DNA of 50,348 bases from Candidatus Eiseniibacteriota bacterium. Lineage in GTDB: Bacteria > Eisenbacteria > RBG-16-71-46 > CAIMUX01 > VGJL01. The stretch lies in the NCBI GenBank assembly GCA_041946735.1, contig JBHGAY010000034.1, positions 1-50,348 on the forward strand, read 5' to 3'. The notes under the pieces are model-generated. The model was given only the letters and a program-made list of their open reading frames with translations, searched no databases and was not told the DNA's origin. Below are positions 1 to 50,348 of this stretch, in pieces (positions within the stretch are counted from its first letter, which is position 1; each line of letters opens with the position of its first letter). Both the position numbers and the translations under genes were made by a program.

Positions 1-91
1 TGCTAGCCTAGGTCCACGGCACGGGGGGGACCTGTAAAGTCGGGTCGTGACTACTACAGGTGACCACCTCCGACCTTCTGTCTTTGTCCGC

Positions 92-280
92 CTATCTTGC
101 CCTGCGCGATTGACGCCAGTCAGCGACCAAGACAAAGACCACTGTCGCGAGCCCTGCCGCGAAACTGCCGATGCCGATTGCGGCACTCAAGGCACCCGAG
201 CTGCCGCCCAACGCCGTGCCGCCCGCGACCATCAGCACGCACCCGACCTCGAGAAGCTGCGTTCTGCTGCGCTTCCTCAT
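92..280 (-). CDS. small hypothetical membrane protein (62 aa)
   Basis: GGGAGGAG Shine-Dalgarno just upstream of ATG; two hydrophobic Gly/Ala-rich segments flanked by basic termini. Confidence 0.5.
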   Translation of the reverse strand: MRKRSRTQLLEVGCVLMVAGGTALGGSSGALSAAIGIGSFAAGLATVVFVLVADWRQSRRAR

Positions 281-588
281 CGGTCTCCTCCCGTGTTCTG
301 CGTGTGTGTCGAGTGACGGCCAGTCCGTCAGGCAAAGTAGCGGGGCCGCCGTCGCAGACGTTGTCGGTGTTGCCCGTCGTTTCCTTGAGCTGCATTAGCG
401 GATCGTTGCCAGCGGCCGCGACAATCGTGATGATCGATCAACCGCGGTCGAGGGTCGTTCCCCGTAAAGCCCCGCCACACCCGCAAGTACGCCGAGTTCG
501 CCAGACTCGGGCCCATACGAATTGCTCATGTAGTTCAGAGCAAGATCAGATTGATCGATAGGCAGTGGCACGCAGCGCCATGTCCTCC

Positions 589-616
589 TTGACATTCCCC
601 CCCCGCCGTGGATAAT
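589..616 (+). promoter_or_regulatory. sigma70-type promoter for the secreted-protein operon
   Basis: TTGACA (589-594), 16 bp spacer, GATAAT (611-616), in a non-coding region upstream of the + strand gene run. Confidence 0.55.
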
Positions 617-906
617 CCGTGCCGAGGGCTTCAATACTCAGCGGCGTTCCGGCCATGGCCAAAAGGACCGGGGCGTTCCGTGATTGCGTCGCGCGTTGGC
701 GAACGGGGTGGAGAGCGGAGAGAAGCCGATGCCAGAGTATCGCCCGCATAGGGTCCCTTCCTCGCCTCCCCATGTGATCGCGGTGTCCTCACCTGCGATG
801 GATTGGAGGGCCCCATGTACCTCTCTCGTTGGAGGCTAGGGTGAAGCTTTCGTCCCCTATGCCCTGGAATACACTAGCGCAGCCACTTCGACCAGGAGGG
901 CTCACG

Positions 907-1269
907 ATGCCTATTATCCGCGCACTAGTGCTGAGCATTATCGCCATTATAACACTTGCATCGCCAGCCCTCAGTACGTGCGGCTTCCAGTTCACAGGCG
1001 GGACTTGCCTAACATTTGAAGGCATTCGGTGCTTCAGCGTCTACTTCCTTGTCATGGACACCTCCTGTGAGGTTGACATATACCGCACCAGTTCAACCAC
1101 ATGCACCGGCTGGGTACTTCTCGCCGACAACTGGCCAAGCGACACTTTCTATTACGACTGCCCAGACTGGTCCACTGGCGCGCTCTACGACTATCGCCTG
1201 GTGTTGCATACGTCAGAAGGCCTTGTGATCGAGAACCGTATGTTCGAGCGAGTGAACTGCTATCAGTAG
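907..1269 (+). CDS. small secreted Cys-rich hypothetical protein (120 aa)
   Basis: AGGAGGG SD before ATG 907 (in frame with ORF 829..1269); N-terminal signal peptide MPIIRALVLSIIAIITLASPALS; 7 Cys. Confidence 0.7.
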   Translation: MPIIRALVLSIIAIITLASPALSTCGFQFTGGTCLTFEGIRCFSVYFLVMDTSCEVDIYRTSSTTCTGWVLLADNWPSDTFYYDCPDWSTGALYDYRLVLHTSEGLVIENRMFERVNCYQ

Positions 1270-1320
1270 GCTGTATCGTCATGCTCCTGGATCTCATCTC
1301 GCTTTCGGGAGGGATGCGCC

Positions 1321-4300
1321 ATGCGCTCTGTCCGGCTTCTTATCGCATTGGGGTCAGTGGTACTCGCCTGTCCCCGGGCTGCCGCTACAGACTACCCGAA
1401 CGTCTTTGACTTTCACCTCGCGGCTGACATCACAGACGTGACTATCACGCCCGACGGTCAGTATGATCGAATCTCTATCACCGATGGCCACCCGGACAAC
1501 ACCGAGGGACATATTGGACAACCGCAGCTCCCGATTCGCAATGCATTCTTCCTCTTGCCACCAGGGAAACGGATAGTCAGCGTCGATCTTCAAACAGAAC
1601 TTGTCACTACCATTCCTGGTGAATTCCAGCCGCTGCCGGTCCTTCCTCCCGATGTTCACGGCGACCCGCCCCTCGACGTCCCTTGGGACCTCTCCGGCAA
1701 CTACCCCGAGAAAGCCCTATACAGCGTCTCGTCTGGCGATTCCCGCGACTACTATTTGCTGAAAATCAGCTACTACCCCCTCTCCTATGAAGGCTCAACA
1801 AGACGGCTCGCCCTGAATGCGGTGCAACGGCTCGCTATCGTGCTCCAAGACCGGTCTCCCACCGAGGAGACGGCCCACATTCAAAGAGCCACGATGAGGG
1901 ATGGGCCGTTTGCCGAGCACCGTCAGTGGATCCGCAGTACCGTCCACAATCCTCTCGACGTCGATCGGTTCTATCCCCGTCATTCAGATCATGCCGACCA
2001 TGATCCGTCCCATGACAAGAATCACGCGCGCGTTTCCTCTGAAGAGGCGCCCTATGGCAGCTTCATCTCGGACCTACCCTCGGCTGAGGGGTTAGGGCCT
2101 TCCCTAGTCATCGTCACTAACAACGTCGACGAGAGCGGCAATGGTGTCGGGCAAATGACGGAGCACTTTGGTAACTACGCTGCTGCCTTGACATCGTACG
2201 GCATAGTCACCACCGTTCGGACAGTTGACTGGATTGAGAGGCAAGAGCCGTATCAGGGGTTCGACCGTGCCGATGCCATTCGGCGATTCTTGAGAGACTG
2301 CTATGTGAAATGGGGAACTTCGTACGTCATACTGGGCGGCGACGAGAGCGCCGTGCCTACACGGAGGATCGGGCCAGCCATTGTCGAAGACGCCCAGTGG
2401 TTGAACCGGGCGGATCCGACAAGCGACTTCTGGTATACGCGCTTGGGCACTTATGTCGACTCGCCGGAAAGCTGGAACGTAGACGGTGATGCCTGGATCG
2501 GTGAGTATCTCTCGGACTTCGGCGACTATACCGGTCTGAGCAGTAGTAGCATATTCGTGGGACGACTCCCTGCACGAAACGCTGATGAGGCACGCGCAAT
2601 GACGACAAAGCTGTGGCGGTATCGCCTCATGCCACCCTACTCGAATCAACGTGCCGATGACTCCTTCTACTCTTCGGGCATTGTTGTCGCTGGCCCCACC
2701 AACAGCTCCTCCCCGGACAATGAGGACTGCGGCGTATTTGTCGCGGAAGAGTTCTTCGCTGAGCCGCTACACAGGCAGTTCGGCTGGACCGTCTCGCGTA
2801 TGTACCCGGACTTCCCGTCCGTCACATGCCCGGGCGGCGACTTCTGTCTCGGTCGCCTCGCTGCCTATATCATTGAAAATGCCCCATCCGATCCCCGATG
2901 GGTCGGAACCTCCCTTCGAGATGCGCTCGACGGAGCACAGCGCCACTTCGTCTTCCACATGGAACATTCCGATACGGACAGGTGGGGACACCCCACTGCA
3001 TTTGGCGCCTTCCCGAATCGGGACTGCCCACGCGCCTGCAAACCCGAGTGCGACGAGCGACTAGCATCACTAGTGACCGGAACGGAACATCTGGACGAGA
3101 ATCAGGTGCTCTCTCTCCGCAACGCACCCCAAGGAGCGGAGGCGCGCTTCTTTATAGCGATGAGCTTAGGATCCTACACCAACGCCTTTGAGACAAATGC
3201 AATTGGAGAGGCTTTCCTTCGGGCCCCTAACGGGGGTGCTGTGGCATACGTAGGTAATACGGAGAGCTATTACAATCTGATCTATCGTCCTCGGGCAGTC
3301 GGAGTAGCCGCGGTGGATATGTTCGATCCAATCTCCGGCTGCAGTGTAGGAGGGGCGCTAGCCCACGCGCTGGATGAGATCTATCCCGATGGGATTCTTG
3401 AGATCAAGGAGGCCAGTGGTTTGCCCTTGCTCGGGGACCCGTCACTGCAGGCATGGCGGGGCGCACCACGCGACGCTCTTCTCGCCGTCACACCGAACCA
3501 GATCACATCCCTTGGCGTCACAAACCTAACCGTCACCGCAAGTGAGTCCGGGAGCGCCGTCGACAACGCTCTGGTCTGTGTGCGACAGAGCGATAAGGTC
3601 TATGCTACCAGGATGACCAACGCCGCTGGTCAGGCCATGTTCCCGGGGCTCTTGATTCAAAGCGTGGACTCCTTGATCGTGACCCTAATAGCGCCGGGCT
3701 TTGCCCCCAAGCGGCTGGCTGTTCCAATCTCGGTCAGTGCGCCCTTTGTTGCCTACGTTCGTCATGACCTCGATGACTGCTGCCAGGGGGGCGACTGCGA
3801 CAATGCGACCGAGGCCGCGGAAACTCTGACAGCGACTGTGACACTCGGGAATCTCGGAAGTACCACGGCCCAATCCGGATCAGCCCTCCTTCGCGCGACC
3901 CCATCCTTTCATTGCGATCTTCTGATTAACGGCCAATATCGACCAGAAGACATCCTGATAGGCGCGAAGAGCGCCCATCCGCCAGCCGCCGGAGAGTCAT
4001 TCGACCTTCCCTTGACTAAGGACGGCATCCGCTCTGAAGGGCCGCCTGTGGCCTTTGGCACCGGTCGTGACACTTTCAAAGTCTGGCGAGATAACTCATC
4101 GGGGAGCTACGTGGTTGCAGCGGTCTCCTCTTCGCAGTCCGCCGACTCTGTGTTCACTGGCGTTCTTAAGGGCCAGGCAGCCTTCTCAAGCGTCTCGATG
4201 ACCGGTGAGGCTAATGACGCCTACTTCTGGAGCGGCGACTCCATTTGGTTCCAGTTTCATGGAGACCAAACAAGCGATCAGATCACGTTTAAGGCCGAAG

Positions 4301-7035
4301 CGCAGGAATGGGTTACGTTACCTTCACCGTCTGTGCATGTGCCGACACTTGCTTCTGGTTCCGAGACAGACGTCTCGTATCCCATCGTGCTTAGTCCTTT
4401 CGCCCCGGATGGCGCTAATCTTATCTTTACTGTGTTCGCCTATCAAGCCACTACGCCCAATGCCTACTTCCATAGTGACTTTGCCTTCGCAATCCGGAAG
4501 CCCGAAATTGCAGTCTGGTTGGATCTGGCAGCGTTTGGCGACTTCGGTTGCCCCGATACGAGTTGGGCTCTGACGCCTATCATTCATAATGTCGGATCTG
4601 GAGAAGCAGACTCAGTTCAGCTAACGCTCAGATCCACTGCTGGTAGCATGTCGCTTCGAGACAGCATTGTAACGTTCGTTAGAGTGTCGCCTGACTCGTT
4701 TGCGGTCGCCGGCTCGTTCACACTATGCGGCCGCTCTCCATCGGACACCGCTGGCTTCGAAGGGAGCATTCGAACTGAGGTTTTCCACCGCACCCTCCCG
4801 ACGTCGTGCATGGACCACCCCCTCGACCCTTGCCCACCGCCCGCCCCCACGAATCTGGAGGCCGACCTGGCCGGAGGTACCGTCATTCTTCGATGGGACC
4901 CTGTCCCGAGCGTTCAGGCATACAGGATCACTTGTCGGTCAAGTGAGGATGGTATCGATTTGTGGAGGGAGATTCTCCCTAACAGTACCACGCGCTACGA
5001 AGTACGGACCCATGAGCTGGAGCGCCCTAGCGGCGCGAATGGCTATACCTACCCCTACTACTTCCTCGTTGACGCTGCTAGACGTGAAGAAGGCGACGAA
5101 GACGACCAAGACGTGCTGCTCTTTGGTGCGGACGCTCTCATCGGGCCGATCTTCCCATGGGTGAAAGAGCGAACGTCGCGCTGGCCAAAGCTCCTTCCGG
5201 AGACGTCGATCTGCGCCCCAACTGTCCTCACTCAAGCTGAGGACGGTGCGTCCGCGATCCTGGCCGCAGGCGCCAGGATCTACGGGTGGCGCCCAGACGG
5301 CTCTCCGCTAGACACCGATAGCCTATTGTATGATCCGATCGGCGCGGATCCGATTGGCGTCGACACCCGATTCACGGAGGCCTTGGCAACGGGCCCTTGG
5401 TTCCTAGAGCCCAATGGGAGCGAGGCACTGCTCGTTGCTGGGAATCTCCGAAACGATGGTGTCCACCTGATCAAGTTGGATCCCAAACAGGGTGGAGGGT
5501 TCTCGGCGGATCTCTATCGCGAGTACCCAGTATCCAGCGCGCTATCCCCAATAGTCGCGTGGTCTTATTACGTCTCCGGAACCTATCAGACCGCGCTGTG
5601 GCTGGCCGGAACAGCCGACAACTTCATTAATGAGGCGATTATTGACGATGCCTCCGCAATGTTCCATTGCGCTGAGACGGTTCCGGCCGGTTCGTCTTTC
5701 AACTTCCAATCACTTGCGATCGGTCACAATACCACTACTCACATCCCAGAGCTCATTGCCGTGAGTCGCGGAACGAAATGGAAGCGGGGTCAGCTCGCAT
5801 GTTATCCCATGACGGTCAGCGGCCTGACGCAACCACGATGGGCAGATTCTCTCGATGACCGGTCAATCGCTCAGCCAATGAACCAGTGGCTTTCGACCCC
5901 GGCTGTTGGCGACATCGATGGTGATGGCGATCACGACGTGGTGGTAACGAGCTTGTGGCGATGCCTTGATCCCAGTTGCTCAAGTCTCTTGGCCGGGAAG
6001 ATCCTCATAGTCGATGAGGACACCGGGGTTCAGCTGACATGTACCGGAGGCGAAAGCCCTAGCTTCCACTTCCGTCGTGCGAGCGACGATCTACCGCCAG
6101 CTGGGCCTACGCTGGCCGATCTCGACGCAGATGGAGACATGGAAATCGTTCTTGCGGGAAACACCTCAGATCCAGACACGCAAGATCAGTCTCCCGTCGC
6201 TCTGACTGTCCATGTCTTCGGGTGGAATAACGGCTCACTCGACCACTGGGAGGCCAGTCAGAGCATTCCATATGGCGAGCGAATGCCTCAGCACGGGAAC
6301 GTGCATGAGTGCCCCGGCTGTGGTGGAAAGCCTGATGGCGCCCTGTACCCCATCGGGTCCGCAGTCGTGGCAGAAGTCGACTATGACGGTCTGAGGTGTC
6401 GTCCGGATATCTTCGTGAGCAGCTCTGCTGGTGCGATCTGTGCCTTCGAGTACGATCCGGACGGTCCCGAAGGTCCATCTCTGTATGCGAAGCCGGGCTG
6501 GCCTCTTGTGTTCCCTGGCGTACCACGCGAGCCGGTGGTGGCGGTGCTCGACGAGACTAACCCCAATCAGTACTCCATGGTTGTCCAATGTCAGGATGGC
6601 TGGCTTCATGTCCTCGATCTCCCGCGTCCTTCACCGGTCGGCGTGGATTGCGGCTATGCTTGGCAATCCTACGGAGGTTACAATGTGAACTCGCGATTCC
6701 AGTGGCAATGGGACAAGGATCGGGAGCTTCCTCCAGATGAGGGAATCACCGTACTGGGCGCTAGGCCTTCTTTCTCCGTAAGCGGTCTCGTCCGGAGTTC
6801 TTCTGAGGCGGACGTGCTCGTCTACTTGTCCAGGTCTGAAACGGTCGACCTTTCCGTCTATGACGCCGGTGGTCGTCGCATTGCCACAGTCTACAGCGGC
6901 CTCCTTGCTCCAGGCTCACACCGTCTACATTGGGATGGGAGAACCTACGGAAGACCCGTCTCTAGTGGAATCTACTGGTACCGGCTAAAATGCGAGTCGG
7001 GAACTCAGTCTCGGCGAGTGGTAGTGGTGCGATAG
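1321..7035 (+). CDS. secreted C25 (gingipain-like) peptidase-family multidomain protein: propeptide, C25 domain, Ig-like/FN3 domains, FG-GAP repeats, C-terminal FlgD-Ig/T9SS-like domain
   Basis: signal peptide; GQPQLP propeptide motif; YVILGGD, SDFWY, VGRLPA, GGAVAYVG, LLGDP C25 motifs; PPAPTNL..LRWDPV FN3; GDIDGDGDHD and ADLDADGDME FG-GAP; VYDAGGRRI...WDGR...SSGIYWYRL C-terminus. Confidence 0.85.
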   Translation: MRSVRLLIALGSVVLACPRAAATDYPNVFDFHLAADITDVTITPDGQYDRISITDGHPDNTEGHIGQPQLPIRNAFFLLPPGKRIVSVDLQTELVTTIPGEFQPLPVLPPDVHGDPPLDVPWDLSGNYPEKALYSVSSGDSRDYYLLKISYYPLSYEGSTRRLALNAVQRLAIVLQDRSPTEETAHIQRATMRDGPFAEHRQWIRSTVHNPLDVDRFYPRHSDHADHDPSHDKNHARVSSEEAPYGSFISDLPSAEGLGPSLVIVTNNVDESGNGVGQMTEHFGNYAAALTSYGIVTTVRTVDWIERQEPYQGFDRADAIRRFLRDCYVKWGTSYVILGGDESAVPTRRIGPAIVEDAQWLNRADPTSDFWYTRLGTYVDSPESWNVDGDAWIGEYLSDFGDYTGLSSSSIFVGRLPARNADEARAMTTKLWRYRLMPPYSNQRADDSFYSSGIVVAGPTNSSSPDNEDCGVFVAEEFFAEPLHRQFGWTVSRMYPDFPSVTCPGGDFCLGRLAAYIIENAPSDPRWVGTSLRDALDGAQRHFVFHMEHSDTDRWGHPTAFGAFPNRDCPRACKPECDERLASLVTGTEHLDENQVLSLRNAPQGAEARFFIAMSLGSYTNAFETNAIGEAFLRAPNGGAVAYVGNTESYYNLIYRPRAVGVAAVDMFDPISGCSVGGALAHALDEIYPDGILEIKEASGLPLLGDPSLQAWRGAPRDALLAVTPNQITSLGVTNLTVTASESGSAVDNALVCVRQSDKVYATRMTNAAGQAMFPGLLIQSVDSLIVTLIAPGFAPKRLAVPISVSAPFVAYVRHDLDDCCQGGDCDNATEAAETLTATVTLGNLGSTTAQSGSALLRATPSFHCDLLINGQYRPEDILIGAKSAHPPAAGESFDLPLTKDGIRSEGPPVAFGTGRDTFKVWRDNSSGSYVVAAVSSSQSADSVFTGVLKGQAAFSSVSMTGEANDAYFWSGDSIWFQFHGDQTSDQITFKAEAQEWVTLPSPSVHVPTLASGSETDVSYPIVLSPFAPDGANLIFTVFAYQATTPNAYFHSDFAFAIRKPEIAVWLDLAAFGDFGCPDTSWALTPIIHNVGSGEADSVQLTLRSTAGSMSLRDSIVTFVRVSPDSFAVAGSFTLCGRSPSDTAGFEGSIRTEVFHRTLPTSCMDHPLDPCPPPAPTNLEADLAGGTVILRWDPVPSVQAYRITCRSSEDGIDLWREILPNSTTRYEVRTHELERPSGANGYTYPYYFLVDAARREEGDEDDQDVLLFGADALIGPIFPWVKERTSRWPKLLPETSICAPTVLTQAEDGASAILAAGARIYGWRPDGSPLDTDSLLYDPIGADPIGVDTRFTEALATGPWFLEPNGSEALLVAGNLRNDGVHLIKLDPKQGGGFSADLYREYPVSSALSPIVAWSYYVSGTYQTALWLAGTADNFINEAIIDDASAMFHCAETVPAGSSFNFQSLAIGHNTTTHIPELIAVSRGTKWKRGQLACYPMTVSGLTQPRWADSLDDRSIAQPMNQWLSTPAVGDIDGDGDHDVVVTSLWRCLDPSCSSLLAGKILIVDEDTGVQLTCTGGESPSFHFRRASDDLPPAGPTLADLDADGDMEIVLAGNTSDPDTQDQSPVALTVHVFGWNNGSLDHWEASQSIPYGERMPQHGNVHECPGCGGKPDGALYPIGSAVVAEVDYDGLRCRPDIFVSSSAGAICAFEYDPDGPEGPSLYAKPGWPLVFPGVPREPVVAVLDETNPNQYSMVVQCQDGWLHVLDLPRPSPVGVDCGYAWQSYGGYNVNSRFQWQWDKDRELPPDEGITVLGARPSFSVSGLVRSSSEADVLVYLSRSETVDLSVYDAGGRRIATVYSGLLAPGSHRLHWDGRTYGRPVSSGIYWYRLKCESGTQSRRVVVVR

Positions 7036-7063
7036 GTAGGGTGTTCTAGAGAGGACCAACAGG

Positions 7064-8149
7064 ATGCGAAACGCGTGGATTATCTGGGCACTGCTTTTGG
7101 CAGTGCCGAGTCAGGCACGCACCCTAGTCGTCGATGGCAGCGGGGGGAGCGAGTACTCGACCGTCCGGAGTGCTCTCTGGGCATCCGTAGGCGGGGACAC
7201 GATACTCATCCATCCCGGAACCTACGACGAATACGATGGGCCCGATGCCACAAACACTGTGGGGCAATCTCCTCTGACCATTATCGGAACTGGATCTGAT
7301 GCAGAAGAGACGGCCCTCCGTCTCAGCATTGACTTCCTCGACTCGGACTGCACCATAGTCAACTTGCTGTTCCATCGTGAAGATACTCCCTTGGTCAGCA
7401 GCGGAACAATGGTCATCCGTGGTTGCCGATTCGATCAGAATGGGAACGACGGACTTGGCGGCGGAGCGATCCGGATGATAGGTGGATCCCTGGTGGTTGA
7501 GGACACCGCATTCACGAACAACTCTGCCCTGGGCAATGATTCGCCTATGGGCGGCGCGGTCTTCGTGGATGGTGGAGCGCCGGTGACCTTGAGACGATGC
7601 GTCTGCAAGGGCAACCAAGCTGAATCCGGTGGGGCTCTTTATGTATGGACCGCCGATGCTGAAGACTCCGTTTTTATGGAGAACGAGGCTGATCACGGGG
7701 CAGCCATTATGGCCGCTTCGCTGAATACGATGACCAGGTGTACCTTGCTTCGGAACCGGATTCGCGTCGGACCTGGTGCCGCTCTGGAATCTAGAGTAAG
7801 TGACTGGTTAGGAGTAGTCTCCCACTCCATCATTGCACGTACTTCAAATGGGTGGGGCGTAGAGTGCGGCGGTTTCAAGACGCTGGAGTGTTGCGATGTC
7901 TGGGGAAACGAAGCGGGTGACTATGCCGGTATGTGGTGCAGTAACCTCGAATCCGACGGGAACTTCTCAGCTGACCCCGTCTTCTGCGACTGGGCAGCGG
8001 GGGATGTTGGCCTGCAGGAGGGGTCGCCCTGCGTTCCGGGTCTGCATGGTGGTGTGCAGTGCGGCATCATCGGGGCGAGGGGTCTTGAGTGCCCCGGCAC
8101 GGCGGTAGAGGCCGTCAGCTGGGGCAAGGTGCGTGGAATGTTTCGGTGA
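7064..8149 (+). CDS. secreted right-handed parallel beta-helix (pectin lyase-like/Pmp-repeat) protein
   Basis: signal peptide; GDTILIHPGTY; repeated FxxN..GGA motifs; GNFSADPVFC; C-terminal SWGKVRGMFR. Confidence 0.85.
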   Translation: MRNAWIIWALLLAVPSQARTLVVDGSGGSEYSTVRSALWASVGGDTILIHPGTYDEYDGPDATNTVGQSPLTIIGTGSDAEETALRLSIDFLDSDCTIVNLLFHREDTPLVSSGTMVIRGCRFDQNGNDGLGGGAIRMIGGSLVVEDTAFTNNSALGNDSPMGGAVFVDGGAPVTLRRCVCKGNQAESGGALYVWTADAEDSVFMENEADHGAAIMAASLNTMTRCTLLRNRIRVGPGAALESRVSDWLGVVSHSIIARTSNGWGVECGGFKTLECCDVWGNEAGDYAGMWCSNLESDGNFSADPVFCDWAAGDVGLQEGSPCVPGLHGGVQCGIIGARGLECPGTAVEAVSWGKVRGMFR

Positions 8150-8782
8150 CGGGCCACACGTCAATTCAACGATCACGATCGTCTCTAGATGGAAGGACTA
8201 AACCGCTTCGCGCTTAGGAAGATTCGTCAATAGCTTCTGTCATTGTCGAGAGGTACCGCGGAGCCTTCCTGCGACTGAGTCGCAGCAAGCATGGGCATCA
8301 CGGTGGCAAAGAACGGCCTGTTTCAGATGGAAAGACGACGTCCCTGCACAGGGGCAGAATGGCGGCGTCCGGGACGATCCCGGGCGCCGTCGGCGCATCG
8401 GAGGGGCGGCACAGAGGCAGTCGCGGCAGCTTTTGGGCAGGATTTCCGCCCGAATCGCCTGCCTCGGAGAGCGATAGGGGCAGGCACGGATCGGCCTGCC
8501 TGCGGCATGTCAAAGACTTAGGCCTTTAGCGGCATCGGCCCGGAAAGGCCTGCCCCTTCGATTCGGACCGTTTTTCATGCCCCCAAGAAGCACCTTCCGC
8601 GCGGGTGCCGGTCGCCAACGGGCACCTACCGATCGCTCAGGCTCCGCCAAACCACCCTCCGCTCGGGACTCCTCGTCGCTAAGAAGCACCCGGCCGGGAG
8701 GCCTCGGACGGGCTCTCGGCGATGCCGTTTTCGCGGTCGACTTCGCTTGATCTGTGCGGCGAGGATGAGCGCCGCAAAGGCA

Positions 8783-10162
8783 TCACCATCCGATTGCCGT
8801 CAACCGCCTGCCGGTGGTTTCGCTAAACAGGCTATCACCCTTCCGGGGGCCATTCTTGATCTTCGCCAGAGAGATGTCGTCAGCTAGGAGCCTCTCCACC
8901 TCTGTGGCATTCGCGACGTCGTTGATAAGATGGAAGGTCTCGCGGACCGCCGAGTCAGCAAAGACGAAGGGAGAGAGCATCGGGCGAATCCGATCCGATA
9001 CCCCCCAGCAACGTCTCGGAGTCGCCTTGACGAGTTCCTCAAGGTGAGGTCGCACCGATTCTGGCACCTCCAAATGAAACGCTTCTGAGTTCATGCCGTT
9101 GACCCTAACCCCTAGCGGGGATGACCCGTGGATCGTGTTGCGCAGAGCAGCGACTGTCTTCATCAGCGCATCGTATCTCTCCACGACCGCGACAAGCGCC
9201 GTCCCCCCCGCACCCGCAAGAGCCCTACGATACTCGCCGTTCCGGAAGTTGCGCTGTGCCCTACCCTCCGGCGCCCTCAGTCCGTATGCTGCATAGGCTA
9301 TTCTCGCTCGCGCGTCGAGCGCGCCGCCAAGGAGAAGCATCAAGTAATCGAAGTGGTACTCTATGCGGGCTATCCCGCCATTGCTCCCCCCATAGTACTC
9401 AAAGGCGATCGCGTCACGAGCCTCCAATGCACGTTTTGCCCTCGTCAGGACCGCGCTCCCAAGACTCATCACCGCCCCTTCTCGCTCCCCGCCCGCATGC
9501 ACACAGGCGCTGTGGTACCGCCACAAGCCGTGAAGGATGAACCGCATCAGGATGAAGTGGTACCCGCCTTGAAACAGGTAGTGCGAGGTGACGTGATAGT
9601 TGTGTCGCCTTCTCAGAAGGAGACCAACGACTCTCGCCGCCGCCGAAGGCGGCATGATTGCAGCGTTACGAAAGACGAAGAAGCGAGACGCATTCCGTAA
9701 GATCCACGGATGTGCGGTGACAAAGATATCATTGTCCACCGCTCCGTGGGCGAGTACGATGGACACCTCTCGGAATGGCAGGCGGACCGCGTCGTCCTCG
9801 ACCTCAATGCCCGTTCGGAGACTACTGCCGTCTGGATAGTTGACGATGACCGGATAGCTATCGCCTAACCGCTCCGATGCGACTTCAATCTGCGGGAACT
9901 CACACGGAGAAGTCCCGAGGATCTCAACATCCTCCAACCCTGCCAGGTCAGTAAGGGCAGACAGCGCTTCCGCCTCCCAGAGGTTGAGGTTAGTGAACGA
10001 CTCGGTGTGAAGGGTCAGACGGATGGGCCGTCGCGACTCGGGGTGAAAGGGACTGGCTGGTTCAGTGCCCGGTTGAGGTGCCCATGGAATCGGGCGAATC
10101 GGCCAGACTGATCCGAAAGGGCCATCGAATCCGACAGCCAGCGCACTGATGTCTTCGGACAT
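8783..10162 (-). CDS. hypothetical protein with degenerate PIN-like N-terminal region and HEPN-like C-terminal region
   Basis: 459-aa ORF with GGAGGAG SD; LAHGAVDNDIFVT (PIN-like); YHFDYLMLLLGGALDARARI and LRNTIHG (HEPN-like, Cthe_2314-type pattern); domain calls by eye only. Confidence 0.6.
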   Translation of the reverse strand: MSEDISALAVGFDGPFGSVWPIRPIPWAPQPGTEPASPFHPESRRPIRLTLHTESFTNLNLWEAEALSALTDLAGLEDVEILGTSPCEFPQIEVASERLGDSYPVIVNYPDGSSLRTGIEVEDDAVRLPFREVSIVLAHGAVDNDIFVTAHPWILRNASRFFVFRNAAIMPPSAAARVVGLLLRRRHNYHVTSHYLFQGGYHFILMRFILHGLWRYHSACVHAGGEREGAVMSLGSAVLTRAKRALEARDAIAFEYYGGSNGGIARIEYHFDYLMLLLGGALDARARIAYAAYGLRAPEGRAQRNFRNGEYRRALAGAGGTALVAVVERYDALMKTVAALRNTIHGSSPLGVRVNGMNSEAFHLEVPESVRPHLEELVKATPRRCWGVSDRIRPMLSPFVFADSAVRETFHLINDVANATEVERLLADDISLAKIKNGPRKGDSLFSETTGRRLTAIGW

Positions 10163-10281
10163 GACTCCTCCGATGACTTGCGTTCAGCCGCATTCTGCAT
10201 CCTGGAGCAACAGCGGTGGAAGGGGAGCACGGCGGGCTTCGAGGGAAATATGGGAGTGCACGGTTTCTGTCCTGACTCTGC

Positions 10282-12171
10282 TCACCAATTGGAATCCCTT
10301 CTCCACCTCCATGAGTCAACCCAGCCGCCGGGCATGCCTACTCGCGGCCGGCGGACCACCCGCTTCTCCACTCGCTTCTCCTGTCCCTCGGACTCCGGCG
10401 GCGCCGGGGCCACCCTCCGCTTGAGCGAGCCCCAATGCGGCCGGAACAGGTACAGGGCCGCCAGGGCGTACACGCGGCAGTCGAGGGCCTCGTTGCGCGG
10501 CCGGGTCTTCACCCACTCCCGCTTCGGAAAGCCCCGGTGGTAGCGGGTCATGATCTTCTCCGCCGTCAGCTGCGCGAAGTACTCCGCCTCGTACTGGGGC
10601 TTCACCGGGAAGTGGCAGAAGCCGGGGCCACGCTCCTGGATCCGGAGCCGCGAGTAGATCAAAGCCTTCGCTTCGTCCACACCGACGATGAAGAGCTGCA
10701 CGGGGCGGCGGTTTCGACCACTTCGCTTCGGCAGAGGAGCGGACACGATCGGCCTCCCGGCGCCCGCCGCCCCCCGAATCGCGAAGATCCGCCTCGCGCT
10801 CCTGCCGCGGCAGAACTCGTAGACGGCCTGGGTGTGGTGACCGCCCGAGTCGATGCACGCGGCAGCAACCCGCAGCTTCGACCCGTTCTCGTGCTGGTAG
10901 CTCTGCTCGAGCTCCGCGGCCAGGTCGTCCCAGAGGTCCTGGCGCCCGGGGTCGCCCCAGAGGACCTTGTAGTCGACTCCCCAGCTCTCCTCCCCCGGGC
11001 CCCAGCCCACGATCTCCATCTCGATCCGGTCGTCCTGGATGTCGATGCCGGCCGTGAGGACAACGGCGTCCGCGGGGACCTCCGCGGCGTAGGTCTCGCG
11101 CCTGCCGAAGAGGGAGCCGTCGTCGAGCGTCTCGCCGTGTTCCTCCCAGGTCTCGGCCAGGACGGTGTTCATCCAGGTTTTTACGAGTTCATCGCCAGCG
11201 TGCTTGGCCTTGAGGAAGTCCGTTGCGGCATCGGCCCACGAGTACCAGCCCACCGGGCTGTAGAGCGAGGAGAGGTGGTAGCCTCGAAGACCCCGCTTGC
11301 CCTCCGCGGTTGGCACCCACCGGCCCTGCTCGAGCATGCGGGTCTTCTGGTGCTCGGGGATCTCACCCGTGCAGCCCTCGCAGACCATCTGGGCCTTCTC
11401 GGGCTCGCCGGCGGGCCAGCAGATCTGCGCCCAGCGAATCGGCTGGTAGAGGCCGCAATGGGGACACGGCACGTGGTAGTACCGCTGGTCCGTCTGCTCG
11501 AAGGCCGCCTCGATCCGGGAGAGACCCTTGACGGTCGGCGTCGACACCAGAAACACCTTCCGGTTCGCGGAGAACGTCGAGGTCCTCTTCCGTGCCAGCT
11601 CGACCGGATCCCCTTCGCCGTCGACATCGAACGGGTAGCCGTCGATCTCGTCCAAGAACAGGTACCGCGCCGGCATGGAGCGCAAGCCTACGGCGCTGTT
11701 CGCTCCCGTGAGGATCAGGATCCCGCCGGGAAACTCCTTCGCCAGGATCGTGTTGCCGCTGTCCCGGCTGCGGGGCTCCTCCACCCTCTCCCGCAGCGGC
11801 GGGCAGGCTTCGATCATCGGGGCGATGCGCTGACGCGAGACGCGCTTGGCCATCTCCACCGTGGGCTGAACATAGAGCATCGGGCCGGGCGCGTGGTGGA
11901 TCACGAAACCGAGGAAGTTGTTCCCGCACTCCGTGGCTCCGACCTGAGCTCCTTTCATGAAGACCACCATCTCGGTGTCGGACGATGGCGAGAGCGCATC
12001 CATGATTTCCCGCAAGTACGGCGTGCGCTCGGTCCTCCACGGGCCGGGCTCCGCGGTCGCACGACCCGACAGCACGCGGTACTGCTCCGCCCATTCGCTG
12101 ATCGTCAGTTCCGGCTCGGGCTCCAGGCCCGCCGCCCACGCCTCGGCACAGAGGCTCCGGAAATCACTCAT
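10282..12171 (-). CDS. phage terminase large subunit, lambda GpA family
   Basis: TISEWAEQYR, RTPYLREIMD, KGAQVGATE Walker A variant, LFLDEIDGY Walker B, VSTPT, CPHC..CEGC, GIDIQDDR nuclease, IDSGG, RNEALDC. Confidence 0.97.
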   Translation of the reverse strand: MSDFRSLCAEAWAAGLEPEPELTISEWAEQYRVLSGRATAEPGPWRTERTPYLREIMDALSPSSDTEMVVFMKGAQVGATECGNNFLGFVIHHAPGPMLYVQPTVEMAKRVSRQRIAPMIEACPPLRERVEEPRSRDSGNTILAKEFPGGILILTGANSAVGLRSMPARYLFLDEIDGYPFDVDGEGDPVELARKRTSTFSANRKVFLVSTPTVKGLSRIEAAFEQTDQRYYHVPCPHCGLYQPIRWAQICWPAGEPEKAQMVCEGCTGEIPEHQKTRMLEQGRWVPTAEGKRGLRGYHLSSLYSPVGWYSWADAATDFLKAKHAGDELVKTWMNTVLAETWEEHGETLDDGSLFGRRETYAAEVPADAVVLTAGIDIQDDRIEMEIVGWGPGEESWGVDYKVLWGDPGRQDLWDDLAAELEQSYQHENGSKLRVAAACIDSGGHHTQAVYEFCRGRSARRIFAIRGAAGAGRPIVSAPLPKRSGRNRRPVQLFIVGVDEAKALIYSRLRIQERGPGFCHFPVKPQYEAEYFAQLTAEKIMTRYHRGFPKREWVKTRPRNEALDCRVYALAALYLFRPHWGSLKRRVAPAPPESEGQEKRVEKRVVRRPRVGMPGGWVDSWRWRRDSNW

Positions 12172-12673
12172 GGCCCAAGACCTCGAGCGCCTTCCGGACC
12201 TCTTCGGAGAGGATCCTCTCGATCACGCGCGCATCGGTCTCTGCGGCCAGCCGTGCTGCGTTTCTCCGGGGGATCGCCATCATGCGGTCTCGGACCTGGC
12301 GGGCCTTCCGGAAGATCTCGACCTTCACCTGGTCGGCGCTCACAAGGCTGGCGCTCTTCTCCTCGAACTCGAGGCGCGCGAGACGCGCAGCGTAGAGCTC
12401 GCGGACCGCTCGTGCCTGGGCATAGCTCGGTCCCCCGCTGAGCTCGGTCGGTAGGGTCTGCGCCTTCTGACCAGCGGCCATCGCCGCACGCCGCGCCGGG
12501 CTCGTCCGCTTCTCCCACTCGGCGTCCGCTTCCTGCGCGTCGATCTTCCCTTGCGCGTTCTTGTGAATCCGCCCGGACTTCAGAGCCTTCTGAACGGCCC
12601 AGGGCGTGTGGCCCGGGAGGCCCTTCCCCCGCCGGTGCTCGGCGTAGGCGCGGATGCTAAGACTCTCGCCCAC
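12164..12673 (-). CDS. putative terminase small subunit
   Basis: N-terminal HTH-like SIRAYA...AVQKALKSGRI and YAQARAVRELYAARLARLEFEEK helix typical of GpA-associated TerS; overlaps the terL start; GTG start at 12673 chosen on SD, the ORF track starts at 12718. Confidence 0.8.
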   Translation of the reverse strand: MGESLSIRAYAEHRRGKGLPGHTPWAVQKALKSGRIHKNAQGKIDAQEADAEWEKRTSPARRAAMAAGQKAQTLPTELSGGPSYAQARAVRELYAARLARLEFEEKSASLVSADQVKVEIFRKARQVRDRMMAIPRRNAARLAAETDARVIERILSEEVRKALEVLGHE

Positions 12674-12845
12674 GGGTAGGCGCCCCTCTGAAGCCGCTCG
12701 GTTGAGCGGTACATGCACGGCCCGGACTTGCGTGGACTGCGCGAGTTGTCGCCGTGCAGATTCTCAGTCGATTTGCCTTGATCCCTCGGCGCGAAAGCTC
12801 GCTCCTGTGCTCGCCGGGCGGAAGGCCCGGATGGGAGGCAAGACG

Positions 12846-13079
12846 ATGACGACACGAAACCCCAACCCTAAGGCGATGCGGAAGGCGGCCGAGGCCGCAG
12901 GCCTCCTCGCCCGAGCCGCGAAGCTGCTGCGCGAGGCCGCGGATCTCTCTGGCGCCTCGGCCGCGAGCGGGCGCTACGACTTCCTGCACTGGTCCTCGGA
13001 GATCGAGGATCTGCTCTCGACCGACCACGGCGAGACGGGGATCGGACCGACGCTGCAGAAGATGGCCGGGAGGAGCTGA
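12846..13079 (+). CDS. small hypothetical phage protein (77 aa)
   Basis: GGGAGG SD before ATG 12846; first of a tightly spaced + strand run. Confidence 0.65.
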   Translation: MTTRNPNPKAMRKAAEAAGLLARAAKLLREAADLSGASAASGRYDFLHWSSEIEDLLSTDHGETGIGPTLQKMAGRS

Positions 13080-13082
13080 GCG

Positions 13083-13466
13083 ATGATGCGACACACGGAG
13101 ATCGAGGCTCGCCGGTACCGCGCGACCGCTCGCGTCCACGACCGTCTCGGCGACATCTTCGCCGCGCAGGTCAACACGCGCGATGCGATGTCGGCGCATG
13201 GCACCGCCGAGCGCTGTCGGCAACACGCTGCGGAAGCGGAGCAGGCCAGCCCGCCGATGCGGTTCCGGTGCCACGACGCCGGGCGCGCGATCCGCTACTA
13301 CGCCTGCGCTCTCAACGACGACGGACGGATCGGCCTGCTTCTCGTGCACCGCGAGAACGGGTGGCACACCCAGAACTGGACCGGCGAGACCTTCCCGAAC
13401 ACCGCCAAGGGGATGCGGGAAGCCGAGCGGGTCATGATCGAGCGCAACTGCCCGAAGGAGAACTGA
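13083..13466 (+). CDS. hypothetical phage protein (127 aa)
   Basis: AGGAG SD, 3 bp after the previous stop, G/C-ending codons. Confidence 0.65.
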   Translation: MMRHTEIEARRYRATARVHDRLGDIFAAQVNTRDAMSAHGTAERCRQHAAEAEQASPPMRFRCHDAGRAIRYYACALNDDGRIGLLLVHRENGWHTQNWTGETFPNTAKGMREAERVMIERNCPKEN

Positions 13467-13495
13467 ACCGCGGCCACGCGCTGCAGAAAGGATCG
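13466..13495 (+). repeat. intergenic hairpin plus SD repeat, copy 1
   Basis: AACCGCGGCCACGCGCTGCAGAAAGGATCG, 27/30 identical to 13910-13939. Confidence 0.85.
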
Positions 13496-13499
13496 CACG

Positions 13500-13904
13500 A
13501 TGGCTACCACGAAGAAGAGCCCGAGGACGATCACCGGGGAGCAGATCCGCGACCTGATGGCCGCATGCCCCTCGGCGCGCAACGACCCCCGCGTACGGGT
13601 CATGACCGACCTCGCGAACGAGCACCGCACCTACACGGAGAAACTCGAGTGGCTCGCCAGGAAGTTGCAGGAGGAGGTCCAGCGGAATGGGGAGTGGGGC
13701 TTGGACGGCGTCAGCGAGACGGTGATGCAGACGAGCCTGATCCCCGACGTCGCCAACCACGCCGCGAAGATCCGGGCGCTTCTCCACGTGCTCGAGACGA
13801 CGTGCCGCGCCGCGGACGACCCCGAGGCGACGGCGGTGGACGCCCTGATCCGGACCCTGGACCGGAGCTTGGAGACCCCGGGCGCCGAGATCGAGACGCT
13901 CTAG
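13500..13904 (+). CDS. hypothetical phage protein (134 aa, helical)
   Basis: AAAGGA SD, G/C-ending codons. Confidence 0.7.
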   Translation: MATTKKSPRTITGEQIRDLMAACPSARNDPRVRVMTDLANEHRTYTEKLEWLARKLQEEVQRNGEWGLDGVSETVMQTSLIPDVANHAAKIRALLHVLETTCRAADDPEATAVDALIRTLDRSLETPGAEIETL

Positions 13905-13909
13905 ATCGC

Positions 13910-13939
13910 AACCGCGGCCATGCGCCGCAGAAAGGACCG
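13910..13939 (+). repeat. intergenic hairpin plus SD repeat, copy 2
   Basis: AACCGCGGCCATGCGCCGCAGAAAGGACCG. Confidence 0.85.
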
Positions 13940-13943
13940 AACC

Positions 13944-14405
13944 ATGCGCAGCAAGACCGCCACGAAGAAGGCAACCACGTCGAAGGCCCCGCGCATTACG
14001 AACGCCCGGAAGCGCGCGCTCCAAGACGCGGACGACATCGCCGAGGCCCGCGCCGAGGAGGCCCAACAGGCCGCCGCAGTCCACGTCCCCGCGGAGATCG
14101 CGAACGAGGCCGAGAAGGTCTTCGCCGCCCGGCGCGCGAAGACGAAGAAGGCCATCACCGGCACGCCGCCGGACGCGCCGGACGCCGACAAGATCGAGGC
14201 GCAGCCGATCACGGAGGCCCCGACACCCGTACCCCCCGAGGAGGAGGTCTGCGTGTTCGCCTTCCGCCTCACGAAGGCCGAGCGGGACACGATCCACGCG
14301 GCGGCGGGAAGGGCGAAGGCCTCCCGGTTCGTGCGCACCGTCTCCCTCGCCGCCGCCCAGGGCGACGTTGAGCGGATCCGCGAGATCATCGAGAAGGGGT
14401 GCTGA
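13944..14405 (+). CDS. hypothetical protein with C-terminal ribbon-helix-helix-like DNA-binding domain
   Basis: AAAGGA SD before ATG 13944; low-complexity N-terminus then VFAFRLTKAERDTIHAAAG..ASRFVR (strand-helix-helix). Confidence 0.65.
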   Translation: MRSKTATKKATTSKAPRITNARKRALQDADDIAEARAEEAQQAAAVHVPAEIANEAEKVFAARRAKTKKAITGTPPDAPDADKIEAQPITEAPTPVPPEEEVCVFAFRLTKAERDTIHAAAGRAKASRFVRTVSLAAAQGDVERIREIIEKGC

Positions 14406-14408
14406 GCC

Positions 14409-14654
14409 ATGCGGACGACCCTCGAACGGTTCGCGGTCACGACCGCCGACGGACGGTTCTGGCACGGAACGTCGACCCAGAACGGCACGACGCGCCGGTT
14501 CGGGAGCCTGGAGGACGCCCGCCTCTTCTCCATGCGAGAGGAGGCGGAGTGGATCGCCGGGAACCTGAACGCCCAGCCCTCCGACCAGCAGGTCGGCGTG
14601 GTCCGGGTACGCATCACCATGGAGATCCTCGACGGCCCGATGATCCCGGCCTAG
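14409..14654 (+). CDS. small hypothetical phage protein (81 aa)
   Basis: 3 bp after the previous stop, AAGGGG SD, followed by a hairpin. Confidence 0.6.
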   Translation: MRTTLERFAVTTADGRFWHGTSTQNGTTRRFGSLEDARLFSMREEAEWIAGNLNAQPSDQQVGVVRVRITMEILDGPMIPA

Positions 14655-14678
14655 GCGGCGGTCCTGCCCGCCCGGGGC

Positions 14679-14700
14679 CCCCCGCGAGCCATCGCGGGGG
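14679..14700. terminator. GC hairpin between convergent genes, probable terminator
   Basis: CCCCCGCGA-GCCA-TCGCGGGGG perfect 9-bp stem between stop codons at 14654 and 14728. Confidence 0.55.
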
Positions 14701-14727
14701 TCTCTCGTTGCGCCACACGCCACTCCG

Positions 14728-16248
14728 CTACTCCTCCCGCCGCGCCGGCGTCCCGGTGAACGCCTCGAAGCGCTTCACGATCACGTCGCAGTAGGCCGGA
14801 TCGATCTCCATCAGGAATGCCCGCCTGCCTGTCTGCTGCGCCCCGATCAGCGTGCTGCCGCTTCCCCCGAAGAGGTCGAGCACGTTCTCGCCCGGACGGC
14901 TCGAGTAGGTCATCGCCCGCACCGCCAGCTCGACCGGCTTCTCGGTCAGGTGCACCATGCTCTGCGGATTGATCTTCTTCACGACCCAGACGTCGGTCGC
15001 GTTGTGGATATCGGGCTGGAAGTAGTGGGCGGCGCCCTCGCGCCACCCGTAGAACGCCCACTCGTGATTGCCCATGTAATCCTTCCGGGTCAGAACGGGA
15101 TGCTCCTTGACCCAGATGATCGACTGGCTGAAGTAGAGCCCGGTGGCCTTCAAGACCGGCGGGTAGTTGGCGCAGTTCGCGTAGCCGCCCCAGATGTAGA
15201 AGGCACGGCCGGGCAGCAATACCCGCGAGATGTTCCCGAACCACGCGAGGAGCATCTGGTCGAAGGCCTCGTCCGAAACGAAGTCGTTCTCGAGCGGGCG
15301 GTCCTTGGCGCGCATCTTCCCGGTCGGCTTCGCCTTCTCCGGGTGCCTCGCCAGGTCCAGGCTCTGGTGATGCTTGCTCCCACGGGTCTTCGACGCGGCC
15401 GCGGGGAACGACGACAGGCCGGCGGCGACCGCGTTGTTCGACCGCGGCTCCACACGGACGTTGTAGGGCGGGTCGGTGTTGACCAGGTGGATCCTCTCCC
15501 CCGCCAGCAAACGGTCCACGTCCTCGGGCTTTCCCGAGTCGCCGCAGAGGAGACGGTGGTCCCCGAGGATCCACAGGTCCCCGGGGCGGGTCACCGGATC
15601 ATCGGGAGGCTCGGGGACGAGGTCGGGATCGACCTCACCGATCTCGCCGTGGATCTCCGCTCCCAGGAAGGCCTCCAGCTCCTCGTTGGAGAAGCCGAGG
15701 ACAGGCAGCTCAAAGTCGTCGTCGAGGAGAGCGCGGAGCTCCTCGGTCAGAAGGGTCTTGTCCCAGCTCGCCCGCTCGGCCAGGCGGTTGTCGGCGATCA
15801 CGTAGGCACGCCGCTGGATGGGCGTGAGGTGGTCGAGGACGAGGACGGGGACCTGCTCGAGGCCGAGGCGCCGCGCCGCGAGGAGGCGGCCGTGGCCGGC
15901 GATGATCCCCGCTTCGGTGTCAACGAGGATCGGGTTGAGAAAACCGAATTCGACGATCGAGGCGGCGATCTCGTCCACTTGGTCCTCGGAGTGCATGCGG
16001 GGGTTCCGCTGGTAGGGGCGTAGGCGATCCAGAGGCCACAGGGCGATCCGTCGGGAGGACGGCCCGTGGAGTTGCCGCCGTGGGGCCACACGGTGGCCCG
16101 TGTCCGCGCCCTCGGCCGGGGGGGCGTCTGTGCTACCACCCGCCTCGGGATCCGCGGACACTGGCGCCCCGTCGCGCTCCTGGGCCGCGTCGTTCCAGGC
16201 CGAGGAGAGGAGGGGGGCCTTACGCTTCCGTGCCACTGTGCTACTCAT
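14728..16248 (-). CDS. ParB N-terminal domain fused to N6-adenine/N4-cytosine DNA methyltransferase
   Basis: LRPYQRNPR, SIVEFGFLNPIL, IIAGHGR, IADNRL (ParB/Srx); HRLLCGDS, TDPPY, HLTEKP, DLFGGSGST, EIDPAY (beta-class MTase). Confidence 0.93.
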   Translation of the reverse strand: MSSTVARKRKAPLLSSAWNDAAQERDGAPVSADPEAGGSTDAPPAEGADTGHRVAPRRQLHGPSSRRIALWPLDRLRPYQRNPRMHSEDQVDEIAASIVEFGFLNPILVDTEAGIIAGHGRLLAARRLGLEQVPVLVLDHLTPIQRRAYVIADNRLAERASWDKTLLTEELRALLDDDFELPVLGFSNEELEAFLGAEIHGEIGEVDPDLVPEPPDDPVTRPGDLWILGDHRLLCGDSGKPEDVDRLLAGERIHLVNTDPPYNVRVEPRSNNAVAAGLSSFPAAASKTRGSKHHQSLDLARHPEKAKPTGKMRAKDRPLENDFVSDEAFDQMLLAWFGNISRVLLPGRAFYIWGGYANCANYPPVLKATGLYFSQSIIWVKEHPVLTRKDYMGNHEWAFYGWREGAAHYFQPDIHNATDVWVVKKINPQSMVHLTEKPVELAVRAMTYSSRPGENVLDLFGGSGSTLIGAQQTGRRAFLMEIDPAYCDVIVKRFEAFTGTPARREE

Positions 16249-16262
16249 TGTTTCTCCTATCG

Positions 16263-16317
16263 CTAGCGAAATCTCGGGCGGGCGCGCCCTCCGTTAACGA
16301 TCCGCCAGGAAGTACCT
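16263..16317 (-). other. putative lambda-like cos packaging site
   Basis: minus strand AGGTACT-TCCTGGCGGATCGTTAACG-GAGGGCGCGCCC-GCCCGAGATTTCGCTA resembles lambda cosQ/cosN as recalled; lies upstream of the GpA-type terminase operon. Confidence 0.6.
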
Positions 16318-16388
16318 ACGCCGCTTATACTTAGCCGTTTTGTATTGTTAGCATCGTGCATGTTCTACAGCAGCCACGGTTCTTCTCT

Positions 16389-16508
16389 GTGGGTTTCATG
16401 GGTTTGGTGGGTTTGTTTTGCCCCATTCCTATTTGATACATTGTCTATTTATTCCTCTGTTTCATTCTCGCGTAGAAAGAAACAAACCCACTAAACCAAC
16501 AAACCCAC
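16389..16508. other. putative replication origin: convergent GGGTTT iterons around an AT-rich core
   Basis: left arm GTGGGTTTCATGGGTTTGGTGGGTTTGTTT (16389-16418), right arm AAACAAACCCACTAAACCAACAAACCCAC (16480-16508), 61-bp AT-rich spacer, right after the primase stop codon. Confidence 0.7.
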
Positions 16509-16512
16509 GGGG

Positions 16513-19224
16513 CTAGTCATCGCCGAGCCCTCGGACCCTCCAAAGAGCAACGCCGGATCTGTCCCCGAACCTTTCGAGGTGAATCCCGCCCTCGATCCTG
16601 TTCACGTGCGCAGTCAGGTACTTCCCGAGCACCCGGTGGTTGATCGTGTCTCCCTTGCCGGCGATCTCGAGCAGGATCTCCTGCAGGGCTTCCGCGCTCG
16701 GGTCTTGCACCACCCGATCAACCGGAGCCGCGGATTTCACGACCTGCGCCGCGGTTCGCGGCTCTGGTCCGAGATGGGCATACCAGGCTTGGAGCAGTGC
16801 CGCGAGCTTTTGGCGCACCGGATCGGCCTCCTCGATCTGCTTTCGTGTCTCGCAGGGATCGGCGAGCCCCGCCCAGACAAGTGCTGATCGGACCCAATCC
16901 GACCACTCGTCGAAGCCTGCCCAACGGGACAGATTCATGTCCGGCCGTCCAGCGACCTGGTATGCACGGAGGATGGTCAAGGCGCAGGCCACGTATCGCC
17001 CGCGCTCCGCCGGTACCTCCTTGTACAGGTCTCGTTTGAAACGGCGCTCTTCGGGATGCTCCATCTGGGGGTCGAGCTTGCAGACGAGCGCCCGGGTCGT
17101 GAGGTCGCCCTCGAGTGTCAAGTTGTTGCCCGTGGCGAGGAACATGACGGAGGTAGGAACCGACACCGTCTTGGATACCCCCAGCACGCGTCCCGTGACG
17201 ACCTCTTGCGTCAAGGCTTGAGAGATAGCCGCGCCCCCGAAGGGGCGGTCGATGTTGTCGTAACACACGATCGGATCCCCCGCCATGAGCAGGGCCAGCA
17301 GTCGCTTCTCCTCGTCGGCGGGCGAAGATGCTTGCGGCATGACCGGGCAGCTCCTGCCGTTGATGATCATGGCGACGATGTCCATCAGCGTGGTCTTGCC
17401 CGAACGCATCACAGGAGCGGTTGAGGCATGCATTGGGGCCGTCCGTAGAGAGCGGCGGACCAACGCGGTCACGATCGCCGAGATCGCCACGGAGAGGTCC
17501 GCCTCCGTGACGAAAGGAAACTCATCGAGTAACCCGCACAGAGCCTGAGCCGCTTCCCCGGCGTCGTCCCGGCTCGGTTTCTCGGCGATTCCAGAGAACT
17601 CGGTTCCACCCGGATCGAAGAGGAGCCCCGTCATGGCATCGTAGCCGGGCTGATCTAGGATCGATCCATCCTCCCGCAAAGTTGGCGCCTCGATAACTCC
17701 TACGAGGTGCGGTAGATTCCACTCGCCCGTTCTGGCAAGGTAGGTCTCCGCGATCTTCTTCGGGCAATCGGTGATCTTGACAGAGCTCTCGGCCGTTGCC
17801 CGCGCTGGGTAGGCGAGCCATCGGATGATCCGTGTGAGCCGATCGACCAGGTACGGAACATCCACCGGGTGGATGAGAAGAGCTCCTGCCCTTCGCTTGA
17901 GTCCGAGGAGAACGGCCGGGGCCTCGGTGCGCACAGTCCGCACGACCATTCCCCCGCGCTGATAGAGCGGCGCTCCCTGTCCCGAGATCAGCACCTCCTC
18001 GGCTCTGTCCACGATCTCGGGCAGTTTCCCCCCGCTCACGAGGATCGCCGGTCGCGGGTCGGCGTCCGGCGTGGACACATTGCTCTTGTCTTGGCCGTAG
18101 CCTCCGGTACATCGAGATATCGCATTCTCGATCGTGATTCGGCCATACGAGCGGCCGTCGGCCGAGTGAGGTTCATCCCACTTGCCCCGCATCAGCGCGG
18201 ATTGTCGGAAGAGCCGATCCATCCTCTCCGCATCGCCATCCGTCCAGAAAGCAAGGCGCGAGCAGAGGGCAGCATCCGCCTCGCTCTGCGATCGGTAGCC
18301 ACGCAAGTCCCCCTTGTCGAACAGACGCCGGAACCGCTCCCCGTTCTTCGCCAAGCGGGCCTTCTCGAGTAGCTCGTCATCGCCGAGGGCGACCGGCACT
18401 CTCACCGCCGTGGAGGTTCCGGCTCCGCTACTGCCGTTTGCCGTCGGCGCCTCGACTTCGACCCGACTGAGCAGGACCTCGAGGTCGACCCGGGGCACTT
18501 GGCCGTAGATCTCGCGAAGCTCGGCCCTCCGGTACGGGCGATCATCGGAGACGTTCGGCTTGACGTTCATCGTCCCCGGGCACCGCATGATGCGCGCGAA
18601 ATCGCCGAAGACCGCCCCATCGAGCTTCGCGCCGCAGCCCGGCGGAAACAGTGGCGCGATATACCGCTTGAGCCAGGCGCGGAGGCGCTCCTTCAGCACC
18701 TCAGGCGGACGGCCCTCCGTGGGGAGCGGTTCCACGAGGATGACGACCTGGCAGCCATTGCCCGTCTCTTCAGCCACGTAGGGGATCCGCTCCCGCCGTA
18801 GCCACTCCGCAATGCGGTGAGCGACCTGAACTGTCCGCTCGTGCTCTTCGTCGGTCGCCGGCCATTCATCGTCGGCGAAGCCTCCGGCGCGTATCGCGTC
18901 GACGTCGATCAGGAGGCCCGTCACGTGCTCGATGTCCGATGCCGATGCGCGCTTGCCAGCTCGCGGCGAGGCATTGAGCTTGTACCCGAGAGCATCCACA
19001 AGCGGTCGCGGGCGCGGGTTAATCCCGATGTAGACGTTCGCTTTGCCGTCGTGCGAGGAGATGGCCTGGCTCAGCTCTCCCGCGTCGTCGTAGTAGCCGA
19101 TCAACAGGTGGCGTCCGTGCGGTGCTCTGACCACGAGCTCGGTCGCGCCGAGATCGGGGTGCCTCAGACGCGAGCGGAGCGTGTGAATGCTGGTCTTAAG
19201 GTCGACGCCTTCCTTGTCCGCCAT
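16513..19224 (-). CDS. phage/plasmid primase-helicase (AEP/RepB-like primase, NrS-1-like helical domain, P-loop ATPase)
   Basis: IDVD, TGNGCQ, ARIMRCPGTMN primase motifs; SQSEADAALCSRLAFWT..MDRLFRQS..MRGKW; SGKTTL Walker A, VCYDN Walker B, ATGNN; GAGGAG SD before ATG 19224. Confidence 0.85.
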   Translation of the reverse strand: MADKEGVDLKTSIHTLRSRLRHPDLGATELVVRAPHGRHLLIGYYDDAGELSQAISSHDGKANVYIGINPRPRPLVDALGYKLNASPRAGKRASASDIEHVTGLLIDVDAIRAGGFADDEWPATDEEHERTVQVAHRIAEWLRRERIPYVAEETGNGCQVVILVEPLPTEGRPPEVLKERLRAWLKRYIAPLFPPGCGAKLDGAVFGDFARIMRCPGTMNVKPNVSDDRPYRRAELREIYGQVPRVDLEVLLSRVEVEAPTANGSSGAGTSTAVRVPVALGDDELLEKARLAKNGERFRRLFDKGDLRGYRSQSEADAALCSRLAFWTDGDAERMDRLFRQSALMRGKWDEPHSADGRSYGRITIENAISRCTGGYGQDKSNVSTPDADPRPAILVSGGKLPEIVDRAEEVLISGQGAPLYQRGGMVVRTVRTEAPAVLLGLKRRAGALLIHPVDVPYLVDRLTRIIRWLAYPARATAESSVKITDCPKKIAETYLARTGEWNLPHLVGVIEAPTLREDGSILDQPGYDAMTGLLFDPGGTEFSGIAEKPSRDDAGEAAQALCGLLDEFPFVTEADLSVAISAIVTALVRRSLRTAPMHASTAPVMRSGKTTLMDIVAMIINGRSCPVMPQASSPADEEKRLLALLMAGDPIVCYDNIDRPFGGAAISQALTQEVVTGRVLGVSKTVSVPTSVMFLATGNNLTLEGDLTTRALVCKLDPQMEHPEERRFKRDLYKEVPAERGRYVACALTILRAYQVAGRPDMNLSRWAGFDEWSDWVRSALVWAGLADPCETRKQIEEADPVRQKLAALLQAWYAHLGPEPRTAAQVVKSAAPVDRVVQDPSAEALQEILLEIAGKGDTINHRVLGKYLTAHVNRIEGGIHLERFGDRSGVALWRVRGLGDD

Positions 19225-19299
19225 CCCCACGCTCCTCTTCACAGGGACGGGGCGGCGTGGGATCGTTCCGGTTTGCGGGGCAAGGCCAGCGGATAAGGC

Positions 19300-19373
19300 G
19301 AAAGGGCGCCATGGTCCCCGTTCCCGGAGCTAACCACGACGCCCTCCGCTGTGCGGTCAGGCGACCGTCTGGT
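19300..19373 (-). promoter_or_regulatory. structured cis-regulatory RNA motif, copy A (primase leader)
   Basis: small CCGC-ACA-GCGG hairpin overlapping a 13-bp stem capped by a GGAA tetraloop hairpin; homologous to 23591-23674 with compensatory changes. Confidence 0.7.
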
Positions 19374-19482
19374 TGTCTTTTGGCCTGAGTCCTTCTAGAA
19401 GACGCCCAGGCGCTGAATCACAGAGTGCGGTCGATCACTGTCGAATGCAAGTTCGAAACCCAATAGGGCTGTACTCTCAGCG

Positions 19483-20421
19483 TCAAGATCCGGCCCCGTT
19501 CCCCCGTCTCCAAACCAGCCGCCAGTCATTGAACGCCATTTCGTCCCGTACCCACAACTCAGCAGGCAGGCCGTGCATGAACTGCACCCGGACAACGCCG
19601 TTCCTTACAGCCCGGAACATGTCGATGAGCCGGACCAGCCTCAGGTCTTGTTTACCACGCTCCACGGGAACCAGAGCGCGGTCCGGTCTCGTAGCGACGT
19701 CGTTCCAGACCTTCCAATGACCGTCCCACCGGGGCGGAGGGTCCAGGACGGGCCGCCTCCTGCGAATCACGACTTCGACCCGGCCGAAGGCATGGTCCGC
19801 AAGGCCCTGAAGGAAAGCGAGTTCCTGCTTGTCTAGCGGATCCTTCAACATCGTCTCGATCAGTTCGCTGTCGGTCTTGATGAGGTCGATGTTCCGAATC
19901 GGTCGAATACGGAGATACCGGAGTCGCTCACGAAGACCATCCGGAAGGTTCTTCGCCTTGGGGCTCAAGTTGGCGAGTTCCCTAACGCTGCTGCGCCTGA
20001 GCCAGGTACAGAAACGGCTGCAGAACCAGCCCCAGCCTGCGTCCGACTCGTACCAGGCGGGAGAGATCCGTAGCATCCCGACCCGTCGAAGGCTCGGCGT
20101 ACAGGTGAAGAAGGCAATGCAGGGCACATCTTCCTTCTTGATCTTCAGGGCAACCCGAGCTTCGAGCATCTGCTTCGACCAATGCTCTCGTACCGTGCCC
20201 GCCCGAATCTCCTCGGCCCAGGCCTGCTCGTCCTGCTCATCGGCGGCGATCAGCTGCTTGGGTCGTAACTTCTGGTGCTCAACTCCGCTACCCCGAGGAT
20301 TGCCAAAGCGCCAAACAGTGATGCGACTGCCCGCCGCTCGATCGATCTCCGCGACTGCGAGTCTGTGGTACTCATCGAACCGACGACTGGCGCTGTTCAG
20401 AATCGGAAGGGCGAAGAGCAT
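19483..20421 (-). CDS. hypothetical protein (312 aa), C-terminal region tentatively YezD/DUF2292-like
   Basis: GGGGAGG SD before ATG 20421; two similar beta-rich motifs FGRVEVVIRRRRP and NGVVRVQFMHGLP. Confidence 0.6.
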   Translation of the reverse strand: MLFALPILNSASRRFDEYHRLAVAEIDRAAGSRITVWRFGNPRGSGVEHQKLRPKQLIAADEQDEQAWAEEIRAGTVREHWSKQMLEARVALKIKKEDVPCIAFFTCTPSLRRVGMLRISPAWYESDAGWGWFCSRFCTWLRRSSVRELANLSPKAKNLPDGLRERLRYLRIRPIRNIDLIKTDSELIETMLKDPLDKQELAFLQGLADHAFGRVEVVIRRRRPVLDPPPRWDGHWKVWNDVATRPDRALVPVERGKQDLRLVRLIDMFRAVRNGVVRVQFMHGLPAELWVRDEMAFNDWRLVWRRGNGAGS

Positions 20422-20657
20422 CGCCACGACCTCCCCTTCGGCTTGGACGACTGGTTGCCCTTCCCTGGATCGCCGAGCTGTCCGCTGGCGTTCAGGATGG
20501 CCTCGAACGAGATCGCCTGCCCCGCGCCACGGATACCATCGAGCGGATCGGGGAGAGAACGGTCCCATCGGGTGACCCAGCCGGTGCCGCTAGCCTGGCT
20601 ACCCAACCCGAAGGTCACACCCCTCCACTCCTTGTAGCGGCTTCGCCTACGTCTCAT
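20397..20657 (-). CDS. small hypothetical protein (86 aa)
   Basis: AGGAAGGAG SD; overlaps the start of the next gene; no recognisable domain. Confidence 0.35.
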   Translation of the reverse strand: MRRRRSRYKEWRGVTFGLGSQASGTGWVTRWDRSLPDPLDGIRGAGQAISFEAILNASGQLGDPGKGNQSSKPKGRSWRCSSPFRF

Positions 20658-20768
20658 GGCCTTCTCCTTCCTGTTCGCCGTCTGCAGTGAGGCTGAGCGG
20701 CACGATAGCGCCGTGCATGTCCGGTGTCAGTAATTCTCTTCTCCGTTTCCGTTCTCTGTTGTGAACGC

Positions 20769-21248
20769 TCACGAGTTGTTAAGGTCAACGGTCAACGAAC
20801 CAAGGTCGCCATGTTGACAACTTGTGCATTTCTCCCGCTGCTCCTCCCAGTCCGTCAGGCCAGCGAGACTCCGCAGCCTCCGCTCCGTGATCGTTTCCCG
20901 TCCAACCTGCGGCTGCAAGAACAACAGCTCCTCCTGGATGTCCGGCGCCAGGTTCAAGAGGTCCATGATCTGGCTGATCCGCGCCCGGGTGACCCCGCCA
21001 AGCCTCGCCAGCTCGGCGTAATCTTTGATGGCCCCCCGCCGAATCAGGCTGTCGAAGCGGATGGCGAGCGCCATGAGACGCGCGACCCGCGGGATCCGCG
21101 CGGGACCGGGCGGGGCGGCCGGCTTCTTCCGTGCCCCCTCCCGCAGGCGTCGCCGACCCCGGTTCCCGGGCCGAATGTGGATCTCGAACTCGAGGGTGCG
21201 CCCGGCCGTCTCGGCCGCAGCCGCTCCCTCTCGCCCCCGATTCGCCAC
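20769..21248 (-). CDS. recombinase-associated HTH protein
   Basis: RVARLMALAIRF..YAELARLGGVTRARISQIMDLLNLAPDIQE, typical of genes following DUF2924/serine recombinase; overlaps the recombinase stop. Confidence 0.8.
   Translation of the reverse strand: MANRGREGAAAAETAGRTLEFEIHIRPGNRGRRRLREGARKKPAAPPGPARIPRVARLMALAIRFDSLIRRGAIKDYAELARLGGVTRARISQIMDLLNLAPDIQEELLFLQPQVGRETITERRLRSLAGLTDWEEQREKCTSCQHGDLGSLTVDLNNS
20770..20826. repeat. 13-bp imperfect inverted repeat with 31-bp spacer
   Basis: CACGAGTTGTTAA (20770-20782) and TTGACAACTTGTG (20814-20826), 11/13 complementary; GGTCAAC tandem in the spacer. Confidence 0.6.
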
Positions 21249-22825
21249 TACTCAACCTCCTGCGCCAAGACCTTGATCCCGCCCGGACGGAACGTGATCG
21301 CGACGCGGTGGCGCTCGCCGTCATAGCCGACCCGCTCGACCAGTAGCTCGACGACCCGGGCCTGCTCCTGCGGCGTCAGCGACTCCCACACGGGATCGAA
21401 GCTCTCCAGAGCCCGGGCGAGGTCTGCCTCGTCGACCCGGTCTCGTTCCACGGCCGCCTGGGACGCTCGGATCTCGGCCAGACGCGCCTCCGCGGCATCG
21501 GTTCGCGCCTGGAGGTCGACCAGCTGCGTCGCGACCGCCGCACGACGACCGTTCCCGGAGGCGGATCCGACCAGCCTCTTGATCTCCTCGGAGCACGTCC
21601 GCAGATCCGCCTCGATCTGCGGCCGCTCCCCGGCGAGCTTCTCCGCCCGCTCGTCCGCGTCCGCCCGGAGCCTTCTGAGAACCTCGGCCCGTAGGTCGAG
21701 ATCTGACCCGATCGCCCGGATCCGCTCCACCACGAACCGCTCGATCTCGGGGGCCGGGAGCGACTTCGAGGGGCAGGTCTCCCACCCCTGCTTCTGAGCG
21801 CGGCAGCAGGTGTAGTACCGGTATCGCCGCCCGCGCTTCGTCGTGTAGCAGTGGCTCATGGCCGACTCGCACGGCGTGCAGTAGAGGAGACCCCGGAGCA
21901 GCGCGCCGTACTTGTTCCGCGCCGCCCGTCCTCCGGAGCGGCCGTTCCTCTGAAGGAGCCTCTGCACACGCTCCCAGACCGCTTCCTCGACGATCGCCTC
22001 GTGCTCGCCCGGGTAGATCTCTCCCCGGTGGTTCACCTTGCCGACGTAGGTCACGTTCCGGAGCAGGCCGAAGACCGTAGCCTTGTCGAAGGGCCGGCCG
22101 ACGTGTTCAATGCCTTTCTTCGTCGTCCAGGTCTTGTTCCGCCAGCCCCGGCGGTTGATCTCCTTGACAACCTCGAGCAGGGATTCCTTCTCGAGGTACA
22201 AGTCGAAGATCGCGCGGACCCGCTCGGCCTCCTGCTTGTTCACGACCAGTCGGCGGAGCTGCCGGTCGCGTTCGTACCCCAAGAGCAGCATCCCACCGAT
22301 CCACTTCCCCTTCTTCCGCGCAGCGGACATCTTGTCCCGGGTCCGCTCCGAGATCATCTCTCGCTCGAACTGCGCGAAGCTGAGCAGGATGTTCATCGTG
22401 AGCCGTCCCATGGAGGAGCTCGTCGAGAATGCCTGGGTGACGGAGACGAAGGAGACCCTGCGCTCCTCAAGCGTCCCGATGATCCGGGCGAAGTCGAGCA
22501 GCGAGCGGCTCAAGCGGTCGACCTTGTAGACCACGACGCAGTCGACCCGGCCGGATTCGATGTCGGCCAGCAGGCGCTTCAGCGCCGGGCGGTCCATGTT
22601 GGCGCCCGTGTAGCCCCCGTCGTCGTACCGATCGGGCAGGCAGACCCAGCCCGCGCCCTTCTGGCTGGCGATGTAGGCCTCCGCGGCCTCGCGCTGGGCA
22701 TCGAGGGAGTTGAACTCCTGCTCGAGCCCCTCCTCGGTCGACTTCCGTGTGTAGATCGCGCAGCGGATCGGACCGGTCTCCGGCGGGGTTCCGTTGCCGT
22801 TGCCCGACTTCGTGGGGCGCTTCAC
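21248..22825 (-). CDS. large serine recombinase (resolvase, recombinase and Zn-ribbon domains)
   Basis: AIYTRKST catalytic Ser, YDDGGYTG, YKVDRLSR, FAQFERE, GEHEAIV, CTPC...YYTC...C. Confidence 0.96.
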   Translation of the reverse strand: MKRPTKSGNGNGTPPETGPIRCAIYTRKSTEEGLEQEFNSLDAQREAAEAYIASQKGAGWVCLPDRYDDGGYTGANMDRPALKRLLADIESGRVDCVVVYKVDRLSRSLLDFARIIGTLEERRVSFVSVTQAFSTSSSMGRLTMNILLSFAQFEREMISERTRDKMSAARKKGKWIGGMLLLGYERDRQLRRLVVNKQEAERVRAIFDLYLEKESLLEVVKEINRRGWRNKTWTTKKGIEHVGRPFDKATVFGLLRNVTYVGKVNHRGEIYPGEHEAIVEEAVWERVQRLLQRNGRSGGRAARNKYGALLRGLLYCTPCESAMSHCYTTKRGRRYRYYTCCRAQKQGWETCPSKSLPAPEIERFVVERIRAIGSDLDLRAEVLRRLRADADERAEKLAGERPQIEADLRTCSEEIKRLVGSASGNGRRAAVATQLVDLQARTDAAEARLAEIRASQAAVERDRVDEADLARALESFDPVWESLTPQEQARVVELLVERVGYDGERHRVAITFRPGGIKVLAQEVE

Positions 22826-23295
22826 CGGTCACCGCCGTTCGGACGTAGGCCAAAGAAGTGGAACCCATTCCAGTGGGTGCCGGTGACGACCTTCGCGATC
22901 GCGGTCAGGGACCGGTAGACCGTTCCGTCGTGCTCGAATCCGCGATCCAGCACGGTCACCGAGATCATCGTCCCCCGGTACTCGCGGGTCAGCACGGTGC
23001 CGGGCATCGGGAGGCGCCGGTCCTGCGGGATCGCGAGCGTCCCCGTGACCGTCCGCGCCGCCGGCGCCAGGAGCCGCAGGTCGGCCTCGTTCGCAAGCTC
23101 GGCGGCCCGCCGCAGGGCCCGCTCCGACAGTCCGCCCTCGTCGTTCGCCTGCAGCCGCCAGGTGATCCGCTTCTGTAGGTAGACCTTGTGGCGAGACGTC
23201 GTCGGCTCACCGAAGACCTCCACGTACTTCTCTCGGAGCTCGGCGAGCGTCATGTCTTGCAGCTCTGCGACTTGCCTGGCGATGTGCGGCTTCAT
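22822..23295 (-). CDS. DUF2924 domain-containing protein
   Basis: LREKYVEVFGE, ITWRLQA, PGTVLTREYRG, SLTAIAKVVTGTHWNGFHFFGL; ATG 23295 with GGAGG SD; 4-bp overlap with the recombinase. Confidence 0.9.
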   Translation of the reverse strand: MKPHIARQVAELQDMTLAELREKYVEVFGEPTTSRHKVYLQKRITWRLQANDEGGLSERALRRAAELANEADLRLLAPAARTVTGTLAIPQDRRLPMPGTVLTREYRGTMISVTVLDRGFEHDGTVYRSLTAIAKVVTGTHWNGFHFFGLRPNGGDR

Positions 23296-23519
23296 GCTCC
23301 CGCCTCCGCGGGGTCTCCGTCCGTCAACCCCTCGTCCCATGGAGGTCTCGGGGTCCCGGAGACATCCAGTGGTTTGTCGAGAGTCGGTGGAGAAACAGGC
23401 GCCGAAACGGAAGTAGCGCTGCAGGCTCTCGCCCGCAAGTAGCCGGCGGCCAGGATGGCCGCTAACTCGGCCAGTCGCTGCCCGGGGGTCATCTCCGCCG
23501 GGTCGTCCAGGAAGTCCAT
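23292..23519 (-). CDS. small conserved hypothetical protein upstream of DUF2924
   Basis: MTPGQRLAELAAILAAGYLR motif typical at this position; GGAGG SD; ATGA overlap. Confidence 0.65.
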   Translation of the reverse strand: MDFLDDPAEMTPGQRLAELAAILAAGYLRARACSATSVSAPVSPPTLDKPLDVSGTPRPPWDEGLTDGDPAEAGA

Positions 23520-23590
23520 GCTTCCTCCGCATTGACCCGGTCCTACAGATGGGAGGCGTCGAGGGAGCTGCGGTCCGGCGAGGGGCAACA

Positions 23591-23674
23591 GAATAGGCGC
23601 TATGGTCCCGTTGCCTCCGTTTCCGGAGCAACACCCACAACGCCTTCCGCTTTGCGGCCGGGCCGCTGTCTGGT
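23591..23674 (-). promoter_or_regulatory. structured cis-regulatory RNA motif, copy B (recombinase operon leader)
   Basis: CCGC-AAA-GCGG hairpin plus long stem with a GAAA tetraloop hairpin; homologous to 19300-19373. Confidence 0.7.
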
Positions 23675-23715
23675 GATCTGTCTACGCCCGCGGTGCGTTC
23701 ACCGCGCCGACCCTG

Positions 23716-23744
23716 TTTCTACATCCGTTGCGGTCGGGTGTCAA
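23716..23744 (-). promoter_or_regulatory. putative sigma70 promoter for the recombinase operon
   Basis: minus strand TTGACA, 17 bp spacer, TAGAAA, upstream of motif copy B. Confidence 0.4.
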
Positions 23745-23792
23745 GGCGTCTCCCGCAGCCACAATCTCTGGACACGAGTCGGCTGCCTTCAA

Positions 23793-23821
23793 TGGACCCT
23801 TTGCAGCCGTCCCGCTATGAT
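23793..23821 (+). promoter_or_regulatory. putative sigma70 promoter for the 23885 gene
   Basis: TGGACC, 17 bp spacer, TATGAT. Confidence 0.3.
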
Positions 23822-23884
23822 CCTGCGCGTTCACTTCCCTTGCTGGCATTGCCTGTGGACAGCACTCACTCCGGAGGGATCCCT

Positions 23885-24385
23885 ATGCGCGTGCTTCTCT
23901 TGCTCCTAGTCTTCGCCCTGACAATCACCGACGCAAAGGAGGGACGCACACAGTACACGCCCGATGGTTTCAACGGCTACCCTTGGGGGACAAGTTTCCA
24001 GAGCATGGACTCTCTCACGCTAGGAACTCCTGAGGCTCCTTCAGAAAGCGGAGCCGCAGGGATACTCTGGTTCAAGTCCAGAATCAACGCAGTTGGAGAC
24101 TGCGCCGTCGACTCGGTGAAGATGTCCTTCCTGGACGGTGACCTCTCCTCGATCCTCGCGTCAGGGAGGGGGCCCGATCTTTTCCGCTGTCTATACGGCA
24201 TGATGACATCGACCTGGGGGAAGCCCGCGCGACCAAACGCAGACTCAGAGATGTACCGCTTTGAAACACCGCAGACCGAAGGATGGCTTATATACAGCCA
24301 CGAGAAGGGGCTAGTGGTCGTCACTCTACACGAGGCTACCGCTAGTGAGTTCAGGCGGTATGCAAAACGTCGTGCGGCCAGATAG
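23885..24385 (+). CDS. secreted hypothetical protein (166 aa)
   Basis: GGAGGG SD, signal peptide MRVLLLLLVFALTITDA, GFNGYPWGTS..WGKP pattern. Confidence 0.7.
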   Translation: MRVLLLLLVFALTITDAKEGRTQYTPDGFNGYPWGTSFQSMDSLTLGTPEAPSESGAAGILWFKSRINAVGDCAVDSVKMSFLDGDLSSILASGRGPDLFRCLYGMMTSTWGKPARPNADSEMYRFETPQTEGWLIYSHEKGLVVVTLHEATASEFRRYAKRRAAR

Positions 24386-24444
24386 TGGATCCAGGGTAGC
24401 TGGATCCACGAGGTCATCACGAGCACCGCTGAACCCGCACGTCA

Positions 24445-25116
24445 TCAAGATGACTGGTCTCTCAATGGCGGAGGCACCGGATTGTACTCCTCATCCCAAA
24501 CGCGGTCGACTGTGCGTTGCGCTTCACGTGGGTGGACTCGTTCTTGAAGGTGGATTCCAGAAACTAGGACGCGAGGTTCTTGGTTCATTGGGATTCTAGC
24601 GTATACAATATCCAACAGATAGAGTGAGGCGTCTTCGTGTACTCCTCCCATTGCTTCGTAGCGCGAGACAATCACCAATGGCACTCGCATCTGCATCCAC
24701 ACAGCAGCATGCGATACGCTGCAAAGGTAATCCCCGATCGGTGAAAGGGACAGTGGATAGGGCGCCTTGTTCAGGATCGCACCGGGCTCGATAACCTTCG
24801 CCCCAAACGGGGCGGTAGATGGCAACTTGACGCTGACGCTCTCCACTATGATGCTATTATCTGTTGGCTGCAGGTTGATCGTAAACCGCTGTCTGTCCAA
24901 GTACCATCGCCAGACCACCGCGCGTTCTGACTCGAACTGCGCCCTAACGAGTTGGGTTGATGCCTCGGACAATCGATTTGCGTTCTCAGCAAGCGAGCAG
25001 CTTCTAATGCAGACTACGAGCGCCGCGACAGATCCAACACGAGTAACGACGGCCATGACCTTCCCGACGTCCAGCCGATTACCGGAAGTCCTTCCCTTCC
25101 TTGGGCGACGAGTCAT
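24445..25116 (-). CDS. hypothetical protein with N-terminal membrane anchor (223 aa)
   Basis: AGGAGGG SD; hydrophobic segment followed by coiled-coil-like AENANRLSEAST. Confidence 0.6.
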   Translation of the reverse strand: MTRRPRKGRTSGNRLDVGKVMAVVTRVGSVAALVVCIRSCSLAENANRLSEASTQLVRAQFESERAVVWRWYLDRQRFTINLQPTDNSIIVESVSVKLPSTAPFGAKVIEPGAILNKAPYPLSLSPIGDYLCSVSHAAVWMQMRVPLVIVSRYEAMGGVHEDASLYLLDIVYARIPMNQEPRVLVSGIHLQERVHPREAQRTVDRVWDEEYNPVPPPLRDQSS

Positions 25117-25465
25117 GTACCGGCCCTCCTACGGCCGTCTCACGGTAGGATGCAGATCGCCAGCGCAGCCTGCCCGAGCTTGGCTCGCCACGGCGGGGCG
25201 GCAGCCTTCACGCGATAGTAACCTCATGTCGTCTCACCCCACCTTGTCCCGTCGGGCTCTGGCGCAGGATCTCGTTCTCGCAAAGCACCACGGCCCTTCG
25301 ACCCCCGCGCAACTGTGCGCTCCCTCAACGGAGACTGCCTGGCACTGAGAGCTTCGAGAAGCTAACCTCGTGGACTTTCAGGGCGGTGAGAAGGCCATGG
25401 GGACGGGACTTCCTGGTGCAGTGCACCTGCCTCAGTGGGACGTGCGTGTCCGGCAATGACGCAAC

Positions 25466-26755
25466 CTAGCCCGACACTTTCTTCGCGATCAAGGCCGCAA
25501 TCTCTTCGGCGGTGACTTGACCAAGGGAGACGTACCCCATCGTCGGCTGGAGGCCATCGAGTTCTGTGTCATCCACTCGTACCGGTAGGATATACTCTCC
25601 GCCTTTCTCCTTGATGGCCCTCGCTTGCGCACTTCTACGCTCGTGGCTCGTCCATTCCCTGGCCGCATAGTCCTTCGAAATCAGGATCACGCAGTACCGC
25701 GACTTCTTGCGATACACTTCATCGAAGAACACTGCCAAGTCCCGTCCCCAGAGTTGTTCCGGAAAGAACGAGTCGAGAAACACCCTCAGCCCGGCATCCC
25801 TCGCGTGTCTTCCTATCGCTTCCGCCAAGTGTCTTTGAGGGCCAGCAAACGAGATAGCGACATCGTACTCAAACGCTTGCCCGCGACCACCGCGATCGGA
25901 CAACCGTGCCAGTTGACCAGGATCTGGTTCCGGCGCCACAGGCCCAGCCTCCTCCAAGAAGGAAAACCCGAATGGCAGTAGCAGTCTGTGACTTCGTAGA
26001 AGGAGTTCGAGGCCCGCCGAAAAACGCAAGGAGTGTCTATCGAAGCACTGATGAACGTAGCTCGTGTTTCTATCGTGGTACGATCTCCCCTCCTCGTACT
26101 CCACAAAACGCCACCTGCACGGCTCGAAATCGAACTCCGGACATTCTCCGAAGGAGGCAAAGGACCCCAAGAACTCGAGAGCTGACTCCATTTCTCTCGA
26201 CAGTGGGGGGTGGATAGGTCGATAGTGCATTATCCACCCCTTGCCGTCTCGTCCATCTATCCATGAGAGCACGAACCGGAAATAGGCGTCTTCGCTGGTC
26301 TTGAGTTGCTCCTTCTTCGCCGCGCTGTGTCCATCGCCTTGCGCTCTGACTGACCGGGATATGTGAGGCGCGGACGACCGGCCTAAGAAGAAGCCGAACC
26401 CTTCGGGATGTTCTATATGAATGCCACACTCCGCTAAACTGGAGTCAGCGTTCCGTAAGGACTCCCAGGCTCCGGCAAAGGATTCTGCGAATCGTGGCAG
26501 GTCGAACCACTCGTCTACTCGACGCACGTAACACTCAGGAGCCTGGAAGGGGCAATTGCTCCTTACGAATCCGAGCAGCACAAGGAAGTCAGTCATCTGG
26601 ATGCCCGCAGTTGACCAGCCACTCGGCCGAACATGGATTGAATACGAGTGACGATCCTTGGTGTACTGCAGCTTGACGAGCGAGACCGCAGCAGAGGTTA
26701 GGGTCGTCGTTCCAAGAACCTCGCTCCGTAGTGCAGAATGGAGGTCGTCATACAT
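25466..26755 (-). CDS. TIR domain-containing protein (C-terminal TIR_2, unknown N-terminal domain)
   Basis: YDVAISFAG, LRVFLD, LWGRDL, YCVILISKDY, WTSHE catalytic Glu, YILPVRVDD. Confidence 0.9.
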   Translation of the reverse strand: MYDDLHSALRSEVLGTTTLTSAAVSLVKLQYTKDRHSYSIHVRPSGWSTAGIQMTDFLVLLGFVRSNCPFQAPECYVRRVDEWFDLPRFAESFAGAWESLRNADSSLAECGIHIEHPEGFGFFLGRSSAPHISRSVRAQGDGHSAAKKEQLKTSEDAYFRFVLSWIDGRDGKGWIMHYRPIHPPLSREMESALEFLGSFASFGECPEFDFEPCRWRFVEYEEGRSYHDRNTSYVHQCFDRHSLRFSAGLELLLRSHRLLLPFGFSFLEEAGPVAPEPDPGQLARLSDRGGRGQAFEYDVAISFAGPQRHLAEAIGRHARDAGLRVFLDSFFPEQLWGRDLAVFFDEVYRKKSRYCVILISKDYAAREWTSHERRSAQARAIKEKGGEYILPVRVDDTELDGLQPTMGYVSLGQVTAEEIAALIAKKVSG

Positions 26756-27067
26756 GTTGTGCCTCCGCCACCCGCCTACACGGGAACGAGTTCCAGACCC
26801 CCAAGCTCCTCGAAGGTCCGGGACCGAGACTTGCTGTGCGCACTGGGACCAGTTGATAGTCTACAGCCGGACGCAAGTTCGGGAAAGGGTTCGGCGCGGA
26901 CTCCCAACCCGAACCAGGTTTGTTAACCACATTCTCCCCTCGAACTGAGAGTCAGAGAGTCTCGGCCCGAAGAGGCAGGGTTGTCCGCGGTGTCCGAACG
27001 AGACGGCACAAACCGAGAGTCGGCCTACCGCGCCCGTCGACGCGCGACACCGCGCCGTTTCTGCGCG

Positions 27068-27106
27068 AAAAACGAACCCCGGCAGCTCGCGCCACCGGGG
27101 CTTCGT
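27068..27106 (-). terminator. intrinsic terminator downstream of tRNA-Asn
   Basis: minus strand GAAGCCCCGG...CCGGGGTTCG followed by TTTTT. Confidence 0.6.
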
Positions 27107-27148
27107 CAACCGATCTCGCCGCGCTAAGGCCGCGGCTTGCTCAACATG

Positions 27149-27220
27149 CTCCCCGGGCAGGACTCGAACCTGCAACCTACCGGTTAACAGCCGGTTGCTC
27201 TACCATTGAGCTACCGAGGA
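27149..27220 (-). tRNA. tRNA-Asn (GTT), CCA not encoded
   Basis: TCCTCGG TA GCTC AATGGTA GAGC A ACCGG CTGTTAA CCGGT AGGTT GCAGG TTCGAGT CCTGC CCGGGGA G folds as a full cloverleaf. Confidence 0.97.
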
Positions 27221-27317
27221 ATGATCCTTGGGGTCGCTTTCCTGGCTGCCGATCCCCCGAGCGGGGGGCGGCTTCGACCGCACAGACGAGAAGGCTACCG
27301 GAACAGCCGCACGAGGG

Positions 27318-28376
27318 TCAACCATCTTGGAGACCTGACTCGCCGGGCGTGCTCCGGCCGGGCAGCGAGCTCTCGAACCGGGCCCGGAGCACCGGCCAGC
27401 GCCTCGCTCCACGCTGGGTCCGCTCGCAGATCCGGTCGGTGACACGCAGGCCGCGGCGCTCCAATCCCACCCGCAGCCTGTCTTCCTGATCGCTCAGAAT
27501 CCCGGCCAGGACGATCTCCCCCTGAGGCTCCAGCGCCCGGATCATGCGCGGCAGAAGGTCCTCGAGCACGCTCAAGAAGATGTTGGCGAGGATCAACCGA
27601 TATGGCCCCGCGCCCGTCGCCGGCAGAGTCCCCTCCTGAAAGGCGATCGCCGCAGCGACCCCATTCGCTTGCGCGCAGGCCACTCCGGTGCGTACCGCAT
27701 CGGCCTCCGTATCGAAGGCGTCGACCGGGCCCAACCCGAGCTGCACCGCTCGAACCGAGAGAATCCCTGTCCCGCTGCCGATGTCGGCCGCGGAAGGTGT
27801 CGCGATTGTCGGAGCGATCGGTGGGGGCGCGGCCGTCCGCCCGGCAACAGGGCCTCTCTGTCCTGAGGGCGGCGCCACCATCTCGCCGGAGATCCCTCCG
27901 CGCTCGTCCGCGATCCGCTCGAGCATCTGCAGACATCCGCGGGTCGTCGGGTGGTCGCCCAGTCCGAACGCCATCCCCGGATCCATCAGGATCCGGTCCA
28001 TGCCGTCAGGGGCCGGGGAGCTGTCCGCCTCCCAGCTAGGGACGATCATCAGCCGCGAAGTCGGCCGGAAGGCTTTCCAATGCGTCTTCCAGGTCTCTGC
28101 CCAATCCTCCCGATGCAGGGGAAGAAGGCGGACTTCGGCAGGGCCGACCGGCACTCCGTAGCTGTGAAGCTCATCGAGCTTCTCGCGCACCCAGTCGACC
28201 GGCACATCCATCTCGCTCGGGAAGTAGGCCTGGAGCCGCACGAGGCGAGCGCCCCGGCGCTTCTCGATCGCGGACCCGAGAGCGCCGCGCTCAGCCAGCT
28301 GCGCTTCGAGTGCCTCGGCGGCGACGGCGGTCGATCGAACGACCAGCAACTGGAGCGGTGGAGCGTCCGAGTTCAT
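27318..28376 (-). CDS. prmA: ribosomal protein L11 methyltransferase
   Basis: EDWAETWK, DPGMAFGLGDHPTT, DIGSGTGILS, ILANI, LAGIL; start uncertain. Confidence 0.9.
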   Translation of the reverse strand: MNSDAPPLQLLVVRSTAVAAEALEAQLAERGALGSAIEKRRGARLVRLQAYFPSEMDVPVDWVREKLDELHSYGVPVGPAEVRLLPLHREDWAETWKTHWKAFRPTSRLMIVPSWEADSSPAPDGMDRILMDPGMAFGLGDHPTTRGCLQMLERIADERGGISGEMVAPPSGQRGPVAGRTAAPPPIAPTIATPSAADIGSGTGILSVRAVQLGLGPVDAFDTEADAVRTGVACAQANGVAAAIAFQEGTLPATGAGPYRLILANIFLSVLEDLLPRMIRALEPQGEIVLAGILSDQEDRLRVGLERRGLRVTDRICERTQRGARRWPVLRARFESSLPGRSTPGESGLQDG

Positions 28377-28886
28377 CTGCAGGAAGATAGGACGACGGCG
28401 TGTTCGACGCCACACCTGCCGGGTGGTTCGCTTCTATCCAGCCGGCCGGCACCACTGGAGTCACGGGAGCCACGGGCCATCCTCTTCGGATGGATCGCGT
28501 GCTGCCGGACCTCTAAGATCCGCATAGTCTTACGACAACGGAGCACATCGCCGCGAACCCGGCATGCCGATTGCTTGATGAGATCGGCGAGGGCTCTGGC
28601 GCGCAGGTCGACCGGCGGCGATCTCTGCCGGTCGGGAAGAGGCAGGGAGCTGGCCGGGAAGCCGGTGCGTCAGAGCCTCCTGATTGGAAGTCCATGGCAA
28701 GACGCACAGACGCAACGACTGGACCTGACCGAGATCGACCTCCGCGCACTCTGTCACGCCGGGGGCGGGCCACTGGGGACCTGGCTCGCTCCCGGTTCGC
28801 TTTTATCGATCACGGGATTGCGGGACTGCGGGAGACCGAGACGCTGAGACGGCCAGACGAGAGCTAGGCAGCAGGACGTGGACGTG

Positions 28887-29858
28887 TCAGCCCCCGATTG
28901 CCATCATGTGGCCGCGTGTCACAGGGATTCGCAACACAGGCTTGTCGGCGACCGCGCGACGCACCGCCGCGTCGAACATCGCCTCGTCGACGCCGCCCGG
29001 AGCTCGCAGCGCGGCGCGCACGTCCGGTCCGTCCTCGAGCATGATGCATCCCAAGAAACGGCCCATGGCCGTCATCCTCAGCCGGCGACAGGACAGGCAG
29101 AACGGCTCGGTCTCCGGTGAGATGAAGCCGATCTTCCCCTCGATCTCGCCGCGACGGGCGCTCCAGAGCTTCGCCGGAGCACCAGGCTCCGCCTCGATCG
29201 GCTCCATGGCGAACTCGCGCTGCAGCCGCTCCCGCACCTCGCGCGTCGGAACGAACATCTCCGGGTGGTACCGCTGGACGCAGCCGATCGCCATCAGCTC
29301 CAGGAATCGGATCTCGTAGCCTCGTTCCATCGCCCAGAGCGCAAGATCGACGGTCTCGTCCTCGTTCTCGCCCCGGATCACGACCGCGTTCAGCTTGAGG
29401 GGCCGTAGGCCGGCGCTGTCCGCGGCGGCGATCCCTTCGAGCGTGGGGGCCAGGTCGCCGCCTGTCAGACGGCGGAACGTCTCCGGATTCGCGCTGTCGA
29501 GGCTGATGTTGAGACGGGTCAGCCCCGCCTCCTTGAGGGCGTCGATCGAGCGGGCGAGGATCTGCCCATTGGTCGTCATCGCGACCTCTTCGAGGCCGAT
29601 TTCGGCCAGCAGCCGGACGAGGTTCTCGAGGCGTGGCCGGACGAGCGGCTCGCCGCCCGTGATCCGGACGCGGCGCAGGCCGAAGCGGTCGTGCAGGCGC
29701 CGAACGACCTCGGCGATCTCCTCGTAGGTCAGGATCTCTTCGCGGGGGGCGTGCTCCGGTTCGCCGTCGGGCATGCAGTAGACGCAGCGCAGACCGCATC
29801 GGTCGGTCACGGAGACCCGGAGGTGATCAATCGTCCGGCCGATCGCGTCGTGCAGCAT
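28887..29858 (-). CDS. moaA: GTP 3',8-cyclase
   Basis: LRVSVTDRCGLRCVYCMP radical SAM motif, RITGGEP, FCLSCRRLR..C, C-terminal IGG. Confidence 0.95.
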   Translation of the reverse strand: MLHDAIGRTIDHLRVSVTDRCGLRCVYCMPDGEPEHAPREEILTYEEIAEVVRRLHDRFGLRRVRITGGEPLVRPRLENLVRLLAEIGLEEVAMTTNGQILARSIDALKEAGLTRLNISLDSANPETFRRLTGGDLAPTLEGIAAADSAGLRPLKLNAVVIRGENEDETVDLALWAMERGYEIRFLELMAIGCVQRYHPEMFVPTREVRERLQREFAMEPIEAEPGAPAKLWSARRGEIEGKIGFISPETEPFCLSCRRLRMTAMGRFLGCIMLEDGPDVRAALRAPGGVDEAMFDAAVRRAVADKPVLRIPVTRGHMMAIGG

Positions 29859-30109
29859 GCGACTCCTCTCTTGGCGCTCTTCGTGCGGCCGACCGCGGGG
29901 CGCGGACTCGGCGGCAACTGGTCAGCATAGCGTCGCCATGGCCCGTCCGGAAGGGATCGCGAGGGGCCCGCGGGGAGGCAAATGCGGCGCAGGAAGCGAT
30001 GGGGCCGACACACGGATGGACGTTTGACCATCCCCCCGCGGCTCCTCTACCCTCGGATCAGCGCATCCGCACCAGCCCGACCAGGCCGGCAGGAGGATCT
30101 CCCCCCACG

Positions 30110-30766
30110 ATGTCCCTAGCGGACGAGCTGCATCAGAAGCGTCCGTTCTCGACGCGCCAGGAAGAGGCGCTGGTATCGATTTTCGCCACGGGCGACCTTC
30201 TCTACCGCTCCACGCACCGGCTGCTGCACAGCTACGGGATCACTCTCGCGCAATACAACGTCCTTCGGATTCTCCGCGGCGCCGGGGACGAGGGCCTGCC
30301 GCTGATGTCGATCGCCCGCAGGATGATCGTCCGCTACCCCAACGTCACGCGGCTCACCGACCGTTTGGAGGCCGATGGATGGATCCGCCGGGAGCGAAGC
30401 ACCAAGGACCGCCGAGTCGTCCGCGGCTTCGTGAGCCGGAAAGGGCTGGACCTTCTCGCGTCCCTGGACGGACCGATCCGCGAGCTGAACCAGCAGCTGA
30501 TGCGCGGGGCGGGAGTCGAGGACCTCGACCGGCTGATCCGGATCCTGGAAGCGATTCGGGCGCCGCTGCGGGCGGAAGAGGAGTCTTTGGCAGCGGAAGG
30601 AAACGGTGCGACGACGGGCAACGGGGTGGAGGAGGAGAACGGCCAAGCCGGGCAGAACCAGTCGGCGGTCGGGAAGGACTCGGCGGGTTTCCGCAGCTCG
30701 ACCGGCAGCCCCGCCGTTCCGGACAGCGCATCCGCGCCAAACGGCCAGCGTCAGCGCCCTTCGTAG
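30110..30766 (+). CDS. MarR family transcriptional regulator with low-complexity tail
   Basis: GITLAQYNVLRILRG, NVTRLTDRLE, DRRVV; AGGAGG SD. Confidence 0.9.
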   Translation: MSLADELHQKRPFSTRQEEALVSIFATGDLLYRSTHRLLHSYGITLAQYNVLRILRGAGDEGLPLMSIARRMIVRYPNVTRLTDRLEADGWIRRERSTKDRRVVRGFVSRKGLDLLASLDGPIRELNQQLMRGAGVEDLDRLIRILEAIRAPLRAEEESLAAEGNGATTGNGVEEENGQAGQNQSAVGKDSAGFRSSTGSPAVPDSASAPNGQRQRPS

Positions 30767-32916
30767 ACCGGCTTTCTGACTCCCAGGCTCGTCAACCCCT
30801 CATACGCATCCCGCGTTGCGAAGACCTCCTCCAGGCGGTCCAGCTCCGCGCGAAGGCCGTCGTCACGACTGCGCATCGCATTCCCGAGTAGCAGCTGATC
30901 CGCGATCCGGAGTGCGATCGGAGCCTTCCGCCGGAGCGTCTCGATGATCTTCGCCTCGTCCTTGCCTGCGCTACTAGCGGCCGCGCCCGGGGGCGAGCCG
31001 GCTCTCGGTGCGAGGAGAGCATCGACATCCGCCGGTCCGGAGAAGAAGCAGCCTGCGGTGCGCGCCCGGGAATCGGCGAACGCGTCGGTCTCCCCCGCGG
31101 CAGGCGCCAGCGCGACGTGAGAGCGAGCGGCTTTGTCCGCCTTCCCCTGGTCGAGGGCCGCGAGGAGCGCCTCGCGAAGCTCCCCAAACGGCACCACAGC
31201 GTCCACGAGACCGATCGCCTCGGCGAGCGTCGCGTCCACGGTCGTCCCCGTGAGGATCAGCCAGCGGGCGAGGGGAAGACCGATGCGGCGCGGGAGCCGC
31301 ACGGTCCCGCCAAGACCGGGATAGATGCCGATCCCGGTCTCCGGGAAGGACAGGTAGGCCTTCGGCGAGGCGACGATGCGATCGCAGGCGAGCGCGAGCT
31401 CGGCGCCGCCGCCGATGGCGAGCCCGTGCAGGCGAGCGACGACCGGCTTCGGGCCGTCCTCGATCCGCGCGAGCAGCGACTGGCCCTGCTCGGTGAACGC
31501 GCGAATCCGGTCGAAGCGCTTCTCCTCGATCGCGCGCACGAAGAAGCGGATGTCCGCCCCGGCGACGAACGCCTTGCCCGACCCGCCTAGGACGATTCCC
31601 CGGACGTCCCGGTCGGCAAATGCCTCCTCGATCCGCTCCGACAGCTCCGCGACCACGGCCTCGTCGAGCGCGTTCATGGCGTCGGGGCGGCGGATCGTGA
31701 TCCACGCCACTTCGTCCTCTGCACGTAGGTCGACGCGTCGCACCGGAATCGCGACGCGCGTCTTCGCGGCCTCCTGCAAAAGCGACGGGACCGGCATCGT
31801 CCAACGGGAGGCAATCGCCTCCGCGCGGCGCAACGCTTCTCGCGGACCGACCTCGGCCATCCTCTCGAACGGCCCGCGAGGCCAGCGCAGGCCGACGCGC
31901 GCGCCGATGTCGGTGTCTTCCGGCGTCCCGACCTCCTCTTCGACGAGGGTGGCGGCGACCAGGAAGGCGACGCCATCGAGCCGCTCGACGACCTGCAGGA
32001 AGCGGGAGCGGTCCGGCTCCCCTTCCACCGCGAACCGCTCGTTGGACTGCGCGCGCTCCTCGAGCCCAGCGGCGGGCGCATAGAAAGGACCGAGCGCGCG
32101 GGCGAGCGACTCGGCCGCGTGATAGCCGATCGCCACCCCGGTCACGTTCATCAGCTCGAACGGTCCCATCGGGATACCGAATCCCTCGCGGGCCGCCTGC
32201 TCGATCGTTGCCGCGCCAGCGATCTCCTCGTCGAGCATTCGCGCCGCCTCGTTGATCCAGGGGACGAAGAAGCGGTTGACGATGAAGCCGGGGCTATCCG
32301 CGCTAGCGATCGGCGTCTTGCCGATCTGCTCCTGCAAGTCAGCCACGACGCGCAACGCCTCGAGCGACGTGGTCGGGCCGGGGATCACCTCGACCAGCCG
32401 GTTCTTTGCAGGATGGTAGAAGTAGTGAAGACCGAGCACGCGATCCGGATGGTGAAGCCCGGAGACGAGGTCGCGGATGAGAAACGAGGATGTATTGGTG
32501 GCGAGGAGCGTGGCAGGTCCCGTTAGCGAGTCGACGCGCGAAAAGACGGCCCGCTTCACGTCGAGATCCTCGAAGACCGCCTCGATGACGAGACTCGCCT
32601 CGGCGAGGCGCTCCCAGTCGAGCGTGGGGACGATCCGGGCTCCGATCTCGGCCGCTTTCGCCTCGCTATAGAGCTTGCGTGCGACGGCCTCCTGCAGCGT
32701 CTCGTCGATGCGGCGCCGCCCGCGCGCCAGAGCCGCCTCATCGAGATCGAGCAACAGGACGTCGAAGCCCTCCGACGCGTACTTCTGCGCGATTCCCGAA
32801 CCCATGTTGCCGGCGCCGATCACCGCGACGAGCCTCTCACGGACGAGGGCGTCCTTCGGGAGCGGCGTCGTTCTGGGCATCGATGCGGCCGATTCGCTGC
32901 TCTTCCTCATGCTCAC
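30751..32916 (-). CDS. 3-hydroxyacyl-CoA dehydrogenase / enoyl-CoA hydratase fusion
   Basis: VIGAGNMGSGIA, EAVFED, TNTSS, PGFIVNR, PMGPF; C-terminal AMNAL, FVAGADI, GGGAELAL, PE..IGIYPG. Confidence 0.93.
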   Translation of the reverse strand: MSMRKSSESAASMPRTTPLPKDALVRERLVAVIGAGNMGSGIAQKYASEGFDVLLLDLDEAALARGRRRIDETLQEAVARKLYSEAKAAEIGARIVPTLDWERLAEASLVIEAVFEDLDVKRAVFSRVDSLTGPATLLATNTSSFLIRDLVSGLHHPDRVLGLHYFYHPAKNRLVEVIPGPTTSLEALRVVADLQEQIGKTPIASADSPGFIVNRFFVPWINEAARMLDEEIAGAATIEQAAREGFGIPMGPFELMNVTGVAIGYHAAESLARALGPFYAPAAGLEERAQSNERFAVEGEPDRSRFLQVVERLDGVAFLVAATLVEEEVGTPEDTDIGARVGLRWPRGPFERMAEVGPREALRRAEAIASRWTMPVPSLLQEAAKTRVAIPVRRVDLRAEDEVAWITIRRPDAMNALDEAVVAELSERIEEAFADRDVRGIVLGGSGKAFVAGADIRFFVRAIEEKRFDRIRAFTEQGQSLLARIEDGPKPVVARLHGLAIGGGAELALACDRIVASPKAYLSFPETGIGIYPGLGGTVRLPRRIGLPLARWLILTGTTVDATLAEAIGLVDAVVPFGELREALLAALDQGKADKAARSHVALAPAAGETDAFADSRARTAGCFFSGPADVDALLAPRAGSPPGAAASSAGKDEAKIIETLRRKAPIALRIADQLLLGNAMRSRDDGLRAELDRLEEVFATRDAYEGLTSLGVRKPVYEGR

Positions 32917-32957
32917 GGTCTGGCTCCTCCTTGTGCCGGGCGGCCGGACCCGTCGTT

Positions 32958-33863
32958 CTACGCTTCGGAGGTGGCAGCGAGCGAGGCGCCCGCGACCAGG
33001 TACCCGAGGCCCCAGCGTCCCCCCCAGGAATAGAAAGCCGCCAGCTCGTCGACGGCGACCGGCACTCGCGGCTCGGCGGTCGGGTCGGTCAACACACGCG
33101 CGGCATGACGGTAGTAGGCGTTCCAGGCGCTCTCCGGCACCAGGAAGTCGAACCGCAGATCATATCCGAAGAGGGAGAAGAGGGAGCGGTAGCTCGATTC
33201 GTTCTCGAAGCGGTAGAGCCCCTCTTCGTAGACGTCTCGGACGGCCGGCTCGAGGGCGAGGCCACGCGGCGGGCTGTTCGGGGCGAGGGCCTCGAGGGCC
33301 GCGTCGATCTCCCCCGGCACCGGGGAATCGAGGGTAATCAGGTCGGAGATCAGGATCGAGCCGCGCGGAGCGAGGAGCTGGCGGATCCGCTCGAGCCCCT
33401 CCGGCCGTCCCATGTAGGTAAGGCACCCGCCGAGAGCGAGGACGAGGTCGAAAGTGCCGTTGGGGAGCTCGATGTGGCGGGCGTCGCCTCTGCGGAACTC
33501 CACGCGCTCCTGCAGTCCCGCCTCGAGCGCCTGCTGGCGTGCCACTCTCAGCAGCCCCTCGTCGAGGTCGAGCCCGGTATAGGAGGCGCCGAACTCGGTC
33601 ACGAGCATGGCGCTCGCCGGACCGAGTCCACAGCAGAGATCGAGCACGCGTGGGGACGGCGGGAGCGCGAGGCCTCGAAGGCAGAGGCGAAGCAGGTCAT
33701 CCGAGAGAGGGGCGAGATAGCGGATCGGCGGGGCCGGCGCGCCTCCCCCTACCGGAGCGCCTGGCTCCTGAGGCCGTGGCCCGAGGTGATGGTTGTGGCC
33801 GTCGCTCGACGAGCGCGCGTTCGCGTCGCGGTTGGCATCAGGGTCGCGCGAGAAAACGTTCAT
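32958..33863 (-). CDS. class I SAM-dependent methyltransferase
   Basis: VLDLCCGLG, GLDLD, GDA, FDLV, LAPRG; AGGAGG SD before ATG 33863. Confidence 0.85.
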   Translation of the reverse strand: MNVFSRDPDANRDANARSSSDGHNHHLGPRPQEPGAPVGGGAPAPPIRYLAPLSDDLLRLCLRGLALPPSPRVLDLCCGLGPASAMLVTEFGASYTGLDLDEGLLRVARQQALEAGLQERVEFRRGDARHIELPNGTFDLVLALGGCLTYMGRPEGLERIRQLLAPRGSILISDLITLDSPVPGEIDAALEALAPNSPPRGLALEPAVRDVYEEGLYRFENESSYRSLFSLFGYDLRFDFLVPESAWNAYYRHAARVLTDPTAEPRVPVAVDELAAFYSWGGRWGLGYLVAGASLAATSEA

Positions 33864-34046
33864 CGCCGCCTCCTGGACAAAAAGCCCGAAACCCAGCAGA
33901 TCGACCTCGCCTAGGGAAGGCAAGGAGCAGTTTCATGATCTGCCGGGTTTGGGCAACCCTCCGGCCGGTTGGCTCTCCGGCCGGTCTTTCGTGCGCGCGG
34001 TGCAATGCGTGAGGCCGCGCCGTCCCGCCGAGGCTACTCGCTAAAC

Positions 34047-34703
34047 CTACTCGGGCTTCTTCTCCTCGCCGGCCTCGCCGGACTTGTCGCTCGCACCTTC
34101 CTCCTGTGCCCGGTCCTCCTCCGCCTGCTCGCGCCGGCGGCGCAGCTTGCCGAGGATTCCACCCTCGCGCCTCTCGCGCGCTTCCTCGCGCGTCCCGGGA
34201 CGGCTCTCGCCCTTCTCGGCGGTCGCCTTCTCGGCCCCCTTCTCCTTGCCCTTCTCCTTCTCCCTCTCCTTGCCCTTCTTCTCCCGCTCCTTCGCCGCCT
34301 CGGCGAGCTTCTCGGCGCGGGCGCGGCGCTCGGCTTCCTTCTGCTCCGTCGTCTTCACGAGCTCGAGGATCGCCATCTCGCCGGCGTCCCCCAGGCGGGC
34401 GCGCGTCTTCAGGACGCGCGTATACCCGCCCTGGCGGGTCGCATACCAGGGAGTGATCGTGTCGAAGAGCTTCTTCGCGACGTCCTCGTTCTGGACCGTC
34501 CGGGCGACCAGACGGCGCGAATGGATCGAGTCGCGCTTGGCGTAGGTGATCATGCGCTCGGCGACGCGGCGCGCCTCCTTCGCCTTGGCCACGGTCGTCT
34601 CGATCCTCTCGTGCTCGAAGAGGGACGTGACGAGGTTCCGCATGAGGGCGCGGCGATGTTCCGCCGTGCGGCTGAGCGCCCGATGATCGCGATGATGTCG
34701 CAT
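34047..34703 (-). CDS. rplQ: 50S ribosomal protein L17 with long charged C-terminal extension
   Basis: MRH..LSRTAEHRRALMRN, IETTVAKAKE, GGYTR. Confidence 0.97.
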   Translation of the reverse strand: MRHHRDHRALSRTAEHRRALMRNLVTSLFEHERIETTVAKAKEARRVAERMITYAKRDSIHSRRLVARTVQNEDVAKKLFDTITPWYATRQGGYTRVLKTRARLGDAGEMAILELVKTTEQKEAERRARAEKLAEAAKEREKKGKEREKEKGKEKGAEKATAEKGESRPGTREEARERREGGILGKLRRRREQAEEDRAQEEGASDKSGEAGEEKKPE

Positions 34704-34733
34704 CTTGCTTTTCTACGGAGGCGCCCCCGAGGG

Positions 34734-35795
34734 CTACCTTTCCGCCTCCTCTTCCTCGAACTCGAGGTGCTCCGAGTCTCCCTCGTCCTCTTCCTCCTCG
34801 GCCGGCTTCGGCTTGGGAGTACCGAGGTAGCGCGAGACATCCATCCCGAAGTGCAAGCCCATGGTGGAGATCAAGTCCTGGATCTCCTTCAGGGACTTCT
34901 TGCCGAAGTTGCGGTACTGCAGCATCTCCGGCTCGCTCTTCTGCACGAGATCGCCGATCGTGCGGATCTGGGCCGCGCGCAGGCAGTTGCCGGCGCGGAC
35001 CGAAAGCTCCAGCTCGTCGACCGAGCGCTCCAGCAGCTCCTTGATCCGGTTGTACTCCTCGTCGACGACCTCCTCGACCTCCTCTTCGAACGTTTCCTCG
35101 AAGCGGATGAAGAGGCTGAAGTGGTCGCGCAGGATCTTCGCCGCCATCGAGAGGGCGTCGTTCGGAGTGAGCGAGCCGTCGGTCCAGATCTCGAGGGTCA
35201 GCTTGTCGTAGTCGATCCTCTGTCCGATTCGCGTGTTCTCGACCGCGAAGTTGACCTTCGTGACCGGCGAGAAGACGGAGTCGACCGGGATCCATCCGAA
35301 ACGATCGAGCACCGCCTGGTGCTGCTCTTCGGACACGTATCCCTTGCCGGAGGAGACCTCGACCTCGATCTGCAGGTCCCCTTCCTTGTTTACTGTGGCG
35401 ATGTGGAGATCGGGATTCAGGATCTTGATGTCGGTCGAGATCTCCATGTCGCCGGCGCGGACCTCGGTCTTCCCCTTGGCCCGGAAGATCCCCCGCCTAG
35501 GACCGTCCCCGAGGTGCTTGAACCGAACCTGCTTCAGATTCAAGACGATGTCGGTGACGTCCTCGAGCACGCCGGGGATGGTGGCGAACTCGTGCCGGAC
35601 GCGGTCGTCCAAGACCCGCATCGCGGTGACCGCGACCCCTTGGAGGGAGGACAGGAGCACGCGCCGGAGAGCGTTTCCCAGCGTCACTCCAAAACCTCGC
35701 TCGAGAGGCTCCACCACGAATCTGCCGTAGCGATCCGACGAGGCTGCCTCGTCCTGCTGGATCCGCTCCGGCATCTGAAGAGCCTTCCACTTCAT
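34734..35795 (-). CDS. rpoA: RNA polymerase alpha subunit
   Basis: EPLERGFGVTLGNALRRVLLSS, HEF, ELELSVR, NFGKKSL. Confidence 0.98.
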   Translation of the reverse strand: MKWKALQMPERIQQDEAASSDRYGRFVVEPLERGFGVTLGNALRRVLLSSLQGVAVTAMRVLDDRVRHEFATIPGVLEDVTDIVLNLKQVRFKHLGDGPRRGIFRAKGKTEVRAGDMEISTDIKILNPDLHIATVNKEGDLQIEVEVSSGKGYVSEEQHQAVLDRFGWIPVDSVFSPVTKVNFAVENTRIGQRIDYDKLTLEIWTDGSLTPNDALSMAAKILRDHFSLFIRFEETFEEEVEEVVDEEYNRIKELLERSVDELELSVRAGNCLRAAQIRTIGDLVQKSEPEMLQYRNFGKKSLKEIQDLISTMGLHFGMDVSRYLGTPKPKPAEEEEDEGDSEHLEFEEEEAER

Positions 35796-35889
35796 CCTGG
35801 TCAATCTCCTTGTTGGACTGTTCGGGCGATTCCGAGACCGATCTTGATCGCGTGAGAACGGACGGACTCGCGATCTCGACTCGTTCGAA

Positions 35890-36519
35890 TTACTTCGAAT
35901 ACAGCTCGACGATCAGCTGCTCCTGGATCGGGACCGGAATGTTCTCCCTCGTCGGGACCTGGTTCAGCCGGCCCTCGAGCTTCTTCTCGTCGAAGTCGAG
36001 CCAGGGCTGCATCTCGGTACGCCGGCGCTTCTCGATCGCTTCCTTGATCGCATCGAGGTTCTTGCTCTTCTCGCGAACACGGATGATGTCGCCCATCCGG
36101 AGGGCGAATGACGGGATGTCGACGGCGCGGGAGTTCACCTCGATGTGCCCGTGACGGACGAGCTGCCGGGCCATCGCTCGTGACGGAGCGATGCCGAGGC
36201 GGTAGACGATGTTGTCGAGACGGGTCTCCAGGAGCTGGAGCAGGATCTCTCCCGTGACTCCCTTCTTCCGCTCGGCCTTCTCGAAGTAGTTGCGGAACTG
36301 CCGCTCCATGATCCCGTAGATCCTGCGCGCCTTCTGCTTCTCACGGAGCTGCTGTCCGTAGGGGGTTTCCTTGGTACGCCGGTCGCGCCCGTGCTCGCCC
36401 GGGACGTACCCGCGGCGCTCGATCGCGCACTTTTCGGTGTAGCAGCGATCCCCCTTCAGGTACAGGCGGATGCCTTCACGCCTGCACAACCGACACACAG
36501 GACCCGTATACCTCGCCAT
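35890..36519 (-). CDS. rpsD: 30S ribosomal protein S4
   Basis: [30 protein letters not shown]. Confidence 0.98.
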
Positions 36520-36644
36520 CTGCCTTCATTTCCTCCTGCGATCGACTCTTCGCGATCCGCCGGCGTCTCGCCGGCGATACGACGACTCGGATCGGCGCCT
36601 CGATTCCGACGACGCGGAGCCGAGGATCCGGATCCGACGATTCG

Positions 36645-37034
36645 TTAGACCCGCCGGCGCTTCGGCGGCCGGCACCCGTTGTGCGGAATCGGAGTGACGT
36701 CGCGGATCGCCGTGATCTCCATCCCGGCGGCCTGCACGGAGCGGATCGCCGCCTCGCGGCCGGCGCCCGGCCCTTTCACCCAGACCTCGACCTTCCGCAT
36801 TCCCTGGCTCATCGCCTCCTTCGCCGCGTTTTCGGCCGCAACCTGCGCCGCGAAGGGAGTCGACTTGCGGGATCCCTTGAAACCGACCTTGCCGGCGCTG
36901 GCCCAGGAGACCACACCGCCGTCCGGGTCGGTGATCGAGATGATCGTGTTGTTGAAGCTCGAGTGGACGTGCACCACTCCGAGGACCGAGACTCTCCGGT
37001 CCTTGCGCTTCGAAGTCTTCTTCTCACGAGCCAA
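36645..37034 (-). CDS. rpsK: 30S ribosomal protein S11
   Basis: [35 protein letters not shown]. Confidence 0.98.
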
Positions 37035-37078
37035 TTTGGATCATCCTCCGTTCGCCTTCGCCTCTCGTCTTCGCGCGC

Positions 37079-37471
37079 CTAGCCCTTCTTCCCCGGCTTC
37101 GGCTTCTTGCGGACCGCGCCAGCCGTCCGCTTCGGGCCCTTGCGGGTCCTCGCGTTCGTGCGCGTCCTCTGACCGCGAGCCGGAAGGCTTCGGCGATGGC
37201 GCAGCCCTCGATAGCAGCCGATGTCCATCAGCCGCTTGATGTTCATTCCGACCTCGGTATGGAGCGCGCCCTCGATCCGATAGTTCGTCTCGATTTCGCT
37301 GCGCAGCCGGGCCGTTTCCTCATCGGTCAGGTTCTTGACCCGCTTGTCCGGATCGACCTTCGTGCTCTCGAGGATCTTCCGGGCGGATGCGGGCCCGATT
37401 CCGAAGATGTAGGTCAGCGCGACCTCCACCCTCTTCTCGTTCGGGACATCGACTCCCGCGATACGCGCCAA
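37079..37471 (-). CDS. rpsM: 30S ribosomal protein S13
   Basis: [27 protein letters not shown]. Confidence 0.98.
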
Positions 37472-37559
37472 CTGCTCTCCCTCCTTGCCCTAGCCGATCG
37501 GCCCGAGCCGCTCTCTTCTACCCACCGGTTCTACCCAGCGCTGCCTTCGCGCCTACTGC

Positions 37560-37676
37560 CTACTTCTGCCGCTGCTTGTGCCGCGGGTTCTTCTTGCAGA
37601 TCACCCGCAGCACGCCCTCGCGCTTGATGATGATGCAGTTCTCGCAGATCTTCTTGACGGACGTTCTGACCTTCAT
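37560..37676 (-). CDS. rpmJ: 50S ribosomal protein L36 (not in ORF track)
   Basis: hand translation [38 protein letters not shown]. Confidence 0.96.
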
Positions 37677-38449
37677 CTCCCACCTCCGTCCTCATCGGGC
37701 ACCGTGAGGACGACGGGTCCCCCCTCGGTGATCGCGACGGTGTGCTCGAAATGCGCCGACAACTTGTGGTCTCGCGTCACGACCGTCCACTCGTCGTCGA
37801 GCGTGTACACCTCGTGCGTGCCCAGGTTGATCATCGGCTCGATGGCGATCACCATCCCCGGCCGCAGCTTCGGTCCCTGCCCGGGATTGCCGAAGTTCGG
37901 CACTTGCGGCTCTTCGTGCAGCGAATTGCCGATTCCGTGCCCGACCAGCTGCCGAACGACTCCGTAGCCATGCGCTTCGGCATGCCGCTGCACGGCCGCC
38001 GAAATGTCTCCGACGCGGCGATCGGGCCGCGCCTCCTGGATCGCCAGATCCAGGCACTCGCGCGTCACCCGCATCAGCTCGCGCGCCTCGTCGCTCACCT
38101 CCCCGACGGGGAAGGTCCGCGCTCCGTCGCCATGGTAGCCGCCCAGAAATGCGCCGATGTCGACGCCGACGATGTCGCCTTCGCGCAACTCGGTGTCGCC
38201 CGGGATTCCGTGGACCACCTGGTCGTTGATCGAAACACAGATCGAGGCGGGGTAGCCGTAGTACCCCTTGAACGACGGAACCGCTCCACGCGAGCGGATG
38301 AGCTCCTCGATCGCCCGGTCGAGGTCGGCGGTCCGCAAGCCGGGCCGGATCATGCTCCCGGCCACCTCGAGGGCCTCGGCGACGATCGCCGCGCTCTTGC
38401 GGATCTTTTCGATCTCCACGGGCTTACGAACGTAAATCAAACCCTTCAC
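37673..38449 (-). CDS. map: type I methionyl aminopeptidase
   Basis: [16 protein letters not shown]...D, GHGIG..LHEEP, AIEPM, AHFEHT. Confidence 0.97.
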
Positions 38450-39117
38450 TCTCCTGCGCCTCGGATGCCCGAAGCGCTCTCGATCGCCCGCCGGATCCCC
38501 TCGGCCACCTCGCCGACCTCGGCCTCACCGTCGACGATCGCCAGGACCTTCCGGCTGTCGTAGTAGTCGATCAGCGGCGCCGTCGCCGCCTCGTACACAT
38601 TGAGCCGGCGACGCACCGTCGCCTCGTCGTCGTCGACTCGCTGCGCGAGCACTCCGCCGCAAACGTCGCACTTTCCTTCCACGGCCGGCGGCTTCGTCGC
38701 CAGGTTGTACACGGCTCCGCAGTTCGCGCAGACCCGGCGCCCCGTCATCCGCTGGAGGAGCGCCTTCTTCGAAACGTGGATCTTGAGCACCAGGTCGATG
38801 CTCTGATTCCTCTCCGCAAGCCAGCGGTCCAGCCCTTCGGCCTGCGGGATCGAGCGCGGGAATCCGTCGAGCACGAAGCCCGGCTCCAGGTCCGGCTCCG
38901 CGAGCCGCCGCTCCATCAGCTCGAGGACCATATCGTCCGGAACCAGGTCCCCTTTTCCCACGAGCGCCTGCACCCGCTTGCCCAGCGGCGTCCCTGCCGC
39001 GATCTCCCTCCGCAGGATGTCCCCCGTGGAGACCACCGGGATCGCGAGCTCCCGAGAGAGAATCTCCCCCTGAGTCCCCTTTCCCGAGCCGGGCGCGCCG
39101 AGCAGGATCAGGCGCAT
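38446..39117 (-). CDS. adk: adenylate kinase
   Basis: GAPGSGKGTQ, STGDILR, LDGFPR, Zn lid CxxC..CxxC. Confidence 0.98.
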   Translation of the reverse strand: MRLILLGAPGSGKGTQGEILSRELAIPVVSTGDILRREIAAGTPLGKRVQALVGKGDLVPDDMVLELMERRLAEPDLEPGFVLDGFPRSIPQAEGLDRWLAERNQSIDLVLKIHVSKKALLQRMTGRRVCANCGAVYNLATKPPAVEGKCDVCGGVLAQRVDDDEATVRRRLNVYEAATAPLIDYYDSRKVLAIVDGEAEVGEVAEGIRRAIESASGIRGAGE

Positions 39118-39189
39118 CGGACCTCCTGTCGGTTCGGACCTTCCTACCGGTTCTTCTCCGCCGTACTGCCCTGCCGTTCCGCCCTTCTG

Positions 39190-40503
39190 CTAGCGCCGTC
39201 CCCGCAGGTGCCCCTTCTTCATGAATCCATCATAGTGCCGCATGAGCAGGTGCGACTCGATCTGCTGCAGCGTGTCGAGCGCGACGCCGACGATGATCAA
39301 GAGCGAGGTGCCCCCGAAATAGAACGGCACGTTCCCGTAGCGGAGCAGCATGTCGGGAAGAACCGCGATCAGCGCCAGGAAGATCGCTCCCGGCAGCGTA
39401 ATCCGCTGCAGGATGCGGTCGATGTACTCTGCCGTATGCTTCCCGGGCCGGATGCCGGGGATGAATCCGCCGAACTTCTTCATGTTCTCGGCGAGGTCGA
39501 CCGGATTCAGGACGATCGCCGTATAGAAGTACGTGAAGAAGATGATCATCAGGCTGTACAGAACCACGTAGATCGGCGTCCCCGGAGCGAAGAAGCGCTG
39601 GATGTTGTGCATCATGTCGCTGTTCGGGAAGAAGCTCGCGATCGTGCTCGGGAAGACGATGATCGACTGCGCGAAGATGATCGGGATCACGCCCGCCGTG
39701 ATGACGCGCAGCGGAATATGCGTGCTCTGGCCGCCGTACATCTTGCGTCCGACGATTCTCTTCGCATATTGAACCGGGATCTTCCGAGTCGCCTGGGTGA
39801 AGGCCACCACCGTCCCGGTGATCACGACCATGGCCACCGCCATGATCGCCAGCATGACCGGGTTCAGCGAGCCCTGGCCGACCGAGCGGATCGTGTTGAT
39901 CACCTCGGCCGGGAAGCGGGCGACGATCCCGATGAAGATCAAGAGCGACATCCCGTTCCCGATCCCCTTCTCGGTGATCAGTTCTCCCAGCCACATCACG
40001 AAGACGGCGCCCGTCGTCATCGTGAGAACGGTGACGAGTCGGAATCCCATCCCCGGGTTCGGCACGACCGGCACGCCGAACTGCGAGTTCATGCTCTCGA
40101 GGAAGATCGCGATCCCGAACGCCTGGACCACGGAGAGCATCACGGTGCCGTAGCGCGTGTACTGCGTGATCTTCCGGCGCCCCTCTTCCCCCTCCTTCTG
40201 CAGCCGCTCGAAGTACGGGACGACCGCTCCGAACAGCTGCAGGATGATCGAGGCGCTGATGTACGGCATGATGCCGAGCGCGAAGATCGTCGCCTTGTGG
40301 AAGTTGCCGCCCGCGAACAGGTCGTAGAGCTGGAACAGCGTATTCTGCGCCTGCGAATTGAAGTAGCTGGTGAGCGCAGCTCCGTCGACTCCGGGCGTCG
40401 GGACGTGTCCACCCAGCCGGTAGATGACGAGAATCCCGATTGTGTACAGGATCCTTCGCTTCAGCTCCGGGATCTTGAAAATCGACTGAAGGCTCTCGAG
40501 CAT
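39190..40503 (-). CDS. secY: preprotein translocase subunit SecY
   Basis: ALGIMPYISASII, GIGNGMSL, IPGIRPG, GGTSLLI. Confidence 0.98.
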   Translation of the reverse strand: MLESLQSIFKIPELKRRILYTIGILVIYRLGGHVPTPGVDGAALTSYFNSQAQNTLFQLYDLFAGGNFHKATIFALGIMPYISASIILQLFGAVVPYFERLQKEGEEGRRKITQYTRYGTVMLSVVQAFGIAIFLESMNSQFGVPVVPNPGMGFRLVTVLTMTTGAVFVMWLGELITEKGIGNGMSLLIFIGIVARFPAEVINTIRSVGQGSLNPVMLAIMAVAMVVITGTVVAFTQATRKIPVQYAKRIVGRKMYGGQSTHIPLRVITAGVIPIIFAQSIIVFPSTIASFFPNSDMMHNIQRFFAPGTPIYVVLYSLMIIFFTYFYTAIVLNPVDLAENMKKFGGFIPGIRPGKHTAEYIDRILQRITLPGAIFLALIAVLPDMLLRYGNVPFYFGGTSLLIIVGVALDTLQQIESHLLMRHYDGFMKKGHLRGRR

Positions 40504-40506
40504 GCT

Positions 40507-40965
40507 TTACGCCTCGGTCCCTTCTGCGGTCAGGATCTCGACCCGCCCACCGCTCGCCTCGACCTTCGACTTCGCCGACGCGCTCGCCGCATGGACGCGC
40601 ACGACGAGAGATCGATCGAGCGTCCCATCCCCAAGCAACTTGATCAGGAGCCTGCTCCTCGCCATGCCGGCCCGCATCAGGAGTTCCGGCGTGACCTCGG
40701 TGCCCGCCTCGAAGACGTTCAGCTCCCCTACGTTGACGACCGCGTAGCGTGTCCTGAAGAGATTCGTGAAGCCTCGCTTCGGCACGCGCCGCTGCAACGG
40801 CATCTGTCCGCCCTCGAACCAGAGGTGCGAGCCGCCGCCCGAGCGCGCCTTGTGCCCCTTGTGCCCGCGCGTCGAGGTGCCGCCGTGGCCCGAGCCGGTG
40901 CCGCAGCCGACCCTCTTGCGCTTCTTCACCGCCCCCTTCGCGGGCTTCAGTTGGTTCAGCTTCAT
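40507..40965 (-). CDS. rplO: 50S ribosomal protein L15
   Basis: RGHKGHKAR, FEGGQMPL. Confidence 0.97.
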   Translation of the reverse strand: MKLNQLKPAKGAVKKRKRVGCGTGSGHGGTSTRGHKGHKARSGGGSHLWFEGGQMPLQRRVPKRGFTNLFRTRYAVVNVGELNVFEAGTEVTPELLMRAGMARSRLLIKLLGDGTLDRSLVVRVHAASASAKSKVEASGGRVEILTAEGTEA

Positions 40966-41012
40966 CGCGATTCCCGTCCTTCCGGCGCCGCCGAGCCGCT
41001 CACCGGCGCTCG

Positions 41013-41201
41013 CTACGCCTCGATCTCTTCTACCGTGACCAGATGCCGGACCCGGAAGATCATTCCCCGGATCGCGGGATTGTCCGGATGCTCCACGACG
41101 TGGCGGATCCTGCGGAGACCGAGCGCCTCGATGGTGCGCTTCTGGTCCACATTGCAGCGGATCTTGCTACGCGTTTGCTGGATTCTCAGGCGCTTGGCCA
41201 T
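41013..41201 (-). CDS. rpmD: 50S ribosomal protein L30
   Basis: [18 protein letters not shown] 41201 with GGAGGAG SD. Confidence 0.95.
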
Positions 41202-41778
41202 TCTCTCCTCCGACACCGGCCTGTGCGCTCGCCACGGCAGCCTTCTTCTGGAAGCCGAGGAGCTCGTGCACGGTGAGATTCCGCGACCGCGCCACTTGGG
41301 ACGCCTTCCGCAGCCGCTCGAGACCATCGACCGTCGCCTTGACGACGTTGTGCGGGTTCGAGCTGCCGAGACTCTTCGTCAGGATGTCGCCGATTCCGGC
41401 CACCTCGAGGACGGCGCGTACGCCTCCGCCCGCGATCACGCCGGTACCGGCCGACGCCGGCTTCAAAAGGACGCGGCCCGCGCCGAAATGCCCGACCACG
41501 CTGTGAGGGATCGAGGTGCGGAGCAGCGGAACTTCGAACATCCTCTTGCGCGCGGCCTCACCGGCCTTGCGGATCGCCTCGGAGACTTCGTTCGCCTTGC
41601 CGAGACCGACGCCGACCTTCCCCTTCTGATTCCCGACCGCGACGATGGCGTTGAAGCTGAACCTGCGTCCACCCTTCACGACCTTGGCGACGCGGTTGAT
41701 GTGGATGACGCGCTCGACGAACTCCGGCTCGGCTCCCCACTCGCCTCGCTCGTGTCGATCCGTGCGATCTCCTCTCAA
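41167..41778 (-). CDS. rpsE: 30S ribosomal protein S5
   Basis: [29 protein letters not shown]. Confidence 0.97.
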
Positions 41779-41809
41779 GGCATCTCCTTCACTCGGGGCC
41801 CCGAGGCCC

Positions 41810-42181
41810 TTAGAACTTCAAACCGCCTTCGCGGGCGCCCTCGGCCAGGGCCTTCACCCGCCCGTGATACAGATATCCACCGCGATCGAAGGCGACTCGT
41901 TCGATCCCCTTCTCGCGCGCGAGGCGGGCGACGAGCATCCCCACCTTCTTGCTCTGGTCCATCTTCCTCATTCCGCCCAGTTCCGGAACGATCTCCTTGC
42001 TCAGGGTCGACGCGGTGCAGAGGGAGCGCCCCTGCTCGTCGTCGATCACCTGGGCGTAGATGTGCTTCGCGCTGCGGAAGACGCACAGTCGCGGCACTTC
42101 GGCCGTTCCCTGCAACTTCCTCCGGATCCGGCGGTGGCGCTTGATCCGCGCTAGCGCGGACTCGCTCAGGCTCGTTCTCAT
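41810..42181 (-). CDS. rplR: 50S ribosomal protein L18
   Basis: [20 protein letters not shown]. Confidence 0.97.
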
Positions 42182-42198
42182 TTGATCCGTCCCCTCCC

Positions 42199-42738
42199 CT
42201 AGCCGGAGGACTTACCCGCCTTGCGGCGGATCTGCTCGTTGGCGTACTTGACACCCTTGCCCTTGTACGGCTCCGGCGGCTGCAACCGGCGGATGTCGGC
42301 CGCGACCTGGCCCACCAGCTTCTTGTCGATGCCGCGAACCGTGACGCGCGGCGGCCGGTCGGCCACCTCGGCGTTCACCCCCTCGGGGAGGGGGAACTCG
42401 CGCGGGTGGTCGTAGTTCAGCTTGAAGACGAGCTTCCGGCCTTCGAGGGAGACGCGGTATCCGGTCCCGACGATCTCCATCTCCTTCGAGAATCCCTTGC
42501 TCACTCCTTCGACGAGATTCGCGACCATCGCGCGCGAAACGCCATGGAGCGAGTTGCCCATCCGGTCCGTCCGCTCGAGATCGACGTGCGCCGTGTCGCC
42601 GTCGAGGCGGAGCTTGAGCCCCGGCTGCAGCGGAAACGACAGCTCGCCCAGCGGCCCCTTGGCCCGGACGACCTGACCTTCCTGCGTCAGGGTGACCCCC
42701 TTCGGGATCGCAATCGGCATCTTTCCTACGCGAGACAT
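42199..42738 (-). CDS. rplF: 50S ribosomal protein L6
   Basis: [17 protein letters not shown]. Confidence 0.97.
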
Positions 42739-42769
42739 TTCGTTGATCCCTCTGTTCGTTGGGTGGTCG

Positions 42770-43168
42770 CTACCAGACCCTCGCCAGGACCTCTCCGCCG
42801 ACGCCGGCGCTGCGCGCCTCCTTGTCGGTCAGGATTCCCCGCGTGGTGGACAGGATCGCCGAGCCGAGGCCGCCCATGACGCGCGGGATCTCCTCGCGAT
42901 CGACGTAGACACGGCGTCCGGGGCGGCTCACCCGCTCGAGCCCGGAGATCACCGGCTTCTCGTCGGACTCGTAACGGAGATAGACGCGCAGGACACCCTG
43001 CTTGTCGTCCTCGAGTCGCTTGAAGCTCTGGATGAAGCGCTCGCGGAGCAGCGTCTCGACGATCGCCGTCTTCACATTCGAAGCCGGGAAGTCGACCCGC
43101 TTGTGCCCGGCGCGAACCGCGTTGCGGATGCAGGTCAGCATGTCCGCGATTGGATCGGTCTGGCTCAT
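42770..43168 (-). CDS. rpsH: 30S ribosomal protein S8
   Basis: DPIADMLTCIRNA, VSRPGRRVY, GVGGE. Confidence 0.97.
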   Translation of the reverse strand: MSQTDPIADMLTCIRNAVRAGHKRVDFPASNVKTAIVETLLRERFIQSFKRLEDDKQGVLRVYLRYESDEKPVISGLERVSRPGRRVYVDREEIPRVMGGLGSAILSTTRGILTDKEARSAGVGGEVLARVW

Positions 43169-43241
43169 TTCCTCACTCCCGGATGCTGCCGGTCGCACCG
43201 GCGCGATCCGACTACGACGACCACCGTCTTTCCCGCTGGAC

Positions 43242-43427
43242 TCACCAGCTCGCCTTGACCACTCCCGGAAGCTCCCCGGAGAGGGCGAGCAGCCGGAAGC
43301 AGATCCTGCAGAGAGCGAACTTGCGCAGGTAGGCCCGGGGCCGCCCGCAGCGACGGCAGCGATGATACGCGCGGACCTGGTACTTCGGCTTCCGCTTGGA
43401 CTTCTCGATCAGGCACTTCTTCGCCAC
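43242..43427 (-). CDS. rpsZ: 30S ribosomal protein S14, Zn-binding type Z
   Basis: [24 protein letters not shown]. Confidence 0.97.
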
Positions 43428-43463
43428 GTCTTCTCCCCAGCCGGGATCGCGATCCCGGCGCTC

Positions 43464-44126
43464 CTACTTCTGACGGAAGGGCCAGCGGAGCGCCTGCAGC
43501 AGCTCCATCCCTTCCTCGTCGGTCTTCGCGCTCGTCACGAGCGTGATGTCCATTCCGCGGATCTTCTCGACCTTGTCGTACTTGATCTCCGGGAAGATCA
43601 CCTGCTCCTTCAAACCAAACGTGTAGTTGCCCCGTCCGTCGAAGGACTTCGTCGGAAGCCCGCGAAAGTCGCGGATCTTCGGGATCGCAATGTCCATCAA
43701 ACGGTCGAGAAACTCCCACATCCGCGGCCCGCGCAGGGTGACCATCGTGCCGATCGGGAGGCCGGCGCGAAGCTTGAAGTTCGCGATCGACTTGCGCGCG
43801 CGGCGAATCGCGGGCTTCTGGCCCGTGATCGCCGTCAACTCGCTCGTCGCGGCATCGAGCAGCTTGATGTTTTGCAGCGCGTCGCCGACGCCCATGTTCA
43901 CGACGATCTTCTGGAGGCGCGGCACCTGCATCGTGCTCGTGTACTGGAAGCGCTTCATCAGATGGGGGACGACCTCCTTCTGATAGAGCCCCTTCGTGCG
44001 CGACGGCGCCGGCGGCTCCTGAACCGCTTCGGCGGCGCCCTTCTTCGCCGGCTGCTCCTTGGCAGCCGCGGCAGCTCGTCCGCCCCCTCCGGCCCCCTTC
44101 TTCTTCGGCTTCTCGCTCATCCTCAC
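43464..44126 (-). CDS. rplE: 50S ribosomal protein L5 with N-terminal extension
   Basis: [27 protein letters not shown]. Confidence 0.97.
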
Positions 44127-44166
44127 TCCACCTGGTTAGGCTCTTCGGCCTTGCTTTGCCGGTCCG

Positions 44167-44541
44167 CTACGCCTTGGACTTCACGATCGGGCGCTCGATC
44201 TCGACACCGGAACTCTTGCTGATCCGGGCCTTGCTGCGCCGCTTCTCGACTTTTTCCTCCGCCGCCTCCGGCACCTGCATACGAATCCGCGCCGGCTTGT
44301 TCGACTTCGGGTCGATCAACGCGACACTCGACACAGGGAGCGGGGCTTCCTTCTCGACCGACGAGGTCGACATCCCGCCGCGCTGGCGCTGCTGCTGGCC
44401 GCCCTTCTTGTGGCGCGTCACGAGACGCACCCGCTGCACCCAGACGAGCTTCTTGTCCGGATCGACGGAAAGGACCCTGCCGGTCTTCCCCTTGTCGTCT
44501 CCGCGGACCACGACCACCGTGTCCCCTTTGCGGATCTTCAC
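44167..44541 (-). CDS. rplX: 50S ribosomal protein L24
   Basis: KIRKGDTV..GDDKGKTG KOW motif, EAPL. Confidence 0.95.
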   Translation of the reverse strand: MKIRKGDTVVVVRGDDKGKTGRVLSVDPDKKLVWVQRVRLVTRHKKGGQQQRQRGGMSTSSVEKEAPLPVSSVALIDPKSNKPARIRMQVPEAAEEKVEKRRSKARISKSSGVEIERPIVKSKA

Positions 44542-44562
44542 GTGCGCCTCCCGTCCGCCGAC

Positions 44563-44931
44563 CTAGATGACCTCGGGCGCGAGGGAGATGATCTTCATGA
44601 ACTCCTTCTCCCTGAGCTCCCGAGCGACCGGCCCGAAGATGCGTGTTCCTCGCGGCTCCTTCTGCTTGTCGATCAGGACGGCCGCGTTCTGGTCGAAGCG
44701 GATGTAGGAGCCGTCCTTCCGGCGGACTTCCTTGCGGGTGCGGATGATCACGGCGCGGGCCTTCTCGCCCTTCTTGACCGCCCCGTTCGGAATCGCATCC
44801 TTGATCGCGACCACGATGATGTCACCGACGCTCGCGTAGCGCCTGCGCGTGCCGCCGAGCACCTTGATGCACATGGCGCGCCGCGCTCCCGAGTTGTCGG
44901 AGATGTTCAGCATCGTCTGCTGCTGGATCAT
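44563..44931 (-). CDS. rplN: 50S ribosomal protein L14
   Basis: [23 protein letters not shown]. Confidence 0.98.
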
Positions 44932-44988
44932 GGCTTCACTCCGTCTTCACGCCCGTCCCCCGGCTCGCCGCCGGAGCGAGCGACGCTC

Positions 44989-45336
44989 CTACGCCTTGGA
45001 CTTCTCGATGACCTCGACCACCCGCCATCTCTTCAGCTTCGACAACGGACGGGTCTCCATGATCCGGACGAAGTCGCCGATCTGGCACTCGTTCTTGTCG
45101 TCCTGGGCGTAGTACTTCTTGGTCAGGGTGATGTACCGCTTGTACACCGGATGCGGCACGCGCCGCCTCTGCTCGATCACGACCGTCTTGTCCATCTTGT
45201 TGCTGACGACCGTTCCCTCGCGGACCTTGCGCGCCGGGCGCCTTCGGGCCTCGGCTGCGCCGCCCGGCTCGGTCCCTGCCGCGGTCCCAGCCTCGTTCCC
45301 TGCCTCGTTCCGGATTTCGTTCTCCTGCTCGTGCAT
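44989..45336 (-). CDS. rpsQ: 30S ribosomal protein S17
   Basis: [18 protein letters not shown]. Confidence 0.97.
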
Positions 45337-45351
45337 CGGCTCCCCCGGCTT

Positions 45352-45591
45352 CTACTTCGCCGCGCCCGGATGGTGGCCGGTCAGCGGTCGGATCCCCGAC
45401 TCGTGCTCCTTCAGCAGCGTGAGATAGCGGGCGAGATCGCGCCGCACCTCGCGGATCTTCAACGGGTTGTCGAGCTGCTTCACGGAGTTGCGAAACCCCA
45501 GGTTGAACAGCTCCTCGCGGGCGGCCTTCATCTTCTCGCGGATCTCCTCCGCGCTGAGTTCCCGGAGTTTCGCGGGCTTGTTCTCGCTCAT
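45352..45591 (-). CDS. rpmC: 50S ribosomal protein L29
   Basis: ELFNL.F, IREVRRDLAR; operon position. Confidence 0.95.
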   Translation of the reverse strand: MSENKPAKLRELSAEEIREKMKAAREELFNLGFRNSVKQLDNPLKIREVRRDLARYLTLLKEHESGIRPLTGHHPGAAK

Positions 45592-45600
45592 CTCGACTCC

Positions 45601-46014
45601 CTATGCCTCCTCACGGGCGACGATCTTCGTCTTCAGGGCGAGCTTCGAGGCGCCGAGCCGGAGAGCCTCATGGGCCAGCTCCCGGTTGATCCCCTCGAGC
45701 TCGAAGAGCATGCGCCCGGCCTTCACGACCGCGACCCACGACTCCGGATTCCCCTTGCCGCTTCCCATGCGGGTCTCCGCGGGCTTCGCGGTGATCGGCT
45801 TGTCGGGAAAGATCCGGATCCACATCTTCCCGCCCCTTTTGATGTGGCGGTTGATGGCGACGCGCGCCGCCTCGATCTGCGTGTTCGTGATCCAGGCCGG
45901 CTCCATCGCCTTCAGCCCGAACTCGCCGAACGCGAGGTCGGCCCCGCGAGTGGCGAAGCCGCCCATCCGCCCTCTCTGCTGCTTGCGGTGCTTCACCCGC
46001 TTCGGCATCAACAT
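45601..46014 (-). CDS. rplP: 50S ribosomal protein L16
   Basis: [18 protein letters not shown]. Confidence 0.98.
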
Positions 46015-46063
46015 CGGAGGATTCTCCTATTCCGTCCCGGGTCGCTCGCGCGCCTGCCGCTCG

Positions 46064-46750
46064 CTACGAGCGACCGCGGCGCGGCTCGTTCGCCGGCTTC
46101 GCCGTCGGATTCATCGCCTCGACCGGATCGAGGATCTCGCCGTGGAACACCCAGACCTTCACGCCCACCGTCCCGAACGTCGTGACCGCCGTCGCCGTCG
46201 CGTAGTCGATGTCGGCGCGCAGCGTGTGGAGGGGCACCCGGCCCTCGCGGTACCCCTCGGTCCGCGCCATCTCCGCTCCACCGATGCGGCCCGACGCGAC
46301 CACGCGGATTCCCTTCGCGCCCGTGCGCATCGCCTGCGAAACGGCGCGCTTGAGAACCCGGCGGAAGCCGACGCGCTGTTCGAGCTGGCGCGCGATCTGC
46401 TCCGCGATGAGCTGCGCGTTCGATTCGGGACTGTCGATCGCCTTGATGTCGATGAAGACTTCCCGCTTGGTCAGGTGCTGCAGCTCATCTCGGAGCTGAT
46501 TCACCTGCGCGCCGCTCTTGCCGATCACCACTCCGGGCTTCGAGGTGTGAATCGTGATGTCGACCTTGTTCGACGCGCGCTCGATGACCACCTTCGAGAT
46601 CCCGCTGTTCGTCAGGCGCTTCTTGAGGTACCGCTTGATGAAGAGGTCCTCTTCGAGGAGGTTCGCGTACTCCTTCCGCGCGAACCAGCGGGAGTCCCAG
46701 TTCTTGATGATCCCGAGCCTGAGACCGATCGGATTCGTCTTCTGTCCCAA
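46064..46750 (-). CDS. rpsC: 30S ribosomal protein S3
   Basis: [25 protein letters not shown]. Confidence 0.98.
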
Positions 46751-46774
46751 GTTAGCCTCCGCGCCGAAACGCGC

Positions 46775-47122
46775 TTACTTCTTCTTCCGATCGTCGGTGA
46801 CGACGATCGTGATGTGGCTCGTGCGCTTCCAGAACCTCGTGGCCCGGCCATGAGCGCGAGGGAGGAACCGCTTCATGATCGGCCCCGCCCCAGCGACCGC
46901 CATCTTGACGTGGAGATCGTCCGACCGGAGCTTCTCGTCCTTCTTCGTGGCGTTGGCCACCGCCGACTTCAGCACCTTCCCGACCTGGCGGGCGATCGGC
47001 CGCGGAGTGAGGCTCAACACCTCGCTCGCCCGGTCGACCTGCATCCCCCGGATCATCCGGAGGACACTGTCCGCCTTCCTGGGAGAGACCCGCACGTGGC
47101 GGGCGATGCATCTGGCTTCCAT
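46775..47122 (-). CDS. rplV: 50S ribosomal protein L22
   Basis: VSPRKA, LKSAVANA, PRAHGRA, SHITIV; ATG 47122. Confidence 0.97.
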   Translation of the reverse strand: MEARCIARHVRVSPRKADSVLRMIRGMQVDRASEVLSLTPRPIARQVGKVLKSAVANATKKDEKLRSDDLHVKMAVAGAGPIMKRFLPRAHGRATRFWKRTSHITIVVTDDRKKK

Positions 47123-47153
47123 CGTTTCCCCCTCGATCTCGCTACGGCACCCG

Positions 47154-47438
47154 CTACTTCGCCGCCGTGCTGCTCTTGTCGGAGTGCGCGTGCCCGCGGA
47201 ACGTCCGGGTCGGAGCGAACTCGCCCAGCTTGTGGCCGACCATGTTCTCCGAGACATAGATCGGGATGAACTTGTTCCCGTTGTGGACGGCCAGAGTGTG
47301 CCCGACCCATTCCGGGAGAACCGTGCTCCTCCTCGCCCAGGTCCGGATCACCTTCTTCTCACGGGTCTTGTTCATATCCTCGATCCGCTTCGCGAGACGC
47401 TCGTCCACGTACGGACCCTTCTTCAGCGATCGTGCCAT
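47154..47438 (-). CDS. rpsS: 30S ribosomal protein S19
   Basis: [23 protein letters not shown]. Confidence 0.98.
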
Positions 47439-47462
47439 CGCAAAACCTCTCCGATCCTTGGC

Positions 47463-48290
47463 CTACTTCGTCCGACGCCGGACGATCAGCTTGTCCGAGA
47501 GCTTCTTCCGCTTCCGTGTCTTGTATCCCTTGGTCGGCTTCCCCCACGGGGTCGTCGGATGCCGGCCTCCGGAGCTCTTGCCCTCGCCCCCGCCCATCGG
47601 GTGGTCGTGAGGGTTCATGACGACGCCTCGATTGCTCGGCCGGCGGCCGAGCCAGCGGGAACGTCCGGCCTTGCCGATCATCACGTTCTCGTGGTCGAGG
47701 TTTCCGACCTTGCCGAGTGTGCAATAGCAGTCGAGGTCGAACATCCGGACCTCGCCGGAGGGAAGCTTCACATGGGCGAAGCGCCCTTCCTTCGCCATCA
47801 CCTGGCACTCGCTTCCGGCCCCGCGCGCGACCTGCCCCCCCTTGCCGGGGATCAGCTCGAGATTGTGCACGCTCGTTCCGAGCGGCACGTTCCGGAGCGG
47901 GAGCGCGTTGCCGTCCCGGATCTCGGCCTCGGGACCCGACATCAGCGTGTCCCCGACCGCGACTCCGAGCGGCGCGATGATGTAGCGCTTCTCGCCGTCC
48001 ACGTAATGGAGGAGGGCGATCCGCGAAGACCGGTTCGGGTCATACTCGATCGCGGCCACCTTCGCCGGGATGCCGTGCTTGTTTCGACGGAAGTCGAGAA
48101 CGCGGTAGCGGCGCTTGTGGCCACCGCCCCGGCACCACGCGGTGACGCGACCGTGATTGTTCCGGCCGCCCGTCCCCTTCTTCTCCCGGAGCAGGGACTT
48201 CTCCGGCTTCTTCTTCGTCAGCTCCGCGAAATCCGAAACCGTCGTGAAACGAAGGCTTGGAGTCGTTGGCTTGAACTTCTTGACAGCCAT
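47463..48290 (-). CDS. rplB: 50S ribosomal protein L2
   Basis: [21 protein letters not shown]. Confidence 0.98.
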
Positions 48291-48318
48291 TTCTCGAACG
48301 CTCCTCCTGTCGGGGAAG

Positions 48319-48609
48319 CTAGACCTGATCGAACAGGTCGATCGTCTGGCCGGGCTTCAGCGTGACGACGGCCTTCTTCCACGAAGAGCGACGTCCACTG
48401 GTCCGCCCGAGTCTCTTGATCTTCCCGAGGACGTTGATCGTCCGGACCTCGAGGACATCGACCTTGAAGATCTCCTCGATCGCATTACCGATCTCGATCT
48501 TGTTCGCGTCGGGACTGACTCGGAACATATAGCTGTTGTTCTTGTTCCGCAGCCGCGCCCCCTTTTCGGTGATCAGCGCCTTCTGGATGATGCTGCGCGG
48601 GTCCTTCAC
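48319..48609 (-). CDS. rplW: 50S ribosomal protein L23
   Basis: GTG start at 48609; [18 protein letters not shown] (3' part of track ORF 48319..49788). Confidence 0.96.
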
Positions 48610-49238
48610 TTCCCCACCTCGGTTTCCCGCATCCGGTTCACCGTGCTCTCGAGAAGAACGAGGCGGTCGCTGTGGAGAACCTGATACGTGTTGAGGTCGC
48701 GATAGACGGCGGTCCGCACCTTCGGAAGGTTGCGGGCTGCGAGCAAGGTCCTCGGATCGTGCTCGGGTAGCACGAGAAGGATCTTCTGCTCCGACGCCCC
48801 GATGTTCCGCAAAACCTGATACACCTCGCGCGTCTTGGCCTGCTGCAGAGGGAGGTCCGAAAGGACGTCGATCTGCTCGCCGCGCGCCTTCAGGGTCAAT
48901 GCCGAGCGGAGCGCGAGCCGGCGCGTCTTTTTCGGAAGCTCGTAGCTGTAACTGCGCGGCTGCGGCCCGAACGCGCGGCCTCCGCCGACCCAGATCGGCG
49001 AGCGGTTGGAGCCGGAGCGGGCGCGGCCGGTCTTTTTCTGCGACCACGGCTTCTTGCCGCCTCCGCTCACCAGCGCGCGGTTCTTCACGGCGTGCGTGCC
49101 GAGCCGCTGGTTCGCGAGGTAGTTCCGGACGGCCTCCCACATCGCGTGACGCGCGATCCGGGAGCCGAAGGCCCACTCGGGCAGCTCGATCGTTCCCTGC
49201 TGCTCCCCGGTAGGAGCGTAGAGCTTGGCGGTCGGCAT
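48606..49238 (-). CDS. rplD: 50S ribosomal protein L4
   Basis: SGGGKKPWSQKKTGRAR, GGGRAFGP. Confidence 0.97.
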   Translation of the reverse strand: MPTAKLYAPTGEQQGTIELPEWAFGSRIARHAMWEAVRNYLANQRLGTHAVKNRALVSGGGKKPWSQKKTGRARSGSNRSPIWVGGGRAFGPQPRSYSYELPKKTRRLALRSALTLKARGEQIDVLSDLPLQQAKTREVYQVLRNIGASEQKILLVLPEHDPRTLLAARNLPKVRTAVYRDLNTYQVLHSDRLVLLESTVNRMRETEVGK

Positions 49239-49244
49239 CTTCGT

Positions 49245-49880
49245 CTACCCCTTCTTCCGTCCCTTGCCGGCGATGCGAAGCTGGACGAGGGAGTTGATCG
49301 CGCCCGGAACGCAGCCGCGAAGGACGACCAGGTTCCGGTCCTTGTCGACTCGGACGACCTGCAGGTTCTTCGTCGTGATCCGCTTGTTGCCCATCTGTCC
49401 CGGCAGGCGCTTCCCCTTGATGACGTGCGACGGCCACGCCGACGCTCCGATCGATCCGGGCATGTCTTTCGTCTTGCAGCCGTGGCTCTCGGGACCGCCC
49501 CGGAAGTGGTGGCGCTTCACGACACCCTGGAAGCCTCGCCCGATGCTCGTGCCGATCACGTCCACCCGGCTGCCCACCTCGAACAGGTCGACCGTGAGCT
49601 TGTCGCCCGGCTTGTACTCGCCCGACTCGGTCCGGAACTCCCGGAGATGGCGGACGGGACCACAACCGTGGGACTTCAGGTGTCCGATCTCGGCCTTGGT
49701 CAGCTTCGTCTCCTTCACGTCGCCCCATCCGAGCTGCAAGGCGCTGTAGCCGTGCTTCTCGGCGGTGCGGACCTCGACGACGCTGCACGGGCCGGCCTCG
49801 ATGACCGTCACGGGAACGGCGGCGCCGTTCTCGAGGAACACCTGCGTCATCCCCACCTTTCGCCCGATCAGACCCAACAT
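49245..49880 (-). CDS. rplC: 50S ribosomal protein L3
   Basis: [29 protein letters not shown] 49880. Confidence 0.97.
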
Positions 49881-49962
49881 CGCTTTGCCCTCCGGCAGTC
49901 CTCTCGACCCGACGGTCGATCCGAGCCCCAACGGCCCGGCCGATCCCGGTCGAGCCCGATTC

Positions 49963-50271
49963 CTACAGCTTGATCTCGATGTCGACGCCCGCAGGCAGCT
50001 CCAGCTTCATCAGGGCCTCGATGAGCTGGGGAGAGGACTGCGTGATGTCGATCAGTCTCTTGTGCACCCGGATCTCGAACTGCTCCCTGGACTTCTTGTC
50101 CACGTGCGGGGACCGCAGCACGGTGTAGATCGTCTTCTTCGTCGGCAGCGGAATCGGGCCGGCCGTGATCGCGCCGGTCCGCCGGGCCGTCTGCACGATC
50201 TGACCGGCAGACTTGTCCAGGATGTGATGGTCGTACGACCTGAGCTTGATCCGGATCTTCTGGGTCACCAC
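49963..50271 (-). CDS. rpsJ: 30S ribosomal protein S10
   Basis: [25 protein letters not shown]. Confidence 0.98.
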
Positions 50272-50290
50272 GTCCGAAGCCCCTTTCCGC

Positions 50291-50348
50291 TTACTCGAGG
50301 ATCTCGGTCACGACGCCGGCGCCGACCGTCCGGCCGCCCTCGCGAATG
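50291..50348 (-). CDS. tuf: elongation factor Tu, C-terminal fragment (runs off window)
   Basis: hand translation [22 protein letters not shown] immediately upstream of rpsJ. Confidence 0.95.

Follow-up and report, generated by a model that had tools for sequence, protein, structure and literature searches.

In RAT antiterminator RNAs, which are bound by proteins of the BglG/SacY/LicT family, a short imperfect leader hairpin overlaps the 5' arm of a terminator. In phage lambda, nutL and nutR, acting with the N protein, provide two RNA signals per phage that head the recombination-side and replication-side early operons, and putL and putR of HK022 act on polymerase without terminator overlap. 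Antitermination of the RAT or BglG-LicT type is treated in PMC5393181 and PMC12591593. Here we describe a widely conserved, previously undescribed leader RNA family in prophage, of which two copies lie on the minus strand of a 50,348-nucleotide stretch of Candidatus Eiseniibacteriota DNA (the window), at 19373-19300 (copy A) and 23674-23591 (copy B). The initial annotation had placed both copies correctly, and both strings are present in the window. As it proposed, the leaders of both the recombinase and the replication operon carry the RNA, an arrangement resembling that of lambda nut.

The pattern shared by the copies, ACCAGAC-N10-CCGCANAGCGG, has two exact matches in the window, where 0.34 matches would be expected at ≤3 mismatches; a pattern scan of the whole 4.9-Mb assembly at ≤2 mismatches returned three further matches, all unrelated. 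A covariance model made from homologues (R1) and run on the window with filters off matched copy B at 23681-23630 (71.4 bits, E 4.9e-19, 16 of 16 model pairs formed) and copy A at 19380-19329 (55.5 bits, E 2.8e-14, two non-standard pairs marked); these were its sole matches, the next score being 11 bits. The two copies are thus the only members in the window and in the genome. Folding of the minus strand beat shuffled sequences (z -3.45 for copy A, -3.12 for copy B), whereas the plus strand did not (z -0.72 and -0.47), in agreement with the annotated strand. Rfam 15 assigned no family to the RNA: the whole window gave only a tRNA at the gathering threshold, the region 19000-24000 gave two weak unrelated matches elsewhere and none to the copies at E≤10, and 18 homologue loci gave only one tRNA and one chance match at E≤1.

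Copy B precedes the recombinase operon, with the following features, all on the minus strand:
23716..23744, putative sigma-70-type promoter (TTGACA 23744-23739, 17-nt spacer, TAGAAA 23721-23716)
23689..23706, small 5' hairpin CGCGGU-GAAC..-ACCGCG between promoter and core, read from the sequence
23632..23675, copy B core, from the R1 match and covariation
23675-23661, 5' strand of helix P1, CACC-AG-ACAGC-G-GCC
23657-23647, hairpin P2, CCGC-AAA-GCGG
23644-23632, 3' strand of P1 (strand b), GGC-GUUGU-G-GGUG
23595..23650, long hairpin (b:c), the long stem of the initial annotation, from RNAfold
23517..23556, hairpin predicted to sequester the Shine-Dalgarno sequence, plus the start codon, read from the sequence and folded
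21248..23519, operon of small ORF, DUF2924 protein and large serine recombinase
23519-23292, small ORF of 75 codons
23295-22822, DUF2924 protein, starting in an ATGA overlap with the small-ORF stop
22825-21248, large serine recombinase

A consensus promoter scanner did not call the element at 23716..23744; a similar arrangement, TTGAC(A/G)-N17-TAGAAA/TACAAC/TATAAA, stands upstream of four related copies. The small 5' hairpin is kept in the window's subfamily and has the same sequence in those four copies and two others. In the long hairpin, the 3' arm is CCAUAGCGCCU (23605-23595), followed by the tail AUUCUGUUG (23594-23586). The putative sequestor would pair CCUCC 23556-23552 with GGAGG 23528-23524, close to the small-ORF ATG at 23519-23517. 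The annotated distances to the next ATG, 71 nt for copy B and 75 nt for copy A, are correct, but the ATG at 23519 opens the small ORF, and the DUF2924 gene starts at 23295 instead. The order small ORF, DUF2924 protein, recombinase also follows the motif at nine homologous loci.

Copy A, 4.3 kb further along the same strand, precedes the replication operon:
19331..19374, minus strand, copy A core (R1 match)
19374-19360, minus strand, 5' strand of P1, AACC-AG-ACGGU-C-GCC
19356-19346, minus strand, P2, CCGC-ACA-GCGG
19343-19331, minus strand, 3' strand of P1, GGC-GUCGU-G-GUUA
19298..19349, minus strand, long hairpin (b:c), RNAfold minimum-free-energy structure (-44.5 kcal/mol, z -3.45)
19223..19264, minus strand, putative hairpin GAUCCCACGC...GCGUGGGGAU, read from the sequence and seen in the fold
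16513..19224, minus strand, NrS-1-like primase-polymerase, the gene behind copy A (Pfam, PHROGs)
14728-16248, ParB-methylase, after the primase-polymerase (Pfam, PHROGs)
10282-12171, terminase large subunit, further downstream (Pfam, PHROGs)
27149..27220, minus strand, tRNA gene, the likely border of the integrated element (Rfam tRNA, 73.5 bits)

The outermost helix of this core is degenerate (two of four pairs). The 3' arm of its long hairpin is ACCAUGGCGCCC (19315-19304), with UUUCGCCUU (19303-19295) as tail, and the hairpin at 19223..19264 takes in the AU of the start codon ATG 19224-19222. The two compensatory differences reported between the long stems of the copies, G-C/A-U at the base and C-G/U-A inside, are both present. 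The cap UCCG-GNRA-CGG holds in the window copies, but homologues use other cap hairpins.

Across the family, the core is an interrupted hairpin of ~45 nt in which P1 encloses the hairpin P2, CCGC-ANA-GCGG. What had been described as a spacer of exactly 10 nt is in fact part of the 5' strand of P1: ACCAGAC and these ten bases pair with the GUNGUGGG / GUNGUGGGUG strand, in a helix broken by an AG/G internal loop and by a bulge of one base. The annotated fold therefore missed the main helix, and the competing structures were drawn incompletely. P2 has a 4-bp stem and, in nearly all members, a 3-nt loop of ANA, GAA or GGA; the unpaired AG/G loop, a bulge and the GGA after P2 are conserved across phyla. 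Both helices are backed by covariation. In 57 unique cores, 93% of cells are paired, against 25–60% with slid partners, and the covariation score is 0.236 against 0.146 in shuffles, with 0 of 500 shuffles reaching it, the relatedness of the sequences being left uncorrected here as in the other shuffle and permutation controls. Part of one set (A4) was picked for P1a pairing, and in this set P2 was fixed by the search pattern; an unbiased set comprises 39 loci gathered through a neighbouring protein (KHGLPF, below) alone. In this unbiased set, 87.9% of cells are paired and both bases have changed in nine of the 16 pairs (reached by 0 of 500 shuffles, kinship uncorrected), and P2 itself covaries, from CCGC/GCGG to CCAC/GUGG in nine sequences and to CUGC/GCAG and GCUC/GAGC. 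For 28 loci from the window's phylum, 93.8% of cells are paired and ten pairs have both bases altered.

The 3' strand of the core, strand b (GCGGAGG..GUNGUGGGUG), has alternative partners that also covary: a downstream arm, with which it makes the long stem, and elsewhere in the family the region around the start codon. As in the overlap known from RAT elements, the long hairpin takes its 5' arm from the core, namely from the 3' strand of P1 and the 3' arm of P2, and the two folds are mutually exclusive; the long hairpin is the more stable (about -33 kcal/mol versus about -17 for the core). Native duplexes exceed partner-swapped ones in stability both for the a:b duplex (-8.3 versus -6.9 kcal/mol) and for b:c (-27.9 versus -24.5 kcal/mol), with 0 of 2000 permutations in each case and kinship uncorrected. 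At least five U occur in the 8 nt after the long hairpin in 22 of 93 leaders, and homologues with seven or eight U are found. The proposed competition between a small hairpin and a terminator-like stem is thus upheld, many homologues carrying a real U-run after the long stem. The tails UUUCGCCUU and AUUCUGUUG in the window are short in U, and a terminator scanner called no intrinsic terminator at either copy; termination may occur at these weak U-tracts. Translational control, offered in the initial annotation as a fallback, turns up regularly in other members as a second read-out: b pairs with an AUG opening an ORF in 18 of 121 unique leaders. In leaders that precede phage sigma-factor genes (sigma-type), b has a third covarying partner, d, which adjoins a hairpin sequestering the Shine-Dalgarno sequence and is beyond what a simple two-state model explains.

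The resemblance to RAT thus lies in the mechanism suggested, whereby stabilising a hairpin at the expense of an overlapping, more stable terminator would give read-through. Unlike RAT, the phage core shows no sequence or Rfam relation to it, works through start-codon sequestors as well, pairs with a third partner in some members, and sits in phage regulatory regions rather than sugar operons. Pfam detected no CAT_RBD or PRD domains in the 15 window proteins or in neighbours of homologues.

Pattern scans of IMG/VR contigs and of genomes from many phyla yielded homologues in, among others, Desulfobacterota, Acidobacteriota, Planctomycetota, Nitrospirota, Chloroflexota and Ca. Eisenbacteria. The window copies accordingly belong to a large leader-RNA family of proviruses and phage contigs spanning many bacterial phyla. 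Two downstream contexts occur: one consists of the small ORF, DUF2924 and serine recombinase genes, and the other opens with a phage sigma factor and continues into nuclease/AAA_24/DUF669 replication-recombination genes. The two-copy layout of the window recurs, with two copies on one strand and 4–5 kb apart in six genomes. In sigma-type leaders, an upstream ORF stops 11–43 nt before the motif.

Directly upstream of replication-type copies is encoded a protein family of ~110 aa, here called KHGLPF, which is represented in the window by a domain of a larger protein:
19483..20568, minus strand, 361-aa protein with a KHGLPF domain at residues 234-344 (FGRVE..RPVLDPPPR..MHGLP), from hhalign

The gene stops 103 nt short of the R1 match to copy A (19380). 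Aligned by hhalign with a 17-member family alignment of which it is not a member, the protein gave a probability of 95.2% (E 2.7e-8), and it is the best tblastn match of a KHGLPF member in the window's own genome. The motif lies immediately downstream at 39 of 39 KHGLPF phage loci, which were fetched through the protein alone; this is indirect support for the earlier proposal that the 19483..20568 protein is the partner of the RNA, and shared descent, not function, may explain synteny among related phages. In a sample of 151 genomes from the window's phylum, all 14 KHGLPF-positive genomes are motif-positive and KHGLPF is found in 0 of 128 motif-negative genomes; the corresponding figures for a second phylum sample are five of five and 0 of 134, and motif-bearing virus records encode KHGLPF in five of five cases. 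Against this, KHGLPF is undetectable in nine of 23 motif-positive genomes of the first sample and in 11 of 16 of the second, and in two virus records its gene leads straight to the sigma gene, the motif being absent there. The protein is not basic (median pI 6.1), matched no known protein family, and its structure model (pLDDT 92.8) matched neither an RNA-binding fold nor any other. Since KHGLPF occurs only in motif-bearing genomes, yet many such genomes lack it, it is an effector candidate only, and the annotated term 'protein-responsive' claims too much. KHGLPF is nevertheless favoured as effector over a small ligand or no factor.

Our preferred reading, to which we give about an even chance, is that these temperate-phage-like elements carry leader RNA switches of a new, cis-acting family, OFF by default and ON when P1/P2 is held, with KHGLPF as the likeliest signal. 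The short U-tracts of the window's copies and the degenerate outer helix of copy A count against it, and a search for RNA-seq runs covering the region returned none. The direction is inferred from strand b having alternative covarying partners, so that P1/P2 reads as the ON state. The conserved hairpin would form first in transcription, with b doubling as the 5' arm of the far more stable downstream hairpin. That hairpin resembles an intrinsic terminator in some members and buries the Shine-Dalgarno sequence and start codon in others. Left alone, the RNA would pass into the long hairpin (OFF); held together, P1/P2 would let the downstream operon be transcribed or translated (ON). The switch thus probably decides between read-through and shut-off of the recombinase and replication genes. 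One switch would guard the small ORF-DUF2924-serine recombinase operon and the other the primase-polymerase/replication operon, so that both modules would answer to one signal. That signal would most likely be an element-encoded protein, the best candidate being the KHGLPF-domain protein whose gene immediately precedes the second switch; if so, the circuit would constitute a feed-forward or positive-feedback commitment step.

A true riboswitch, in which P1/P2 would bind a small molecule or ion signalling host state and this ligand would stabilise P1 to turn excision and replication genes ON, with P1/P2 as the aptamer, is possible though doubtful. As in ON-type riboswitches, terminator or sequestor draws one strand from the 5' helix of the sensor, and a single core serves transcriptional as well as translational platforms; the unpaired bases conserved across phyla and the many motif-bearing genomes without the candidate protein point the same way. 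The core, however, is a small, mostly helical, simple interrupted hairpin without a known ligand, and much of its conservation is explicable by b needing two or three partners. The motif is also confined to mobile-element regulatory regions, is strictly tied to one protein family wherever that family occurs, and has a gene context that suggests no ligand. A factor-independent or host-factor attenuator, in which folding kinetics, polymerase pausing, temperature, ribosomes or a general host RNA-binding protein decide, appears unlikely. It would suit the upstream ORF stop of sigma-type leaders, the GGAGG five bases before GUG in many b strands, and the presence of the motif in widely differing phyla, a distribution that favours a self-contained mechanism over dependence on a special host factor; but recombinase-type copies come after a promoter rather than an ORF, many of them have GGACAU in place of GGAGG, and the ORFs starting at GUG vary in length and sequence. 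Candidate ribosomes for such an attenuator are those ending the upstream gene 11–43 nt before the 5' strand or loading on GGAGG-N5-GUG in b.

Feedback by the regulated proteins, with DUF2924 or the small-ORF peptide binding its own operon leader, is improbable. Most copies lie directly before the small ORF-DUF2924-recombinase genes, and in the window's phylum sample DUF2924 and motif occur together in 18 of 23 genomes each way; this co-occurrence, at least as good as that of KHGLPF, counts against the latter as effector, but is expected because the motif is the leader of the DUF2924 operon. Five genomes have the motif only, whereas the five with DUF2924 only argue against feedback, as does the character of DUF2924, which shows no similarity to KHGLPF and nothing to suggest RNA binding. 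A put-type RNA that causes processive antitermination, acting on the transcribing polymerase to make terminators further down both operons ineffective, is very improbable. Like HK022 put, the family offers a pair of covarying cis-acting RNAs per element, either one lying right after a promoter or heading an early operon; unlike put, the core overlaps its own terminator-like stem, with which it is mutually exclusive, and start-codon control in other members is unexplained by polymerase modification.

Returning to the preferred switch with KHGLPF as partner, its likeness to lambda nut/N extends to a small element-encoded protein as suspected partner. The core differs from nut, which acts processively, in competing directly with an adjacent terminator, and the KHGLPF candidate is folded and near-neutral, unlike N, an arginine-rich peptide. 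A lambda-type boxB was considered for P2 and rejected, its loop being a triloop and not a 5-nt GNRA-like pentaloop. With the boxA consensus CGCTCTTTA, the window has 79 matches at ≤2 mismatches against 104 expected; near the copies a single two-mismatch match occurs, at 19300-19308.

The two strings that the initial annotation reported on the minus strand, here copy A (19373-19300) and copy B (23674-23591), lie where it placed them. They are genuine copies of a leader RNA switch that is new and widespread among phages. The pattern ACCAGAC-N10-CCGCANAGCGG has two exact matches in the window, with 0.34 expected even at ≤3 mismatches, and the rest of the 4.9-Mb assembly holds no further match except three unrelated ones with two mismatches. 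Compared with shuffled sequences, both copies fold on the minus strand (z -3.45 and -3.12) and not appreciably on the plus strand (z -0.72 and -0.47). A DNA-level element was ruled out because the minus strand alone folds and G-U intermediates are frequent.

Both copies belong to a prophage-like element spanning ~8.7 kb to 27.2 kb of the window and adjoining a tRNA, with the following features.

Features of the prophage-like element around the two motif copies
27149-27220, tRNA bordering the element
25466-26755, minus strand, TIR-domain protein of 429 aa with a C-terminal TIR (Pfam TIR_2, E 1.6e-13)
23744-23716, minus strand, putative promoter TTGACA-N17-TAGAAA, 40 nt upstream of copy B
23706-23689, minus strand, small conserved hairpin downstream of the putative promoter and before copy B
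23519-23292, minus strand, small ORF of 75 codons behind copy B
23295-22822, minus strand, DUF2924 protein
22825-21248, minus strand, large serine recombinase
20568-19483, minus strand, 361-aa protein with a KHGLPF domain, upstream of copy A
19224-16513, minus strand, NrS-1-like primase-polymerase behind copy A
after the primase-polymerase, minus strand, ParB-methylase
12171-10282, minus strand, terminase large subunit

The TTGACA-N17-TAGAAA sequence is a plausible promoter of copy B, and both it and the small hairpin recur upstream of related copies. As the small-ORF stop overlaps the DUF2924 ATG (ATGA, 23292-23295, minus strand) and the recombinase start (22825) overlaps the DUF2924 stop, the arrangement suggests a translationally coupled three-gene operon. 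The sequencing records containing the region are DNA metagenome contigs only, with no RNA run among those listed.

ACCAGAC, a 10-nt spacer and a small hairpin, initially taken as the conserved unit, proved not to be that unit; the main idea of the initial annotation holds, with the fold corrected to a single interrupted hairpin. Its 5′ strand, CACC-AG-ACAAC-A-GAC, is followed by a junction, the hairpin P2 (CCGC-ANA-GCGG), a second junction and the 3′ strand GUC-GUUGU-G-GGUG, the two strands forming the outer interrupted helix P1. Three larger alignments show covariation. In A4 (57 unique cores), standard pairs filled 93.0% of cells vs 25-60% in slid controls, and the covariation score of 0.236 (0.146 when shuffled) was reached by 0/500 shuffles; A-U changes to G-C at two pairs, in 7 and 12 sequences. 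In the set behind the A4 figures the search pattern left P2 no freedom to vary, and the sequences kept were mostly those able to pair their inner 5 bp. Free of both biases is A8, 39 viral loci fetched via a neighbouring protein alone, all of which (39/39) match R1, a covariance model built from homologues, at E 1e-16 to 3e-6. There, 87.9% of cells are paired, both sides change at 9/16 pairs (0/500 shuffles), and P2 itself covaries, with CCAC/GUGG in nine sequences as well as CUGC/GCAG and GCUC/GAGC. A11, a model-based alignment of 28 loci from the window's phylum, is 93.8% paired with 10 double-change pairs. The weakest helix is the middle one (GAC/GUC), one pair of which fails to form in roughly half of the sequences. 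Under R1, all 16 model pairs form in copy B, and the outer helix is degenerate in copy A. Copies in a Ca. Eisenbacteria MAG (L159) and an IMG/VR contig (L031/L107) share the copy B core unchanged over ~50 nt; a single frame in L159 (a 198-aa ORF) covers the small ORF and DUF2924, whereas they occupy different frames in the window.

The competition between the small hairpin and the long stem described in the initial annotation was confirmed: strand b, consisting of the P2 3′ arm and the P1 3′ strand, is common to the core and the long hairpin, serving as the 5′ arm of the latter. The long hairpin occurs in almost all leaders at ~-30 to -40 kcal/mol, vs -15 to -22 for the core. The 8 nt after it contain at least five U in 22/93 leaders and at least four in 30/93, as in the U-rich tail CCUCCGCUUUUUUUCUG of homologues L071 and L206; L140 likewise carries a strong U-tract. 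In the MAFFT alignment of the long-stem region the subtypes do not line up, which defeated RNAalifold, and partner-swap energies were used instead. In the unbiased set, duplexes of b with the P1 5′ strand (a) are at -8.3 kcal/mol when native vs -6.9 when swapped, and those with the downstream arm of the long hairpin (c) at -27.9 vs -24.5, with 0/2000 permutations in each case; these values show that the 5′ strand and the 3′ arm of a given leader are each fitted to the b of that leader. The P2 change GCGG to GUGG is likewise mirrored at the end of the c arm by CCGC to CCAC.

Further partners of b were found near translation starts. In 18/121 unique leaders, mostly recombinase-type (preceding the small ORF, DUF2924 and serine recombinase), b pairs instead with ..CCGCUCAUG or ..GCCCAUG, the small-ORF start codon, with the Shine-Dalgarno sequence within the enclosed hairpin; a few of the 18 may be due to chance. 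Sigma-type leaders, which precede a phage sigma gene and replication genes, carry a downstream element d that is complementary to b and changes with it; d immediately precedes a hairpin in which the Shine-Dalgarno sequence is sequestered. Counts of 11-mer matches did not discriminate for d, and duplex energies (native -17.6 vs swapped -14.9 kcal/mol; 0/2000 permutations) and the type table were used in their place. This third partner, not clearly present in the window's copies, cannot be fitted to a two-state model.

Correspondence of b and d types in sigma-type leaders
b type GGGUG, d type CACCCAC: 8/13
b type GGGCG, d type GCCCAC: 18/22
b type GAGCG, d type CGCUCAC: 2/2

A covariance-model search with R1 recovered many homologues: the motif occurs in 23/151 genomes sampled from the window's phylum and in 16/150 of a second phylum sample with the seed excluded (17/151 with it), a frequency of ~1 in 7 to 1 in 9 genomes across both. 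Two pattern scans of viral sequences gave mostly noise, with only a few P2 variants among the matches listed. In IMG/VR, the exact pattern gave 42 loci, 16 of them clear homologues, and a scan keyed on P2 and the GUGG part gave 104, of which 31 were true by eye; the latter scan of one genome per species gave at least 119 loci, with true copies among the matches listed in Desulfobacterium, Desulfosarcina widdelii, Ca. Eisenbacteria, Acidobacteriota, Planctomycetota, Nitrospira, Anaerolinea, Chloroflexia and others. The complete genome of Desulfosarcina widdelii PP31 has a copy of the sigma type (L161). Another highly conserved stretch, ..CCGCAGAGCGGATTGCGGGCGTGGTG.., in many viral contigs (L050, L057, L058, L060 and ~30 more IMG/VR loci) met the search pattern by chance alone; judged by eye from its flanks it is probably coding, and it was left out.

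Two downstream contexts recur: the small ORF, DUF2924 and large serine recombinase, and a phage sigma-70-like protein (phrog_1740) followed by a PD-(D/E)XK/DUF3799 nuclease, AAA_24 and DUF669. Two copies on one strand at a distance of 4-5 kb, the layout of the window, also occur in sampled genomes G101, G008, G131, G115 and G145, the first copy in G101 being recombinase-type and the second sigma-type. The window's second copy heads the primase-polymerase rather than a sigma gene, and one query found no phage sigma homologue in its genome. DUF2924 and the motif occur together in 18 genomes, with five discordant each way, as expected if DUF2924 is the regulated gene. A second recombinase-type subfamily (L570, L572, L573, L575-L577, L583, L590; also L061, L132, L193) has in common, 40-70 nt upstream of the motif, a conserved block CCGACNTTTCGAAC-N6-9-GGTA(A/T)GTA resembling a promoter that contains a palindromic operator (TTCGAA).

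The ORF whose end lies 11-43 nt before the motif in sigma-type leaders encodes a protein of ~110 aa; its conserved motifs are FGRIE, EPVLDPPP and KHGLPF, the last naming the family. Pfam and PHROG gave no match, and a profile search of PDB sequences gave nothing at E≤1; its relatives in a large protein database (2778 clusters at E≤0.001) are all 'hypothetical', and a protein atlas search returned 'hypothetical' viral clusters only. The predicted model (pLDDT 92.8) is alpha-beta-beta-beta, then alpha-beta-beta, for which Foldseek against the PDB gave nothing at E≤0.001 and VIA-align against 48,161 chains matched no solved fold (best Z 3.3). Residues 234-344 of the window's 361-aa protein, which ends 103 nt before copy A, make up a KHGLPF domain (hhalign probability 95.2%, E 2.7e-8, with a family alignment that excludes the window), and the N-terminal 230 aa of this protein have no similarity to the ~345-aa proteins upstream of KHGLPF elsewhere. 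As both its N-terminal fusion and its downstream gene differ, the association of KHGLPF with the motif outlasts both changes. DUF2924 and KHGLPF were unrelated in protein comparison. In sigma-type elements the KHGLPF gene is preceded by one for a protein of 340-640 aa (L049:925-1953, L071:779-1810, L109:891-1934, L121:709-1929, L168:124-2046), whose C-terminus resembles, weakly to clearly, an OmpR-type winged helix (Trans_reg_C); in one case a QueC-like segment is present too. This protein may also take part in regulating the module.

Since the P1/P2 core is made first and is much less stable than its competitor, the simplest interpretation is that the leader would be OFF as its default state, turning ON if P1/P2 is kept formed. 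That the signal is a protein encoded by the element has close to an even chance. It is possible, though rather doubtful, that KHGLPF is that protein. In the sample of 151 genomes from the window's phylum, KHGLPF occurs in 14, every one of them motif-positive (14/14), and in 0/128 motif-negative ones; in 9/14 its gene and a copy share a strand, with the gene ≤250 nt upstream. In the second sample, 5/5 positive genomes carry the motif, with KHGLPF in 0/134 motif-negative ones, and 5/5 motif-bearing virus records encode it. Such linkage can be mimicked by shared descent. Several findings speak against KHGLPF as a general effector: it is absent from 9/23 and 11/16 motif-positive genomes, also at E≤5 in the five re-searched; in two virus records its gene runs directly into the sigma gene with no motif between; and its median pI is 6.1. 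Only tentatively might KHGLPF be a new type of RNA-binding antiterminator that locks P1/P2 and switches on the excision and replication/sigma programmes in one step. A small ligand that flips the switch is improbable, kinetic, ribosome or host-factor control somewhat more so, and other explanations share the remaining probability.

The absence of a named Rfam family, suspected initially, was borne out with Rfam 15, which gave no motif match at the gathering threshold in the whole window, at E≤10 in 19000-24000 or at E≤1 in 18 homologue loci. No description of the motif or of KHGLPF was found in full-text searches of openly accessible literature. RAT-BglG/LicT shares the antiterminator/terminator leader logic; however, no CAT/PRD protein lies near the motif, and Rfam gives no match. 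ON riboswitches work in a similar way. The two-copy layout recalls lambda nutL/nutR and HK022 putL/putR, but the motif is without boxA and P2 has a triloop rather than a boxB-type loop; the core and the terminator-like stem exclude each other, in place of processive action on the polymerase. The motif belongs to none of these systems. The hairpin ribozyme sequence ACCAGA..GUUGUGG resembles the motif and was ruled out, with no Rfam match and the CCAG/CUGG pairing not conserved. A CsrA site (GGA) was set aside because the motif spans phyla far apart.

To our knowledge, little is known of excision and replication timing in temperate phages of environmental bacteria (Acidobacteriota, Planctomycetota, Desulfobacterota, Nitrospirota and others). 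Here a compact switch with clear covariation sits at both control points, excision and replication, and is linked to a protein family that is uncharacterised and whose confidently predicted fold has no match; this gives a testable model of lysis-lysogeny commitment beyond the lambda paradigm and gives Rfam a new RNA family. If KHGLPF were the antiterminator, this would be an RNA-based commitment switch reproducing lambda N/nut logic from unrelated parts in a large, phylogenetically wide group of temperate phages, and a possible new RNA-protein pair could serve as an orthogonal regulatory part beside large serine recombinases.

One homologue in the window's phylum (L584:1501-1591; R1 26 bits) has a ~40-nt insertion within the P2 loop, giving an extended hairpin. 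In the window, the TIR protein (25466-26755, minus strand) sits between the tRNA and the recombinase module and may be a defence gene at the element's edge. Outside the element, positions 1321-7035 (plus strand) encode a 1904-aa protein that combines a peptidase C25 domain and FG-GAP repeats with a C-terminus of the FlgD-Ig-like type; it is probably a secreted protease of the host.
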